64,000 nucleotides of DNA, taken from NCBI GenBank assembly GCA_019634005.1, contig JAHQWD010000002.1, positions 30,969 to 94,968 on the forward strand, in the 5' to 3' direction. The position numbers and the translations under genes were made by a program. Position 1 is the first letter of the stretch, and every line of letters begins with the position of its first letter. Of the stretch, positions 1 to 64,000 are shown in pieces. Under the pieces are notes generated by a model. That model was not told the DNA's origin. It saw nothing but the letters and a program-made list of their open reading frames with translations, and did not search any database. Source of the DNA: Candidatus Kaiserbacteria bacterium (lineage in GTDB: Bacteria > Patescibacteriota > Minisyncoccia > Phycocordibacterales > UBA918).

Positions 1-573
1 AGCATTGTTCATTTTGTTCTTGCTTCGTGAGAGAAGCTTTGCGGTAACGTCCTTCACACCAGCAAGCTCTAGTACAGTACGTACTGAGCTACCAGCCACA
101 AGTCCGCGACCTGGTGCAGGCATGATCATTACCTCACTTGAAGCGTACTTTGTCTGTACGTCATGTGGGATGTGTCCATCCTTATTCATACGAACCGTGA
201 TCATGTTCTTCTTTGCATCACGGTATGCCTTCTCAATCGCGAGCTGTGTGTCCGTTGCCTTTCCAACTCCCACACCAACTTTACCGCGCTTGTCTCCGAT
301 CACCATCGCAACGCTGAAACTGAAACGGCGTCCTCCCGCCATCACACGCGTTACGCGGCGAATACCAATAAGCTGCTGTTCGAACTCTGGTCGCATACGC
401 TCCCCTCGGCGTCCACCTCCGCGACGGTTCTGTCGTCGTGGGCGACGTGGGTTTCTCTTGCGTGGTGCGTCCGTATCGTTCGCAGGCTTTGCAGTCTTGT
501 CTTCAGTAGCTGGAGCAGCCTTCTGCTCCTCTGTCGCTACTGCGCCTGTCTCCTTTTTTTCTGTATCTGTCAT
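1..573 (-). CDS. rpsE: 30S ribosomal protein S5 (partial; C-terminus runs off window start)
   Basis: Reverse-strand translation from ATG at 573 gives MTDTEKKE...RRGGGRRGERMRPEFEQQLIGIRRVTRVMAGGRRFSFSVAMVIGDKRGKVGVGVGKA, a typical S5; follows L18 in spc-operon order. Listed + strand ORF 5..661 is antisense artefact. Confidence 0.9.
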   Translation of the reverse strand, partial: MTDTEKKETGAVATEEQKAAPATEDKTAKPANDTDAPRKRNPRRPRRQNRRGGGRRGERMRPEFEQQLIGIRRVTRVMAGGRRFSFSVAMVIGDKRGKVGVGVGKATDTQLAIEKAYRDAKKNMITVRMNKDGHIPHDVQTKYASSEVMIMPAPGRGLVAGSSVRTVLELAGVKDVTAKLLSRSKNKMNNA

Positions 574-596
574 ACGCTTTAGAGTATTTCTTATAA

Positions 597-941
597 TTAG
601 AAGGTTAGCCCTCCGTTACGAGCACCGTCTGCAAGTGCAGCGATGTTCCCCTGGTACTTGAATCCACCACGGTCAAATACGATAGTGGTGATTCCTGCTT
701 TCTTTGCACCCTCTGCGATTGCAGTTCCTACTTCCGTAGCACGCTCAGTAGGAGTTGCCCCCTTTGCCTTACGTGTGTCAGCAGACACGAGTGTCTTTCC
801 AGTTACATCATCGATAAGCTGGGCGTAGAGTGCTCTGTTTGAGCGGAACACAGCCAAACGTGGCTTTTCTGCGGTTCCTGAAACACGCGCACGGATTCGT
901 GCATGTCGGCGTGTTCGCTGCATTGTTTTACTTGTGTTCAT
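597..941 (-). CDS. rplR: 50S ribosomal protein L18
   Basis: ORF 597..986; ...[31 protein letters not shown]... is L18. Start moved to ATG at 941 (1 nt after L6 stop, AAGAAGG upstream); 923 and 986 are alternatives. Confidence 0.9.
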
Positions 942-942
942 A

Positions 943-1476
943 CTACACTGCCTTCTTACCCTGCTTTCTAATAATGTATTCACCAACGTAGTGGATTCCC
1001 TTGCCCTTGTATGGCTCAGGCTCCTTCACGGCGCGGATGTTAGCGGCAAACTGCCCCACAACCTCCTTGTCCACTCCGTTTACGGTGATGGTGTTCTTTT
1101 CTACCGCTACCGTCACCCCTTCAGGTGCGGTGAGTTCCACTGGGTGAGAGAATCCAACGTTTAGCTTGATTCCATTTCCCTGTGCCTCTGCACGGTATCC
1201 TACTCCCTCAATCTCGAGCTTCTTCTCGAAACCTTCGGTAACTCCTTCGATCATGTTGCGTGCGTGTGACGCGTATGTTCCCCAAAGAGCGCGTGCGGCA
1301 ATTGTCTCCTTTACGGGTGCAAATGAAACGGTACCGTCTGCAATGGTAACCTCCACGTCCTTCTTGATAGGGCGTGTCAGTGTTCCCTTTGGTCCCTTTA
1401 CAGTGAGGATATCATCAGCAAAGGTAACCTCTACTCCAGAGGGGATCGCAATTGGTTGTTTTCCTAGTCGACTCAT
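943..1476 (-). CDS. rplF: 50S ribosomal protein L6
   Basis: [17 protein letters not shown]...[18 protein letters not shown]; start trimmed to conserved MSRLGK at 1476. Confidence 0.92.
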
Positions 1477-1480
1477 ACCG

Positions 1481-1861
1481 TTACCAAATAATGAATAATT
1501 CCTCACCTCCTACGTTCTGCTTACGCGCCTCCTCTCCTGTGAGGATCCCCGCAGGTGTAGAGATGATGCGTCGTCCCTGTCCAAACTTCACGGGGAAGAT
1601 GTCCGCAGACTTAACGTAGAGACGTCGTCCTGGCTTTGAAATACGACGTACGTCGCTCACCGCACCGTCCTTCAAGGTAAGTGCAAGTGTCTTCTTTGCC
1701 TTCTTTCCTTGCTTTTCTGCTCCTGCAAGATATCCCTCCTTTACGAGAACATCTGCAATAGCGTGCTTCAGCTTAGAATATGGAAGTTCTACCTCCTCCT
1801 TGCCAACCATGCTGGCGTTCTTGATACGAATGATCAAGTCTGATACTGGGTCGTTTACCAT
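1481..1861 (-). CDS. rpsH: 30S ribosomal protein S8
   Basis: [16 protein letters not shown]... typical S8 N-terminus; spc order. Confidence 0.95.
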
Positions 1862-2040
1862 GATGATTTCTTTACGCCTGGTAAATGCCCCTGCTGTGCC
1901 TCTTCACGGAAGCAGATACGACAGAGATCAAAATCTCGCATGTATCCACGACCACGACCGCACTTAAAGCACCGTCGTACGACGCGGCTTTTGAACTTTG
2001 GTGTACGCTGTGAGCGTACGATGATAGATGTTCGTGCCAT
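1855..2040 (-). CDS. rpsZ: 30S ribosomal protein S14 type Z (zinc-binding)
   Basis: 61 aa with [20 protein letters not shown] zinc-ribbon Cys pairs; overlaps rpsH start by 7 nt. Confidence 0.9.
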
Positions 2041-2220
2041 CTGTATATAGGGCTAACTATTAAAACGTTTGAAAAGTGGTCTCACCTAGAAGATGGTGAC
2101 CGTTCTCTCCTTCCGCGACTCTGGGTAGCGTAAAAAACGCGTTCCCGACGGTTTTCCTTCTGAAAAACGGGTCAGGTGCGTCTGTTTCTACGTAAGAGTG
2201 CGTAAAACGTTATGGGGGCT

Positions 2221-2249
2221 ACTTTACACGGTTTGGGGGTGGGTGTCAA
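2221..2249 (-). promoter_or_regulatory. Sigma70-like promoter TTGACA-17-TAAAGT (minus strand) for rpsZ-rpsH-rplF-rplR-rpsE, followed by ~180-nt leader
   Basis: Minus-strand read cattgacacccacccccaaaccgtgtaaagt; shares TTGACACC extended -35 with other promoters in window. Confidence 0.45.
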
Positions 2250-2304
2250 TGAGAAAAAGGATGTGAACAAAATAATTTTGTGATAGGATAATCGTAAGAT
2301 AGTT

Positions 2305-2634
2305 ATGGAATCAATGGGAATCATCACAAGCAAAAATCTTGCTCATCAGAGAGACAAGGGCGAAGATGTGCGTTTGTCGATACACTGTAATCTGAGCGAG
2401 GATACTGCTTTCAGCATTCTTAGTAAAAAACCAACCTTTATAGAAGGGTTCGCAGGTTTGGTTGACTTCAGGGGAATTGATAGTCAATTTGAATCAACAT
2501 TACTGGAAGATGAAAGCTTAAGCGATACGTTTTTTGTAGGATGCGACTGGAAGATGGTCGGGAATTACTTTAATAAAGCATTCAAAAATTATGAGCAAGA
2601 AAAAGAAGAAGAACAAGGAACTTTCAGCAAGTAA
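2305..2634 (+). CDS. hypothetical protein (island gene A)
   Basis: 109-aa ORF in AT-rich region, no recognisable motifs, no SD; overlaps next ORF by 44 nt. Confidence 0.35.
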   Translation: MESMGIITSKNLAHQRDKGEDVRLSIHCNLSEDTAFSILSKKPTFIEGFAGLVDFRGIDSQFESTLLEDESLSDTFFVGCDWKMVGNYFNKAFKNYEQEKEEEQGTFSK

Positions 2635-3088
2635 GCCTGTCCAAAAAGATTCTGAACCGGAAGTTGAAGTAATTAGAGATCCAAAAGGACAAGTTGTTGG
2701 TTTCAGCGCTAGTAAAGCAGAGTTTTTCTCAGGACCCTTACCTCACCCTGATTTACTTAATAAATATAAAGAAGTAGACCCGAACGTTTTAGAGACAATA
2801 ACACGCATGGCAGAACGTGAACAAACCGAAAGATTGAAACGACAAAATAAGATAGTCTTGTTTGTTGGCGGTAAATCAATATTGGGTCTGATTTTTGCTT
2901 TTTTTGTGGTGTTGGCAGGAATTGCTGCGGGAGTCTATCTGCTTATGCATGATAAATCTGCCGAAGGTTTGTTTGTAGGAATAGCACCTTTTGCAATAGT
3001 TGTTGGTACGTTTATCTTGCAAACCTATTGGGAAAAAGACGAGAAGGAAACAGAGAAGGACAAGGCTGATCTACAAGACAATATATAA
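2591..3088 (+). CDS. DUF2335-like membrane protein
   Basis: FSGPLPHPDLLNKYKEVDP motif followed by MAEREQTERLKRQNK and two TM helices matches my recollection of the DUF2335 family common on phages/ICEs; Lys-rich N-terminus. Confidence 0.55.
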   Translation: MSKKKKKNKELSASKPVQKDSEPEVEVIRDPKGQVVGFSASKAEFFSGPLPHPDLLNKYKEVDPNVLETITRMAEREQTERLKRQNKIVLFVGGKSILGLIFAFFVVLAGIAAGVYLLMHDKSAEGLFVGIAPFAIVVGTFILQTYWEKDEKETEKDKADLQDNI

Positions 3089-3096
3089 ACTATTCC

Positions 3097-3318
3097 CTAA
3101 TGAAGACTTCTATCAACGTACTCCCTCGCTTTTTGCATACCGTGAACAAGTGCTCTGTCATCTGAAATATTACCCTCAACATTTTCTATGACAGCATGGG
3201 TTCCTTCCCATCCATTTTTAACTTTCCTCATAACTTCCCACCTAATAGCACAATGATTCTTTAAACGGTTGTGAATATTAGAAGTCAGTAGATAATTTTT
3301 ATATATTTCTTCCATCAT
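3097..3318 (-). CDS. hypothetical small protein (island gene C, 73 aa)
   Basis: ORF 38 nt downstream of PIN-like gene on same strand; no motifs recognised. Confidence 0.35.
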   Translation of the reverse strand: MMEEIYKNYLLTSNIHNRLKNHCAIRWEVMRKVKNGWEGTHAVIENVEGNISDDRALVHGMQKAREYVDRSLH

Positions 3319-3356
3319 TGAGTTGTATTATAACCGACTACCATTTCAGATATGTT

Positions 3357-3794
3357 CTATTTAATATCCGATAAGGACTTAATGTCTATATCAGATTTAA
3401 ATTCATTTTTAATTCTTTTGGACAAGCCAACATCTCCAGTGAACACATAAATTGTTTCAGTGGGATCGAAAAGTTGTTCTTTCTTCAAAGCTGCAAATCT
3501 CTCAATCAAAGTATGAACGGAGGCTAAAATTGAGATATCGCCAAAGCCAGTCATGTTGAAAAAAGATCTTCCTCCGTGATTATTTAGCATTTCCTTATAC
3601 TTATTGACATAGATGGGCTCATCAAATTCATCAATGTCCGATAACCTCAGGATATTCTTGGGAAGCTTCTTACCAAAGATAGTTTGGGTCATCTCTACTT
3701 CTTCCACAACATCTGGTGCCATATAGTACTTTTTGGAAGGAGAAATTCCATTCTTAAAAATATATGTAATTCCATTTGAATCAATTAAATTCAT
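3357..3794 (-). CDS. PIN-like domain protein (putative nuclease/toxin; island gene D)
   Basis: 145 aa; N-terminal MNLIDSN (PIN beta1-like Asp), acidic PDVVEEVE, later GDISIL and FTGDVGL Asp positions compatible with a PIN/NYN fold; start ATG overlaps stop of upstream gene (ATGA). Confidence 0.4.
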   Translation of the reverse strand: MNLIDSNGITYIFKNGISPSKKYYMAPDVVEEVEMTQTIFGKKLPKNILRLSDIDEFDEPIYVNKYKEMLNNHGGRSFFNMTGFGDISILASVHTLIERFAALKKEQLFDPTETIYVFTGDVGLSKRIKNEFKSDIDIKSLSDIK

Positions 3795-5050
3795 AGACTT
3801 AGTTCACTTCTATACTTCAGAAAACCTTTTTTCTGTGGCGCTCCCCAGATTAAATGTTGCGCTTGAGTATTCGGCAATGTTCCACCTTTTATGCCCAAGT
3901 TTATTGTCTCAAAAGATTTTAGACCACAAAATTTACTTACAGAAGTTGAAACTTTAGGAGTTCTAGGATGGCCTGTGTTTTTCAATTTTATTGGTTTTGG
4001 CTTGAGACTATCAAATTCTGACGATGATATGACTCCTCTCCTTCTCAGAGTAACCAATAAAGCAGTTGGTGATACCTTGAACTTGTTTGCCAATTCATCT
4101 CGCCTACTCTCTGTGACCTTTGTCCCTCGAATTTTTTCTGTCTCTGAACGCGGTATGAGTAATTCTGAAGTTATTAAGTGAAGTCTTACCTCCTTAATAG
4201 TTGTTCCTGTAATTTTAATTGTAAAATTTGGCTCAAGTATAAATTCATATTGATCTAACCCAATAATCGTTAACAAATAAAACAAGGTGTATATCTGCCT
4301 ACTGGCAACTTCGTCCTGATTAGTTTCTGATGGCAGAAAAATGAAGGGGACATGGTCGTCTTTTATTGCAAAACCACTCGTATTTTTATAAACGCTACTT
4401 GGTACCACTCGTGTGTTCGGGAGAATCTTATGTGCAAGTGTTCCTTGCGAAACATTTATATTTTTGTTTCCCACCTTTTTTATTAGTGCTTCCAGAGTAG
4501 CTTCCTTCCCCCTATCCCGCCACATCCAGTCTCTATCAATGTCAAAATGGTCTAAGATTTTATCTGCAGCAGATTTTATACTTTCATACTTCAAAGACCC
4601 GCAAAAACTATTTGATGGAAAGATTCCTGTACTTACAAGATAATTTTGCTGACGAATCAACCGATCCACAATGCGTTTCGGAGTGATCTTTCCTTGTCCT
4701 TTCCTCTTGGCAACAATTTTCTTTGAGACCTTATGCTGCCTTTGAGTCTCAATATGATTAATTGTCTGGTTTAGGTTTGTCGTGCTAAGAAAGAACATCT
4801 GCCAAGGAATGAGTATTTTTTCGCTTTCTTCTTTCAGATTTTTGAATGTAATAGAACCAGCAGAAAATGCCTGCTGAAATATTTTTCTGTTTATAAGTTT
4901 TTCTTCGGGATAAAGGTTGAGAATTCTTTTAATAACAGAGTCATCTATCTCTACCGAATTCTGCCCATTTACTGACACCCACATACTTAATAGGATATTT
5001 TTGAGTTCTTTCGGACATAGTGCGCAACATATAGAGAAAGTAGCACACAA
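3791..5050 (-). CDS. hypothetical 419-aa protein with C-terminal helix-turn-helix-like segment (island gene E)
   Basis: Long ORF; RRDELANKFKVSPTALLVTLRRRGVIS resembles an HTH; no HExxH, P-loop or recombinase motifs seen. Track start is TTG at 5050 (SD-like AAAGGA 5 nt upstream); ATG at 4984 (MWVSVNGQ) alternative. Confidence 0.5.
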   Translation of the reverse strand: MCATFSICCALCPKELKNILLSMWVSVNGQNSVEIDDSVIKRILNLYPEEKLINRKIFQQAFSAGSITFKNLKEESEKILIPWQMFFLSTTNLNQTINHIETQRQHKVSKKIVAKRKGQGKITPKRIVDRLIRQQNYLVSTGIFPSNSFCGSLKYESIKSAADKILDHFDIDRDWMWRDRGKEATLEALIKKVGNKNINVSQGTLAHKILPNTRVVPSSVYKNTSGFAIKDDHVPFIFLPSETNQDEVASRQIYTLFYLLTIIGLDQYEFILEPNFTIKITGTTIKEVRLHLITSELLIPRSETEKIRGTKVTESRRDELANKFKVSPTALLVTLRRRGVISSSEFDSLKPKPIKLKNTGHPRTPKVSTSVSKFCGLKSFETINLGIKGGTLPNTQAQHLIWGAPQKKGFLKYRSELSL

Positions 5051-5073
5051 AACATCCTTTTTCTAGGAGAGAA

Positions 5074-5105
5074 TTGACAATACACTTATATATGGTATCA
5101 TTCAA
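5074..5105. promoter_or_regulatory. Back-to-back divergent promoters: plus TTGACA(5074-5079)-16-TATCAT(5096-5101) for membrane gene; minus TTGAAT(5105-5100)-17-TATTGT(5082-5077) for island operon E-D-C
   Basis: Read directly: gaattgacaatacacttatatatggtatcattcaa; plus -35 overlaps minus -10. Confidence 0.4.
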
Positions 5106-5133
5106 CTTAGCATTTCCAATAGGGAGAAGACCG

Positions 5134-5481
5134 ATGGAAAATCAAAGTGCTGTTCTCTACCAAGATAAACCCTGGCTGAAGATTCTGGCATTCATTGTCA
5201 TCTGGATGATTCTTGCTGGCGAGGTTTGGGCGTATCTGGAACTTTTGCGCACCGTCAATGACCACAAGCGGAGCGCCTTCGGCGCACATGTTCCCATCCC
5301 CGACGGCGTTGGGATCATGTATATGACCATGCTGTTCTCAGTAGGGCCCGTTGGCCCCTTTCTGATACAGCTCGTCGGAAGCATGTTCGGCCAAATCATC
5401 ATCGCCGCTGTTCTTCTGCTCGGAGCAGGGGGCAATTGGCTGCTCTACAGTATCCTCGAGAATTTCGGATACTTCACCTAA
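5134..5481 (+). CDS. hypothetical polytopic membrane protein (115 aa, higher GC)
   Basis: ATG at 5134 preceded by SD AGGGAGAAG; hydrophobic ILAFIVIWMILAGEVWAYL and IIIAAVLLLGAGGNWLLY; track ORF 5074 uses TTG upstream. Confidence 0.55.
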   Translation: MENQSAVLYQDKPWLKILAFIVIWMILAGEVWAYLELLRTVNDHKRSAFGAHVPIPDGVGIMYMTMLFSVGPVGPFLIQLVGSMFGQIIIAAVLLLGAGGNWLLYSILENFGYFT

Positions 5482-5506
5482 GGGATCCCGAGAACGACCC
5501 GACCAA

Positions 5507-5576
5507 CCGCCGAACACACCCGTTCGGCGGTTTAACTTTACTCTTCCACCAAAAAACCACCCTCCCGGGTGGTTTT
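5507..5576. terminator. Two stem-loops; second (5553-5576, aaaaccaccc-tccc-gggtggtttt) is a bidirectional rho-independent terminator between membrane gene (+) and rplE (-)
   Basis: ccgccgaacacacccgttcggcgg + tttaacttta, then aaaaaaccaccctcccgggtggttttt; T/A runs both sides. Confidence 0.6.
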
Positions 5577-5580
5577 TCAT

Positions 5581-6117
5581 CTACTCAGCCTCAACCTTCT
5601 GAAGCGGAAGTCCGACATGCCGAAGCAATGCCTCTGCCTCTTCTTTGGTTTTCGCAGTAGTCACGAGTGTGATAGCAAATCCAAACACATCTCGAATCTC
5701 TTCATCTGAAGTCTCAGGGAAGATCGTGTGCTCCTTGATTCCCAAGGTGTAGTTCCCCATCTCATCGATGGCGGTCACCTTAAGACCACGGAAGTCACGG
5801 GTGTTTGGAAGCGCAACGTGAATCAACTTATCGAGGAAGTCATTCATACGCTCCCCACGAAGGGTTACCTGATATCCAATGATATCTCCCTCACGAAGCT
5901 TAAATGTCGCAATAGACTGCTTCGCAGGACGTGGAGATGGCTTCTGTCCGGTAATCTTCGCAAGACGATCTTGCATAAGCTCGATCTTCTTCTTGTCGTC
6001 GATCTTTCCCGTACCAGTTGATACCACCACCTTCGTGATGCGAGGTGCCTGCATCACATTCTTGTAAGAGAATGTGCCTTTCAGTGCCTCAAATACAGAT
6101 TGTAGTTTTTCTTTCAT
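5581..6117 (-). CDS. rplE: 50S ribosomal protein L5
   Basis: MKEKLQSVFEALKGTFSYKNVMQAPRITKVVVSTGTG... typical L5. Confidence 0.95.
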   Translation of the reverse strand: MKEKLQSVFEALKGTFSYKNVMQAPRITKVVVSTGTGKIDDKKKIELMQDRLAKITGQKPSPRPAKQSIATFKLREGDIIGYQVTLRGERMNDFLDKLIHVALPNTRDFRGLKVTAIDEMGNYTLGIKEHTIFPETSDEEIRDVFGFAITLVTTAKTKEEAEALLRHVGLPLQKVEAE

Positions 6118-6125
6118 AATACGTT

Positions 6126-6425
6126 CTATATCTTAGTACCCTTTGGACGAGTAACACGAACTTTCTTGCCGTCCACCACATCGTATCCCACACGTGCTGG
6201 CTTCTTACCATCAAGGATCGCAACGTTAGAGACGTGGATTGGCATAGGCTTCTCCACAATCTGTCCCGTAGATCCACGACGACGTGCCTTCTGGTGGCGA
6301 ACCGCAACGTTCACCCCATCAACGATGACCTTATCCGCAGAAGAGATAACCTCAAGGACTTCTCCGTCCTTTCCTTTATCCTTTCCGGAAATCACCATTA
6401 CTTTGTCTCCTTTGTGTATTTTCAT
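6126..6425 (-). CDS. rplX: 50S ribosomal protein L24
   Basis: MKIHKGDKVMVISGKDKGKDGEVLEV... KOW motif; start trimmed to ATG at 6425 (track ORF extends to 6515 over rplN). Confidence 0.92.
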   Translation of the reverse strand: MKIHKGDKVMVISGKDKGKDGEVLEVISSADKVIVDGVNVAVRHQKARRRGSTGQIVEKPMPIHVSNVAILDGKKPARVGYDVVDGKKVRVTRPKGTKI

Positions 6426-6435
6426 AGGCAATTCG

Positions 6436-6807
6436 TTACACAACCTCAGGTGCGAGGGATACAATTTTCTGATAACCCGCTTCAGCAATCTCACGTGGGA
6501 TTGGACCGAACACACGGTTTGCGCGTGGTTCTGGCTTCTCCTTGTCCACGAGGACTACTGCATTCTCATCAAATGAGATGTATGAACCATCCTTGCGGCG
6601 GAATGGCTTTCGCTGACGTACGACAACGCCATACACAACGTCCTTCTTCTTTACGAGCTTACGTGGCTCAGCAGTCTGTACAGAGAGTACAACCTTCTCA
6701 CCGAGCTCTGCGTAGCGCTTCTTCGATCCTCCGAGAACCTTGAACACGCGTCCAATCTTTCCTCCGGAGTTATCTGCAATCTTTACGATAGTCTGTGGTT
6801 GAATCAT
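6436..6807 (-). CDS. rplN: 50S ribosomal protein L14
   Basis: MIQPQTIVKIADNSGGK... classic L14. Confidence 0.95.
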   Translation of the reverse strand: MIQPQTIVKIADNSGGKIGRVFKVLGGSKKRYAELGEKVVLSVQTAEPRKLVKKKDVVYGVVVRQRKPFRRKDGSYISFDENAVVLVDKEKPEPRANRVFGPIPREIAEAGYQKIVSLAPEVV

Positions 6808-6818
6808 AAGTCAATTTA

Positions 6819-7076
6819 TTACTTAACCAAGGTAAAGCGCTTACGCTTTGAAATTGGACGTGTTTCTGTAATCTCGACCTTGTCTCCCATCTGTGCAGTG
6901 TTCCCTGCATCATGCACAAGATACTTCTTGCGACGACGCATGAACTTTTTGTACTTTGGATGCTTCACGTACCGCTCCACAAGAACGGTGATCGTGTCCT
7001 GCATCTTTGTAGACACAACGGTACCACGTAGGGTACGTCCGCCGGTCTTTGTTTTTGTTTCGTTTTCCATAGACAT
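6819..7076 (-). CDS. rpsQ: 30S ribosomal protein S17
   Basis: ...RTLRGTVVSTKMQDTITVLVERYVKHPKYKK... S17 OB-fold signature. Confidence 0.93.
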   Translation of the reverse strand: MSMENETKTKTGGRTLRGTVVSTKMQDTITVLVERYVKHPKYKKFMRRRKKYLVHDAGNTAQMGDKVEITETRPISKRKRFTLVK

Positions 7077-7080
7077 TTCT

Positions 7081-7272
7081 CTACACGTTCTTACGCGCGT
7101 TTAATTCAGTGAGAGCCTGCGCAATCTCCTTTTTCGCAGATCGCATAGCCTTCACATCTCGCATGCCACTTCCTGCAGATGCAAAGCGAAGTTCACGAAG
7201 CGCCTCTCGCTTCTCCTTCACCACCTTCTGTAGGTCTGCATCACTTTTGTTCTGAATATCTTTCATAGGCAT
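7081..7272 (-). CDS. rpmC: 50S ribosomal protein L29
   Basis: 63 aa, KSDADLQKVVKEKREALRELRF typical L29. Confidence 0.9.
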   Translation of the reverse strand: MPMKDIQNKSDADLQKVVKEKREALRELRFASAGSGMRDVKAMRSAKKEIAQALTELNARKNV

Positions 7273-7706
7273 TATGCAGTTGTCTCTTCACGAGTGACAA
7301 AACGTGCTTTTATAGGGAGTTTCGCGGTCGCCTTGCGGAATGCCTCGCGCGCAACGTCCTCAGAAACACCGTCAATTTCGAATAATACTCGACCAGGGCG
7401 TACCTCGAATACGAAGTGATCAGGATCTCCCTTACCCTTACCCATACCTACCTCAGCAGGCTTCTTGGTAATTGGCTTGTCAGGGAAAATACGAATCCAG
7501 ATCTTACCTGTCTTTCCGAGTGTACGAGAGATCACACGACGTGCCGCCTCAATCTGATTTGAACGTACACGTGACTGTGAAGTCGCCTTCAAACCGTACG
7601 CACCAAACGATACGGTGATACCACGAGTATCAGGGCGCTGCAGCTTCTCTGGGTGCTTACGCCCAACCTGCCATTTACGATGCTTTACTTTCTTTGGAAA
7701 CAACAT
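7272..7706 (-). CDS. rplP: 50S ribosomal protein L16
   Basis: [16 protein letters not shown]... typical L16. Confidence 0.95.
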
Positions 7707-7711
7707 AAGCC

Positions 7712-8425
7712 TTATCCGCGGTTATTCTCTCGACCTCCTCGGCGTGGTGCAGACGCACCATCTTTGCGATCTCCGAAGATATCTCCCTTATAAATCCAGA
7801 CCTTGATTCCGATTACACCGTACGGAAGAATTGCTCGCTCGGAAGCGAAATCAATGTCAGCACGAAGAGTCTGTAGTGGAATACGTCCCTTCTTTGCCTC
7901 CTCCTTACGTGCCATCTCAGCGCCACCAAGACGACCAGATACGATAATTCGTACTCCAAGTACGTCACGGTTCGCCATTACCTTCTCTACCGTCTGCTTC
8001 AGCACACGACGGAATGGCATACGCTTCTCAAGTCCTTCTACCACCATCTGTCCTACCACAGATGCACTTGATTCTGGAGAGCGGAGCTCTTCGATATCAA
8101 GTTTCACCTCAGGCTTTACAGAAAGCTTCAGTGTACGAAGCAGCATATCTACCTTCTTACGAAGTTTCTGTGCTCCCTCTCCACTACGTCCGATCACGAG
8201 ACCTGGACGTGAAGTAGTGATGATGATGCGATAGATGTTCTCATCTCGCTCGATCTCAACGCTCGCAACGTACATACCCTTGAGCTCTTTGCTCAATAGC
8301 TTACGTACAGACGCGTCGGTACGAACATACTCACGAAAACGCTTTGGGTCATTCGTAATCCAGCGAGACTGCCAGTCACGAATGATTCCAAGACGCTGTG
8401 CATATGGATGTGCTACGTGTGTCAT
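7712..8425 (-). CDS. rpsC: 30S ribosomal protein S3
   Basis: MTHVAHPYAQRLGIIRDWQSRW... KH domain GRSGEGAQKLRK; start trimmed to 8425 (track ORF overlaps rplV). Confidence 0.93.
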   Translation of the reverse strand: MTHVAHPYAQRLGIIRDWQSRWITNDPKRFREYVRTDASVRKLLSKELKGMYVASVEIERDENIYRIIITTSRPGLVIGRSGEGAQKLRKKVDMLLRTLKLSVKPEVKLDIEELRSPESSASVVGQMVVEGLEKRMPFRRVLKQTVEKVMANRDVLGVRIIVSGRLGGAEMARKEEAKKGRIPLQTLRADIDFASERAILPYGVIGIKVWIYKGDIFGDRKDGASAPRRGGRENNRG

Positions 8426-8435
8426 AGTGAATACT

Positions 8436-8759
8436 TTATCCGAGCTCCACGGTGATGTGGCTACTGCGGCGGTTAATAGGTGATGCAGATCCACGAGCGC
8501 GCGGCATATACTTTCGCATAACCGTACCCTTGTCGACTGCTACCTTAGTGATTTTTAGTGATTCGACCTCCTTCCCTGCCTGCTTTGCATTTGCTGCAGC
8601 AGAACGGATAACCTTTGCAAACGGCTCTGCAGCACGCTTCTCCACAAACTGAAGCGTATGAAGTGCCTCGTTCACCTTCTTCCCGCGTACAAGGTCTGCC
8701 AAGAGGCGTACCTTACGTGGAGACTGGCGATAATTTTTGAGTACTGCTTTCATAAACAA
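8436..8759 (-). CDS. rplV: 50S ribosomal protein L22
   Basis: MFMKAVLKNYRQSPRKVRLLADLVRGKKVNEALHTLQF typical L22. Confidence 0.93.
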   Translation of the reverse strand: MFMKAVLKNYRQSPRKVRLLADLVRGKKVNEALHTLQFVEKRAAEPFAKVIRSAAANAKQAGKEVESLKITKVAVDKGTVMRKYMPRARGSASPINRRSSHITVELG

Positions 8760-8764
8760 TCAGA

Positions 8765-9091
8765 TTATGCGGCCTTAGCTGCCTTAGCTGCTGCGATTTC
8801 CGCTTCCTTCTTCTTCTGCTCAAGCTCCTTCTGCATCTTACCTCCGTGACGGATGAACTTCTTCGTTGGAGAGAACTCTCCAAGACGATGTCCTACCATC
8901 TCTTCAGATACGAAGACCTCGACGTGATCCTTTCCGTTGTGTACCCCAAAGGTAAAGCCAACCATCTCTGGTGAGATCATAGAATCTCGTGCCCAGGTCT
9001 TGATAGTTCCTGCTTCCTTAGGATTCTTTCCAGAAACTTTCTTCAAAAGCTTCTCGTCAACGTATGGACCTTTGTATAGTGATCGTGACAT
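8765..9091 (-). CDS. rpsS: 30S ribosomal protein S19
   Basis: [19 protein letters not shown]...[18 protein letters not shown]; start trimmed to conserved MSRSL at 9091. Confidence 0.93.
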
Positions 9092-9237
9092 AACGAAAAA
9101 ACGCGCAAAAGCGCCCACTTGAGAGTCTCTTATAAAGGTATGTAACGGTCACCCTTAGTAGAGACCCCCAAAACTTATAATTGGTGCCATTTCCTTCCTG
9201 CCAGGGCCGAAAATGACTGAGGTTTTGGAACGGGGCT

Positions 9238-9266
9238 ATAGTATCCGAAATACGTGGTGGTGTCAA
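9238..9266 (-). promoter_or_regulatory. Strong sigma70-like promoter TTGACA-17-TACTAT (minus) for rpsS...rplE
   Basis: Minus read ttgacaccaccacgtatttcggatactat; perfect -35 with 17-nt spacer; immediately follows terminator of upstream small ORF. Confidence 0.55.
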
Positions 9267-9270
9267 TATA

Positions 9271-9300
9271 AAAAGAAAACGCCGAGCCCGAGGGCATGGC
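9271..9300 (-). terminator. Rho-independent terminator after small membrane ORF
   Basis: 8-bp stem AAAACGCC/GGCGTTTT with internal mini-hairpin, then U-tract on minus strand (cgttttctttttat). Confidence 0.5.
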
Positions 9301-9331
9301 GTTTTGGTTGTTTTGGTTGCTGCCGCTACGT

Positions 9332-9478
9332 CTAGTAGCTTGCGACCACCATAGCGGGAACTGCGATGCAGGCAACCACGGCGGCTGTTAGAAGCAGCCC
9401 TGCCAGCAGACACTTTGTCCAAAATAGGGGACGGTCTGCTGCTTTTGCAGCGGCGACGTTTTTAGCAAGATCAGACAT
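9332..9478 (-). CDS. small single-TM protein (48 aa) MSDLAKNVAAAKAADRPLFWTKCLLAGLLLTAAVVACIAVPAMVVASY
   Basis: Not in 60-aa track as a separate ORF (inside spurious 9057..9422); found by reading: SD AAGGAG 7 nt before ATG at 9478, stop TAG at 9334-9332, terminator downstream. Confidence 0.5.
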   Translation of the reverse strand: MSDLAKNVAAAKAADRPLFWTKCLLAGLLLTAAVVACIAVPAMVVASY

Positions 9479-9581
9479 TTGTTTTCTCCTTGTGAGGGCG
9501 ATTCACCACCTGGTGAATACTTTTATACCCTCACTTTCTAATTATAGTATATCATCTATAGACACTTCTGTCAAGTAATTT

Positions 9582-9830
9582 CTATCGTATTCTCTGAAAT
9601 ATGGCTCTATGTAAGCGTAGAATACGCTTAAACACCCGTGTAGACGCTACCCACCGCTCTATAGGCTCTAATACACCACAGAGAATAAGGGCTAGTACGA
9701 GTAAAAAGAGCCCCAGAAGCACCTCAACCGTCGCTTCAAGCCCATAGAGGGCATAGGTAGTACTTGATATAAACGCAGACGGAATCACAATCGTTACATA
9801 CGCAGCCGCTTTCAGGACACTCTTTGTCAT
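9582..9830 (-). CDS. small membrane protein (82 aa)
   Basis: Start trimmed to ATG at 9830 preceded by GGAGG; two predicted TM helices (VTIVIPSAFISSTTYALYGL, LLGLFLLVLALILCGVL). Confidence 0.45.
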   Translation of the reverse strand: MTKSVLKAAAYVTIVIPSAFISSTTYALYGLEATVEVLLGLFLLVLALILCGVLEPIERWVASTRVFKRILRLHRAIFQRIR

Positions 9831-9874
9831 TGTGCCTCCATTGTATACCGCATCCAAAGAAAAAGGCGTCCGTA

Positions 9875-10210
9875 TCAACAGACGCCTCCTGGATACATCG
9901 GTATCCACTTCTTTGGATGGGATACGCCGTAACGCACCCGCAGATAGTGTCGGAGGGACCAGTCATTAACAATCTGACACACCCTCTGCCAACACTTTCG
10001 TATGAACTCTCGGTGTATGCCAACACGTATAGCAATCAGCAAATACGTGCCGATAAACACCGAGTATTGCAGGAGCCACAAAGCAACCAGAACGCAGAGT
10101 AGTATCTGCATCAGCCCGAAGTTCTGATAGAGCCACACAGAAATTCCTGCCGTACTTGCCCATGGACCGAGAACAAGTACAAGAAAAAACGAATGGATTC
10201 TCTCTAACAT
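9875..10210 (-). CDS. small membrane protein (111 aa)
   Basis: Start trimmed to ATG at 10210 preceded by AGGGGAGAG; hydrophobic FFLVLVLGPWASTAGISVWLY, ILLCVLVALWLLQYSVFIGTYLLIAI. Confidence 0.45.
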   Translation of the reverse strand: MLERIHSFFLVLVLGPWASTAGISVWLYQNFGLMQILLCVLVALWLLQYSVFIGTYLLIAIRVGIHREFIRKCWQRVCQIVNDWSLRHYLRVRYGVSHPKKWIPMYPGGVC

Positions 10211-10257
10211 GTTCTCTCCCCTTATTTGATCAGCCGACCAAAATCCTACCACAAAAC

Positions 10258-10286
10258 AAAAAAGCCCCCAAGGGGGCTTTTTTGAT
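10258..10286. terminator. Palindromic rho-independent terminator directly after rplB (aaaaaagcccccaagggggcttttttg)
   Basis: 7-bp GC-rich stem with A/T tracts both sides; terminates the rplC-rplB unit before the inserted small genes. Confidence 0.65.
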
Positions 10287-10297
10287 AAGAAATATCT

Positions 10298-11158
10298 CTA
10301 TTTCTTTGAAGTCATAAGCTTACCTGGCTTACGACGAGATACGATAAGTCGATCAGAGTACTTCTTCGGCTTACGTGTCTTTTGTCCCTTACCAGTAGGG
10401 CGACCCTGCTTGGTACGCTGACGACGATGTCCTCGTGGTGAGCGTCCCTCTCCACCTCCGTGTGGGTGGTCTACCGGGTTACGTGCTGCTCCACGTGTCT
10501 TCGGACGAAGACCCATGTGACGTGCACGTCCTGCCTTACCAATAGTGACGAGCTGGTGCTCTTCGTTAGACACCTCTCCGACGGTTGCCCATGCGGTAGA
10601 GATAACCTTACGAATCTCAGTAGATGGCAGCCTGATCTGCGTATATCCAGAGTCATGCGCTACTACCTCAGCACGGTTTCCTGCAGAACGCACGAGACGT
10701 GCACCTGCGTTTGGCTTAAGCTCGATGTTGTACACGAAGGTACCTGAAGGAATCTTGCCAAGCGGAAGACGGTTTCCTGTCTTCGGCTTTGCCTCCTCTG
10801 ACACCTCAAAGGTGTCTCCTACCTTCATGTCCTGTGGTGCAAGGATGTATCGTCGTTCTCCATCTGCATAGAGTACGAGTGCGATGAATCCTGAGCGATT
10901 TGGATCGTACTCGATAGATTCAATCTTCGCTGGTACACCCTTCTTGTCGAACTTAAAGTCGATCTGTCGGTAGGTACGTTTGTTACCTGCACCACGGTAG
11001 TGGGTGGTAATACGTCCCTGACTGTTACGTCCACCGGTAGATCGCTTACCCTTCGTAAGTGACTTAAGCGGCTTGTTTTTCGTAGTTGAGAGTTTCTCGC
11101 GGTAATCGATAACACTTGCTCCACGACGGCCGGCTGATGTTGGTTTGTATTTTTTCAT
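10298..11158 (-). CDS. rplB: 50S ribosomal protein L2
   Basis: MKKYKPTSAGRRGASVIDY...GGGEGRSPRGHRRQ typical L2. Confidence 0.95.
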   Translation of the reverse strand: MKKYKPTSAGRRGASVIDYREKLSTTKNKPLKSLTKGKRSTGGRNSQGRITTHYRGAGNKRTYRQIDFKFDKKGVPAKIESIEYDPNRSGFIALVLYADGERRYILAPQDMKVGDTFEVSEEAKPKTGNRLPLGKIPSGTFVYNIELKPNAGARLVRSAGNRAEVVAHDSGYTQIRLPSTEIRKVISTAWATVGEVSNEEHQLVTIGKAGRARHMGLRPKTRGAARNPVDHPHGGGEGRSPRGHRRQRTKQGRPTGKGQKTRKPKKYSDRLIVSRRKPGKLMTSKK

Positions 11159-11168
11159 ACGTTTTTAC

Positions 11169-11522
11169 TTAGGCAAGCGTAATAGTGTCTCCCTCCTTGA
11201 GGTAGACATACGCTTTCTTAAGCCCTTTAACACCAATAACTCGACCTTTTGTTCGCTTCATAACACGGCGTGGCTGCTGCGTTACCGTACGCACCTTCAC
11301 CGGTGTTACTCCGTAGAGTTCCTTTACTGCATCCCGTACGTCGTATTTAGACGCATCACGACGAATCTCAAAGGTATATACATTGTTGTCTACACCAAGG
11401 AGCGCCTTCTCCGTCACACGAGGACGAATGATCACTCCAGAGATATCACGTGGCGCTACAGCGCGCGGTGCCTCTTTCTTCTCTACGGTCTTCTCTTCTT
11501 TCTTAGATCCAAAGATTCCCAT
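11169..11522 (-). CDS. rplW: 50S ribosomal protein L23
   Basis: ...IIRPRVTEKALLGVDNNVYTFEIRRDASKYDVRDAVKELYGV... typical L23. Confidence 0.92.
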   Translation of the reverse strand: MGIFGSKKEEKTVEKKEAPRAVAPRDISGVIIRPRVTEKALLGVDNNVYTFEIRRDASKYDVRDAVKELYGVTPVKVRTVTQQPRRVMKRTKGRVIGVKGLKKAYVYLKEGDTITLA

Positions 11523-11527
11523 ACGCG

Positions 11528-12208
11528 TTATTTAGCCTTTGCGGAAGATCCAACACGAGTCTCGAAGATTTCGAGCGCCGCTTCTGGCTCTGCCACAATG
11601 ACGTACTTAAAGGTGAGTAAATCGACCGGGTTAATGTCCTTTGCTTGAGACACTACCACGTTTCCAAAGTTACGGAAACTACGTTCTACGTTCTCATCAC
11701 GTGATGGAAGAACGATAAGTGCAGCATTCTTTCGCTTTGTGGAAAGCATCTCAGACCCCTTGATGCTACCGAGAGCAGTGATGACGTTCTTCGCATCAGC
11801 TGCCTTTGGTGCCTCAAATCCGAATGCATCCACGAAGAGAATCTCCTTGTCTGCGTTCTTCTTAGAAAGTACGGTTGCAAGCGCCTTGGCACGCACCTTC
11901 TTGTTGATCTTCTTGCTGTAGTCCTTTTCAGAGAGTGGTCCATGGGTGACTCCTCCTCCTGTCCAGATTGGAGAACGACGAGATCCGTGACGCGCACGTC
12001 CAGTACCCTTCTGCTTCCACGGCTTCTTTCCTCCACCGCGAACCTCAGAACGGTCCTTCGCATCTGCTGTCCCCGCACGTGCGTTCGACTGCATAGATAC
12101 CACCACCTCGTGAACGAGGTCTGCGTTCCATGCCACGTCAAACACCTCCTTTGGCAAAGTGATATCACTCACTTTCTTTCCTTCAATAGAGTATACGTTT
12201 GCTTTCAT
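11528..12208 (-). CDS. rplD: 50S ribosomal protein L4
   Basis: ...GGGKKPWKQKGTGRARHGSRRSPIWTGGGVTHGP... typical L4. Confidence 0.95.
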   Translation of the reverse strand: MKANVYSIEGKKVSDITLPKEVFDVAWNADLVHEVVVSMQSNARAGTADAKDRSEVRGGGKKPWKQKGTGRARHGSRRSPIWTGGGVTHGPLSEKDYSKKINKKVRAKALATVLSKKNADKEILFVDAFGFEAPKAADAKNVITALGSIKGSEMLSTKRKNAALIVLPSRDENVERSFRNFGNVVVSQAKDINPVDLLTFKYVIVAEPEAALEIFETRVGSSAKAK

Positions 12209-12211
12209 ATG

Positions 12212-12832
12212 CTAGATGCTACGAACTTCGACTAATGTTCCCTTTCGACCTGGTACGGCTCCTGATACCACGAGGACATTGTCCTCTGTGTTCACCTGAA
12301 GCACTTTAAGATTCTTTACACTGACGCGGTCACTTCCCATGCGTCCCGCCATACGTGTTCCTTTTTGCACCCGCTGGATGCCTCCAATACCGATAGATCC
12401 CGGCGCACGAAGGGTATGCTTCTGTCCGTGAGATCCAGGACCTCCACCGAAGTTGTATCGTTTTACAACTCCCTGGAATCCCTTACCCTTTGAAACCGCA
12501 GAAACCACAATCTGGTCACCTGGCTCAAAGACGGATGCATCCATAGTCTGTCCTACTTCCATTCCTTCGATGTTCTCATCGAAGTTAGTACGTGGACGAA
12601 ACTCCTTCATGAACTTCGCCGCTCCTCCCTCGATACCACGCTGTGCTTTCGCTACACGTGACTCTTTCTGAGGAACAGTCGCGATCTGTACGGCATCATA
12701 CCCATCCTTCTCTGTACCCTTCACCTGCGTGATAGTTGCAGGGGATACCCGGAGGATGGTCGCAGCCATAACCTCTCCGTCTTCGTTGAAGACTTGGGTC
12801 ATGCGCTCCTTAGTACCGACAATGAATTTCAT
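12212..12832 (-). CDS. rplC: 50S ribosomal protein L3
   Basis: MKFIVGTKERMTQVF...KGKGFQGVVKRYNFGGGPGSHG typical L3. Confidence 0.95.
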   Translation of the reverse strand: MKFIVGTKERMTQVFNEDGEVMAATILRVSPATITQVKGTEKDGYDAVQIATVPQKESRVAKAQRGIEGGAAKFMKEFRPRTNFDENIEGMEVGQTMDASVFEPGDQIVVSAVSKGKGFQGVVKRYNFGGGPGSHGQKHTLRAPGSIGIGGIQRVQKGTRMAGRMGSDRVSVKNLKVLQVNTEDNVLVVSGAVPGRKGTLVEVRSI

Positions 12833-13117
12833 TACTGAATATGTCTTTGTGACTTATAAAAGCTTTCAAGTGACCTCCAAAACAAAAACCGCATATAGCG
12901 GAGCACAAGCTCACGAATATACGCGGTCTTTGTGCCCATTGGTCCGTCCGTAAACGTACGTAGGTCTTTTAAAAGCTGTGGGCAGTATACGGGTATTTGG
13001 GGAGATTGCAAGCTTTGAGCTTATGCGTATCCCCGTGCGAAAGAAGTCCTACACACAAACTCCCAAAGCCGTAACCGTGAAATAATATCTGTGGCATCAT
13101 TAGTATACAAAAGTCCC

Positions 13118-13160
13118 TTGAACACGCGAAGTGTCCAAGGGACAAAGGGTCAAAGACCAA
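13118..13160 (-). terminator. Rho-independent terminator after inserted high-GC gene
   Basis: Minus read gtcccttggacacttcgcgtgttcaagggac + ttttgtatac. Confidence 0.5.
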
Positions 13161-13170
13161 AGTGCAGAGG

Positions 13171-13766
13171 TCAGACGGTCTGTTGCTGAACCACCAGACG
13201 ACGGCGGTCGCCCGCGCCCCAGACGCCGTCGTAAGCAAAGCATTCCACGCTCGCCCTGAGCTTGCCAACGTACACGCAGACGCGGGCGACAAACAGCTCA
13301 CCGTTTACCTCAAAAAGGAAGAACGTGCCGCAACCTTCTTGCCGAAGTGAGTAGCGATGATTGCGACAGAACTCGACAATCTGCCCTTGATGCAGAACGA
13401 GTTTACACGGATCGCCATGTGATTCAAACAGCTGTTTGAACGTGCCGTTGCGTGTCATTTCATGCACGTCAACAGCGGTCTCGGGAGTGTCTTTGCCGGG
13501 AACATTGGTGCCCCAGTTTCTGAAGTCACCGTCGAGGTAGCCCGTAAAGACGTCAGTCGCTTCGGCGAGCGTCGTCTCGCCCCTGGTCGGAGCGAGAGTG
13601 ACGGTTCTGAGGTGGCGAGTGTATTCCCGTTCTTCTTCCGCCGCAAGACCGGAAAGAAATTTTTTCAACCCTTTCGGGTTGTCAATCCACCCCTGCATTA
13701 CACCCGAAGACATGGCCGGCACATTCTCAAACATGCAGGCCCAGAATTTCATCTCTTGCTTACTCA
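13171..13766 (-). CDS. hypothetical protein (198 aa), compositionally distinct (high GC) gene inserted between rpsJ and rplC
   Basis: Start trimmed to ATG at 13766 (MSKQEMKFWACMF..., AGGAAA upstream). GC-rich stretches (ccagacgacggcggtcgcccgcgccccagacgccgtcg) unlike flanking ribosomal genes. No motif recognised. Confidence 0.5.
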
Positions 13767-13857
13767 TGACGTTTTTTCCTTTCCAGGATTTCGTCGTTGA
13801 CAAAATACTCTAAACTACTTTTTGGTATACTATATCTACAGAAGTTTGTCAAACACA

Positions 13858-13886
13858 ACAAAACCCGCCAAACGGCGGGTTTTGTC
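13858..13886 (-). terminator. Rho-independent terminator after rpsJ (aaaacccgccgtttggcgggttttg on minus)
   Basis: 6-7 bp GC stem + U-tract; followed by TTGACA-17-TATACC promoter-like sequence for the inserted gene. Confidence 0.55.
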
Positions 13887-13903
13887 TACTGTGACAACAA
13901 TCC

Positions 13904-14260
13904 TTACATCATCTTCACGTCAATGTTGACGCCAGATGGCAAAGAAAGATTAGTGAGTGCCTCAACGACTTTCGCACTCGGATTCAAGATATCGATAACA
14001 CGCTTGTGCATTCGCATCTCGAATTGTTCTCGCGCATCTTTGTACACGAATGTTGAACGATTCACCGTATATTTCTTAATCTCAGTGGGAAGCGGGATTG
14101 GACCAACAACCTTCGCGTCAAAACGCATAGCGGTGTCGATAATCTGCTTTACTGAGGCATCAAGAATTTTGTGCTCGTACGCACGGACTCGAATCCGGAG
14201 TTTATTGATGTCCCCAGGCATCGCGTCCTTCTTTGCTTTAGTGTCTGTTTTTGTTGTCAT
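13904..14260 (-). CDS. rpsJ: 30S ribosomal protein S10
   Basis: ...[43 protein letters not shown]... typical S10; ATG at 14221 (SD GAAGGA) is an alternative start. Confidence 0.93.
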
Positions 14261-14286
14261 AGATCAGTTTTGTTTGAGTCTTCGCC

Positions 14287-15477
14287 TTACGCGATAATCT
14301 TTGTTACCACTCCAGCTCCAACAGTCTTACCACCCTCACGGATAGCGAAGTTCTTCTGCTCCTCGAGCGCAATTGGCGCTACAAGTTTCACCTTAAAGGT
14401 TGCAGTGTCTCCTGGCATAACCATCTCTGTTCCCTCGGCAAGCGTAACGTCTCCTGTTACGTCTGTCGTTCCGATGTAGAACTGTGGCTTGTATCCAGAG
14501 AAGAATGGTGTGTGACGACCTCCTTCGTCCTTACCAAGTACGTATACCTCAGCCTCGAACTCTGTGTGCGGAGTGATAGATCCCTTCGCAGCAAGTACCT
14601 GTCCTCGGTGTACGTCCTCCTTCTTAGTTCCGCGGAGAAGAATTCCCGCGTTGTCTCCAGCCTGTGCAGAATCTAGAGACTTGTTGAACATCTCAACACC
14701 AGTAACGGTGGTGACGGTAGTATCCTTGATACCAACGATCTCTACTTCGTCTCCAACCTTAACCTGACCGCGCTCTACACGACCAGTTACTACTGTTCCA
14801 CGTCCTTCAATTGAGAAGATGTCCTCAATTGGCATAAGGAATGGCTTGTCGAGCTCTCGCTCTGGCTCTGGGAAGTACTCATCCATCGCATCTACAAGCT
14901 CAATAACCTTCGCTCCCCAGTCGCCTGCAGGCTCCTCAAGCGCCTTAAGTCCTGAACCCTTGATGATTGGTGCATTCTCACCATCAAATCCGTTTGCAGT
15001 AAGAAGCTCACGAAGCTCCTCCTCTACGAGCATTACCATCTCCTCATCGTCAACCATGTCGGTCTTGTTAAGGAATACGATAATCTTTGGTACTCCAACC
15101 TGCTTTGCAAGAAGTACGTGCTCACGAGTCTGAGGCATCGCTCCATCAGTCGCAGCTACTACGAGTACCGCACCATCCATCTGTGCAGCACCAGTGATCA
15201 TGTTCTTGATGTAGTCGGCGTGACCTGGCGCATCGATGTGCGCGTAGTGACGCTTTGGTGTCTCGTACTCAGAGTGAGAAAGAGAAATAGTAATACCACG
15301 CGCCTTCTCCTCTGGCGCCTTGTCAATGTCTCCAACGTCCTTAAGGTTTGCGGCGTAGCCGTCTCCCTTTGCGTTGAGCACATTTAGAATTGCGGCAGTA
15401 AGCGTAGTCTTACCGTGGTCAACGTGACCAATAGTTCCTACGTTTACGTGCGGCTTTGAACGATCAAAATCTGCCAT
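14287..15477 (-). CDS. tuf: elongation factor Tu
   Basis: [30 protein letters not shown]... full-length EF-Tu. Confidence 0.97.
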
Positions 15478-15738
15478 ATTCGTAAATAATTTAGCTTATA
15501 TTCTATCCGCACCGTACTGCCATTGTATTAAATGGAGGTACGTATGGAGTGGTAAGGGCGCGAGAACGCAGTGCCTTACCGCTACATACATAAATTCGAT
15601 AAAGAGCGATGCTCCTCACCGACCCTCTACACGCCAAAAAGCGCATAAAGAGCGATGCGGTGTCCGCCATGGTACATGAGTGCGCCATATTTTGCAATAC
15701 CAAAAAGCCGCGCCGATGTGGCGCGACTTTATTCATTG

Positions 15739-16218
15739 TCAGTGAACGAGCTTCGTTTCCTCGGCATGCTGAACGAGAAGGGTATCGAAAAGCTTTTGCT
15801 CTGCCGCAAAGGCATCCTCGAGTACTTCGTACTCGCCAGCAATAGTGCTTTCAGTAGACACGTGCACTTCTTGCTCTGTGTGAAGCAGTGCATGGTGTGC
15901 GTCTTGAGGAACGCGACCGCAGATACACGGTGAGCCAGTGTTGAACTGCTCCATCCAATGCGTCAGTTTCGGGCACTGCTTGCCCGAAACACGCGCTGCG
16001 ATGATTACTGAGAAATACGGGTCTTTGCTGTTCGACCCATATGCGACAATCAGTCGCGTCACGGGAATTCCCAGCAAACGAACACTTGTTCCGTGAATCC
16101 CAACAGATCCGTGTATCTGGTACCAGCCCTCGTGCCTAAATGCAAACAGGGCGAGGGTACTTTTCATCGTTCTGAAGCTTGGCGTTACCACCAGAGCCTT
16201 CTTTCCGTCGAACGGCAT
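15739..16218 (-). CDS. hypothetical protein (159 aa)
   Basis: ORF with terminator-like hairpin downstream (15690-15725); weak AYGSN and HGT/CICGR motifs, not assignable. Confidence 0.45.
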   Translation of the reverse strand: MPFDGKKALVVTPSFRTMKSTLALFAFRHEGWYQIHGSVGIHGTSVRLLGIPVTRLIVAYGSNSKDPYFSVIIAARVSGKQCPKLTHWMEQFNTGSPCICGRVPQDAHHALLHTEQEVHVSTESTIAGEYEVLEDAFAAEQKLFDTLLVQHAEETKLVH

Positions 16219-16341
16219 GACACTCTCCCTTTTCTGTTTTACCGTAGTTTATACTACACCCAGATCTGTTATTTGACAATAACTCTTATACACTGTCTAA
16301 AATACACCGTATTGATTTTGTCTTTTGATACAATTGAGGGA

Positions 16342-17466
16342 ATGCTTAAAAGTCTTCTCAAAAAGATACGTTCAAAAAAGAAATACGAGCGGCTTATAAA
16401 GGTGGTGATCGATAGTGCGGCAATCAAGCATAATCTCTCTGTATTCCAGACACAGTACAATGTCGCTGTCGCTCCAGTACTGAAGAGTAATGCGTACGGA
16501 CACGGTCTCGTTGAGATAGGAAACATAGTAGACACAGAAGAGATTCCTTTTATTTGTGTCGACACGTTCTTTGAGGCACTCACACTCCGCAGTAGTGGTA
16601 TACAAAAACCCATTCTCATCATCGGCTACACACCCCATGAGACAATCGTGCACAATAAACTGAGAAACACTTCTTTTGCAGTCATAAGTCTTGAAGAGCT
16701 TAAACGACTTGCCACTTCAAAAAAACCCGCTTCAATACACCTCAAGATAGACACAGGCATGCATCGCCACGGTGTCCATGTTGAAGAACTCCATGAAGCC
16801 CTTAATCTCATTGCACACTCTTCGCTTATACTCGAAGGTGTCTACACACACCTTGCAGATGCAGACACCAAAGGTTCTACACTTACCGATACGCAGATTG
16901 ATGCGTGGAATACTGCGGTACAGACCATACGATCCCACATCCCAACCGTCACATACTTCCACTGCGGACACTCTGCGGGAAGTTTCTATTCCAAGCATAT
17001 AGATGCTAATGGTATTCGCTTGGGAATTGGGCTCTACGGAGTCAATGTCGGACTTGATGACCTAGATCTCAAACCAGCGTTAGAGATGAAGACAAGAATC
17101 ACCAGTATCAAAACGCTCAAACAAGGAGAAACCATCGGGTACAATGGCACCTTTACCGCAGAAAAAGACATGCGTGTGGCAACAATCCCTGTTGGATATA
17201 ACGAGGGACTTGACCGAAGACTTTCAAATAAAGGGAGTGTGTTAGTACACGGAACAGTCTGCCCTATTCTTGGAAGAGTTAACATGAATATCACGTCTAT
17301 TGATGTATCCCAGATCCCAGACATTAAACTCGATGATGAAGTGACCATCATTAGTGGTGACAAGACACAGCCAAACTCCATAGAGCACCTGGCAAAGCTT
17401 TGCGAAACTATCCCCTATGAACTCCTTGTTCATATACAGAGTACTCTCTACAGGAAAGTTATATAA
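16342..17466 (+). CDS. alr: alanine racemase
   Basis: VAVAPVLKSNAYGHGLVEIG (PLP-Lys region) and C-terminal YNEGLDRRLSNKGSVLVHG...PILGRVNMNITSIDV typical Alr; start trimmed to ATG 16342. Confidence 0.9.
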   Translation: MLKSLLKKIRSKKKYERLIKVVIDSAAIKHNLSVFQTQYNVAVAPVLKSNAYGHGLVEIGNIVDTEEIPFICVDTFFEALTLRSSGIQKPILIIGYTPHETIVHNKLRNTSFAVISLEELKRLATSKKPASIHLKIDTGMHRHGVHVEELHEALNLIAHSSLILEGVYTHLADADTKGSTLTDTQIDAWNTAVQTIRSHIPTVTYFHCGHSAGSFYSKHIDANGIRLGIGLYGVNVGLDDLDLKPALEMKTRITSIKTLKQGETIGYNGTFTAEKDMRVATIPVGYNEGLDRRLSNKGSVLVHGTVCPILGRVNMNITSIDVSQIPDIKLDDEVTIISGDKTQPNSIEHLAKLCETIPYELLVHIQSTLYRKVI

Positions 17467-17471
17467 ATCAA

Positions 17472-17500
17472 AAAGCCGTCTTCTTTCGAGAGACGGCTCT
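17472..17500. terminator. Stem-loop between convergent alr (+) and beta-rich secreted protein (-)
   Basis: agccgtct-tctttcgag-agacggct 8-bp stem; weak U-tracts. Confidence 0.4.
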
Positions 17501-17520
17501 TCAAGAACTCGGTACAAAAC

Positions 17521-18119
17521 TTAGAACTTGTACTTGATCGCCACCTGAACAGTTGTGGTATCACCGAAGATGCCCACCTCTGTTCCAACTTCAAACGGCA
17601 GGGATTTCACGTTCATCCACACCTGTGGTTGGGCGACATTCGGGGCATTGTGCCGTATCCGAACGAAACCCGAGGTATAGATGTCGATGTTATCCGTCAG
17701 TCGGACATTCTCCGACAACCATGCGAACTTAACCTGTGCTCGATCGCCAGCATCATGCGTTACCGCAGGATACCAAGTGGCTCTTACGAACTTCATTCCC
17801 GGAACTGAGAGTTGGATACCAGCCCCAGCTTTGACGGTGAAGCCGCCGTTGGTGGCGCCAACCTCCGTCGAAGCGAAAGCGTATTTGCTCAGAGAGCAAT
17901 CGACGACGTGGTTTGTGAAGAAGTCCTTCGACGTGTTCGTGACATAGAGATCAACGAACCCGAAACCTCCGCATGTGCCTTTTTTCCAGGCGTATTCGGG
18001 AGTAACGGTCGTGAGACCGCCGTTGTTCACCGCCTGTAGTATATGAACGTCCCCCACAAGGAAGTCATCTGCGTAGACTGGTGTGGCAAGTAGCATTAGT
18101 GCCAAAGAGCTTTTTAACA
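17521..18119 (-). CDS. secreted beta-rich protein, possible outer-membrane beta-barrel (OmpW/OmpA-like); uncertain
   Basis: GTG start at 18119 (SD AGGAGGA) gives signal peptide VLKSSLALMLLATPVYA|DD; alternating hydrophobic pattern and C-terminal ...VQVAIKYKF (terminal Phe as in OM barrels). Confidence 0.5.
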
Positions 18120-18155
18120 CGCGATCCTCCTCTTTTTGATTGCGCTGTCCCTCGT

Positions 18156-18184
18156 ATAATAACACACTGATAACCTCATGTCAA
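18156..18184 (-). promoter_or_regulatory. Sigma70-like promoter TTGACA-17-TATTAT (minus) for beta-rich protein gene
   Basis: Minus read ttgacatgaggttatcagtgtgttattat. Confidence 0.5.
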
Positions 18185-18210
18185 AAAAGACCCCTTTCGG
18201 GGTCTTTTTT
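18184..18210. terminator. Rho-independent terminator after fusA (aaaaaagacccctttcggggtctttttt)
   Basis: Perfect 7-bp stem GACCCC/GGGGTC flanked by A6/T6. Confidence 0.65.
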
Positions 18211-18213
18211 GAC

Positions 18214-20388
18214 TTACTCGTCTCCTCCTTTGTTCTGTACTCCTCGCTCTCGCTTGATCTCCTCCGCAACGTTTGGTGGAACAACTGCATAGTGATCAAA
18301 CTCCATCGTCATCGATGCACGCCCTTGTGTCATCGAACGAAGTGAACTGGTGTATCCAAACATTTCAGAAAGTGGAACTTTCGCATGAATGATGGTCTTT
18401 CCACCAATCTCCTCGGTTCCTTCTACCTGTCCACGCTTTGATGAAAGGTTTCCGTTGATGTCTCCCATGTACTCTTCTGGAGTACGTACCTCTACCTTCA
18501 TCACCGGCTCAAGGATAACGGCATTCGCACGCTCTGCAGCCTCTTTGAAGGCGTTGATACCTGCGAGCTTGAAAGCAATCTCTGAAGAGTCCACATCGTG
18601 GTAACTACCATCGAAGAGTTCGACTGAGATATCCTCCATCTTGTACCCTGCAACGAATCCACGACTCATTGCCTCCTTACATCCCTTCATTACTGCTGGA
18701 ATGTATTCCTGTGGAATGGCACCTCCCTTAATATTGTTGACGAACTCAAAGTGGTCATCACGAGTCACATTCTTTGCAACCTCTTCATCTTCACCAAGTG
18801 CGACCAGTGGCTTGATGCGAAGCTTTACGTGTCCGTACTGTCCACGTCCTCCAGACTGCTTCACGTACTTGTGCTCTGCTTCAGCCTCAGACTGGATAGT
18901 CTCACGATACGCTACCTGTGGCTGTCCGATGTTCGCCTCGACGCCGAACTCTCGCTTCATACGATCGATAATAATATCGAGGTGGAGTTCTCCCATACCT
19001 GCGATAATCGTTTCAAGTGTCTCTTCGTCAGTTGATACCTTGAATGTCGGGTCCTCATCAGCAAGACGCTTCAACGCTACCGACATTTTCTCCTGGTCAT
19101 TCTTGGTCTTTGGCTCTACACGTACTGCAACCACTGGCTCGGGGAAGGTAATCTGCTCAAGAAGGATTGGATTTGCCTCATCACAGAGTGTGTGTGATGT
19201 TTTCACTTCCTTAATACCCACCGCAGCAGCAATCTCTCCTGCGTATACTTCCTCGACTTCCTCACGCTTGTCTGCCTGAAGACGTACGATACGTCCCACA
19301 CGCTCTTTGTTTCCTGTAGACGCATTCAAGATATATGAACCCGCCTTTACGGTACCAGAGTACACACGGAAGAAGGCAAGCTGTCCAACGAACTTGTCGT
19401 CCTGAAGCTTGAAAGCAAGCGCACAGAATGGTTCGTCATCTGATGGCTTTCGCTCAAGTGTCTCCTCCTCATTATTTGGGTTTGTTCCCTCTACTGGAGG
19501 AAGGTCAAGTGGAGAGGGGAGATAATCTACCACTGCATCAAGTACCAGCTGTACACCGATGTTCTTCAGTGCGGTACCTGTCATGATCGGGAAGATTGCG
19601 TTTGCGATAACCGCCTTACGAAGGGTCTTCTTAAGATCTTCAAGTGAAGGCTCTTCACCACCAAGGTATGCCTCCATAAGTGCGTCGTCGTGCTCCACCA
19701 CACGCTCGATAAGTTCCGCTCGCCACTTCTTTGCATCCTCCACCATGTTCTCTGGTATATCCTCTTCAGTCACATCCATTCCCATTTCTCCACCGAAACG
19801 GTATGCCTTCATGGTAACGAGATCCACCACTCCGCTCATATCATCCTCTGCACCGATTGGAAGCTGGATACGTACTGCCTTCTTTGAAAGACGATCCTCA
19901 ATAGACTTCACTGATGCATCAAAGTCTGCACCAAGTTTGTCCATTTTGTTCACGAAACAGATACGTGGCACGTTTGCCTCGTCTGCGTACCCCCAGTTTG
20001 TTTCAGTCTGTGGCTCTACACCAGCAGCACCGTCAAATACCACCACCGCACCGTCGAGCACACGCATCGAACGCTTTACCTCTGCGGTAAAGTCGATGTG
20101 TCCTGGGGTATCAATGATGTTAAAGGTGTACTGAAGATCCTTGTTCGTACGATCTGTCTCAAGGGTCTTTGCCCAGTTACATGAGATCGCTGCGGCAGTA
20201 ATGGTAATACCGCGCTCTCGCTCTTGCTCCATCCAGTCGGTAACGGTCTCACCGTCGTGTACCTCACCGATCTTGTGACTCATTCCGGTATAGAAGAGTA
20301 CGCGCTCTGATGTCGTCGTCTTTCCTGCGTCTACGTGCGCAACAATACCGAAGTTTCGTAGTTTCTCTAGTGGAAATGCTCTGCTCAT
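18214..20388 (-). CDS. fusA: elongation factor G
   Basis: [35 protein letters not shown]... 724 aa EF-G. Confidence 0.97.
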
Positions 20389-20510
20389 AAATATATCTAT
20401 TCAATAATAATTACCTCCTTTCAGTCCTTACGTGGCGAACGTAAAAGAAAAAGGTCCTCAGACCTTAGGTGCGCACACTATACGGTATTTAAGGAAAGAA
20501 AACAATACGT

Positions 20511-20792
20511 TTAGAGGTCAAAAAGTACAATTGTTGTCCCTCGAATAAAGTCCTGATGGTCTTTCGGCTTTACTCTCTCTACATAAACGGCAAGCTCATC
20601 AAGGGTAAAACCGTTGTAGTGTGGCTCTAAATCATTGAGTTCACACGCAATCTCAAAGACGAGACAAGCTGTGCGCTTATTCCCATCCGTGAATGGATGG
20701 TCTTTAATAAGAAAATAAAGAAGCGCAACCAGTTTTTCTTCTGGTCGCTCATAAATATCAACGCCGAAATGCGTCTGATTAATTATTCTCTG
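20511..20792 (-). pseudogene. Fic/Doc-family (death-on-curing) toxin remnant lacking start codon/N-terminus
   Basis: Minus frame from TGA at 20795-20793 reads QRIINQTHFGVDIYERPEEKLVALLYFLIKDHPFTDGNKRTACLVFEIACELND...; HPFxDGNKR is the Doc catalytic motif. No ATG/GTG/TTG in the 93 codons; putative N-terminal part (MKEKKLFQ...TENN) in another frame. Confidence 0.5.
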
Positions 20793-20851
20793 TCAAAGAC
20801 TCAACTGTTTTCTGTGCGTTTGGAGTAAGTGGGAAGGCTATATGTCCTCGA

Positions 20852-21019
20852 CTATGAAGAAGTTTGTACGTTAGACAGACGATCTGCCACGTTGTCGGTT
20901 GAAATAACTTTTTTTCCTTCATCGTAATCACGAAGCGATTCAATCACCTGCTTATTTTCTTTAAGCTGGCGCTCTGCAATTTGAGTGATATTCTTTTTTC
21001 GCTTCAAAAAATTAAACAT
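20852..21019 (-). CDS. small ORF upstream of Doc remnant (55 aa), possible antitoxin-like partner; speculative
   Basis: MFNFLKRKKNITQIAERQLKENKQVIESLRDYDEGKKVISTDNVADRLSNVQTSS; position relative to Doc remnant only; no strong SD. Confidence 0.25.
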   Translation of the reverse strand: MFNFLKRKKNITQIAERQLKENKQVIESLRDYDEGKKVISTDNVADRLSNVQTSS

Positions 21020-21051
21020 GGTACTTATACTGTGCTACAAAGCCTCCTTAC

Positions 21052-21077
21052 AAAAAAGCCCCTCTCGGGGCTTTTTC
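21052..21077 (-). terminator. Rho-independent terminator after rpsG (aaaaagccccgagaggggcttttttg on minus)
   Basis: 6-bp GC stem + U-tract 4 nt after rpsG stop. Confidence 0.6.
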
Positions 21078-21081
21078 TCTT

Positions 21082-21555
21082 CTACCACGCAAAGTGTGCA
21101 AATGCGCGGTTGGCTTCTGCCATCTTGTGTGTGTCTTCCTTCTTCTTTACTGCTGATCCCTCCTCGTTTGCTGCGAGCATGAGCTCTTGTGCAAGTGCTT
21201 TATGCATAGGGGTTCCCTTTCCACTGCGTGCTGCTGAGATAATCCAACGGAGTGCAAGTGCAAGACGTCGCTCTGGACGCACCTCACGTGGCACCTGGTA
21301 GTTTGCACCACCGACACGACGGCTTCGTACCTCCATCTGTGGACCTGCATTAGAGAGTGCCTTTTCGAAGATCTCAAGTGGCTCTCCACCATTCTCCTTT
21401 GCATTCTTAATCTCCTCGAACGCTCCATACACGATCTTACGTGCAGTTTCCTTCTGTCCACGAAGCATCACGTAGTTGATAAGACGTGCTACTTCGATTG
21501 AATTGTACCGCTCATCAGGTTGTACCTGTGGCTTCTTTTTGATTGGTCTTCGCAT
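21082..21555 (-). CDS. rpsG: 30S ribosomal protein S7
   Basis: ...[27 protein letters not shown]...[11 protein letters not shown]... typical S7. Confidence 0.95.
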
Positions 21556-21607
21556 ATTATTTCTATCGTTATCTAAAGCGAATATAAACTATTTATGAGT
21601 AATTGTG

Positions 21608-22021
21608 CTATTCACCCTTCGGCTTCTTTGCTCCGTAGCGTGAACGTCCTCGTCGTCGTTCATCCACACCAGTCGCATCGTACTTACCACGGACAACAGT
21701 GTAGTTCACACCGATGTCCTTCACGCGTCCTCCACGGACGAGCACAACAGAGTGCTCCTGAAGTGTGTGTCCCATACCTGGGATGTATGCGGTAATTTCC
21801 TGTCCGTTGGTAAGGCGTACACGTGCAATCTTTCGAATCGCAGAGTTCGGCTTACGCGGAGTCTTGGTCGTTACACGCGTACACACACCACGCTTGAATG
21901 GTGAGTTATATGCGTTTGGTCGGTTCTTAACCTTGTTGAAACCAGACTGCAATGCAGCCACCTTTGATTTCTTTGCAGGGTCTCGACGACTCTTACGTGT
22001 TAATTGATTAATTGTTGCCAT
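21608..22021 (-). CDS. rpsL: 30S ribosomal protein S12
   Basis: [14 protein letters not shown]...[48 protein letters not shown]; start trimmed to ATG 22021 (track ORF 22231 is upstream extension). Confidence 0.95.
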
Positions 22022-22442
22022 ATTTGGTGGCAGTACTCTACTATATCTGTGTGAAACTGCAAGTGTTTGAGTATAAAAAACGCCCCTAAGTGTCTGCCGC
22101 AACAGACGCTTAGAGGCTTCGCACCCTGTCTTCTTGGCCACTAATCTGTTTACACGCATGTGAACAGACCCCGAGACACCATTCATGAAAGTTACATCGT
22201 GAATAACTACCACTAGAAGACATTGTCTCAAGAACGTGCGCAGTCCTTGCCTACCAGTCTCGGGTTCAAACTGTCTATTTGAAAGATACTAAAGAACACT
22301 CTACATTTGCAACAACAAGGCGCATGCGCCGTTGGAAGTATGGGGAGAGGGGTTTGCCAATCACTCTGGCCGTAGGCCGCTGTGAATTAATCAAGGAATC
22401 TTCTCTTGAACCCTCTCCCCCAAGAGAAGCGGCAAAACAATA

Positions 22443-23093
22443 CTACAAACCTCCCAATCCTGTCAAGAGACCAAATACTTTGAACAACAGTACAGAAAAC
22501 GGTGTCCACAGTACATTTATAAATAGAAAGAGAAGAAGGAATGTGAAGAGGAGTCCCAATCGTTCAATACGTGCAGTCATTTCTTGGTATTTCATGGCAG
22601 CGCGTGTAGGAAGCAGCGCCAAGAGTACCTTCGATCCATCAAGCGGTGGGAGTGGAATAAGATTAAAGAACCCGAGTAATATATTGATATATACAATGTA
22701 ACTTGAAAGCTCTACCACCGCAGGGGTAAGACCGAGTATATCCGCAGAACGAATTAAAAGCGCAAAGATAATAGCAAGCAGAAAGTTCGCAAGCGCTCCT
22801 GCTGCTGCAACAAATGCCTCCGCATACCGTCCTTGCCCAAAGAGTGGTCGCAGATTATACGGATTGTACGGCACTGGCTTTGCCCATCCAAAAAGAAATC
22901 CTGCATTTGAAAGAAAGAGGAGTCCTGGGATAATCACGGATCCCAATGGGTCAATATGGTTCAGTGGATTTATGGTAAGCCTTCCCTGAAGACGTGCCGT
23001 TGGGTCTCCAAGCCAGTCTGCCGCATATCCATGCGCTACTTCATGGAGCACAATAGAAAGAATGAGGGCTACGATGATGATAAGTTCTGCCAT
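22443..23093 (-). CDS. site-2 protease family zinc metalloprotease (peptidase M50)
   Basis: HEVAHG motif in first TM helix, polytopic membrane protein, LDGSKV later; M50 architecture. Confidence 0.75.
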   Translation of the reverse strand: MAELIIIVALILSIVLHEVAHGYAADWLGDPTARLQGRLTINPLNHIDPLGSVIIPGLLFLSNAGFLFGWAKPVPYNPYNLRPLFGQGRYAEAFVAAAGALANFLLAIIFALLIRSADILGLTPAVVELSSYIVYINILLGFFNLIPLPPLDGSKVLLALLPTRAAMKYQEMTARIERLGLLFTFLLLFLFINVLWTPFSVLLFKVFGLLTGLGGL

Positions 23094-23159
23094 AGTGGAG
23101 ACATTCTATCATAGAGACACTTGCACTCCACCCTATATATGGTACGATGGCGCGCACAT

Positions 23160-23402
23160 ATGGCTAAGCAATGCGACATCACTGGAAAGAAAACCCAGAT
23201 TGGGGGACGATACTCTAACCGCACACGTGCGACGCAGTTTAACCCGTGCGGAAAGACACGTCGTCAGCCAAACCTTCAGAAGAAACGAATCTTCGTACCA
23301 GAGATTGGAAAGACGGTTGTGGTTAATGTTTCAGCAAAGGCACTCCGCACTATTGCAAAGAACGGAGCATACAAGACGCTCAAGGAAGCAAAGATTATTT
23401 AA
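23160..23402 (+). CDS. rpmB: 50S ribosomal protein L28
   Basis: MAKQCDITGKKTQIGGRYSNRTRATQFNPCGKTRRQPNLQKKRIFVPE; start trimmed to 23160. Confidence 0.88.
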   Translation: MAKQCDITGKKTQIGGRYSNRTRATQFNPCGKTRRQPNLQKKRIFVPEIGKTVVVNVSAKALRTIAKNGAYKTLKEAKII

Positions 23403-24246
23403 ACCAGATACTCTTTCCGTCAGAAATCATGAAAATACTGCCCTCATCGGCAGTGTTTTTTATTTCACTGACAGAAAGATTCTCCAGAACCTCTGCATGT
23501 GGGTGTCCGTACCTGTTATCCTTCCCGGCGGAAATAATGGAATATGTTGGACGAACTACTTCAATAAACTCCTCTGCAGTTGATGTCTTAGACCCGTGGT
23601 GTCCCACCTTCAGCACATCACTCTGTATATCTCCTTCCAAAAGTTTTCGTTCCACCTCCTGAGGCGCATCTCCCATAAAGAGAAACTCGCTCTCTCCATA
23701 GACCAGGCGTGCGACGATTGAAGCCTCGTTACTTTCTAAATCTGATGCATCAGCCTCGGGGAAGAGGATGGTCAGCACCGCTCCACCGCCAAGGTCATAG
23801 GTCTGACCACGTCGTGCAAAGAGCATCTCTCCTTCAAGACGTTCTTCCACCGCCTGCCAAACTGCGGTCTCACTTTCCTTTTCTGTTCGAAGCACGTGCA
23901 GAATCTCATAGCGATCAAATACAGAAACCAATCCTCCAACATGATCACTGTCTGGATGGGTAATGAGGACATAGTCTATAGTCTTATCAAAAAAACCCAT
24001 CACATCCGCAAGCGGTCGAAGCACCGCACTCCCTCGCCCACCATCGATAAGCATCTGTGTTTCCGTTGGAGATTGTATGAATATGGAATCTCCTTGCCCT
24101 ACATCAAGAAAAACAACACAGAGGAGTCTCTCTGGACATGTGCCAGACTGAGACACCGCCGCAACATTCCGCTCTGGAAGCACATCAAGACTCCCAATGA
24201 GAATGAAGAAGAGTACAAGCAGTATCAAAGAACGAAGGATTCTCAT
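23395..24246 (-). CDS. ComEC-type metallo-beta-lactamase domain protein (stand-alone C-terminal module of ComEC/Rec2)
   Basis: N-terminal TM anchor then LITHPDSDHVGG ... KVGHHGSKTS ... motifs of the ComEC MBL domain. Confidence 0.75.
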   Translation of the reverse strand: MRILRSLILLVLFFILIGSLDVLPERNVAAVSQSGTCPERLLCVVFLDVGQGDSIFIQSPTETQMLIDGGRGSAVLRPLADVMGFFDKTIDYVLITHPDSDHVGGLVSVFDRYEILHVLRTEKESETAVWQAVEERLEGEMLFARRGQTYDLGGGAVLTILFPEADASDLESNEASIVARLVYGESEFLFMGDAPQEVERKLLEGDIQSDVLKVGHHGSKTSTAEEFIEVVRPTYSIISAGKDNRYGHPHAEVLENLSVSEIKNTADEGSIFMISDGKSIWFK

Positions 24247-24307
24247 ATTTTGAAGAGTTGTTCTCCATACTATACAATGTGTGCATCATTATCTTTAAAA
24301 CAATTCT

Positions 24308-24886
24308 ATGGAATACACAGCAAAAACATTTAATCTAGGAGCACTCGAGGGTCTCTCAGAGAAACAACTCTCTGTACACCTCGGTCTCTATGAGGGATAT
24401 GTAAAACACGTGAATCACTTGCGCACGCAGGTACATGATCTCGAATCACAGGACAAAGAGAAGTATGCATACGCAATTGCAGAACTTCGACGCCGTCTTG
24501 GATTCGAGTTCGACGGTATGCGTATGCACGAGTACTACTTCTCACAATTTGAAGGTGGTGCCACTGATGTGCCAGAAAACCTCTCTGCACTGGTATCAGA
24601 AAAGTACGGTTCGTGGGAAGGATTCATCGAACACTTCACTACCGTAGGCATGACCCGCGGTATTGGTTGGACTGTTCTCTACCAAGACCCAGACGTAAAC
24701 ACTGTCCATGTTGCATGGGTGGGAGATCACGAGCTCGGACAACTTTCTGGACTTCCTATTATCCTCGCCATGGATATGTGGGAACACGCGTTCATGGTGG
24801 ACTACGTACCGAGTGAGAAGAAAACGTATATCGAAGCCTTCCTCAAGAATATAAATTGGGAGACGGTTGCGAAGCGCATCACCTAA
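24308..24886 (+). CDS. sodA: Fe/Mn superoxide dismutase
   Basis: ...HHxxHH-type N-terminus and DMWEHAF motif (ILAMDMWEHAFMVDY). Confidence 0.92.
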   Translation: MEYTAKTFNLGALEGLSEKQLSVHLGLYEGYVKHVNHLRTQVHDLESQDKEKYAYAIAELRRRLGFEFDGMRMHEYYFSQFEGGATDVPENLSALVSEKYGSWEGFIEHFTTVGMTRGIGWTVLYQDPDVNTVHVAWVGDHELGQLSGLPIILAMDMWEHAFMVDYVPSEKKTYIEAFLKNINWETVAKRIT

Positions 24887-24889
24887 GAA

Positions 24890-24918
24890 AAAGCCTCACG
24901 AATCTCGTGAGGCTTTTT
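24890..24918. terminator. Bidirectional terminator between convergent sodA (+) and comEC (-) (aaaagcctcacgaatctcgtgaggctttttt)
   Basis: 9-bp stem with A/T tracts both sides; comEC stop lies inside the stem. Confidence 0.6.
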
Positions 24919-26353
24919 TCATTTTCAGAAGTACAGCTCCCATCACGACATAACAAAGTGCAACGATCCAGAATGGGAATGTGGGAACTGCAAACGACGC
25001 GAGCGAGAGATCTCCAAACCATGATGCAACAGACACGATGTATGCAAGTAACCCAAACGCAAAAAATCCAAAAAGCATTCCAAGAGGGGCAGACACAAAT
25101 CCAATGACTCCTGATAAAAATGAGAGGAGCATCGCAAGCGGCACTGCAGGTAACACGAGCACATTCACGAGCGGGGCAACTATAGAAAACTCTCCCATCA
25201 TGTAGAGGAGAAGTGGAAGCACTGCAATCTGTGTTGCAATGGTGGAGACAACAAACTCGCGTATCTGTAATTGCGTCGGTACTCGGATGAAAACTTTTTC
25301 TAAGTGCGGTGCGATTAAGATCAGTCCGAGTGTCGCAAGAAACGAAAGTTGAAACCCTGGATCAAAAACAAGGAGATACGGATTAAAAAGTACCATCACT
25401 GCTCCAGAGAAAAGGAGTGCACGCGTAACCTGATACCGTCTTCCCATCGACCGTGCAAGGAGCACGAGCGCTGCCATGATAGATGCCCGCACGACCGTTG
25501 CAGAGAGTCCAACGATGAGTGCAAATGAAAGAATGGCTCCCCCACCAAAAAGTACGCGTGTCCGTGGCGTCGTGAAGTATGAGAGTAGCCGCATGATGCT
25601 TTCAACGACGATCATAATGTTGTATCCAGAGAGCACCACAATGTGAATGATGCCTGTCTTCCGAAATGCTTCTTCTAAATCTTCTCCGAGGGCTCGTTTC
25701 ACACCGAGCAATAATCCTTCGCCCAGGCCCGCCTCTGGCTCTGGGAGTAGTCGTTCTAGTGAAGACATAAATGAGTGCTTCCACAAAAGGAGTCTTTCAA
25801 TAACTGGATTCCCCTCTCCCTCTCCAAGTACTTCCACCTCCGCACCAGAGATGCGGTGTGTCACCCCACGTGCACGGAGATAGCCAGGATAGTTGAACGT
25901 ACGACCAAGATCTGTTTCAAAAGACTCTGGACGTTCCACAACGCCATGAAACAGAGTACGATCACCATACGCTACATCTAAAAATGGATCCGTAGTGATG
26001 AGTATCAAAGCGTCATGCTCCTCATCCTGTACATAGAGGTGTTGTGAAACACTGCGCACATCTGGCTCACGCACCACAATGCCAACAAGAGAAACCGTAG
26101 TGTTTTCGAGTCCCACATACGGAGATGTTTCCCACGTGGTCACATCCATGCGGAATAATCCGACCGCGCATCCAAGTAAAAACACACTGAAATATAAAAA
26201 GAACGCAGCATATCTGCGTTGCCAAAGTACACCCAACACCAGAGACAGAAGAAGCGTCCAAAGTATCACCGCCTGTGAAACAGGTACGAACGATGCAATA
26301 AATATACCTATGCCAAAGCCACCGAGTGCACTATAGAACGATCCTGCACTCAT
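24896..26353 (-). CDS. comEC: ComEC/Rec2 DNA internalisation channel, N-terminal DUF4131 + competence domain (MBL domain encoded separately)
   Basis: Polytopic membrane protein with OB-like segment (VSLVGIVVREPDV...), conserved ComEC core (IIHIVVLSGYNIMIVV, LATLGLI); ATGA overlap with rnhA. Confidence 0.8.
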   Translation of the reverse strand: MSAGSFYSALGGFGIGIFIASFVPVSQAVILWTLLLSLVLGVLWQRRYAAFFLYFSVFLLGCAVGLFRMDVTTWETSPYVGLENTTVSLVGIVVREPDVRSVSQHLYVQDEEHDALILITTDPFLDVAYGDRTLFHGVVERPESFETDLGRTFNYPGYLRARGVTHRISGAEVEVLGEGEGNPVIERLLLWKHSFMSSLERLLPEPEAGLGEGLLLGVKRALGEDLEEAFRKTGIIHIVVLSGYNIMIVVESIMRLLSYFTTPRTRVLFGGGAILSFALIVGLSATVVRASIMAALVLLARSMGRRYQVTRALLFSGAVMVLFNPYLLVFDPGFQLSFLATLGLILIAPHLEKVFIRVPTQLQIREFVVSTIATQIAVLPLLLYMMGEFSIVAPLVNVLVLPAVPLAMLLSFLSGVIGFVSAPLGMLFGFFAFGLLAYIVSVASWFGDLSLASFAVPTFPFWIVALCYVVMGAVLLKMKKASRDS

Positions 26354-26772
26354 GCACCACGATCCATTGCTTCGTTAGCAAGCCGATCTGCATCTTTGTT
26401 ATATTCTCTCCGAACGTGAGTAAAAGTGATGTGCGGGAAGTATTCATCACGGATCCGAATGATCTCCTCATAGATTGGACGGAGAGTGTCAGATTTTACC
26501 TTATACTCCCCATTAATTTGCTTCTGTACTAACTCGCTATCGAGTTTAATCTCAAACTGCATGTGTGGCGTATCATCTCCATAGAGTTCTCGGAGTGTCT
26601 CAAGCGCCACCAACGCCCCAGCATACTCTGCAAAGTTATTCGTCTGCTCTCCGAGATATTGTGAAACCTCTTTCAACACATCTCCATCTTCGTTCTCAAT
26701 ATGCACCCCGAGACCTGCAGGACCCGGATTCCCTCGTGCACCGCCGTCGGTGTATGCGATGATTTTTTTCAT
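26350..26772 (-). CDS. rnhA: ribonuclease HI
   Basis: MKKIIAYTDGGARGNPGPAGLGV...NNFAEYAGALVALE...KDADRLANEA RNase H catalytic DEDD motifs. Confidence 0.88.
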   Translation of the reverse strand: MKKIIAYTDGGARGNPGPAGLGVHIENEDGDVLKEVSQYLGEQTNNFAEYAGALVALETLRELYGDDTPHMQFEIKLDSELVQKQINGEYKVKSDTLRPIYEEIIRIRDEYFPHITFTHVRREYNKDADRLANEAMDRGA

Positions 26773-26793
26773 AAAGATAAGTATGCCACAGAT

Positions 26794-28473
26794 CTATACC
26801 TTTGGCAGAACATCAACAATTCGCAACCGCACCTCTTTCCGTCCCATGAAAAAAGACTCTTCGACATGTGCAATAAGTGTACAGCCATCAGTGGAGAGGT
26901 GTGTAAACTCTTCTGGCTTCTTAAAGAACGCAATTGCATTGATGGTGTCAAAATATATTTTCGTATGATCTCCTCCCTTTCCAAAACTTTCTACCTTCTT
27001 TGGCTTCACATTTTTCAGACGAAACAATGGCTTCGGATTTCCCATACCAAACGGTGCCAGTGTTTTTAAATCTTTGAGGAAAGACTCAGTAATGTCTTCT
27101 AGCTGTATATCCGCATCAACAAAAATCTCTTCTTTCTCCGAAAGTGTTGCAGACAATTTTTCATACGCCTCATTGAGTGCATCAGAAAGTATGTGCACCT
27201 GTTCATCACTGGTAGAAAATCCTCCTGCCTCTTTGTGTCCACCAAACCCAAGAAGTGCATGGCTCGCCTCCTGCATCAAGTCCACCACAGATACTGAACC
27301 ATCTGATCGACACGACCCTTTGATAACACCCTGTCCGTCTCGACCCCATACAAAGACTGGTCGCTGGTATGTCTCCACCAAACTATTTGCAGAGAGTCCC
27401 ACAAGTGCAGGCTTCCATTCTGGATTTCCAATAACAATGACATTTGGAATTTCCGAAAGTTTCTCAAGCCGCCGTTTCAGTTCTCGGCTCATCACCGCAA
27501 CGGTTGTCTTTCGTTCTTTATTCAACTTCTCGAGATGTGCGGCACGTGTTCCTGCCTCAACCTCGTCCTTGGTAGAGAGGAGTGTAAACGCATCCTCTGG
27601 CGTATCCATACGTGAAGCAGCATTCACCCGCGGTGCGATGGTAAAGCCAATATCATCTTCGGTAAGCATATGTTGCCGAAGTCCATTCTTCCGCACCAAA
27701 TGATGCAACCCTGGCCTTCGAGACTTATGTAATACCTTAAGCCCATAATGTGCGAGTGCTCTATTCTCTCCAGTCAGTGGCACCATGTCTGCAATCGTTG
27801 CAACACCCACCATATCCAAAAGCCACTTCTCCCATCCGAGAGGCAACTCGACCCTCTCTCGCTTTCGCCCTTCAGTGATAAGTGCCTGCACAAACTTATA
27901 CGTTACCCCTGCAGCACAGAGTCCTTTGAAAGGATACGCGTCATCACACTTTGGATTCAAAAGCGCAAATGCATCGGGAGTCTCTTCTCCCGATTCATGG
28001 TGATCCACGATGATGACTGGAATGTTTGCCTCTTTTGCAGCGGCCAGTGCCTCATGATCCACCGTCCCGCAATCTATGGTGATGATGAGATTCACTCCAT
28101 CCTCTTTAAACTTTGTAACTGCACCCGCATTAAATCCATATCCCTCTTCATGACGATGCGGAATATAGTTTTGAAAGTTCTCATACCCAATTGCTTTGAA
28201 AAAATCATGAAGGACCACTCCTCCTGGAATACCGTCGCAGTCATAGTCACTGAAGACGGCGATGTGCTCTTCGTTTTCGATTGCATCCCACGTACGTGAA
28301 ACTGCCTTCTCCATATCAGACATGAGAAATGGGTCATGAAGGTGCGTGTCATAATCTGGATTTAAAAATCCTTCGATGTCTTTTTCTTCAGTGATTCCTC
28401 TATTTGCAAGCAGGGTATGAATTAAAGAATCTTTGGAGGTATCATGGAGTGTGTAGACTTTCTCTGGCCGCAT
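26794..28473 (-). CDS. recJ: single-stranded-DNA-specific exonuclease RecJ
   Basis: DHH motifs (VFSDYDCDGIPG, ITIDCG, VIIVDHHE) and DHHA1 GGHKEAGG. Confidence 0.9.
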   Translation of the reverse strand: MRPEKVYTLHDTSKDSLIHTLLANRGITEEKDIEGFLNPDYDTHLHDPFLMSDMEKAVSRTWDAIENEEHIAVFSDYDCDGIPGGVVLHDFFKAIGYENFQNYIPHRHEEGYGFNAGAVTKFKEDGVNLIITIDCGTVDHEALAAAKEANIPVIIVDHHESGEETPDAFALLNPKCDDAYPFKGLCAAGVTYKFVQALITEGRKRERVELPLGWEKWLLDMVGVATIADMVPLTGENRALAHYGLKVLHKSRRPGLHHLVRKNGLRQHMLTEDDIGFTIAPRVNAASRMDTPEDAFTLLSTKDEVEAGTRAAHLEKLNKERKTTVAVMSRELKRRLEKLSEIPNVIVIGNPEWKPALVGLSANSLVETYQRPVFVWGRDGQGVIKGSCRSDGSVSVVDLMQEASHALLGFGGHKEAGGFSTSDEQVHILSDALNEAYEKLSATLSEKEEIFVDADIQLEDITESFLKDLKTLAPFGMGNPKPLFRLKNVKPKKVESFGKGGDHTKIYFDTINAIAFFKKPEEFTHLSTDGCTLIAHVEESFFMGRKEVRLRIVDVLPKV

Positions 28474-28805
28474 AGTATGCCTATACTACCATGAGGCACA
28501 AGAGTTGATCTGTCACTTAAAATAAAAGAGGCGCCTGCTGTGTAAGCAGAACGCCTCAAATCTTATGCTGACTATTTCCTCCTTGATCAGCAAGCCAATG
28601 GCTAAAGGAACCAGACGCTGTCACCGTGCGGTTTGTTCGGAAACACGGTGTACACAAGAACATCATTTCTGATTTGCTTGCTGGCACTCACGTGCCGTGC
28701 GGTGTGCAACACCATTCTTGTCAATGTAGAGACACACTGGTCTTCTCCCTTATAATGATTTCAAGACAACTCAGTACTGGGACTAATATATCATATATAA
28801 ACCAT

Positions 28806-28836
28806 ATTGTCAAGTAATTCAAAAGCCTGCTATACT
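28806..28836 (+). promoter_or_regulatory. TTGTCA-18-TATACT promoter 6 nt upstream of HIT start codon (leaderless transcript candidate)
   Basis: attgtcaagtaattcaaaagcctgctatactaccctcATG; same CTATACTACC decamer also abuts recJ start (28476-28485). Confidence 0.4.
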
Positions 28837-28842
28837 ACCCTC

Positions 28843-29256
28843 ATGGAAAAGACCCTCTACGAAAAACTCATCGACAGAGATCTCCCTGTATGGCCAGTGT
28901 ACGAAGATGATACGGCCTTCGCCTTTTTAGATATAGAGCCAACAAATAAGGGTCATGCACTTGTGATCCCAAAGAAGCCCTATCGAAATATTTTCGATAT
29001 TCCGCACGATGTACTCGGACACCTCATGGGAGTAGCGCAAAAGATTTCCCATGCTATGAGAGAAACGCTAGAAGCAGACGGTATTACCATTGTTATGAAC
29101 AACGAATCTGCGGGAGGGCAAAAAGTATTTCATACGCATATCCATATCATTCCCCGATTTGAAGGAGATGAGATCTTTCAAGACCCAAAGCACACAGAAT
29201 ATAAAGACGGAGAAAAAGATGCCCTTGCTGAAAAACTTCGTGATGCTATTTCATAA
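28843..29256 (+). CDS. HIT family (histidine triad) hydrolase
   Basis: HTHIHIIPR histidine triad; start trimmed to MEKTLYEK at 28843. Confidence 0.85.
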   Translation: MEKTLYEKLIDRDLPVWPVYEDDTAFAFLDIEPTNKGHALVIPKKPYRNIFDIPHDVLGHLMGVAQKISHAMRETLEADGITIVMNNESAGGQKVFHTHIHIIPRFEGDEIFQDPKHTEYKDGEKDALAEKLRDAIS

Positions 29257-29294
29257 TGTGTTGACATTGTGCGCACAATGTATACACTGCATAC

Positions 29295-29555
29295 ATGTCT
29301 ACTTCAACGATAAATATCCGCATTGATGAAAAAACAAAGCGTCGCGCAGCCGCAACGCTTTCTTCTATTGGGCTCGACATGTCGAGTGCAGTAAAAATGT
29401 TCCTCCACCAGGTGATACTTGAGGACGGTGTTCCATTTATACCCTCTCGAAAGAGACAGAAGGAGATTCGTGCTGAATGGGATCAGGAAATCGCAGAAGC
29501 AATGAAAGGAACGAGCTACCGTACCGCAAAAGAACTCCACGACGCAATAGAATAA
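29295..29555 (+). CDS. dinJ: RelB/DinJ family antitoxin
   Basis: INIRIDEKTKRRAAATLSSIGLDMSSAVKMFLHQVILEDGVPF parallels E. coli DinJ VRARIDEDLKNQAADVLAGMGLTISDLVRITLTKVAREKALPF. Confidence 0.65.
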   Translation: MSTSTINIRIDEKTKRRAAATLSSIGLDMSSAVKMFLHQVILEDGVPFIPSRKRQKEIRAEWDQEIAEAMKGTSYRTAKELHDAIE

Positions 29556-29562
29556 CTCTTCC

Positions 29563-29718
29563 ATGTATTCTATTGTTGCTTCAAAGAAATACGTGCGTTC
29601 TTATAGAAAGTACCTACGCTCTGGAGTTAAGAAGCAAACATTAGATGAGTTGCAACTCGTCATTGATACCCTTGCTGAAGGAAAGAAACTTAATCGTCAC
29701 GCCCAATTATTTAAGTGA
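29563..29718 (+). pseudogene. truncated YafQ/RelE-family toxin (51 aa; N-terminal segment fused to C-terminal tail, catalytic core missing)
   Basis: MYSIVASKKYVRSYRKYLRSGVKKQTLDELQLVIDTLAEGKKLNRHAQLFK resembles YafQ N-terminus (YSGQYSKDVKLAQKRHKDMNKLKYLMTLLINNTLPLP) and C-terminal THAALFG, ~40 core residues absent; stop overlaps pgk stop. Confidence 0.45.
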
Positions 29719-30820
29719 GTGCCTCAATTCCTGGAAGTGTTCCCGTTTCTAGGAACACTAACATCGCACCGCCTGCGGTAGAGAGAAAAGAAAACCTATC
29801 TTCAAGTTGCAGCTTTGCAATCGAGGCAATGGTGTCTCCGCCGCCGACGACAGAGTATGCATCACTTGTTGCAATAAGATCTGCGAGTGCCTCTGTATAT
29901 TCCGCAAATCCTTCTTCATAATTTCCAAGCGGACCATTCCATAAAATAGTTTGTGCTTCAGCGACATAGGTTGCAAGCATCTTCATTGTTTCAGGCCCCG
30001 CATCAAGAATCATTTCATTGGATCGCACGTCATCTGGACTCGTCACCCGCACCTCACCCGTCGCATTTCTCACCGTGACATCCACAGGAAGCAGGATGTT
30101 CTCCCGACTAAGCAATGCATCATCAACCGCAACAGAAGAGACAAGGGATGTGCCCACCTCAAATCCTTTTGCTTTAAAGAAATCATTTGCAAGTGCTCCG
30201 CCAACAAACACACGGTCATATATATCAGCGTATTGTGTAATAAGCGGTGCTTTGGTCTCAAATTTTGCTCCGCCGAGTATAAATAGTGATGGAGATTCTG
30301 GAGTGCGCACTTCTTCAAGTGTGTGATACTCCTTCTCAAAATTCAGTCCCATGTACGAAGGAAGATGTTTCGGGATGCCAACAATAGATGCATGTGCTCT
30401 ATGCGATGCGGCGAAGGCATCGTTCACATAGATGTCAGTAAGGGATGCAAGTTCTTTTGCAAAGGTATCGTCATTTTTTTTCTCTCCCTCATTACACCGA
30501 AGGTTCTCAAGAAGAAGTGCTTCTCCATTTTCCAACGCATCAGTCATCTCTTTCGCCTCAGAAAAATCTCCGCACCATAAGAGTGACATCCGCCGTCGCA
30601 TCGCTTGGTACACCGATTCAAGTGTATCTGTTTTTTCTCGTCCGATGTGTGCAATGATTACAACCTTTGCCCCTTCTCCTACAAGGTAATCGATCGTCTT
30701 CATCGCCTTTCTAATACGAAAGTCATCGATCACCTCCCCATTTTCAATCGGTACGTTAAGTGATGCGCGAAGTAACACTTTCTTTCCACGGAGATCTGGT
30801 ACGTCCACTATCGATTTCAT
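29711..30820 (-). CDS. pgk: phosphoglycerate kinase
   Basis: Full-length PGK (LLRASLNVP, VVIIAHIGR, NGPLG, VVGGGDT). Confidence 0.95.
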   Translation of the reverse strand: MKSIVDVPDLRGKKVLLRASLNVPIENGEVIDDFRIRKAMKTIDYLVGEGAKVVIIAHIGREKTDTLESVYQAMRRRMSLLWCGDFSEAKEMTDALENGEALLLENLRCNEGEKKNDDTFAKELASLTDIYVNDAFAASHRAHASIVGIPKHLPSYMGLNFEKEYHTLEEVRTPESPSLFILGGAKFETKAPLITQYADIYDRVFVGGALANDFFKAKGFEVGTSLVSSVAVDDALLSRENILLPVDVTVRNATGEVRVTSPDDVRSNEMILDAGPETMKMLATYVAEAQTILWNGPLGNYEEGFAEYTEALADLIATSDAYSVVGGGDTIASIAKLQLEDRFSFLSTAGGAMLVFLETGTLPGIEALT

Positions 30821-31572
30821 AGGCGATCTACAATTTTTGCCACCTCGATAAAATTATCTGCTTTCAGACTTGCTCCACCGACCAAGAAACCATCTACTTC
30901 ACCTTGTGTGTAGAGTTCCTCTGCATTCTTTTTATTCACTGATCCTCCATACAGCACACGAATTTTTGAAAGTGCAGTACGCCCAAACATGTCGCTGAGT
31001 ACTTTTTGTATAAAAAGTTTCATTTCGTGTGCATCATGTGCTGTTGCTGTATTGCCAGTGCCAATTGCCCAGATTGGTTCATACGCAATAGCAACATTCC
31101 CAAGTTTTGTCTTCGGTACACCTTGAAGCGCCATCCGAATCTGATCCTCTACAAGCGCAAGGTAGTGTCCGTGGTCATCTCGCTCTTTCTCTCCGACACA
31201 GATAATGGCAGTATTCCCTGCTTTCACTGTCGCAGATACTTTCTTCGCCACCTCATCATCTGTCTCTCCCTGCTCTCGTACCTCAGAGTGCCCAATGATG
31301 ACATGCTTTACATTGATGCTCGAAAGCATCGCATTTGAAACTTCTCCCGTATGTGCACCTAATTTCTCCCAAAAGACATCCTGGGCTACCAAAAATGTCT
31401 TCTTTCCTTTTGCTTTCTCAGCGAGTGCAGAGAGGAAGACCATTGGTGGTGCAACAGCAACTTCTACCTTCCTCAAGCGTGCCACCCCCTTCTGCACATC
31501 TGTATATAACGTATTCGCAAGCGAAAGCGACGTTGGATTAAGTTTCCAGTTCCCGATGACAATTGGTTTCAT
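30817..31572 (-). CDS. tpiA: triosephosphate isomerase
   Basis: MKPIVIGNWKLN...IIGHSERR-like HVIIGHSEVR...AYEPIWAIGTG. Confidence 0.95.
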   Translation of the reverse strand: MKPIVIGNWKLNPTSLSLANTLYTDVQKGVARLRKVEVAVAPPMVFLSALAEKAKGKKTFLVAQDVFWEKLGAHTGEVSNAMLSSINVKHVIIGHSEVREQGETDDEVAKKVSATVKAGNTAIICVGEKERDDHGHYLALVEDQIRMALQGVPKTKLGNVAIAYEPIWAIGTGNTATAHDAHEMKLFIQKVLSDMFGRTALSKIRVLYGGSVNKKNAEELYTQGEVDGFLVGGASLKADNFIEVAKIVDRL

Positions 31573-31589
31573 ACGAAGATTGTAGCATG

Positions 31590-33338
31590 CTACTCCTCTG
31601 CGAGTATCCGAAGCACTTCTTCAATACTAGTCTGTCCTAGTGCCGCCTTAAAAAGTCCATCTTCTGCAAGTGTAGTCATACCCTCTTTTGCTGCATGCTT
31701 CTGTATCTTTTCGATGTCTGCTTCTTCAAGAATCAGTTCTCGAAGTGCAGGAGTGATACGGAGCACCTCGTGGATACCGATACGTCCAAGACCCTCCACG
31801 ACAGCATCTTTCTTTGGTCTATAAAATGGAATCGTACTCCATGTTGCAGTCTTCTTCACCACACCTTCAGCCTTGAGGTGTTTAAGGACGGCATTCATAT
31901 CTATATATTGCTCGAGTGCATCACGCTCTTCTTTTGAAAGTGTATACGCCTCCTTCTCTTCTGGGAGTTTCCCAACCAGACGAATGCCGATAGCAAGTTT
32001 TAACGTGTGTGCAAGCACAAATGGCTCTATGTCCATCTCCCGAAGACGGGTAATGACATCCACCGCACGTGCTGCATACATACCACCGAGCATCAGGTGT
32101 CCACTCTGTGCGGCGTGTGTGGTAAGTGTCGCAGTCTGGGCATCTTTAATATCTCCCACCATCACGATGTCGGAGTCTTGGCGAAGGAGTGCACGAAGGC
32201 CTGATGCGAAGGTGAGGCCGAGGTCTGGACGTATCTGGGTCTGATTCACTCGTGCGAGTTGGTATTCTATTGGATCTTCAATGGTTGCTACGTTAACGTC
32301 TGGTGTATTGAGCACATCAAGCATGGTGTAGAGAGTAGTTGTTTTTCCAGAGTCTTCAGGACCTGCAAGCACAATGAGCCCTTGCCGTTCTCGCATAACC
32401 TCGTGAATCTGTTCGAGAGACTCTCCGTGGAAGCCAATACCCTCAAGGGTAAACCCTGAGCGATTCTCTTCCACGAGGCGCATGACTACCTTTTCGCCAA
32501 AGTACACAGGCACTACTGACACACGAAATACAATCTTCTGGCTCTCGAGTTCCATCTTGAAACGTCCTTCCTGCGGAAGATACTTCTGATCCAAACGAAG
32601 TCCTGCAATATTTTTAATCCGTGCACTGATAAACGGTGCCAAACGCTTTGGGAGCACCATCGCATCATGAAGCACGCCATCGATACGGTAGCGAATGACC
32701 AACTCATTCTCTGCTGGTTCTATATGCACATCCGATGCGGACTGTGCAATCGCGTGACGAAGTAACATATCGACAATACGTACCACTTCTGGTCGTTCAA
32801 TACGCTTTGCCAGTGCACTGATATCAATCTTTCCGTCTGCGGTTTGCGGACACTCTGCAACACCACGTGCTTCTTGTGCAATTCGGCTTCCAAACGCTGT
32901 TTTTAACCCTTGGTGATATTGCCCCAGTGCATATTTCATTGAAGCCGTGTCAGTGAGACGAGGGCGCATACGATATCCCATACGCTTTGCGAGCGTCTCT
33001 AACGCCTTCATGTTTTGAACATCAAGGGTTGCCACCTCTAGTACATTTCCTTCTTTCTTAAATGCAATGACATTGTGTCCACGTGCAATTGGCTCTGGAA
33101 TAATGGAAAGCACGTCGAAGGTGAGATCTGTTCCGCTAAGTTGCACAAACGGTACACCAAGAATGTACGCCTCGATACGACGGAGATCATCTTCAGTAAT
33201 GGTTCCATTAGAAATTAATGCTTCTGCAAATGACATGCTTCGATCTTCTGCAAGTGTCTCGGCAGCATCAAGATCCTTCCGAAGTGCCATACCGGAATCG
33301 AGCATAAATCTTTTCAATTGCGCGTCTTGAATGTGCAT
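31590..33338 (-). CDS. pilB: type II/IV secretion ATPase GspE/PilB (type IV pilus assembly ATPase)
   Basis: N-terminal GSPII_E_N domain, Walker A GPEDSGKTTTLY, Asp box VATIEDPIEY, His box. Confidence 0.88.
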   Translation of the reverse strand: MHIQDAQLKRFMLDSGMALRKDLDAAETLAEDRSMSFAEALISNGTITEDDLRRIEAYILGVPFVQLSGTDLTFDVLSIIPEPIARGHNVIAFKKEGNVLEVATLDVQNMKALETLAKRMGYRMRPRLTDTASMKYALGQYHQGLKTAFGSRIAQEARGVAECPQTADGKIDISALAKRIERPEVVRIVDMLLRHAIAQSASDVHIEPAENELVIRYRIDGVLHDAMVLPKRLAPFISARIKNIAGLRLDQKYLPQEGRFKMELESQKIVFRVSVVPVYFGEKVVMRLVEENRSGFTLEGIGFHGESLEQIHEVMRERQGLIVLAGPEDSGKTTTLYTMLDVLNTPDVNVATIEDPIEYQLARVNQTQIRPDLGLTFASGLRALLRQDSDIVMVGDIKDAQTATLTTHAAQSGHLMLGGMYAARAVDVITRLREMDIEPFVLAHTLKLAIGIRLVGKLPEEKEAYTLSKEERDALEQYIDMNAVLKHLKAEGVVKKTATWSTIPFYRPKKDAVVEGLGRIGIHEVLRITPALRELILEEADIEKIQKHAAKEGMTTLAEDGLFKAALGQTSIEEVLRILAEE

Positions 33339-33460
33339 ACCTCCAAAGTATTGTTTTTAGTATACCGCACATACTCCCACATCGGGAGTTGTGTGTTGTA
33401 GAGAATTAGAAAAGGCCGCACATGTAGTGCGACCTTGTTTTTGTTTTGGAGTATTTGTCA

Positions 33461-33862
33461 TTATTCGACAATATTCTCCGGCTTGACTGTTGCTACCAGA
33501 GCATCCGTCAGCTGTTTTTCAATTGCAATCAATTCCAGCGACCGTTCATACGGCTGCCAGAACCCGAGTTCGTTTTTCTTGTAACAGTCGGCGACCTTTT
33601 GGGCGGGGATACAAATCTCCACCATTTTTTTCTGGTCCCGATCATAGAAGCCAGTGAGAGCGCCTTCCAGCCACGGGGCCTCCTCCTGGATAAGGAGGTA
33701 AGCATTTTTCATGTCCAGTACCTGAACGTCGCGGTACTCTTCAAGCTGAGCCCAATATGTTACCGTTTTGCCTGCTGTTTCTGCCACGTGTGCGATAGAC
33801 AGGCCGACAATAGAAAAAAGGGCTATAACAACTGCTGTAAACTTCAAAGAACGTTTATTCAT
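33461..33862 (-). CDS. hypothetical secreted protein (133 aa)
   Basis: Signal peptide MNKRSLKFTAVVIALFSIVGLSIAHVA; no motif recognised. Confidence 0.5.
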   Translation of the reverse strand: MNKRSLKFTAVVIALFSIVGLSIAHVAETAGKTVTYWAQLEEYRDVQVLDMKNAYLLIQEEAPWLEGALTGFYDRDQKKMVEICIPAQKVADCYKKNELGFWQPYERSLELIAIEKQLTDALVATVKPENIVE

Positions 33863-34075
33863 TGGATTTCTCCTTGCTACGGCCGACCCCCTCTTGGTGT
33901 CTCCTCTTCCGTAACTCTTAATTATATTATAACATATTTGTATATGTTGTCAACAGTATTAAGATATCGCCTATTTTGACCATTTGACACCCACCCACCT
34001 ATCAGATATACTCTTATCACTGAAGGAAGTCGGCATGCGCCGACGTTTTTTATTAAAAAAATTACATACAGAACT

Positions 34076-35398
34076 ATGTTTGACCTTAAGGTAATTAACT
34101 CCGTACTGGATCAGATGGAGGAAGAACGCGGCATTGGACGCGAAAAGATGCTGGATGCAATCGAGCAGTCTCTTGCAACTGCATATAAGAAAGAATACGG
34201 AAAGCGCGGACAGATTGTACGTGCGTCATTCGATATCAATACAGGAGATACTGCATTCGAGCAGGTAAAGACCGTTGTAGACGAGTCTCTTGTACGTATG
34301 GAAGAGGAGGGTGAAGAAATCGAGGAGGTAGAAACACCAGAAGTCGACGAAGACGGGGAGGAGAAACTTCCTCGCTTCGATGCTGAAAAGCACATCATGC
34401 TTGAGAACGCGAAGCTCATTAAGGGTGATGCACAACTTGGCGACGAACTCGTATTCCCCCTTGAGCCGAAAGACGATTTCGGACGTATCGCTGCACAGAC
34501 TGCAAAGCAGGTCATCATTCAGAAGATCCGTGAAGCAGAGAAAGAGTCTGCACTTAAAGAGTTCGGACAGAAAGCAGGAGACATCGTCGTTGGACACGTA
34601 CAGCGTTTCGAACGTGGAAACCTCTACGTAGATCTTGGACGCGTGACCGCCATCATGCCGTATGACGAGCAGATCCCTGGAGAACGATTCAAGACGGGAG
34701 ATCGTATCCGTGCAATGCTTATGGCCGTAGAGGAGACACCACGCGGTATTTTCCTCAAACTTTCTCGATCAAGTTCCGACTTCCTTAAAAAACTCTTTGA
34801 AATTGAGGCACCCGAGCTTCAGAACGGTACCGTTGAGGTAAAAGCAATCGCCCGTGAAGCGGGTTCACGTTCTAAGATTGCGGTATACGCAACAGACTCA
34901 CACATTGATCCCGTAGGATCACTCGTCGGACAGCGTGGAGTACGTGTCTCTACCGTTATGAGCGAGCTTGGTGGTGAAAAGATCGACATCATTGAATGGT
35001 CTGAAGCACCAGAAGATTTTATCGAAGATGCACTCTCTCCTGCACAGGTACTTGAGGTAAAAATCGAAGAAGAGGGAGAAGAGGATGCAGATATCAAAGG
35101 TCACGCAATTGTAGAAGTTGCTGAAGATCAGCAATCTCTCGCTATCGGACGAGGTGGACAGAATGTGCGCCTTGCCGCAAAACTTACTGGCTGGAAGATT
35201 GATATTGTCTCTGCGAATACTGGAGACCAGCTTGCAGAAGCAGATGAAACTGGAGAGGTAGAAGTTGCTGAACCAGTTGAAGCGGCGGAGGCTGAAGTAG
35301 TAGAAGAAACTCCAGCTTCAGAAGTTGAAGAAAAGCCAGAAGAGACTCCCGAGGAGGAACCTTCTGAGGAAAAGGAGGAAACCGAAGACAAGGAGTAG
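34076..35398 (+). CDS. nusA: transcription termination/antitermination factor NusA (with acidic C-terminal tail)
   Basis: NusA N-domain, S1 and two KH regions (GQRGVRVSTVMSELGGEKIDII, AIGRGGQNVRLAAKLTGWKIDI). Confidence 0.93.
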   Translation: MFDLKVINSVLDQMEEERGIGREKMLDAIEQSLATAYKKEYGKRGQIVRASFDINTGDTAFEQVKTVVDESLVRMEEEGEEIEEVETPEVDEDGEEKLPRFDAEKHIMLENAKLIKGDAQLGDELVFPLEPKDDFGRIAAQTAKQVIIQKIREAEKESALKEFGQKAGDIVVGHVQRFERGNLYVDLGRVTAIMPYDEQIPGERFKTGDRIRAMLMAVEETPRGIFLKLSRSSSDFLKKLFEIEAPELQNGTVEVKAIAREAGSRSKIAVYATDSHIDPVGSLVGQRGVRVSTVMSELGGEKIDIIEWSEAPEDFIEDALSPAQVLEVKIEEEGEEDADIKGHAIVEVAEDQQSLAIGRGGQNVRLAAKLTGWKIDIVSANTGDQLAEADETGEVEVAEPVEAAEAEVVEETPASEVEEKPEETPEEEPSEEKEETEDKE

Positions 35399-35408
35399 CT
35401 CAAAAATA

Positions 35409-35436
35409 AAAACCGCAGGATATCCTGCGGTTTTTA
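35409..35436. terminator. Bidirectional terminator after nusA (aaaaaccgcaggatatcctgcggttttt)
   Basis: Perfect 10-bp stem; also directly follows stop of minus-strand small ORF 35437..35628. Confidence 0.65.
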
Positions 35437-35628
35437 TTATACCTGGATCATTGCTAACACCTCACCAAAAAGGAGAAGTCCCCCGAGAATAATCACTTCA
35501 ACTACGACAATGAGGAGCGCAAGTCTCCAATATAGTGACCACGACATTCCGATCATTGTCTTTTTCGGATACTTCTCTACAAAATCTTTAAACCGAGGGT
35601 TTAAACCGCCTAGATTCCACCAACTCAT
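35437..35628 (-). CDS. small membrane protein (63 aa); tentative
   Basis: ATG ORF with C-terminal TM helix LALLIVVVEVIILGGLLLFGEVL; terminator immediately downstream; no SD. Confidence 0.4.
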   Translation of the reverse strand: MSWWNLGGLNPRFKDFVEKYPKKTMIGMSWSLYWRLALLIVVVEVIILGGLLLFGEVLAMIQV

Positions 35629-35724
35629 AGATATATTGTTTAATTACTATGTATATATCCTAGCAAAGTTTTCATTACAAAAAATCCTGCTATACTGACT
35701 TCCACAAGTTAAATACACAAAACT

Positions 35725-36240
35725 ATGAACCTACTTCACGATATTCCAGCAGGAACCGCTGATGAAATGAACGTCATCATCGAGATTCCAAAGTTCTCAA
35801 AGAACAAATACGAGATCGACAAAGAAACGGGTATTATTGCACTTGATCGTGTGATGCACACCGCGCAAGACTATCCATTTGATTACGGATTTGTCCCCCA
35901 AACACTCTTCGATGACGGAGATGCACTTGATGTAGTGCTCGTGACTACATATCCACTTCAGCCAGGAATCCTCGTGAAAGCACGTCCTGTTGCCATTATG
36001 GAGATGGTAGATGGCGGAGAACGAGATGACAAGGTCGTTGCAGTCCCTGTAGAAGACCCGCGACTTGAGCACATCAAGGATCTTGGAGACCTTAATCCTC
36101 ATTTCACCAAGGAAATGGCACACTTCTTCGAGACATATAAGAAAGTGCAGAATAAGGAGGTCTCTGTTGGAGAATGGCATGGAAAAGAGAAGGCAAAAGA
36201 GGCTTTCGAGCACAGCCGAGAACTCTATACAAAGAAATAG
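35725..36240 (+). CDS. ppa: inorganic pyrophosphatase
   Basis: Family I PPase motifs (EIPKFSKNKYEIDKETG, DGDALDVVL, DDKVVAV). Confidence 0.93.
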   Translation: MNLLHDIPAGTADEMNVIIEIPKFSKNKYEIDKETGIIALDRVMHTAQDYPFDYGFVPQTLFDDGDALDVVLVTTYPLQPGILVKARPVAIMEMVDGGERDDKVVAVPVEDPRLEHIKDLGDLNPHFTKEMAHFFETYKKVQNKEVSVGEWHGKEKAKEAFEHSRELYTKK

Positions 36241-36264
36241 AGCGTGAAATAACGTTTTGTGTAC

Positions 36265-36296
36265 AACCGACCCCATCAATTTGATGGGGTCGGTTT
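36265..36296 (+). terminator. Rho-independent terminator after ppa (aaccgaccccatcaatttgatggggtcggttt)
   Basis: 11-bp stem + T-tract. Confidence 0.65.
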
Positions 36297-36354
36297 ATAC
36301 TTAAAATAACCACATGTATCTCTCGTGGTTATTAACCCTATTCATTAGCGTAGT

Positions 36355-37257
36355 ATGAACACATCAATATCAAATTATAAGATAGCAACCCTTGCAGGAG
36401 CGCTTGCGTTCCTTCTTGTTGCGCCATCGGTATTTGCACAAAGCAATTTCGACCGTGTACAGCGAACAGATTTGCAGGCACAGCAAGTAGAAAGGCAGGA
36501 GGCTGCAGATGCACGGAAGGCGGAGATGGAAGCGATGCAGGCAGAGCGTCAGGATGCGATGGAAGCGAAAAAGGTTGAGGCTGAAGCACAGAAAGAGGAG
36601 CGCATGGAAGCCATGGAGGCGCAAAAGATGGAACGTGCCGAGACTATGGAGGAGCGACAGACCATGATTGTTGAGAAGAAAGAAGAGCGTGAAGCCATGA
36701 TGGAGGAACGCAAGGCGGAGATGGAAGCGAAACGCGAAGAGCGAGAGCTCGCACTTGAAGAAAAACGTGCCGAGATTGAGGCGCGTAAAGAAGAACGTGT
36801 TGCAGCGCTCAGCGAACAGCGACAGGCACGTATCGCAGAGGTTGCAAGCAATGCAACAGACCGTCTCGAAGCAGGAATCAGTAAGGTACAGGGTGCCATC
36901 GACAGCATCACTGAACGTGCAGAAAGTCTTGAAGAGCGTGGCGTTGACGTAGACGCAGCATTTTCAACGCTTGCAAGTGCAGAAAGTGCCCTTGATGAAG
37001 CCGCTGTACTCATTAACGGTCTTGATGTGGAGGTGGAATACACCACGACATCAGACGACCCGCAGGCAGACTGGGAAGGTGCACGAGCACAGTTTGATGA
37101 GATTCGCGATCTTATCAAGTCTGCAGCAGCACTTGTTCGAGAAGCAGTTGCAGAACTGAAGGATGCAGTCGCTGATGCAGATCTCGGTCAAGGAGTGAGT
37201 GACGCGGTGCGTCAGGACGATGCAGATGATACAGTAGAAGATGAAACTACTGAGTAA
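36355..37257 (+). CDS. secreted repetitive Glu/Arg/Met-rich coiled-coil (single-alpha-helix-like) protein
   Basis: Signal peptide ...VAPSVFAQ; degenerate tandem repeats AEMEAMQAERQDAMEAKKVEAEAQKEERMEAMEAQKMERAETMEERQ... then acidic tail. Antisense ORF 36549..37118 is low-complexity artefact. Confidence 0.6.
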   Translation: MNTSISNYKIATLAGALAFLLVAPSVFAQSNFDRVQRTDLQAQQVERQEAADARKAEMEAMQAERQDAMEAKKVEAEAQKEERMEAMEAQKMERAETMEERQTMIVEKKEEREAMMEERKAEMEAKREERELALEEKRAEIEARKEERVAALSEQRQARIAEVASNATDRLEAGISKVQGAIDSITERAESLEERGVDVDAAFSTLASAESALDEAAVLINGLDVEVEYTTTSDDPQADWEGARAQFDEIRDLIKSAAALVREAVAELKDAVADADLGQGVSDAVRQDDADDTVEDETTE

Positions 37258-37279
37258 TTTATTCGCATAATGTATAACT

Positions 37280-37696
37280 ATGGACGAAAATAACAAAGAC
37301 GGTATGACCACTCCAGAGGAGGGATCAATGGATACCGAGAAAATGAACATGCCAGAGCAAGAGGCACCACAACAGACTGCAACACCTGCTCCAGAACCAA
37401 TGACTGAAGCCCCCGCTACAGAGCCAGAGAAAAAATCTTCTCTCCTTGGCCCAATCATTGGTATTGTCATCATCCTTATCCTTCTCATTCTCGTTGGACT
37501 CTATGTCCGCGGTGCAATGATTCGTGAGGATGCGATGATGGAAAATGAAGAAGCAATGATGATGGATGATGAAGATGCCGATGTAGCAGCCCTTGATGAT
37601 ATTGATGCTCTTGTTGAAGACCTTGATGTCGATGCAATCGACGAGGAACTTGAAGCAATTGATGCAGAGCTCGACGAAGCGCTCAGTGACATCTAA
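37280..37696 (+). CDS. single-pass membrane protein with Pro/Thr/Glu-rich N-terminus and acidic C-terminus
   Basis: TM helix LLGPIIGIVIILILLILVGLYV; C-terminal DDEDADVAALDDIDALVEDLDVDAIDEELE. Confidence 0.5.
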   Translation: MDENNKDGMTTPEEGSMDTEKMNMPEQEAPQQTATPAPEPMTEAPATEPEKKSSLLGPIIGIVIILILLILVGLYVRGAMIREDAMMENEEAMMMDDEDADVAALDDIDALVEDLDVDAIDEELEAIDAELDEALSDI

Positions 37697-37715
37697 AGAG
37701 AGATACATACCTCCC

Positions 37716-37746
37716 AAAAATCCACGCATGGTGCGTGGATTTTTGC
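37716..37746 (+). terminator. Rho-independent terminator (aaaaatccacgcatggtgcgtggatttttgc)
   Basis: 9-bp stem + T-tract between surface-protein pair and tig. Confidence 0.6.
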
Positions 37747-37781
37747 ATATTTGCACACCCTCGTGTACACTGTCCCCCACT

Positions 37782-38879
37782 ATGACAAAAGATGAACTAA
37801 AGAACATTAGCGTAGAAAAACAAGAGGGCTCAGCGGTGAAAATTACTGGTGAAATTCCGTTTGAACACCTTGCTCGTCACCGCGAAGCAGCGGTAAAGCA
37901 CCTTGCAAAAGATATTGAAATCGATGGCTTCCGTAAGGGAAACATCCCAGAGAAAGTACTCGTAGAACGTGTCGGAGAAGGACCAATTCTCGAGGAAATG
38001 GCCAACCGTGCACTCCAGGATGCATACCCGAAGATTATCGAGGAGCACAACATTGATGTGATCGGGTACCCACAGATCTCTCTCACCAAACTTGCGATGG
38101 ATAATCCACTTGGATTCACCGCAACAGTTGCAACGGTGCCAGAAATCAAACTCCCAGACTACAAAAAGATTGCGGGGGAGATTAACAAAGACAAAGAGTC
38201 TGCAGACGTGACCGAGGAAGATATTGAGAACCAGATCAAGGACATTCTTCGCCAGAAGACTGCGTACGAACGTCTCCAGAAGAAGGCAGAGCAGGCAAAG
38301 GAAGGTGAAGAAGCACCAACTGATGAACCAGAAGGAGAGGTAAAGGATGAGGAACTTCCAGAACTCACTGATGAAATTGTAAAAACACTCGGACAGCCTG
38401 GACAATTTGAGAATGTTGAAGACTTCAAGGCGAAAATCAAGGAACATCTTGAAATCCAGAAGAAGCAAGAAGTGGAGTCTGCCCACCGTGCAAAAATCAC
38501 TGATGCCATTGTAGAAGAGACAGAGATGGAACTTCCGAAAGTGCTCATCGATGCAGAAATTGCACAGATGTTTGGACAGATGGAGCAGGATCTTACACGC
38601 GCAGGGCTGAAGATTGATGACTACCTCGGTCACATGAAAAAGACACGTGAAGATCTTGTGAAAGAATGGACTCCAAGCGCAGAGAAGCGTGCGAAACTGC
38701 AGTTGGTACTCAATGAAATTGCAAAGCAGGAAGACACAAAGCCTGATGAGACAGAATTGAAGAATCAAACTGATGCACTTATCGCACAGTACAAGGACGC
38801 GGACGAGACACGTGTACGTACATACGTTGCATCAGTGCTCACTAACGAAGCAGTGATGAAGATGTTGGAGAGTCAATAG
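37782..38879 (+). CDS. tig: trigger factor
   Basis: Start trimmed to ATG 37782; N-terminal ribosome-binding region ([18 protein letters not shown]... GFRKGNIP) and overall TF length/composition. Confidence 0.9.
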
Positions 38880-38884
38880 ACTTC

Positions 38885-39505
38885 GTGATACACTCACCTC
38901 ATATGGAACACAAAAATACCGAGACAAATAACTTTCTCGTCCCTATGGTCGTTGAAAAAAGCGCCCAAGGCGAACGTGCGTTTGATATCTACTCACGTCT
39001 TCTTAAGGAGCGCATTATCTTTGTAACTGGTCCAATTGAAGACCATATGGCAAACCTCGTGGTAGCCCAACTTCTCTTCCTTGAAGCAGAAGATCCAAAG
39101 AAAGATATCTACCTCTACGTAAACTCTCCAGGAGGAAGTGTCACCGCAGGACTTGGTATTGTAGACACTATGAATCACATCAAGCCAGATGTCGTGACCG
39201 TCTGTGTCGGTATGGCAGCATCTATGGGATCCATCATCCTCTCACAGGGGGCAAAAGGAAAGCGAAGTATTCTTTCAAACGCCGAGGTGATGATTCATCA
39301 ACCATGGGGTGGTGCACAGGGACAGGCGTCTGACATTGAAATTACTGCACGTCACATTCTGAAGACTCGTGAACGTCTTAATAAGATGCTTGCGAAAGCA
39401 ACTGGTAAGGCATTGTCTCAGATTGAAAAAGATACCGACCGCGACTTCTTTATGACCGCAGAAGAAGCAAAGAAATACGGTATTGTCGACGAGATATTGA
39501 AATAA
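38885..39505 (+). CDS. clpP: ATP-dependent Clp protease proteolytic subunit
   Basis: [36 protein letters not shown], catalytic [13 protein letters not shown]; ATG at 38903 alternative. Confidence 0.93.
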
Positions 39506-39506
39506 T

Positions 39507-40712
39507 CTATACTCTCTTAACTTCCGCCCACCTCGTTGTGTACCGAGGTGAGCGGTTTTTTTGTTCTTTCTGTTTCGCCACCCTTCCGATAGTGAGCGTA
39601 TCAACACCAAACCGCTCGTTAATACTGTCGAGCGTACTCATAAGGGTATTGTCAGTCTCCTCTTCTGCAAAAAGTGTGTGCTGTGTGTACTCTATAGGTA
39701 CAATTCTCGAGACAGATACACCTACTTTTTTATACAAAACATCTGGTTCATACAGTTCTCGAAGTATATGGAGTGCTTCTTTAAGCATGAGACGTGTGTC
39801 GCTTGTTGGTGCGATGAGTACCACCTCCTTCCGTCCCCCACGCAGTGCCCAATCTCCAAATCGGCTCGTCCCTAAAGATACATTCAATACCGAACATACT
39901 GCGTCCATTTCTCTCAGCTCCTTGGCCACTTGCTCCACGTGATGCGCCAGTGCAGATTCCAAAACAGAGAGATCTATTGTTGTTTTGGTAAGGGAGCGTG
40001 TGCTCATGATGCTCTTTTGCATTCCCAGCCTATCCTTCGGATGGTACACAGGGTGTTCTCCGAGTTCTTTCTGCACTCTCGTGCCATGTATACCAAAGAG
40101 TGTCTCAATACGCGCAGGGTCTGCATCCAGGAGGTCTTGTACCATAACCAACTCATGCTCCCGCATAGCACGCGCTGTTTTTCCTCCAATTCCCCATATG
40201 GCAGCAAGCGGAATATCTGGAGTTAGCTTCTGCCACTTCTCTCCCTCAAGTACACACAGCCCACTTCCCCGTTTTTCGTATTCACTCGCGTATTTTGCGA
40301 TGGTCATAGTCTTTCCAGCTCCCAAAGATACGGGAATACCAATGTGTTTCTCTATCAATGCTTTAATGCGAGGAAGCTCTTTCGCATCCTTGAGCACCAT
40401 AAACGCTTCGTCGATAGAATATTGGTACACATGTCCCACCTCCTCTTCAAGTGTGCGCATCACCCGAGCTGAGATATCTTTGTATAGCTCAAAGTTTGCT
40501 GAGAAGACTGCAACATTATGTTTCTTCACAATGTCCTCCACCTGAAAGTATGGGGCAGCCATAGGGATACCGAGTTCCTTTGCCTCTTCACTCCGCGCAA
40601 CCACCACACCGCCTCCGCCTCCCGCTACTATCGTGGGGCGTCCAACTAAATCCGGACGAAACAAACGCTCGCAAGAGACAAAGAAGTTATTACAGTCCAG
40701 AAGCACAAACAT
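39507..40712 (-). CDS. umuC: Y-family DNA polymerase (UmuC/DinB-like, translesion synthesis)
   Basis: MFVLLDCNNFFVSCERLFRPDL...SIDEAF... IGIPVSLGAGKTMTIAKYAS, IWGIGGKTA motifs of Y-family pols; downstream of umuD-like gene. Confidence 0.88.
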   Translation of the reverse strand: MFVLLDCNNFFVSCERLFRPDLVGRPTIVAGGGGGVVVARSEEAKELGIPMAAPYFQVEDIVKKHNVAVFSANFELYKDISARVMRTLEEEVGHVYQYSIDEAFMVLKDAKELPRIKALIEKHIGIPVSLGAGKTMTIAKYASEYEKRGSGLCVLEGEKWQKLTPDIPLAAIWGIGGKTARAMREHELVMVQDLLDADPARIETLFGIHGTRVQKELGEHPVYHPKDRLGMQKSIMSTRSLTKTTIDLSVLESALAHHVEQVAKELREMDAVCSVLNVSLGTSRFGDWALRGGRKEVVLIAPTSDTRLMLKEALHILRELYEPDVLYKKVGVSVSRIVPIEYTQHTLFAEEETDNTLMSTLDSINERFGVDTLTIGRVAKQKEQKNRSPRYTTRWAEVKRV

Positions 40713-40714
40713 AT

Positions 40715-41002
40715 TTAATATTTCCGTACGAGACCAATAACCACACCCCAGAGCGTCACCTCTTCTTTTTCTTCCCAGTATCCAAGCTCCATCTCCCCTT
40801 CTACAACCTGAATCACCAGACTTCCTTTCTTAGGTGTCTGCGACCGATCTACCGCCACCATGTCCCCTGCGTGTATGTCACTCCCTTCAGGACCATCTTC
40901 TTCTGTTTGTATAAAAAAGGTACTCTCTGGATTTTGTACGAGATATTCCCTGATATCGAGCGGATGATGCGCATCCTCTCCTTTGGTGAAGCCTTTTGCC
41001 AT
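40715..41002 (-). CDS. umuD: short UmuD/LexA-like S24 peptidase-fold protein (95 aa)
   Basis: GSDIHAGDMVAVD...GSLVIQVVEGEMELGYW resembles S24 core (GDSMIDAGISDGDLLIVD); lacks N-terminal arm/cleavage site, catalytic Lys not evident. Confidence 0.55.
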   Translation of the reverse strand: MAKGFTKGEDAHHPLDIREYLVQNPESTFFIQTEEDGPEGSDIHAGDMVAVDRSQTPKKGSLVIQVVEGEMELGYWEEKEEVTLWGVVIGLVRKY

Positions 41003-41141
41003 ATGCCCATTGTACCAATAATAAAGAAAGGCCGTCGGTGCACCGACGGCCTGGACAGGTATTTACATGGAGAGGTTAAGATCCTTGCTACGCGAAAGAC
41101 AACCCCAATACCTGATACTCCAGCATCATCTTATCACAAAA

Positions 41142-41705
41142 TTATCCTTTCACCCCCACCACAAACGTCGTGTAGTTAAACTTAAGGTCTTGTATAGATT
41201 CTTCAAGAATCTCGAGTTCGTATAACTCAGCACACCTGCGTGGTGCAATAACTGCGGTAGTGTCTGGAAGTTCTCCGTCATGGAGTGCTTTTGCAGCTGC
41301 CGCAGTATCTTTATACTCTGCAATCTCAATATGTCCCCAAATACGCTTTAAATACATACGACACTGCTTAAGCGCCTGATCATGTGAGGTAATACTTTCA
41401 ATGTGTGAGGCAGTCACCCCTGGTTTCACAAGGAGATTGTGATGGACATCTATCTCAAACATCTTTTCAACTTTAAACCGATGCTTCGCCATCGCGTGTA
41501 CTGCCTCAATCACAATACCTCCATTGGAGTTCTCGATTGGAAAAATACCCTTATCTATAGCCCCCGTTTCAATAGCGTCAAGTACTGCCTCTGCAGAAAC
41601 AAGTGGTATCAATGCTCCATCGGGAAGCTTCTCGTCTTCAATATACCGCTCCCCTGCCTGTTCAGAGAAACTTCCCTTTGCACCCATAATTCCAATACGT
41701 ATCAT
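41142..41705 (-). CDS. prephenate dehydratase domain protein (PDT only, no ACT domain)
   Basis: Matches B. subtilis PheA catalytic region: IPLVSAEAVLDAIETGAIDKGIFPIENSNGG, ITSHDQALKQCRMYL, TAAAAKAL, KFNYTTFVV. Confidence 0.75.
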   Translation of the reverse strand: MIRIGIMGAKGSFSEQAGERYIEDEKLPDGALIPLVSAEAVLDAIETGAIDKGIFPIENSNGGIVIEAVHAMAKHRFKVEKMFEIDVHHNLLVKPGVTASHIESITSHDQALKQCRMYLKRIWGHIEIAEYKDTAAAAKALHDGELPDTTAVIAPRRCAELYELEILEESIQDLKFNYTTFVVGVKG

Positions 41706-41884
41706 AGAGAAAAGCGTATCACACTCGTGTGACGTAAAGATAACCAGAACACAAAAAATATTCTGTTACTAGTGCCTTGCGCCAAAAAAAGCGTACTATA
41801 TAATGGTTTGAAGCCACAGAATTGGCATCAAGTGGAAAGTGCAAACATTTTTACTCACCACATTTAAAAAATTCAGTAACTACT

Positions 41885-42157
41885 ATGAACAAGGCAGATA
41901 TCATCAACAAAGTACACGAGACCCTCGGAGGGACTCGTGCTGACGCAGAACGAGCAGTTGAGACTATGGTTTCAACTATCGTTGACACTCTAAAAGATGG
42001 TAACGAGGTTTCTATCGCAGGACTCGGTATCTTCTCAGCTAAGATGCGAAATGCACGTACTGGACGTAACCCACGTACTGGCGAGACTATCCAGATCCCA
42101 GCAATGCGCGTGCCTAAGTTCCGCGCTGCGAAGGCTCTCAAGGACGCTGTTAAGTAA
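41885..42157 (+). CDS. hup: DNA-binding protein HU
   Basis: MNKADIINKV...GFGTF-like GLGIFSAKMRNARTGRNPRTGETIQIPA; start trimmed to 41885. Confidence 0.9.
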   Translation: MNKADIINKVHETLGGTRADAERAVETMVSTIVDTLKDGNEVSIAGLGIFSAKMRNARTGRNPRTGETIQIPAMRVPKFRAAKALKDAVK

Positions 42158-42171
42158 ACAACCCTTTGTTC

Positions 42172-42205
42172 AAAAAACCACACGCCATATGGCGTGTGGT
42201 TTTTT
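42172..42205. terminator. Bidirectional terminator between hup (+) and DM13 gene (-) (aaaaaaccacacgccatatggcgtgtggtttttt)
   Basis: 10-bp perfect stem flanked by A6/T6. Confidence 0.65.
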
Positions 42206-42207
42206 GT

Positions 42208-42630
42208 CTATATCTCTGCGTAGTTAAACAACACACTAAACGGCACACACCAATACATCACGTAAGAATATTCTGTGATATCTATATCCTCAGGAACAAC
42301 ATAGTTGATATTCCCTTCTGTTCCCCGTATTGGTCCAAGATCTACAAACTCTTTTGCATCGAGATCTTTTGCAAGATATACATGAAGATTTGGTCCATTT
42401 ATTGTTTTAAAGTTCTCGTATCGAATAATGGTTTCCCCGTCCACGCCTTCAATAATCCGTACTGTTCCTGATGCGGGATGGGTTGGCGTATCAATAATCT
42501 CCGCACTCTGTACCTCAGTACTCTCAGGAGCAGTCTCATCAAGTGAAACATTCCTAAAGAATGGAGAGATTGTATAGTATCCAATCCCGAGGACGATGAC
42601 GATAATAACGATGCCGATGATTTTTTTCAT
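42208..42630 (-). CDS. membrane-anchored DM13-like domain protein; tentative
   Basis: N-terminal TM anchor MKKIIGIVIIVIVLGIGYY then ~110-aa beta-rich domain (GTVRIIEGVDGETIIRYENFKTINGPNLHVYLAK) reminiscent of DM13; start trimmed to 42630. Confidence 0.4.
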   Translation of the reverse strand: MKKIIGIVIIVIVLGIGYYTISPFFRNVSLDETAPESTEVQSAEIIDTPTHPASGTVRIIEGVDGETIIRYENFKTINGPNLHVYLAKDLDAKEFVDLGPIRGTEGNINYVVPEDIDITEYSYVMYWCVPFSVLFNYAEI

Positions 42631-42696
42631 ACGGTAAGCGTAACATAAATTCCGGCGCATCATCTGATGCGCCGGCTGTGTTTGTGATTTTTTGGA

Positions 42697-43437
42697 TTAA
42701 TCTTCATCTGATTCGTTGATGATTGTAGTCCTTTCGATGTGAGAATTATTTACAGACGTACTGGCCACGAGGGGTGCGCCGATCATGACCGCACCAAGTC
42801 CACTTGCGACAATTTCGTCCGGAGGAACCTCCATTTTAGTCGCAGTCTTTTTGAGGACCTCTGCACGCATCTCTGCTGCAGCTTCCAGATTCACAATAGG
42901 GGCACTCTCTGGAGTGGGCGCAACCGTTGTCAATCGGAAGTCGATCAGTGAAATCCCCCATTCGTCTGTTCGTTCTTTGATAGTCTTAAAGATCTCCCTT
43001 GAGATCACCTCGGTGTCTGCAAGATCATGATGATCCTTGCGTTGCGCAATCTTGTCGCGAAGAACACCCATCGCAAGTTGCTCGATAGACTCATCGAGCA
43101 TTTCAATTTCAAAGAGTGCCTTGTATATATCGTTGACACGAAAATACAAAGCGCCGGCAACACGAAAAGTGAGACCGCTCTTCAAAGTTATCACTTGCTC
43201 ATCCAGAGTCACTTCTTGTTGCCGAACATGGCGACGACGTAATGTTTCCACAAATGGAATCATCCAGACAAAGCCGGGTTTGATCACTTTGGGAGTACCA
43301 TCCCTGGTACGCACCACTTTACCAAACCGCAACTTGAGCCCAAGAGATCCCTCTTGCACAAATCTGAAACTCTGGAAAAGAGCAACAGCACCTGAACCAA
43401 GTACTGCAACTGACTCGACTATTCCACCACCTATCAT
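42697..43437 (-). CDS. SPFH/Band-7 (stomatin/HflC-like) domain protein
   Basis: N-terminal TM then EQVITLKSGLTFRVAGALYFRVNDIYKALFEIE...QLAMGVLRDKIAQ pattern typical of SPFH. Confidence 0.75.
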   Translation of the reverse strand: MIGGGIVESVAVLGSGAVALFQSFRFVQEGSLGLKLRFGKVVRTRDGTPKVIKPGFVWMIPFVETLRRRHVRQQEVTLDEQVITLKSGLTFRVAGALYFRVNDIYKALFEIEMLDESIEQLAMGVLRDKIAQRKDHHDLADTEVISREIFKTIKERTDEWGISLIDFRLTTVAPTPESAPIVNLEAAAEMRAEVLKKTATKMEVPPDEIVASGLGAVMIGAPLVASTSVNNSHIERTTIINESDED

Positions 43438-43506
43438 GATGTTTTCTCCTGTTTGTCCAAACTAAGTGGAACTGTACACTAACTAATGGCCCTGTCAAGA
43501 AAACAC

Positions 43507-43530
43507 AAAAACCGCCTTTCGGCGGTTTTT
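43507..43530 (-). terminator. Terminator downstream of tRNA-Gly (aaaaaccgccgaaaggcggttttt on minus)
   Basis: 6-bp stem ACCGCC/GGCGGT + U-tract. Confidence 0.55.
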
Positions 43531-43537
43531 GCTTTGG

Positions 43538-43608
43538 TGCGGGTGAGAGGAATCGAACCCCCGACCTCTGCTTGGAAGGCAGATGTTTTACCACTAAACT
43601 ACACCCGC
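43538..43608 (-). tRNA. tRNA-Gly (anticodon UCC)
   Basis: Minus read GCGGGTG TA GTTT AGTGGTA AAAC A TCTGC CTTCCAA GCAGA GGTC GGGGG TTCGATT CCTCT CACCCGC A; perfect acceptor and anticodon stems, two G-U in T-stem; no encoded CCA. Confidence 0.75.
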
Positions 43609-43639
43609 AAGTGAGTAGGATTCTATCACACTTTTAGTT

Positions 43640-44962
43640 TTACTCAACAACAGCGTCAGTCGTTGTCGCAGTCTCTGTTTCGTCTTCTATAGTATCTTCC
43701 TCCTCCACAACCTCTTTCGCTTCTTCTAGGAGCATTTTGAGACTCTCAAGGTATCCTTTGGCAGCTTCCACTGCTTCTTCTGCGGTATCAAAATCTTTTT
43801 CTGCAAGTGTACTTGATGCAGTCTCTACACTTGAATCAAATGCAGTTGTTGTAGATGCAATATCGGTGTCCTCTTCGTCGAGCTCAAAAGCATTTCGTGC
43901 ATTCATAAGTTCATCAAGAGCACCAAGAATCGCAGTGGTGCGTTCTTCATCTGTCTTCTCCGCTGGCACAAGGTCTTCAAGGAGTACGCTCTCTCGAACA
44001 TCGATATCAGTGATGAAGAGTACGAGCTTCTGGATGTCACGAAGTGTCGTTGCAAGAATACTGATTGGATTCACCTTCTCTTCTTCTGCAACTACAGGAG
44101 TCGTTGTTCCTGTTGAAGTAGCAGTATCCGCTTCGTGTGCAAGGTGCGCAGTCTCTACTTTTTTCTCAATATCTCCGAGACGTCGCTCAATGTCTGTGCG
44201 CTCTTCGTCGGTGACTGAGCCATTAATTGCAGCGAAGAGATCCTCGACACGAGTAATCTCCTCATGTACCCGAGTATTGAGCCTCTCGTATGATGGCGTT
44301 GAGGTGCTCACTGCACTCTGCGCATCACGAAGGACGCCTGCAACTCCTTCTGAGGAGCCACCGACACCACGCGCTTCGTCACTTGAAAGTACCGCAGACT
44401 GTACTTCAAGGGTAGAACTAAATGCGATTTCTGCGATAGCCGCCTCTTCTGCATCACTGTTCTTAAGCTCATTAATGCCCTCCTGTACTGCTGACGCATG
44501 TCCTTTTACGGTCTCTGCAATCTTTGCATCAGTTTCTTCATTAAGCTTCCCTTCTTTTGCAAGAAGACGTGCTTCTGCAATACGTCGCTCAAGGAGTTCT
44601 GTCTCAAAGGCTACTTTCTCATACGGAGAATCTGCAAAGGATGCAAGAATACTTTCGTTAATCTTTGTCTTGATAGGATAAAGCACATCTCCTGGCACTG
44701 CTTTCTCTGCAGCAAATGGAAGTACGAGTACGACAAACACCGCCATGAACGCTCCTGCAAGACTGCGTGTATGTGACTGGCTCCACGCAAGCACTTCTCC
44801 AACATTAAATGATGGAACCTCCGTACGCTTCTCACGCATTGTTTCAGGAAGCGGATGATACTCCATGTATGAAAGGACACGATCACGAAGCATACGGCGT
44901 TCTGCCGCTTTCAAGCGTGTTTTTTCTGCAATCTTTGTAATGTCGTTATCAAAAGACTTCAT
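43640..44962 (-). CDS. membrane protein downstream of ECF sigma factor, probable anti-sigma factor with large acidic extracytoplasmic domain
   Basis: N-terminal cytoplasmic segment, TM helix AGAFMAVFVVLVLPFAA, Glu/Thr/Ala-rich C-terminus; 12 nt after sigma gene stop. Antisense ORF 43737..44681 is artefact. Confidence 0.45.
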   Translation of the reverse strand: MKSFDNDITKIAEKTRLKAAERRMLRDRVLSYMEYHPLPETMREKRTEVPSFNVGEVLAWSQSHTRSLAGAFMAVFVVLVLPFAAEKAVPGDVLYPIKTKINESILASFADSPYEKVAFETELLERRIAEARLLAKEGKLNEETDAKIAETVKGHASAVQEGINELKNSDAEEAAIAEIAFSSTLEVQSAVLSSDEARGVGGSSEGVAGVLRDAQSAVSTSTPSYERLNTRVHEEITRVEDLFAAINGSVTDEERTDIERRLGDIEKKVETAHLAHEADTATSTGTTTPVVAEEEKVNPISILATTLRDIQKLVLFITDIDVRESVLLEDLVPAEKTDEERTTAILGALDELMNARNAFELDEEDTDIASTTTAFDSSVETASSTLAEKDFDTAEEAVEAAKGYLESLKMLLEEAKEVVEEEDTIEDETETATTTDAVVE

Positions 44963-44974
44963 AATCGTGTGGAA

Positions 44975-45616
44975 CTATTTGAATGCACGACGCATTCGGG
45001 ACGCTTCCTCTTCCCCGTCATCAATTTTTTGTTTCAATGCTTTCAGTCCGCGATGTAGGCGAACAGAAACAACGTTCTCTGTCTCCTCTATCAGGTGACT
45101 GATCTCCTTCGGACCAAGTCCGTCAATGAATCGAAGTACCAACACCTCACGATACGTGTCTGGAATCTCTTCAAGGAGTCCCAATGCACGTTCAGCATCC
45201 ATCGAAAATGTTAACTCTTCGATGGAACCACCGTGAAGTTCTTCAAACTTCCCCTCATCAGTCCCCTCTTCTTCCATAAGCGCATCGAGTGAGTGTTCTT
45301 TACGCTTACGGTACTCATCGATGATGAGATTGTTGAGAATCTTGTACAGGAATGGTTTGTATGACTGTACTTCGTGTCCTCCGCGGATATACCCCCACAC
45401 TTTTGTGAAGGTGTCGTGAACGAGTTCGATTCCCCGTTCGCGATCCGAGAGTCTGTACACAGCATGGCGAAAGAGCGCATCACTGTATTCATCAAAAGCT
45501 TTCAAGAAACGTTCCTCATGGTTCCCTCCTGAAGCGATGTTTTCGTTTGTGAGTCCATCTTTCTCCATGTGTGAACCATTATATACGGAGACGGACGAAA
45601 TGCCGACTTCTTTCAC
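44975..45616 (-). CDS. RNA polymerase sigma-70 factor, ECF subfamily
   Basis: Region 2 (ERFLKAFDEYSDALFRHAVYRLSDRERGIELVHDTFTKVW) and region 4 HTH (EVLVLRFIDGLGPKEISHLIEETENVVSVRLHRGLKALK). Confidence 0.8.
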   Translation of the reverse strand: MKEVGISSVSVYNGSHMEKDGLTNENIASGGNHEERFLKAFDEYSDALFRHAVYRLSDRERGIELVHDTFTKVWGYIRGGHEVQSYKPFLYKILNNLIIDEYRKRKEHSLDALMEEEGTDEGKFEELHGGSIEELTFSMDAERALGLLEEIPDTYREVLVLRFIDGLGPKEISHLIEETENVVSVRLHRGLKALKQKIDDGEEEASRMRRAFK

Positions 45617-45695
45617 AGAATAAGGCTCGATTTTTCCTCAAACAGATGGTATGATTGCCCCTGCACAATTTGCTTATATTTCTTTTTGTTTAAGT

Positions 45696-45766
45696 CGGGG
45701 TGTAGCATAATGGTAGTGTACACGGTTTGGGACCGTGCGGCCGGGGTTCGATTCCCCGCTCCCCGA
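45696..45766 (+). tRNA. tRNA-Pro (anticodon UGG)
   Basis: CGGGGTG TA GCAT AATGGTA GTGT A CACGG TTTGGGA CCGTG CGGC CGGGG TTCGATT CCCCG CTCCCCG A; perfect anticodon and T stems; one U-U mismatch in acceptor stem (pos 6-67). Confidence 0.75.
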
Positions 45767-45787
45767 CTTAGGCTGAAAGAGAAAGAA

Positions 45788-45811
45788 AAGAACATGCAGT
45801 ACTGCATGTTC
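45788..45811 (+). terminator. 24-bp perfect palindrome agaacatgcagtactgcatgttct followed by T-tract; terminator after tRNA-Pro
   Basis: Read directly; shares GAAC/CATG/GTTC elements with downstream repeat array. Confidence 0.5.
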
Positions 45812-45821
45812 TTTTCTTTTG

Positions 45822-46079
45822 GTTCCATGTGGAACTGACAGTATGAGTTTCACGTGGAACAAAGTTACCATTCTCCCTACCTGTTCCATATGGAACAGGT
45901 ACATATTCCTATTTCGTACAGCGTATAGGTTCCATGTGGAACGTGTATTCCTAAAATCTATACAAAACTAAACACCTTTACCTCCAACCAGCTCAATTCA
46001 GGGAGTTTGTTCCATGTGGAACCGTCTAAACAGCTTTTGGCACACTAAATACTTCAAAATCATATGTTTCACGTGGAAC
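45822..46079. repeat. Array of six 14-bp imperfect palindromes, consensus GTTyCAyrTGGAAC (candidate operator/iteron cluster)
   Basis: Copies at 45822 gttccatgtggaac, 45847 gtttcacgtggaac, 45883 gttccatatggaac (perfect palindrome), 45929 gttccatgtggaac, 46009 gttccatgtggaac, 46066 gtttcacgtggaac; spacings 25/36/46/80/57 bp; unique spacers; between tRNA-Pro and a cupin-like gene. Confidence 0.7.
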
Positions 46080-46225
46080 AATAGGCTATATTTACTATGT
46101 CTTTTTATATAAGGTAATAAATAAGCCATATTTTAAAAAGACGTGCTTTTTGAATAAATGTCCTTTATACACATATCCCCTGTTTTATGCACAGTTTTGC
46201 ACATTTCAGGTATACTATCTACATT

Positions 46226-46510
46226 ATGGAACTATCTGAACGATATATACAAAAGCTTGAAGATGAAGGATTTTCTCACGTATGCGATGAACAAGATGAT
46301 CCAGGTAAAATTTACAAAGAACATGAGTGTCAGAATAAAGTGTCTCTTATTATTACGGACGGATCTTTAGAAGTTATTCTTGATAATGAGGTTAAGAGAC
46401 TTTCAACACACGATCGACTTGATATACATCCACAAACAAAACTATCTGCAGTTGTTGGTCCTGAAGGATGCGGATACGTCGTTGGAGAGATGATTAAGGG
46501 TGATTTTTAG
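46226..46510 (+). CDS. hypothetical small protein, possibly cupin-like (94 aa)
   Basis: Start trimmed to MELSERY (ATG 46226); beta-rich with Cys/His (SHVCDEQDDPGKIYKEHEC...GPEGCGYVVGEM); assignment weak. Confidence 0.4.
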   Translation: MELSERYIQKLEDEGFSHVCDEQDDPGKIYKEHECQNKVSLIITDGSLEVILDNEVKRLSTHDRLDIHPQTKLSAVVGPEGCGYVVGEMIKGDF

Positions 46511-46573
46511 AAAATACAGGTTTATCAACGTATTTTATAATATGAACCATTGTACTATGCTATTATAGTACAT

Positions 46574-47227
46574 ATGAGTACACGTAAGGAACGGGCTTTT
46601 GAACTCCGTAAAAAGGGGAAGAGCTATAACCAGATATCCGAAGAAATTGGCGTCGCAAAAAGCACTCTATCCAACTGGTTCAAAGGAATGTCCTTTTCAG
46701 AGGAGATAAAGAAACAGCTTCGTAAAGAAGCCCAGGGAGTGAGTATTGAACGAATTGAACGCCTCAACAGAGTGCGTGGAGAAAAATTAGATGCTCTCTA
46801 CGCAAGGGCACAAGAAGAAGCACGCGCTGAAGCGGGTAAATATGCGTTTAATCCACTTTTTGTAGCTGCCGTAGCGGCATATTGGGGAGAAGGGGACAAG
46901 AAGTCTAAAAATCATGTTCGTCTAACGAATACAGACCCAAAAATGATAGCTCTCTTCCGTAAATTTCTTCTTGAAATATGTAAAATACCTGACGAAAAGA
47001 TAAAAGGGGCGCTCTTTATCTACGAAGACTTAGATGAGGCCGCCTGCAAGGAATACTGGGCGCGTGAGACGGGTATCACACAGTTTCACAAGACGATGAT
47101 ACTGCCGAAACCTAAAGATGAGACACATGTTTCATATGGAACATGTTCTCTTATTGTCTCAAATACGTATCTGAAGACAAAAATGAAGGTTTGGATTGAC
47201 CAATTGCCCGAAATAATATTACAATAG
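46574..47227 (+). CDS. DNA-binding protein: N-terminal HTH plus LAGLIDADG-like segment (homing-endonuclease-like); tentative
   Basis: HTH KGKSYNQISEEIGVAKSTLSNWFKG; later FVAAVAAYWGEGDKKS resembles LAGLIDGDG motif; start trimmed to MSTRKER. Confidence 0.45.
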   Translation: MSTRKERAFELRKKGKSYNQISEEIGVAKSTLSNWFKGMSFSEEIKKQLRKEAQGVSIERIERLNRVRGEKLDALYARAQEEARAEAGKYAFNPLFVAAVAAYWGEGDKKSKNHVRLTNTDPKMIALFRKFLLEICKIPDEKIKGALFIYEDLDEAACKEYWARETGITQFHKTMILPKPKDETHVSYGTCSLIVSNTYLKTKMKVWIDQLPEIILQ

Positions 47228-47234
47228 CGATCAC

Positions 47235-47305
47235 GCGGCCATGGTTAAGTGGTATAACGGGTCCTTGCCAAGGATCAGTCGGGGTTTCGATTACCCCTGG
47301 CCGCA
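47235..47305 (+). tRNA. tRNA-Gly (anticodon GCC)
   Basis: GCGGCCA TG GTTA AGTGGTA TAAC G GGTCC TTGCCAA GGATC AGTC GGGGT TTCGATT ACCCC TGGCCGC A; all stems canonical. Confidence 0.9.
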
Positions 47306-47353
47306 CAAAAGCAAAAAGCCATCACGAACGTGACAGCCTCTTGCTGCGTCTAG

Positions 47354-47425
47354 TGCACCCGGAGGGACTCGAACCCCCAACAACTGATCCGAAGTCAGTC
47401 ATGATATCCATTTCACCACGGGTGC
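47354..47425 (-). tRNA. tRNA-Arg (anticodon UCG)
   Basis: Minus read GCACCCG TG GTGA AATGGATA TCAT G ACTGA CTTCGGA TCAGT TGTT GGGGG TTCGAGT CCCTC CGGGTGC A. Confidence 0.85.
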
Positions 47426-47489
47426 AGTTGGCACATAATACGCGCCCTTAAGCGAAATTGCAATAAAAGTCTGTTAGAATAGCCGTATC

Positions 47490-48962
47490 ATGATCACTAA
47501 AGAACATATTCCTCTTGAAGTACGAATTGTCGCAGAAACGCTTGAGAAAGCGGGTTTTGAAGCGTATCTGGTAGGAGGATGTGTGCGAGACATTCTTACA
47601 GGAAAGACACCAAAAGACTGGGACATTACGACAAATGCCCATCCCGAAGATGTTGAAAAGATATTTGAGAGCACCTTCATGAATAACGACTTCGGTACTG
47701 TTGGTGTCGTAAATGAGGAGACAGAAGACGAGTCTCTTAAGGTAGTGGAAGTAACTCCATACCGAAGTGAGTCTGGATATTCTGATGCTCGACGCCCTGA
47801 TGAGGTGACCTTTGGTGTTTCACTCGATGATGATCTCACTCGAAGAGATTTCACGGTAAACGCCATTGCATACCGTGTAAAGGACAATACGCTCGTAGAC
47901 CCATTTGATGGGCAAAAGGACGTAAAGGACAAAAAACTTCGTGCGGTGGGGGAGGCAAGACTTCGATTTGAAGAGGACGCACTTCGTATGATGCGCGCTG
48001 TACGCCTTGCTGTCGAGCACGATTTCATCATTGAAGCCGAAACCATGGCTGCAATTACCCAAAATGCATCTAACTTGGAGCGTATCTCAAAAGAACGTAT
48101 TCGAGATGAGTTCGTTCGTATCATTAACTCTGCACAGCCCATGCAGGGAATTGTATTCCTTGAGAAGCTGGGACTTCTCCCCTATGTATTGCCACACATT
48201 GCTGACGGTATTGGTATCGAGCAAAACCAAGCACATGCATACGATGTATACGAGCATAACCTCAGGTCTCTCCAGCACGCTGCAGACAAAAACTATCCAT
48301 TCGAGATCCGTCTTGCAGCCCTCCTTCACGACATTGGAAAGCCAGCTACCCGAGAACACAGTGAGGAAAAAAGAGACTGGACCTTCTACAACCACGAGGT
48401 AGTTGGGGCAAAAATGGCTAAAAATATACTCAAAGACCTTAAGTTTCCACGTGAAACCACTGAGACGGTCACAAAACTGGTGCGGTGGCACATGTTTTTC
48501 TCAGACCCAGACCAGGTAACACTCTCTGCAGTGCGACGCACTATACGCAACGTAGGAGAAGAACAGATCTGGAATTTACTCAATCTCCGCATCTGCGACC
48601 GCATTGGTACTGGACGTCCAAAGGAGCAGCCGTTCCGTTTCCGAAAATACAAATCTATGGTGGAGGAAGCACTTCGAGACCCCATTTCTGTAAAGATGCT
48701 TAAAATGGATGGTGGGAAAATCATGGGGATAACTGGTGAAAAACCTGGTCCTAAGTTGGGGAATATTCTTCACGCACTTCTTGAAGAAGTTCTTGATGAC
48801 CCTAAGAAAAATACTGAGGAGTATCTCGAAAAACGAGTAAAAGAACTCTCTGGAATGCCTGAGAAAGAACTTCGTGCACTTGGAGAGAAAGGGAAGGAGA
48901 AGCAGGCGGAAACTGAAGCGCAGGAAATCAAGAAGATACGCCGTAAAAACAAGGTGTATTAA
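47490..48962 (+). CDS. cca: CCA-adding tRNA nucleotidyltransferase with HD domain
   Basis: Pol-beta NTase head (AYLVGGCVRDILTGKTPKDWDITT) and HD motif LAALLHDIGKP. Confidence 0.85.
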   Translation: MITKEHIPLEVRIVAETLEKAGFEAYLVGGCVRDILTGKTPKDWDITTNAHPEDVEKIFESTFMNNDFGTVGVVNEETEDESLKVVEVTPYRSESGYSDARRPDEVTFGVSLDDDLTRRDFTVNAIAYRVKDNTLVDPFDGQKDVKDKKLRAVGEARLRFEEDALRMMRAVRLAVEHDFIIEAETMAAITQNASNLERISKERIRDEFVRIINSAQPMQGIVFLEKLGLLPYVLPHIADGIGIEQNQAHAYDVYEHNLRSLQHAADKNYPFEIRLAALLHDIGKPATREHSEEKRDWTFYNHEVVGAKMAKNILKDLKFPRETTETVTKLVRWHMFFSDPDQVTLSAVRRTIRNVGEEQIWNLLNLRICDRIGTGRPKEQPFRFRKYKSMVEEALRDPISVKMLKMDGGKIMGITGEKPGPKLGNILHALLEEVLDDPKKNTEEYLEKRVKELSGMPEKELRALGEKGKEKQAETEAQEIKKIRRKNKVY

Positions 48963-48970
48963 ACATATAA

Positions 48971-49030
48971 AAAAGCCCGTGGGGATCGAATGCCGAGCCG
49001 TGCTCAGTGCCCGATCCCTACGGGCTTTAT
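48971..49030 (+). terminator. Extended stem-loop after cca (agcccgtggggatcg...cgatccctacgggct) + ttat
   Basis: Long-range 15-bp imperfect stem enclosing inner hairpin; weak T-tract. Confidence 0.45.
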
Positions 49031-49327
49031 AGAATGGGGTGGTTTTACGAAGTGTTACAAGGGCCTCTGCCCAAACGCGATGAGTCATTCCATGCTCAAG
49101 TCGCACAAAAGTAATCACATTCATACTTCAAAATGATTCACATATGTTTCGAACCATCTTGGAAATAGATGAACTATAGAGTTATTTGGAGGTTTTACTC
49201 TTGTACAAAGATCTGCTTTGGGGACAGTAGTCATGTCGCCCGCCTTTCTGGCCTACCCAAAGTATATGTCCTTTAGAGACTTTGTAAAAGACATTACTGT
49301 GGATAAATGTCCTTTATAAAAAGTCCT

Positions 49328-50122
49328 TTAATCTAAGCGTATATCTACAGAAACAGGGCAATGGTCACTCCCCATAACATCTACATGGATCCGTGCATTT
49401 TTAATAAGTGATGTTAGTGCTTCTGAGGTCATCACATAATCAATACGCCATCCAACATTTCGCTCTCGTGCACCACCCCAGTGAGACCACCAGGTGTAGT
49501 GCCCGTTGCCTTTCTCAAAAAGACGGAACGTATCTATAAATCCTGCTTTGAGCATGTTATCGACACCTTCTCGTTCTTCATCGGTGAACCCCTTTTTTCC
49601 TACATTCTGCTTTGGTCGCGCAAGGTCATTCTCAGTATGTGCAACATTGAAATCACCGCAGAAAATAACAGGTTTCTCTTCATTAAGACGTTTCATGTAC
49701 TCTAGATATGCTGGATCCCATTGCTGTCGCATAGGAATGCGTGAGAGATCTTCTTTTGCATTTGGCGTATAGACCGTAGAGACAAAGAAGTTTTCAAACT
49801 CCAAGACAAGTACACGACCTTCTTTCGTCGTGTCACCATAATCATCGGTGAGTTTGTATTTTTTTATAATATCTTCAGGTAAACCATAAAAAACCTCAAT
49901 TGGCGGTATTTTTGTGAAAATAGCGGTGCCAGAATATCCTTTTTTCTCCGCGGAATGCCAATACTCTTCATAGTCTGGTAGATCTACCTCAACCTGATCC
50001 TTGTTGGCCTTTGTCTCTTGAAGACAGAGAATATCTGGCTGATATTTCTCAATAAATGGCAATAGTGCCTCTTTTCTAATAACTGCACGGATGCCGTTCA
50101 CGTTCCAAGAAAAAATTTTCAT
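49328..50122 (-). CDS. xth: exodeoxyribonuclease III (Xth/APE family)
   Basis: MKIFSWNVNGIRA...LCLQETK...WSHWGGARERNVGWRIDYV...GSDHCPV EEP-nuclease motifs. Confidence 0.92.
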   Translation of the reverse strand: MKIFSWNVNGIRAVIRKEALLPFIEKYQPDILCLQETKANKDQVEVDLPDYEEYWHSAEKKGYSGTAIFTKIPPIEVFYGLPEDIIKKYKLTDDYGDTTKEGRVLVLEFENFFVSTVYTPNAKEDLSRIPMRQQWDPAYLEYMKRLNEEKPVIFCGDFNVAHTENDLARPKQNVGKKGFTDEEREGVDNMLKAGFIDTFRLFEKGNGHYTWWSHWGGARERNVGWRIDYVMTSEALTSLIKNARIHVDVMGSDHCPVSVDIRLD

Positions 50123-50161
50123 GGAAATAGTATATACTAGAGAACATATACATCAAAAATA

Positions 50162-50962
50162 GTGATCAATATTATGGACGAGACACAAAACAAATCTATG
50201 GAAACACCTGAAACTATGAATCAGGAAGTAACTGAAACAGGAGAAGGACGTATGCACACCCGCATTATTATTGCCGTTGTTGTTATCGTTATTCTTGCAC
50301 TCGGATATTTCTTCTTTATCGGAGAGCGCACTCCACAGACACCAACAACCGCTGAAACTGTTGGACTTATCGACACTAAGACAAAAGAGCCTGTCGCTCG
50401 TGTTAATAGTGACGAGATTGAACGTGCGTTCTATAACAGCATGGTTATAAACTTAACTAGTGTTGCAGAAACCCAAGGTCTTGATATTACCGATGCAACA
50501 ATACAGGATGCTATAAAAACCCAAGCACTCACTTCACTTGTAAACAATGAACTCCTCCTCCAGAATGCGTCCGCTGATGGTATCACTGTTGATGACGAAA
50601 TCGTTACAACCGAATACGAAAGTCTTGTTACACAGGCAGGAGGGAATGACGTACTGAAGGAGCGTCTTGCTGAAGCACGAATCACTCCTGACATGCTTCG
50701 CATAAATGTTGCCGAACAGCTTGTGGTAAATCAATATCTCGATGCATTCCTTGCAACGCAAGACCTCTCTGTTTCAGACACAGAGGTCTCTTCCTTCTAT
50801 GATTCACTCGTGAGTCAGACCGAAGAAGGCGCTGAAGTCCCGACACTTGCAGACGTACGTGTGCAACTTGAACAGCAGCTTGTACTTCAAAAGCAGCAAG
50901 CGGCCGTCGGGTCACTTCTTGAGACACTCCGCGCAAACGCAACAATCGAGATTCTCATTTAG
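50162..50962 (+). CDS. membrane-anchored SurA N-terminal-domain-like chaperone protein; tentative
   Basis: TM anchor IIIAVVVIVILALGYFFFI then alpha-helical domain (EIERAFYNSMVINLTSV...ERLAEARITPDMLRINVAEQLVVNQYLD) resembling SurA_N/PrsA/PpiD N-domains; no PPIase domain. Confidence 0.5.
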   Translation: MINIMDETQNKSMETPETMNQEVTETGEGRMHTRIIIAVVVIVILALGYFFFIGERTPQTPTTAETVGLIDTKTKEPVARVNSDEIERAFYNSMVINLTSVAETQGLDITDATIQDAIKTQALTSLVNNELLLQNASADGITVDDEIVTTEYESLVTQAGGNDVLKERLAEARITPDMLRINVAEQLVVNQYLDAFLATQDLSVSDTEVSSFYDSLVSQTEEGAEVPTLADVRVQLEQQLVLQKQQAAVGSLLETLRANATIEILI

Positions 50963-51113
50963 TCTCACTACCCAAAAACATCGCGGAAATACCGCGGTGT
51001 TTTTTGCTTTTTATGGAAGAGTGTGCTTCAATATGCACAACAAAGCAGATCTCCTTTGTGGATATTTTTGTGAAGTGGTGATGTTTTGTAGATTAGCACT
51101 TAATACACAAACG

Positions 51114-51320
51114 ATGGTAGGAAAGATTGCACGTCTTACTGACCGTGGATTCGGATTTATTACTCCGGAGGACGGTGAGAAGGACCTCTTCTTCCACGCA
51201 CGCGACCTTGTTGATGTCATGTTTGATGACCTCAAGGAGGGAGAGACTGTGAACTTCGAAGTTGTAGATGGACAGAAAGGTCCAGCTGCAGCTGAGGTTA
51301 CACGTCCTGAAGCGGCGTAG
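51114..51320 (+). CDS. cold-shock protein (CspA family)
   Basis: MVGKIARLTDRGFGFITPEDGEKDLFFHARDL RNP motifs; start trimmed to 51114. Confidence 0.9.
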   Translation: MVGKIARLTDRGFGFITPEDGEKDLFFHARDLVDVMFDDLKEGETVNFEVVDGQKGPAAAEVTRPEAA

Positions 51321-51332
51321 GGAGTATAAAGA

Positions 51333-51362
51333 AAAACCCAGAGCATATGCTCTGGGTTTTTC
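51333..51362 (+). terminator. Rho-independent terminator after csp (aaaaacccagagcatatgctctgggttttt)
   Basis: 10-bp stem + T-tract; second hairpin at 51380-51407. Confidence 0.65.
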
Positions 51363-51421
51363 TTATATATAAACAATTCAGGCCGCTGAGGTAATCCCCA
51401 GCGGCCTTTACAGCGAAGTGT

Positions 51422-51679
51422 TTACTTCACCCTTGATATTCCGAACGCCTTGAACATGTTCTCCTCAACGGTCAATGCATCTGGACTCATGTTTACAAGG
51501 AAAGTACAACCTTGTTCGGTTGTCTCTGCAGAGACAACTTGCGGGCGAAGCCCTTCGACCACTCCATCGATAAGGTCTCGAGTCATTGGTAGCAAAGGGC
51601 CGTCAGCATTGACGATCGTAATCATCGACTGGTTTTCCCCACAAGGGAAGATGTCGAATCTTGCTTCTTCTACAGTCAT
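51422..51679 (-). CDS. hypothetical protein (85 aa)
   Basis: ATG ORF, no motif recognised. Confidence 0.4.
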   Translation of the reverse strand: MTVEEARFDIFPCGENQSMITIVNADGPLLPMTRDLIDGVVEGLRPQVVSAETTEQGCTFLVNMSPDALTVEENMFKAFGISRVK

Positions 51680-51888
51680 TTTGAACCTCTCTTAATGTGC
51701 TTTCTGTTTATTATACCATCTAGAGAATCTATGTCAACTAAAGACGGAGGATTCCTGGCAAATGAGCGAACAGACAGCGTGTTCGGGCAACACCTTGCAA
51801 AAATAGTCAATCTATGGTAGAGTGGTGGCACCTTCGCAGGTAGAAGAAAGACAGCAATTGGTTCAATTGCTTTTTATTTTCAAACATT

Positions 51889-52155
51889 ATGCTAACAAAA
51901 CGAAAGAAAGAAAACGCAACAAAAGATGTGAAGCGTCATGACTCTGACACTGGTTCTCCAGAAGTACAGGTTGCATTGCTTACCAAGCAGATTGACGAGC
52001 TTTCTTCTCACCTCAAGAAACACGCTAAGGATTTTCATTCTCGCCGTGGACTACTCCAGATGGTAGCTGACCGACGTAAGCACCTCAAGTATCTTGAGAA
52101 AAAGAACGAGAAAGCATACAAGAGCATCGTAAAGAAACTTGGTCTGAAGCGATAA
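51889..52155 (+). CDS. rpsO: 30S ribosomal protein S15
   Basis: ...DTGSPEVQVALLTKQIDELSSHLKKHAKDFHSRRGLLQMVADRRKHLKYL typical S15. Confidence 0.93.
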   Translation: MLTKRKKENATKDVKRHDSDTGSPEVQVALLTKQIDELSSHLKKHAKDFHSRRGLLQMVADRRKHLKYLEKKNEKAYKSIVKKLGLKR

Positions 52156-52274
52156 CGACCAGCGAAGGCGCACCACTTGGTGCGCCTTCATGCTACAATG
52201 CGAAGGTACTCTGATTCTCTTTTAATACTGGTACTTCAGAGAAACAATTTTTTAATATATAAACAACTATAAAT

Positions 52275-52853
52275 ATGTCTGTTATTAAACACAAAGAGCA
52301 GCGTGTGGCTCTCTTTATTGACACGCAAAACCTATATCACAGTGCAAAGAATCTCTACAGAGCAAAAGTAAACTTTGACGCCATCGTAAAGGCGGCTGTC
52401 GGAGACCGAAAACTTGTACGGGCACTTGCCTACGTGGTAAACACCGAGAGTGGGGAAGAGAAGCCCTTTTTCGAGGCACTTGAAAAGATTGGAATTGAGG
52501 TAAAAACCAAGGATCTCCAGATCTTCTTCGGTGGTGCTAAGAAGGCAGACTGGGACGTTGGTATGGCAATTGATGCCTGTAAGGTCGCAGACAAGGTGGA
52601 TGCCATTATCATTGCAACAGGGGATGGAGACTTTATTCCGCTTGTAGAATATGTACGTTCGCACGGTGCGCAGATTGAAGCAATCACCTTTGGACGCTCC
52701 GCATCATCAAAGCTCCGAGAATTCGTAGATGACTTTATCGATCTCGATGAAGAGCCAAAGAAATATCTTATTGGATATCGTGCACCACGAAAGAAGCGAG
52801 GTGTCACAAAGAAGATCCAAAAGGTAGTGGGAACTGATACAGACGACATTTAG
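52275..52853 (+). CDS. NYN/LabA-like domain protein
   Basis: RVALFIDTQNLYHSAK ... DWDVGMAIDA ... IIIATGDGDFIPLV acidic residues typical of NYN/LabA fold. Confidence 0.7.
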   Translation: MSVIKHKEQRVALFIDTQNLYHSAKNLYRAKVNFDAIVKAAVGDRKLVRALAYVVNTESGEEKPFFEALEKIGIEVKTKDLQIFFGGAKKADWDVGMAIDACKVADKVDAIIIATGDGDFIPLVEYVRSHGAQIEAITFGRSASSKLREFVDDFIDLDEEPKKYLIGYRAPRKKRGVTKKIQKVVGTDTDDI

Positions 52854-52908
52854 TCTTATTCCCGAATCATAATTCTCAAGAGAGAGTCTCTGCGATACTA
52901 TAAAGTAT

Positions 52909-54222
52909 ATGGCGGAGGAAAAACCTCTTATTGAACGAAAACCTGGAACTGCAAAAGATTCGGAAATCTTTGACGTTGGGCGTGCATTTGAATCAGGTGA
53001 GGTTGCAGGTACTATTGTATCCGACAAAAAACGGAAAGGTGTTTTTGGACAACTGAAGGATGCTGCCACAGAGATTGCAGGAAGTGCAACAAAGGCGGTG
53101 CAGGAAGTAAAAGTTTTTGAAGAACCCGAAGAACCAAAAGTCACTCCAGGTACAGAGCGGAAAGACATCATTGAACGAGCAGTCCAAGATGCCGAGCAAG
53201 CACCACAGGATGATCATGATGTTGTTATTGAACGTATACGCACATTCCAGAAAGACGCAGAACGGGTCAGTGGGAAACCGTACCTTATAAAAAAGAATAA
53301 GGAACAAACAAAATCCTCATGGTCACATGTTATTGGTGATAAGCCCGCAGAGCAGAAAAAAGAAACGGAAACAAAACCTGCACCACAAGTAACGGAGACC
53401 ATACGCCGTGCTCCAAAGCCACAGATGCCGCAGCAGATGGAACGTGCTGTCATTCCAACACGGAAAGTGCCGACAACGGAATCTGTGGTGGAACAAACTC
53501 CACCACCACAGCCAGAACCGCAAGTTGAGGAAACCCCGAAACCAACGCCGCCAGTGCCGCCTCGCCCGCAATCAGCACCACAAGAATCAACACGTACGCG
53601 TTCTCTTGTCACTATTGGTGTCGGTGTCCTTGCAGCTATTATAGTGCTCGGCGGAGGCGTGTACCTCTATACACTTCTCACCAACCCAACAAGTACGACC
53701 GTCACGCAAGAACCAATCGAACTGGATCTCAATGAATACCTCCCTCTGGAGCAGCTTGCAACGCTTCCTGTCCGTCTTGAGAATCAAGAAGCCACTATCT
53801 CTCAAGTAGTGATTGTGACACGCCAAGGAGAAACCACTCCGCTTACCACAACACAATTCTTAACTGCAGTTGCTGAGAATGTTCCAAGTACCCTTGTCCG
53901 TTCTCTTAATGGATCAATGGTTGCAGGCGGTATTCGCACAGGTGGTGGAACATACCCATACCTCCTCTTCCGTACTATTAATTTTGACAACGCGTTTGCA
54001 GGAATGCTTGCCTGGGAACGATCCATGGGTACTGATCTCAACGAGCTCTTCACGCGAGCGCAAGGAGATATATTTGTTGATCGTGTCCTAGAAAACCAAC
54101 ATGTACGTGTCCTCTATGATGTCAATGGTATCGAGCGTCTTGTTTATGGATTTGTGAGTGGACGTATGCTCATTATTACCAATACCAGCGCTTCATTCAA
54201 AGCAATTGTCTCTGAATTGTAA
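52909..54222 (+). CDS. hypothetical membrane-anchored protein with Pro-rich linker and extracytoplasmic domain (437 aa)
   Basis: Low-complexity PQ-rich region (TPPPQPEPQVEETPKPTPPVPPRPQ), TM helix LVTIGVGVLAAIIVLGGGVYLY, globular C-terminus. Confidence 0.5.
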   Translation: MAEEKPLIERKPGTAKDSEIFDVGRAFESGEVAGTIVSDKKRKGVFGQLKDAATEIAGSATKAVQEVKVFEEPEEPKVTPGTERKDIIERAVQDAEQAPQDDHDVVIERIRTFQKDAERVSGKPYLIKKNKEQTKSSWSHVIGDKPAEQKKETETKPAPQVTETIRRAPKPQMPQQMERAVIPTRKVPTTESVVEQTPPPQPEPQVEETPKPTPPVPPRPQSAPQESTRTRSLVTIGVGVLAAIIVLGGGVYLYTLLTNPTSTTVTQEPIELDLNEYLPLEQLATLPVRLENQEATISQVVIVTRQGETTPLTTTQFLTAVAENVPSTLVRSLNGSMVAGGIRTGGGTYPYLLFRTINFDNAFAGMLAWERSMGTDLNELFTRAQGDIFVDRVLENQHVRVLYDVNGIERLVYGFVSGRMLIITNTSASFKAIVSEL

Positions 54223-54245
54223 TCTGCGTGCTATAATCCCTGCAT

Positions 54246-54620
54246 ATGAAAGACACAGTACAATACAAGACAAGACTTGAGGAAGAACTCAAGGAACTTA
54301 CTGCAGAATTAAAAACTATCGGTGTACATGATCCAGAGAACACAGAGAACTGGATCGAATCTGGCGCAGACCTCAATGATCCATCTGCTGATCCACTTGA
54401 TGTAGCAGATCGTACTGAGGAGTACGGCGAGCGCCGTGCAACCGTTGCTGTTCTTGAAACACGCTATAACAACATTACTCGTGCGCTTGAGAAAATAGAA
54501 AAGGGAACCTACGGGATATGTGAGATAAGCGGGGAAGAAATTAGCCCTGAGAGACTCGATGCAAATCCTGCTGCACGAACCTGTACAGCACACATGGAGG
54601 AAGAGAACTCGCTCTCATAA
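54246..54620 (+). CDS. DksA/TraR-family C4 zinc-finger protein
   Basis: Coiled-coil N-terminus then CEISGEEISPERLDANPAARTC zinc-finger. Confidence 0.6.
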   Translation: MKDTVQYKTRLEEELKELTAELKTIGVHDPENTENWIESGADLNDPSADPLDVADRTEEYGERRATVAVLETRYNNITRALEKIEKGTYGICEISGEEISPERLDANPAARTCTAHMEEENSLS

Positions 54621-54624
54621 ATAG

Positions 54625-54655
54625 AAAAAACCGCTTCAACACGAAGCGGTTTTTC
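54625..54655. terminator. Bidirectional terminator (aaaaaaccgcttcaacacgaagcggttttt) between dksA-like (+) and M23 peptidase (-)
   Basis: 8-bp stem flanked by A6/T5. Confidence 0.65.
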
Positions 54656-54659
54656 TTTA

Positions 54660-55670
54660 TTAAAATGGATTCCGCGCGCCACGAACCTCAAAGTGGAGAT
54701 GTGTTCCCGTCGAACGCCCAGTATTTCCAACTCCACCCACTGTCTCACCAGCACCCACTGTCTCACCGACTGATACCGATACCGATGAAAGGTGTGCATA
54801 GAGTGTCTGGGTACCGTTCCCATGACGGATCACCACATAATTTCCATATCCACCATTCCACCCATACCCTTTAGCCACGATAACCGTTCCGCGAGCAACT
54901 GCACGAACTGCAGTGCCTGCAGGAAGGCCCGCAAGGTCCACACCGTTATATCCGTGGATACCCTGTGTCTTCACTGCGCCTGGAAGCGGATGTACAAATC
55001 CAGCACTTCCATTACCTGTAAGGGTGACTGCTGATGATGCACCACGTGAGACAACTGGTGCGGCCATAACCCCACTTGGAACTACGACAATATCGCCAAC
55101 ACCAATATCTCCCACACCAGCGAGACGGTTATACGCAACAATCTCGTCAGCATCACCTTCATACTTCTTCGCGATGGATGCAATGGTATCACCCTTCTTC
55201 ACGACGTGGCGGACACCCGTGATAGGGAGAATAACGAGAGTGTCTCCTGGCTGGATAACACTTGGATCCTTAATGTCATTTGCCCACAGGATGGTGTTCG
55301 AAGATACATCAAACATCTCTGCAATCTGTGAAAGAGTATCTGCCTCACGAACAACATAGACACTAATTTCTCCTTTTTCTGTACGACTCTCAGTATCAAT
55401 ATCTTTTCGCACATCACCATCAGGCACAAGTGCTCCTTCTTCTATAAGAATGTCTCCGCCGCCCTTTGCAGGATTAGGATCTGAGTGGAGCGCTGCTTTG
55501 AGGAGGGACGTAGACTGTGCAGAGGCAAGCACTGTCTCTTCAGTTGTCTGTTCTTCAGAGGTAAGAAGGTTACCAAGTGACGAGAAAAAACCTGCTTGAA
55601 CAGAGAGAGGGAGAATGATCGCAAGGAGCGCTCCAAGGACAATGGAGCGTTTCACACGAAGATATGTCAT
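54660..55670 (-). CDS. M23 family peptidoglycan metalloendopeptidase with two LysM domains
   Basis: Signal anchor; LysM repeats (DTLSQIAEMFDVSSNTILWAN, DTIASIAKKYEGDADEIVAYN); C-terminal M23 motifs (GYNGVDLA, GNYVVIRHGNG, TGTHLHFEV). Start trimmed to ATG 55670 (track start is GTG). Confidence 0.8.
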   Translation of the reverse strand: MTYLRVKRSIVLGALLAIILPLSVQAGFFSSLGNLLTSEEQTTEETVLASAQSTSLLKAALHSDPNPAKGGGDILIEEGALVPDGDVRKDIDTESRTEKGEISVYVVREADTLSQIAEMFDVSSNTILWANDIKDPSVIQPGDTLVILPITGVRHVVKKGDTIASIAKKYEGDADEIVAYNRLAGVGDIGVGDIVVVPSGVMAAPVVSRGASSAVTLTGNGSAGFVHPLPGAVKTQGIHGYNGVDLAGLPAGTAVRAVARGTVIVAKGYGWNGGYGNYVVIRHGNGTQTLYAHLSSVSVSVGETVGAGETVGGVGNTGRSTGTHLHFEVRGARNPF

Positions 55671-55897
55671 CCGTTTATCAGTATCGTCGGAATCGTGATG
55701 TGTAGGTTGAATAAGCCTTTTGTTTTGGTCTCGCCGCCTGTTTGCTTCCACTACGGTCACTTCGTTTTACCTCCCTACATTTTCGGGATACCCACAATAC
55801 TATAGGAGCCTCTCTGGGGGTCAACCTTGCTATTTCACAGTATCCACCGTGCTATAGAAGGAGACTTTTCACGCTTCAATAGAGCCACATTTCCCAT

Positions 55898-55927
55898 ATT
55901 GACACCAAAATATATTGTTATCTAATA
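55898..55927 (+). promoter_or_regulatory. Sigma70-like promoter TTGACA-18-TAATAT upstream of pcrA
   Basis: ttgacaccaaaatatattgttatctaatat; TTGACACC extended -35 as in other promoters. Confidence 0.45.
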
Positions 55928-55970
55928 TCTCTGCACTTTGTTATGGTATAGTGCTTGCGATTACGTATAT

Positions 55971-57914
55971 ATGCTTGATTTAAATACACTGAATGCACCT
56001 CAAAAGGATGCAGTGACCACAACCACAGGACCCCTTCTTGTACTGGCGGGTGCGGGATCTGGAAAGACACGCGTCATCACATATCGCATTGCATACCTTA
56101 TTGAAAACGGTGTCGCACCACACACGATTCTTGCACTGACGTTCACCAACAAGGCTGCAAAAGAAATGCGTGAGCGAGTGACCACGCTCATCGCAGAAAA
56201 TGAGACGACCAATCGTATCGAATCCACACCTTTGGTGACCACCTTCCATGCGCTTGGTGTTCGTATCCTTCGTGAACACCATGACCGCATTGGATTAAAA
56301 CGACAATTCGCGATCTACGACCGAAGTGACTCCAACCGAGCAATTAAGAAATCTTTAGAAAAAGCGGGGTACGATCCCAAGCAATTTGAGCCGCGGAAGA
56401 TGCTTAGCATCATTTCACGAGCAAAGGGAGACGCGCTCTCCCGCACTGATTTCCTTGATGGCGCACGATCTTTTCCAGAACGGGTCGCGGGGGAAGTGTG
56501 GGCACACTACGATGCGATTCTTCGTGAAGAACAGGCGGTCGACTTTGATGATCTCCTTCTTCTAACACTGAATCTTCTTCAGAAACATACCGATGTACGA
56601 GAGCAGTATCAGAATAGGTTCAAGTATGTTCACATAGATGAGTACCAAGACACCAACAAGGTACAGTATGAAATCGCTTGTCTTCTCTTAAATAAGGAGC
56701 GGAATCTCTGTGTTGTGGGAGATGTCGACCAAAACATTTATAGTTGGAGAGGAGCGAACGTTACCAATATTTTGAAGTTTGAAAAACATTTCCCAGGATG
56801 TAAGACCATACTCCTTGAAGAGAATTACCGCTCAACGCAGACGATCATTGCTGCATCAAATAGCATTATTGAAAAGAACGTACGGCGACCTGAGAAGAAG
56901 GTCTTCACGAATAATCATGAGGGAGATCTGATTTCTCTGTATGTCGCCATGAATGGAACCGAGGAGGCGCAATATGTCGCACGACGGGCGCAGGAACTGA
57001 TCAGCAACGGTGCATCTCCAGCACATATTTCTGTTCTCTATCGTACCAACTTCCAATCTCGTCTTCTTGAGGAGGCTTTCCTTGATGCCAATATCCCATA
57101 CCAACTACTGGGTACAAAATTCTTTGAACGAAAAGAGATCAAGGACATTCTGTCATATCTCCGCTATGCACTAAATCCTGAAATCACCGCAGACCTTGCA
57201 CGTATCGTGAACACGCCAAAGCGCGGTATTGGGAAGGTGACACTATTAAAGCTCATCGAAGGAAACCGAGCTGATATAAAAGGGAAGACACTCGAGAAAG
57301 TTGCTCACTTTGAACAACTCATCGAAGACATCGGAGTATACGCACGAGCACACCCTGTTAGTAACACACTGAAGTTCATCATGAAGCAGTCGGGTATGGA
57401 AGAATCACTTAAAAATGATGGGGAAGAGGGATTGGAACGTCTTGAAAACCTTCGGGAGCTCGTGACACTTGCAACACGATATGATGCCTTTGAACACGAA
57501 GAGGCTATCGAACGGCTTCTTGAAGACGCTGCACTTCAAAGTGATCAAGATGAGATGGAGGAAGAAAAAGAAGCGGTACGTCTCATGACCGTACACGCTT
57601 CAAAAGGACTCGAGTTCCCGTATGTCTTTATTACAGGACTTGAAGAGGGACTTTTCCCGCATGAACGTATCGTAGAAGAAAAAGGGCGGAGCACTCACGA
57701 CGATGAGGAAGAGCGACGACTCTTCTACGTGGCATTGACCCGAGCAGAAAAGAAAGTCTTCCTTTCTTTTGCGCACCTCCGTACCATCTTTGGAAGTGAA
57801 CGCGTGAATGCACCGTCTTCTTTCCTCCAAGACATCAGTGATGACCATCTGCAGGAAGAAAATCCAAATGGATATGGCGGAGGAGGAGGAGAAACCGTTG
57901 TATACTTAGACTGA
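55971..57914 (+). CDS. pcrA: ATP-dependent DNA helicase PcrA/UvrD (superfamily 1)
   Basis: LNAPQKDAV, Walker A GAGSGKTRVIT, motif II VHIDEYQDTN, QNYRST motif III; start trimmed to ATG 55971. Confidence 0.9.
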   Translation: MLDLNTLNAPQKDAVTTTTGPLLVLAGAGSGKTRVITYRIAYLIENGVAPHTILALTFTNKAAKEMRERVTTLIAENETTNRIESTPLVTTFHALGVRILREHHDRIGLKRQFAIYDRSDSNRAIKKSLEKAGYDPKQFEPRKMLSIISRAKGDALSRTDFLDGARSFPERVAGEVWAHYDAILREEQAVDFDDLLLLTLNLLQKHTDVREQYQNRFKYVHIDEYQDTNKVQYEIACLLLNKERNLCVVGDVDQNIYSWRGANVTNILKFEKHFPGCKTILLEENYRSTQTIIAASNSIIEKNVRRPEKKVFTNNHEGDLISLYVAMNGTEEAQYVARRAQELISNGASPAHISVLYRTNFQSRLLEEAFLDANIPYQLLGTKFFERKEIKDILSYLRYALNPEITADLARIVNTPKRGIGKVTLLKLIEGNRADIKGKTLEKVAHFEQLIEDIGVYARAHPVSNTLKFIMKQSGMEESLKNDGEEGLERLENLRELVTLATRYDAFEHEEAIERLLEDAALQSDQDEMEEEKEAVRLMTVHASKGLEFPYVFITGLEEGLFPHERIVEEKGRSTHDDEEERRLFYVALTRAEKKVFLSFAHLRTIFGSERVNAPSSFLQDISDDHLQEENPNGYGGGGGETVVYLD

Positions 57915-57916
57915 TC

Positions 57917-58723
57917 ATGACCAATCTTGAAGCGAAAAAATCTTTGGGTCAGAATTTCCTTACCAACCCCAAGGTGCCTGAGTGGATGGCGGATGCAGGG
58001 AAGGTGAAGAAGGGGAGCGTCGTCCTTGAGATAGGTCCAGGAACAGGAATGCTCACTCGAGAACTCCTTGCCCGCGGCGCACAGGTTGTTGCTATTGAAG
58101 CAGACCCTCGAGCAATGGAAATCCTTCACGAGACATTTCCCGAAGCCATTAAAAATAGAAAACTTCTTCTCATACACGGTGATATTCGGGAGATGACCGC
58201 AGAAGATATTCCTGTTTCCCCCCATGAATACACGTTAGTTGCAAACATTCCTTACTATCTTTCTGGACACCTCTTTCGCTTCTTTCTTTCGGGGAATATA
58301 CAGCCAAAGACCTTGGTGTTCCTTGTTCAAAAAGAAGTTGCAGTGCGTATTGCACGAGATGAAAAAGAGTCTCTACTGTCTCTCAGTGTAAAGGCATTTG
58401 GAACACCACAATATATAAAGACAATCTCAAAAGGAAACTTTCGACCACAACCAAAAGTGGATTCCGCCATTATCGCCGTCACTGATATCTCACACGATAA
58501 TTTTAGAAAGCTTCCTGAACCATTTTTCTTCAAGATACTTCATCTCGGACTCTCTGCAAAACGAAAAATGCTTCTCGGGAGTCTTGCGAAGGAATATGAC
58601 CGCGATACTCTGAAAGAAATCTTTACAAAACTGGATATTCCACTAACGGTCAGGGGGGAAGATCTTCCTGTCAACAGGTGGTTCACCCTTATACAGACTT
58701 TATACACAACTTTTAAACAGTGA
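57917..58723 (+). CDS. rsmA: 16S rRNA (adenine1518/1519-N6)-dimethyltransferase RsmA/KsgA
   Basis: LGQNFL, SAM-binding VLEIGPGTGMLT, NIPYYLS motifs. Confidence 0.9.
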   Translation: MTNLEAKKSLGQNFLTNPKVPEWMADAGKVKKGSVVLEIGPGTGMLTRELLARGAQVVAIEADPRAMEILHETFPEAIKNRKLLLIHGDIREMTAEDIPVSPHEYTLVANIPYYLSGHLFRFFLSGNIQPKTLVFLVQKEVAVRIARDEKESLLSLSVKAFGTPQYIKTISKGNFRPQPKVDSAIIAVTDISHDNFRKLPEPFFFKILHLGLSAKRKMLLGSLAKEYDRDTLKEIFTKLDIPLTVRGEDLPVNRWFTLIQTLYTTFKQ

Positions 58724-58796
58724 CTTCAGGTGTTCTCCACGTATTTTTCCTCTCATTATCCAGACAGGGACACATTCTTGGTATACTGGAGACACA

Positions 58797-59633
58797 ATGA
58801 ATAGACGTATTGGAGGAGCGGTTATTTTTGGTATTGCACTTGTGGCAATTGCCTTTTTCGTACGCTTCCACGAACCTGCAATGACCTCCTCTACAGTCTC
58901 AACCATTCCGACAGAACAAACATCTTTTGAGACAAACCAAGATTGGGAGGCACTACTGAAGACGAGAATGGAACGGTCGACTGAAGATGAAGAGGCTATC
59001 GCAGACGACATCGAGCTTGACACAAGTATTACAGGAACGTTCGCACGTACGTTCTTCGAGAACTATCTATTCTTGAGTGCACAAGGCAACTTAACCGCTG
59101 AACAAGAGGAAAACCTCATCAATTCTTCTATTAGTTCTTTACGATCTGAGGCAACGGATAGGGTATACACCCTCTCTGACATTCCTCATACTACCGAACC
59201 ATCTCTTTCGTATCTTCGTACGTACGGAAACGCGCTTGCTATTGCACTTCGTGCACATCCAGATCCAGCAGAAAACGAGCTTGTTGTATTTCAACGAGCT
59301 GTAGAGACCAATGAAGCAAAGCATCTTGCTGACCTTACCGAACACGAGTCAACCTATGATGCGTTTCTCAAGGATCTACTTTCTATAGAAGCCCCTATCG
59401 AACTTCAGGATGAACACCTTGTGATTGTGAACGCGACACTTGCACTTCGTAATGATGTTCGCGGCATGATGTTGTTCTTTGAAGACCCCCTCTACGCAAC
59501 ATTACGTGTCCAACGATACACGACTGATTTAGAAGCTGTGTACGCTGCTCTACGTACTATTTATTCATACCTAGAAGACCGAGGGATACGGTATACTGAA
59601 GGAGAACCTGCTGCTATCATAAAAGTACAGTAA
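58797..59633 (+). CDS. hypothetical membrane-anchored protein (278 aa), first gene of T4SS-like locus
   Basis: N-terminal TM anchor AVIFGIALVAIAFFV; TATACT 11 nt before ATG. Confidence 0.45.
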   Translation: MNRRIGGAVIFGIALVAIAFFVRFHEPAMTSSTVSTIPTEQTSFETNQDWEALLKTRMERSTEDEEAIADDIELDTSITGTFARTFFENYLFLSAQGNLTAEQEENLINSSISSLRSEATDRVYTLSDIPHTTEPSLSYLRTYGNALAIALRAHPDPAENELVVFQRAVETNEAKHLADLTEHESTYDAFLKDLLSIEAPIELQDEHLVIVNATLALRNDVRGMMLFFEDPLYATLRVQRYTTDLEAVYAALRTIYSYLEDRGIRYTEGEPAAIIKVQ

Positions 59634-59639
59634 CGCCTT

Positions 59640-60989
59640 ATGTTTAAGTCTCGAAACATCTTTACACAAAGTATAGTAAGCACACTCTTAATTTTTGTGC
59701 TTGTGTTGGCACCTCTCACACCAACTCTGCAAACAAAGAAGGCAGAGGCACTCTTTGGTGTTGGTGATACTTCAATCGTTATCGTAGACATTCCTCGCGT
59801 CGTCACCGAGATTGCCAACGGAATTGTCTACGCACTCGCGAAAGCGATCGTAAATCGTATCGTTGAGAGTACTATTCGATGGATCAACTCTGGATTTAGA
59901 GGAAGCCCTACTTTTATTCAAGATCTGGATGGATTCCTTCTTGAGACGCTGGATGTGACCGTCGGTGATTTCATATACGGAAGTGAACTTGGTTTCTTCT
60001 GTGAACCCTTCCAATTAAGTGTACGGACAGCGCTTGCCATTGATTACTATGGTACGGGGACTGAACGATATGCCTGTTCTCTCTCTGGTGTTGCAAATAA
60101 CATTGATAATTTCATAGGAGATGCTGGAGAGGAAGGATGGGCTCGTTGGTTTAACGTGACAACACAACGGCAGAATAACCAGTATGGTGCTCTTGCTCAG
60201 GCGAATGAAGACCTTGGTGTTGTTCTTACAAATGCAAGAGGAAGGGAACTCCAGCTCCTTGATTGGGGAGATGGATTCATTACAATTGAGAAATGTGAAA
60301 CTGGTGCAGATGGTGTCGAGCAGTGTTATAACACCACTCCTGGAAAACTTATCTCTGAACAGCTCATCAAAGCAGTTGGGGCAGGGCAGGACACCCTTAT
60401 AGCAGCTGACCAGATTAATGAGATTGTGGGAGCACTCTTGAGCCAACTTGCCATTCAAGTCATCTCTGGAGCAGCTGGTCTTCTTGGTCTCTCTGGAGGA
60501 GGATACACTGGCTACACGGGATCCCGATCATATCTTGACCAGCTTGCAGATGAAGGAGCAGAACTCACTGCCGCTGGTGAAAGAGGGGAGATGGAACTGA
60601 CAAAAACACAAGAAACACAGATACGTGATACGTATGTAGACGTGCAGAACCTTGTCACAGACACACAGAAAGAGGCAAAACGTCTTGTTGACGAGGAAGG
60701 TTGTATCGCTTCAACAGCAATTCCTCAAGAACTTAGTGATGCGTATGCTGAAGCAACGGAACAAATCCCTGTTGTTGCGGCAAACGTTGATGTCATCGAT
60801 GCACTTATTGCAAATTATGATGGTGGAGACACAGAAGAGGCATATGATTCATATCAGAGACTCGTTGATGCAGATGTGTTCTCAACATCAGCTGACGCAG
60901 TAAATGCTTCTTCACTCCTTAACAGTGCTATCACAGCAAGTACATCATTCCTTGAAGACATTGAGAGTAAGTGTGAGATATCAACATGA
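59640..60989 (+). CDS. hypothetical secreted protein (449 aa)
   Basis: Signal peptide ...LTPTLQTKKAEA; no recognisable motif; 4-nt overlap with next gene. Confidence 0.5.
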   Translation: MFKSRNIFTQSIVSTLLIFVLVLAPLTPTLQTKKAEALFGVGDTSIVIVDIPRVVTEIANGIVYALAKAIVNRIVESTIRWINSGFRGSPTFIQDLDGFLLETLDVTVGDFIYGSELGFFCEPFQLSVRTALAIDYYGTGTERYACSLSGVANNIDNFIGDAGEEGWARWFNVTTQRQNNQYGALAQANEDLGVVLTNARGRELQLLDWGDGFITIEKCETGADGVEQCYNTTPGKLISEQLIKAVGAGQDTLIAADQINEIVGALLSQLAIQVISGAAGLLGLSGGGYTGYTGSRSYLDQLADEGAELTAAGERGEMELTKTQETQIRDTYVDVQNLVTDTQKEAKRLVDEEGCIASTAIPQELSDAYAEATEQIPVVAANVDVIDALIANYDGGDTEEAYDSYQRLVDADVFSTSADAVNASSLLNSAITASTSFLEDIESKCEIST

Positions 60990-63082
60990 TGGGCATCATT
61001 CGAAATAATCGTATAGGTCATCTCTTCCTTTGTCTTTTTTTCTCTGCGTTCCTCATCAGTGCACCAATCGCAACCACTCTGGACACCCCTTCATACGCCT
61101 ACGCAAATGAGATTGACAAGGCAAACGCCCTCTCAAACAGTGATAGTCTTGGTATAGAGATGGGAGAATGGATTCTCTCGCTTGGAGCATACGTTGCGGG
61201 AATTGGTGGAGTACTACTTGATCTCTCAATCAAGAGTTTTGCCATAGATATGAAACAAACACTCTTTGGAGACCAAGAGAATCCACGGAGTCTTGGTGGT
61301 ACTATTCAAAACATGTGGACGGTAGTGCGCGACATCGCGAATATCGTCTTTATATTTGGTTTTTTATACATTGGAATAATGACTATATTCCGTCCTGACA
61401 GCTCTCGTGTGAAAGGGCTGCTTGCACAGCTCATCATCGCAGCACTTTTAATAAACTTCAGTCTTTTCTTTGTTCAAATTATTGTTGACATCTCCAGTCT
61501 CTTTGCAGGAGAAATACATAAATATATTCCTTCAGGAGAAGGAACTGACATCGGTCTTGAATATGCACATCTTATGGGACTCACTGGCCTCTACGGAGAC
61601 CTCCCACCAGAACAGTTACAAAAACTTACGGGAGGGGGTGCCTTTGCGTTCTTTGTCATCGGAACCATCTTCATGATGATTGCGGGATTTGTTATGGCTG
61701 CGGGAGCGGTGCTTCTTATCGTCCGCTTTGTTGCACTTGTTCTTTTCATGATCTTTTCACCCCTCCTGTTTGCTGCAGCTATCTTTATGGACATGAAAGA
61801 ATATTGGAAAAAGTTGATCAACTACGCACTCTTTGCCCCAGCATTTCTTTTTCTTCTCTATCTATCCTATAAAATCCTTGAAAATGCTCCATGGAATAAG
61901 ACAACGAGCTTTGCTGAGGTCTTGCTCGTCAGCAACCTCGAGAATACGGATGCATACTCTGTCATCTTGCAGTTTACCGTTGCGCTCTTCTTCCTTATTG
62001 CAGCACTTAAATCTGCAGACGCTTTAGGAATCATGGGAGGTAAGGCAGCCGTATCGGTAGGGAATCGTGTTCGTGGAGTAGTGCAGTCTTCAGCTCTTGC
62101 ACTTCCTCGCGGTATTGGATCCTGGACGGGTCGTACTGTTGTTGGCGGAGGAATGAATCAAATTCAGAAAGGATCTGAACGTATTCAGGCGCGAAATGGA
62201 GTGCTTGCAAAAAGCATACGTTTGACCGGTCTCGACCGAACAATTTCTCAAGCTGCTGATAAGGCCAATAAGAAGGAGTTCTTTGGGGGAACATCTCGTG
62301 CCAACGTGAAGAGTTATGAAAAGAAACGAGATGCAAAGAGTGTGAAACTTCGTGGCGCAATGAAGCTCAAAGATGCCATTGGAATCCCTGACACTCAAGA
62401 AAAACGAGATGCAGTTGGTGCAGCAGTGCTCAATCTAACAAAACAACAACTTGAAGAAGCGGGAGCAAAGACACTTAAGGATGCAGAAGTTATGCGAGTG
62501 CTCTCCAATAGCCAAATGGAGGCTATCCTTGGAAGTGATGAATTTAGTGATGAAACGAAAGCAGAGTTCAAAGAACTTCGTGGGGAAGCTATTGAGAAAC
62601 TACTCACCCAGGCAGCAGGTGCTAATGCGACCTTGCTGGACGGTATTGGAAAGGCAAGTATCTCACAACTTGAAGCTTTGGGTACCGAACGATTGAAAGC
62701 ACATGCAGCTGGGCTCTCTTCTGCGCAGTTAGATAAGATCAAGAGTAGTAAGCAGTTTACTGAAACGCAAGTGCAAGATATTACAACCGCCCGTGCACAG
62801 GGTCTCGTCGCACAATTTAAGATAGATCCAGACTCTGTCCTTGGAGGAAAGAAGGAGGAGGAAATTGCAAAGATGCCATTCGATGTCCTTAATGACGACA
62901 ATGCAATTAAGTACATAACGGGAGGGGTGCTCAAGACCATTGTTGACAAACAAACCCTCACCCCAAAACAGCGTAATGAACTTGCTCTACGAGTTACCCA
63001 CGGCCCATTACTATCTGAGATAGATCCGACGGTAGAAACATATCTAGATTCTCCACATGGACAATCTGCCTATAACCTTTAA
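60986..63082 (+). CDS. large polytopic membrane protein, VirB6/TrbL-like (T4SS inner-membrane channel component); tentative
   Basis: Signal peptide, at least five hydrophobic helices (residues ~60-330) then ~370-aa hydrophilic C-terminal domain; this architecture plus adjacent PrgI-like gene suggests VirB6 analogue. Confidence 0.45.
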   Translation: MMGIIRNNRIGHLFLCLFFSAFLISAPIATTLDTPSYAYANEIDKANALSNSDSLGIEMGEWILSLGAYVAGIGGVLLDLSIKSFAIDMKQTLFGDQENPRSLGGTIQNMWTVVRDIANIVFIFGFLYIGIMTIFRPDSSRVKGLLAQLIIAALLINFSLFFVQIIVDISSLFAGEIHKYIPSGEGTDIGLEYAHLMGLTGLYGDLPPEQLQKLTGGGAFAFFVIGTIFMMIAGFVMAAGAVLLIVRFVALVLFMIFSPLLFAAAIFMDMKEYWKKLINYALFAPAFLFLLYLSYKILENAPWNKTTSFAEVLLVSNLENTDAYSVILQFTVALFFLIAALKSADALGIMGGKAAVSVGNRVRGVVQSSALALPRGIGSWTGRTVVGGGMNQIQKGSERIQARNGVLAKSIRLTGLDRTISQAADKANKKEFFGGTSRANVKSYEKKRDAKSVKLRGAMKLKDAIGIPDTQEKRDAVGAAVLNLTKQQLEEAGAKTLKDAEVMRVLSNSQMEAILGSDEFSDETKAEFKELRGEAIEKLLTQAAGANATLLDGIGKASISQLEALGTERLKAHAAGLSSAQLDKIKSSKQFTETQVQDITTARAQGLVAQFKIDPDSVLGGKKEEEIAKMPFDVLNDDNAIKYITGGVLKTIVDKQTLTPKQRNELALRVTHGPLLSEIDPTVETYLDSPHGQSAYNL

Positions 63083-63093
63083 TAACACTTCAT

Positions 63094-63618
63094 ATGGACT
63101 GGAACACCCGTTACAAAAAATACCTTGAGTCGCCGACACATATACAGGAGGCGTACAGTGGCTCAGAGACAGGGAAGCTGCTCCGCAGTACTGCTGAGGC
63201 ACATCACATTCCCGATAATGCGTACGCCCCATTTGCGCAACTTATTGGAGATGTCATCTTAGGAATATTGTCATTAGAAAGACTCCCTGTACAACTCCAG
63301 GAAGCAGTAGGAATCTCCCCGACAGACGCTGAGGGAGTTACTACCGCACTGAAGCCATTTATTACCGAGATGCATAAGACACCTCCTGCGCAACAAGAAG
63401 TAGCTGATCGAGAGGAAGATACGGTATCTAAACCCAATATAACTGAGTCTCCTATACTGCAGGCAACACGTACTATGGAGAAAGACATTGCAGAGGCGAC
63501 AGATAATGAAGCGCCACAGTGGCGTACCGTAGAAGATGCCGAGGACACAGTTGAATCACCTGAGACAGCAATCCCCAGCTACGCTAAACCGTTAACCGAC
63601 ACACCAAAGTACGAATAA
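63094..63618 (+). CDS. hypothetical protein (174 aa)
   Basis: ORF between VirB6-like and PrgI-like genes; no motif. Confidence 0.4.
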   Translation: MDWNTRYKKYLESPTHIQEAYSGSETGKLLRSTAEAHHIPDNAYAPFAQLIGDVILGILSLERLPVQLQEAVGISPTDAEGVTTALKPFITEMHKTPPAQQEVADREEDTVSKPNITESPILQATRTMEKDIAEATDNEAPQWRTVEDAEDTVESPETAIPSYAKPLTDTPKYE

Positions 63619-63657
63619 TCCACCGTTGTTATTCTGTGAATGATGTACAATGAGGTC

Positions 63658-64000
63658 ATGCGATTTGAGGTGCCACAGTTCATAGAGATTGAGGATAAGA
63701 TCTTTGGGCCGCTTACGTGGCGTCAATTTGTATATCTTGCAGGTGGGGCAGCAGTTGTTGTTGTTACTTTTCTTGCCCTGCCACTCTTTATATTCCTACT
63801 TACTGGCGTTCCTATTGCTATCCTTGCTTTCTTCTTAGCATTCCACAAGATAAACAATAGACCATTCGTCTTTTTTCTCGAGTCTGCGATAAATTATTTC
63901 TTTGGAAATAAGCTCTATCTCTGGAGACGGAGGCACAAAGATGTCGTACATGCACAGACTGATACGCCTGTGTCGCCGAAAACGCAAGAGGTCCCAACAC
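63658..64000 (+). CDS. PrgI-family (VirB3-like) T4SS membrane protein, partial (continues past window end)
   Basis: Read directly (not in track because no stop): MRFEVPQFIEIEDKIFGPLTWRQFVYLAGGAAVVVVTFLALPLFIFLLTGVPIAILAFFLAFHKINNRPF... matches PrgI-family signature and two-TM topology. Confidence 0.55.
   Translation, partial: MRFEVPQFIEIEDKIFGPLTWRQFVYLAGGAAVVVVTFLALPLFIFLLTGVPIAILAFFLAFHKINNRPFVFFLESAINYFFGNKLYLWRRRHKDVVHAQTDTPVSPKTQEVPT

Follow-up and report, generated by a model that had tools for sequence, protein, structure and literature searches.

Gene Content and Organization of the Locus

The window analyzed here is a stretch of 64,000 nucleotides of the Candidatus Kaiserbacteria chromosome, and its last part (58,797–64,000) is filled by five co-oriented genes (Table 1). 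Genes p449 and p698 share the sole overlapping junction (ATGA, 4 nt); the other neighbouring genes are separated by 6, 11 and 39 nt. An earlier sequence-only reading had described overlapping starts in general and three unknown secreted or membrane proteins leading the cluster, followed by a VirB6-like protein directly preceding PrgI. Co-orientation stands, but the cluster is led only by p278 and p449, both of which have a single hydrophobic segment at the N-terminus. The third protein, p174, has no hydrophobic segment and is located after p698, so p698 does not directly precede PrgI.

Table 1. Features of the secretion locus and the nearby peptidase gene (window coordinates).
Feature	Position	Strand	Description
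p278	58797–59633	+	First gene of the operon
p449	59640–60989	+	
p698	60986–63082	+	Extended VirB6/TrbL-like polytopic membrane protein
p174	63094–63618	+	Between VirB6 and PrgI
PrgI/VirB3-family	63658–64000	+	Cut by the window edge
LysM x2 + M23 peptidase	54663–55760	−	PF01551 101 bits, PF01476 78 bits

Genes beyond the window were read from a Logan contig of the same sequencing run (L082), which is 100% identical to window positions 63,087–64,000 over 914 nt and reaches approximately 10 kb past the window. The complete operon order is p278, p449, VirB6 (p698), p174, PrgI/VirB3, VirB4 N-domain (TrsD-like), VirB4 ATPase, p213, p318, p305 (VirB2-like pilin) and p387. The operon adjoins the replication origin, as it lies between uvrD-ksgA upstream and yidC-rnpA-rpmH-dnaA-dnaN downstream. 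Its GC content (0.44–0.46) is like that of the neighbouring DNA. A scan for promoters and terminators yielded no excess of matches over shuffled sequence.

A gene encoding a protein with two LysM domains and an M23 peptidase domain is divergent to the operon, two genes (uvrD and ksgA) upstream of it, and keeps this position in 40 related loci with a flank of sufficient length. LysM/M23-containing VirB1 candidates have been reported in Patescibacteria (Quinonero-Coronel et al. 2025, PMC12102498, referred to throughout for the accessible portions of its text). [quoted passage not shown]

PrgI/VirB3, Split VirB4 and the Pilin Gene

The reading frame starting at 63,658 begins MRFEVPQFIEIEDKIFGPLTWRQFVYLAGG and runs off the window. 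Its 114-aa fragment matches PF12666 with 43.7 bits (cut-off 27; E = 4e-11), which confirms the PrgI/VirB3 assignment made from the sequence alone, and the full-length protein (P0121, 100% identical) scores 42.6 bits. The full gene ends at window-equivalent position 64,086 and encodes 142 aa if translated from MRFEV, or 147 aa with the start called at 63,643. A continuous hydrophobic stretch at residues ~24–63 is long enough for two transmembrane helices. Relatives of the protein number more than 5,000 at E ≤ 1e-20.

PrgI and the VirB4 N-domain gene are separated by 2 nt, and the same order is found in 55/55 related loci whose downstream flank is long enough. A VirB4 ATPase had thus been correctly predicted just outside the window, directly after PrgI; its division into two genes, encoding a 211-aa N-domain and a 601-aa ATPase, had not been foreseen. 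VirD4, the other ATPase proposed as a downstream check, was not found in the window or in the following 10 kb. The ATPase matches NF045971 (CD1110 family; 366 bits against a cut-off of 325) and PF19044 (88 bits), and its Walker A and B residues are invariant across 71 orthologues. The N-domain protein gives sub-threshold matches to TrsD (E = 1.7e-7, 31 bits, cut-off 200) and to VirB4 N-terminal regions and carries a precomputed match to the TraC-like family PF26593; this TrsD-like gene is present in 55/55 loci. Orthologues of the VirB4 in Paceibacteria loci have a median identity of 76%, compared with 28–35% for the best 15 plasmid homologues, all of which come from monoderms. Judged from sequence, these identities fit membership in the Patescibacteria clade.

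The gene p305 encodes a 305-aa protein with a VirB2-like pilin domain and a long cysteine-containing C-terminal extension. Its own PF18895 score is slightly below the cut-off (25.7 versus 26.6 bits, E = 1.3e-5); the same model is matched by 42 of 48 orthologues, the best at 1.9e-8. Each of the 55 loci has this pilin-domain gene.

VirB6-Like Protein p698

Protein p698 contains an N-terminal hydrophobic segment and six further transmembrane-like segments, i.e., seven between residues 10 and 341, and a hydrophilic tail of 357 residues. The tail comprises a basic linker and an all-helical C-terminal domain of ~260 residues (441–698), which is probably cytoplasmic. This architecture agrees with the polytopic VirB6-like core and hydrophilic tail noted previously. 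In an AlphaFold2 (AF2) model, the helical core has pLDDT values of 80–97.

A Pfam scan of p698 itself gave no match to PF04610 or PF19590 at E ≤ 1, while the identical public protein P0001, whose gene call starts one codon later, carries a precomputed weak match to PF19590. Among 60 homologues (E = 1e-145 to 1e-13 to p698), 39 match PF04610, the best at 6.5e-11. Searched against the PDB, the family profile has TrwI/VirB6 as its top match (E = 0.017). Fold comparison showed resemblance to solved VirB6, the closest structures of the family being TrwI of R388 (7o3v_F, 8rt9_F) and DotA of Legionella (9ngy). Affiliation of p698 with the VirB6/TrbL family is therefore supported at the level of family and structure, not by the Pfam score of the protein itself.

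Unannotated Proteins p278, p449 and p174

The remaining proteins of the window operon had been described as unannotatable, and indeed p278, p449 and p174 remain without annotation. Protein p278 is bitopic, with a single N-terminal transmembrane segment (residues 4–22) followed by an acidic domain of ~255 residues containing no cysteines, presumably extracytoplasmic. It has no match in Pfam or NCBIfam; a profile built from 49 orthologues found no match among solved structures, and the corresponding HMM found nothing in four monoderm T4SS loci. The protein is a conserved accessory component.

Protein p449 begins with a signal or anchor segment (residues 12–30), continues with a conserved core (~57–310) containing the motif W81-INSGF-G-P-F and four near-invariant cysteines (C121, C146, C219 and C229), and ends, after a Gly-rich linker, in a helical bundle. 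The family is large: 4,070 representatives (50%-identity) were recovered at E ≤ 1e-3 and 962 at E ≤ 1e-30. It is covered by no Pfam model or other domain database and has no solved relative. Pfam searches detected no T4SS-related or family-wide domain among 47 orthologues, one of which contains SdrD_B/CarboxypepD_reg; the same holds for 28 long members of the family, in which no informative fusion was seen either. A comparison of the profile with PDB sequences gave nothing meaningful. The AF2 model has a pLDDT of 47.8, with only residues 310–449 confident, since it was folded from a four-row alignment; for this model, Foldseek returned only coiled-coil noise, supporting neither a pilin nor an adhesin fold. 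We regard p449 as presumably an extracytoplasmic accessory subunit.

Protein p174 is small, acidic and soluble, with no transmembrane segment and no family match in Pfam or NCBIfam; a look-up of its exact sequence likewise found nothing. A sequence homologue is detectable in only 16/58 loci, and an ORF of at least 100 aa occupies the slot between VirB6 and PrgI in 55/58: the position is conserved and the sequence is fast-evolving.

Conservation and Mobility

In 58 related loci with enough upstream flank, p278 is present in 55, p449 in 56 and p698 in all; the split VirB4 and three further genes are found in each of the 55 loci whose downstream flank is long enough. Conservation of the unannotated neighbours of VirB6, PrgI and VirB4 is thus as high as that of the named genes (55–56/58 upstream, 55/55 downstream). 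Approximately 55 related genomes share the entire block, with its gene order kept and housekeeping genes on either side. Such an arrangement is not due to chance, and the block is shown to be conserved vertically.

Searches that included profile scans of part of the ORFs in the window revealed no candidate for a relaxase or VirD4 there or among the genes of the downstream 10 kb, and no integrase, relaxase or type IV coupling protein (T4CP) was found within the 74 kb examined. In 80 related loci, no ORF of at least 450 aa with a Walker A motif was present beyond VirB4, except DnaA. The monoderm conjugative loci examined carry a relaxase and VirD4 beside PrgI-VirB4. Having neither of these, the T4SS is most likely not conjugative. 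A mobile-element origin was rejected on the grounds of fixed synteny and the missing relaxase, and a decayed remnant was rejected as well, since every gene is intact and the ATPase motifs do not vary.

One could still imagine an integrated conjugative element that has its mating-pair-formation module here and encodes its relaxase and coupling protein elsewhere. The best match of VirB4 is the CD1110 family, which comes from the conjugative transposon CTn2, and its nearest plasmid homologues include conjugative plasmids. However, the fixed housekeeping context, the lack of mobility genes over 74 kb and the unremarkable GC content make this explanation highly improbable, as does the published survey, in which relaxases occur in only 103/3,035 genomes and inter-class transfer is rare (PMC12102498).

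We conclude with high confidence that the region is the upstream half of a chromosomal Patescibacteria T4SS operon encoding a machine that is most likely non-conjugative. The initial interpretation of a type IV secretion-like locus was essentially right: a T4SS ATPase does follow downstream, and the searches uphold PrgI outright and VirB6 at the level of family and structure. The system is already known as the near-universal T4SS of Patescibacteria, encoded beside the replication origin and described in 2023–2025, and only its unannotated partners remain new ground.

Possible Function

VirB6 and PrgI would form a membrane channel or platform docking the VirB4 hexamer, and VirB4 would power assembly of a VirB2-type pilus or a conduit across the monoderm envelope. 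Among the exported proteins, the lineage-specific p278, p449, p318 and p387 may constitute the extracytoplasmic, host-facing part; they would then stand in for VirB8, VirB5 or adhesins, none of which is detectable here. The assembled machine probably serves contact-dependent exchange with the bacterial host, whether by exporting proteins or by another kind of transfer. Epibiotic growth of the Saccharibacterium Southlakia epibionticum requires the orthologous cluster (Wang et al. 2023, PMC10633639), and among the machines of these ultra-small bacteria, the Patescibacteria T4SS is one of few whose necessity for the epibiotic lifestyle has been demonstrated.

The system might alternatively import DNA in the manner of H. 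pylori ComB or archaeal Ced, supplying nucleotides or genes to a genome-reduced epibiont. As in those systems, no relaxase or VirD4 is encoded nearby, and VirB4 is weakly similar to CedB (E = 2.6e-8); at 33 bits against a cut-off of 700, however, this similarity is far below the threshold and reflects the shared P-loop core only. The window also contains a gene for a PilB-type ATPase and two ORFs that together encode ComEC, and therefore the organism does invest in DNA uptake. In Southlakia, competence requires type IV pili and ComEC. There, comEC is dispensable, its deletion mutant being viable though no longer transformable, whereas the T4SS is essential (PMC12857230). The essential role of the T4SS is thus not ComEC-linked uptake, and we consider a DNA-importing machine unlikely.

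A similarly low probability is assigned to a surface filament or adhesion organelle that builds a VirB2-type pilus for host attachment and translocates nothing else. The invariably present pilin-domain gene, the several exported accessory proteins of the operon and the lack of a coupling protein to recruit substrates are in line with it. However, adhesion in Saccharibacteria is already provided by type IV pili (PMC12857230), and a PilB ATPase is present in the window. This explanation overlaps with that of a secretion machine, and nothing in the present data separates the two.

Within the secretion machine that we favour, p449 and its companions are the natural candidates for extracellular parts that are still missing. 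Published surveys did not find a VirB8/VirB5/adhesin layer, and p278, p449, p318 and p387 are apparently not named in the accessible text of PMC12102498. We tentatively propose, as a possibility that may well prove wrong, that p449, together with p278, p318 and p387, is a core extracytoplasmic subunit of the Patescibacteria T4SS, contacting the host and representing a lineage-specific replacement for this layer. If so, the p449 family would be a new phylum-wide family of T4SS components.

Comparison with Known Systems

A closely related known arrangement is that of the MPF-FATA conjugation systems of monoderms (PrgH/PrgI/PrgJ of pCF10, CD1110 of CTn2, a C. perfringens plasmid and an Embleya plasmid), in which PrgI is likewise followed by a CD1110-type VirB4 with 28–35% identity. 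These loci also share a VirB6-like membrane protein and a nearby wall hydrolase. Unlike the Kaiserbacteria locus, they encode a relaxase, MobC and a T4CP of the VirD4 type, and they contain no homologues of p278, p449, p318 or p387. The VirB4 that is split in Kaiserbacteria is a single protein in the C. perfringens plasmid, and its N-domain is fused to PrgI in the Embleya plasmid.

VirB4 is also split in megaplasmid loci of Pontibacillus and Priestia (E = 1.8e-38 and 6.1e-34 with the N-domain HMM), which contain Mbov_0395-family pilin-like genes and a PrgI-like gene, with an M23 peptidase in the former. No relaxase is annotated nearby in Pontibacillus; the Priestia sequence carries no gene annotation at all. 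Unlike ours, both loci reside on plasmids of Bacillota; homologues of the accessory proteins found in Patescibacteria are missing from them, and the VirB6 HMM scores below significance there.

H. pylori ComB and archaeal Ced are VirB4-driven and similarly function with no relaxase or coupling protein. They show no specific sequence affinity to the VirB4 described here, as seen from the CedB score given above, and ComB is a diderm system with VirB7-10.

The best agreement is with the Patescibacteria T4SS itself (PMC12102498; SEML1_0006-0019 of Southlakia, PMC10633639), which possesses the same PrgI/VirB3, TrsD-like gene, VirB4, VirB6 and VirB2-like pilin. Neither there, as far as the accessible text of PMC12102498 describes, nor here is a relaxase or T4CP located nearby. 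A single pilin-domain gene (p305) was identified in our locus, compared with arrays of short pilins in Saccharimonadia (PMC12102498). The chromosomal site beside ksgA, rnpA, rpmH, dnaA and dnaN is the one reported for the T4SS of Paceibacteria (PMC12102498). The locus adds no new kind of system and provides a clean example of the Paceibacteria one.

Type IV Secretion Operon at the End of the Window

The sequence-only reading had placed a type IV secretion-like locus at 58797–64000, led by three co-oriented unknown proteins with overlapping starts. An ORF survey confirmed five co-oriented genes there (proteins are named by length in amino acids), with overlap limited to the ATGA shared by p449 and p698 and gaps of 6, 11 and 39 nt elsewhere. 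The GC content of the operon (0.44–0.46) is similar to that of the remainder of the window, and its 5′ neighbours are uvrD/pcrA and ksgA/rsmA. Assignment of the last gene to the PrgI family holds even for the truncated product (PF12666, 43.7 bits against a curated cut-off of 27); it has more than 5,000 database relatives at E ≤ 1e-20, nearly all with a PF12666 call too.

The Logan assembly contig L082 (run SRR12681089) is the continuation of the window, since it is 100% identical to positions 63087–64000 over 914 nt and contains a full-length PrgI, P0121, 100% identical to the window fragment in a homologue search. A second contig of that run, L081, equals window 51335–63108. A VirB4 ATPase had been predicted just past the edge; L082 shows VirB4 genes after PrgI, verifying this in the same organism with one refinement, namely that two genes are involved. 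The Walker A (ATSGAGKS) and Walker B (LLVIDEAW) residues of VirB4 are invariant across 71 orthologues.

Features of the operon, its continuation on L082 and other genes of the window
Feature	Position	Strand	Properties
rpsH (S8)	1484–1861	−	
Low-GC segment	1862–5583	both	five ORFs
rplE (L5)	5584–6117	−	
ComEC, second ORF	23398–24246	−	metallo-beta-lactamase domain protein, 283 aa
ComEC, first ORF	24899–26353	−	DUF4131 + Competence domain, 485 aa
PilB/GspE-type ATPase	31593–33338	−	MshEN domain; PF00437 308 bits
p278	58797–59633	+	one N-terminal hydrophobic segment
p449	59640–60989	+	one N-terminal hydrophobic segment
p698	60986–63082	+	seven hydrophobic segments up to residue 341, then 357-residue hydrophilic tail
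p174	63094–63618	+	no hydrophobic segment
PrgI	63658 to window-equivalent 64086 (L082)	+	opens with MRFEVPQFIEIEDK...
VirB4 N-domain protein, 211 aa	L082, next after PrgI		sub-threshold likeness to VirB4 N-terminal part and TrsD, E 1e-6 to 1e-10
VirB4 ATPase, 601 aa	L082, after 211-aa gene		CD1110-type VirB4 NCBIfam 366 bits (cut-off 325); P-loop_TraG 88 bits, above Pfam cut-off
p213, then p318	L082, after VirB4 ATPase		
p305	L082 5105–6022 (window-equivalent 68191–69108)		T4SS_pilin 25.7 bits (cut-off 26.6), E 1.3e-5
p387	L082, after p305		
yidC, rnpA, rpmH	L082, after p387	−	
dnaA, dnaN	L082, after yidC-rnpA-rpmH		

The T4SS_pilin domain occupies about 70 residues (~41–107) in the N-terminal part of p305 and is matched by 42 of 48 orthologues; this downstream protein, not p449, is the pilin of the system. 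Behind the domain lies a ~200-residue acidic, Cys-containing C-terminal extension, and the orthologues, at 200–400 aa, far exceed classical VirB2 pilins.

The polytopic core and long hydrophilic tail ascribed to p698 were both found. Its proposed VirB6-like nature is carried by the family: p698 by itself gives no VirB6 profile call, because it matches no Pfam entry at E ≤ 1, but 39 of 60 of its homologues, which are unambiguous (E down to 1e-145), individually match PF04610 (TrbL/VirB6; best 6.5e-11). Moreover, TrwI, the VirB6 of R388, is the top match of the family profile among all PDB sequences (E 0.017), in an alignment spanning the membrane core. We accept p698 as an extended VirB6. Its C-terminal 260 residues are predicted very confidently to form an all-helical domain (pLDDT 95–98), weakly conserved in sequence (15% identity) and probably cytoplasmic, since a strongly basic linker precedes it (positive-inside rule).

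Conservation and Accessory Proteins

Scanning species-representative genomes with the PrgI fragment yielded 80 loci, almost all from Paceibacteria-type MAGs (Kaiserbacteria, Nomurabacteria, Paceibacterota and others). Where at least 5.5 kb was available upstream (n = 58), p278 was present in 55, p449 in 56 and VirB6 in all 58; with at least 7.5 kb downstream, both VirB4 parts, p318, the pilin-domain protein and p387 occurred in 55/55. The slots of p174 and p213 are kept while their sequences change quickly: 16/58 loci have a recognisable p174 homologue, and 55/58 have an ORF in its slot. Synteny takes in uvrD, ksgA and a LysM-M23 peptidase gene in divergent orientation upstream, and yidC-rnpA-dnaA downstream. 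Many MAG records with third-party annotation bear the title "uncultured Candidatus Saccharibacteria bacterium" (L004, L007, L009, L010 and others) yet display Paceibacteria-type synteny and a PrgI 55–63% identical to that of the Kaiserbacteria locus; these organism labels look generic or wrong.

As anticipated, neither Pfam nor NCBIfam gave a match for p278, p449 or p174, and profiles of 47–49 orthologues of p449 and p278 gave no meaningful match among solved structures. An exhaustive HMMER search showed the p449 family to be very large: clustered at 50% identity, it has 4,070 representatives with E ≤ 1e-3 and 962 with E ≤ 1e-30. No informative Pfam domain occurred among 75 members scanned. 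In the conserved core (residues 57–310), four cysteines are near-invariant and a W-INSGF-G-P-F motif occurs, suggesting a disulfide-bonded extracytoplasmic domain. Structure prediction from a 4-row alignment reached pLDDT 47.8, with Foldseek matches that were coiled-coil noise only.

Other Genes in the Window

A ~3.7-kb low-GC segment (0.38–0.43 versus 0.46–0.51 in its surroundings) splits the ribosomal-protein spc operon between S8 and L5. Its essentially unannotated ORFs encode, among others, a 419-aa protein without a Pfam match and a DUF2335 membrane protein of 165 aa; the segment may have entered an unusually conserved operon as an inserted island. ComEC is split into two ORFs about 650 nt apart. 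Since a type IV pilus assembly ATPase of PilB type is also present, type IV pilus, competence and T4SS functions share one 64-kb stretch.

Function and Comparison with Known Systems

The inner-membrane set (VirB3, split VirB4 and the extended VirB6) is complete, intact, vertically inherited and adjacent to oriC; the same operon encodes one protein with a pilin domain and four exported proteins that are conserved. Genes for DNA processing are absent from the neighbourhood. An ORF survey of the window with profile scans of part of its ORFs, and the genes of L082, gave neither a relaxase nor a VirD4-type ATPase, and DnaA is the only Walker A ORF of at least 450 aa besides VirB4 in the 80 loci. 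Ranked by VirB4 similarity, the closest plasmid systems all come from monoderms (28–35% identity). Unlike the Kaiserbacteria locus, truly conjugative ones (C. perfringens L086, Embleya L084) have relaxase, MobC and VirD4 adjoining PrgI-VirB4. A mobile conjugative module is a very improbable reading here. HMMs of PrgI, both VirB4 parts and the pilin domain match partners in the plasmid loci, that of VirB6 weakly; those of p278, p449, p174, p318 and p387 match nothing there, so these proteins look lineage-specific.

Two Bacillota megaplasmids typed as non-mobilizable, L083 (Pontibacillus, NZ_CP062975.1, 4474–14027) and L085 (Priestia megaterium pFDU301A, 7874–12097), have a similar layout: a PrgI-like gene accompanies pilin-like genes, and the VirB4 N-domain is encoded apart from the VirB4 ATPase; L083 also has an M23 peptidase. 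No relaxase is annotated near the L083 locus; the L085 record carries no gene annotation. Outside Patescibacteria, these two loci may be the closest relatives of the architecture described here. The Embleya plasmid (NZ_CP108778.1, 8437–9486) encodes a 350-aa "PrgI family protein" (PrgI HMM E 9.6e-7, VirB4 N-domain HMM E 2.2e-13), a PrgI-VirB4N fusion of modules that are separate genes in Patescibacteria.

We propose that VirB6 and PrgI would dock a VirB4 hexamer powering the building of a VirB2-type filament or conduit across the monoderm wall, perhaps opened by the nearby LysM-M23 peptidase. The lineage-specific exported proteins would form the extracellular, host-cell-contacting part, and proteins or other macromolecules would be exchanged with the host, rather than DNA conjugated. 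A pilus for adhesion only, which overlaps this host-exchange reading, is unlikely. For Southlakia epibionticum, Wang et al. 2023 (PMC10633639) showed by Tn-seq that the orthologous cluster SEML1_0006-0019, pilins included, is essential for growth on the host; no coupling protein or relaxase can be recognised in it. A DNA import machine has a slim chance: comEC is required for competence but not for viability (2025 review, PMC12857230), so ComEC-linked uptake is not the essential role of the T4SS.

The T4SS observed from sequence alone is confirmed and its interpretation supported. The system is already described in the literature; what stays of interest is the set of conserved accessory families that have yet to be characterised, p449 foremost. 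In the survey by Quinonero-Coronel et al. 2025 (PMC12102498), VirB4 occurs in 2,417 of 3,035 Patescibacteria genomes as a monophyletic clade nested in MPF-FATA, near TrsD (VirB4 N-terminal homologue), PrgI/VirB3, VirB6 and VirB2-like pilins; relaxases hardly occur, and virB4 seldom has a T4CP gene close by. The Paceibacteria cluster of that survey, near dnaA, dnaN, rnpA, ksgA and rpmH, is matched exactly by the Kaiserbacteria locus.
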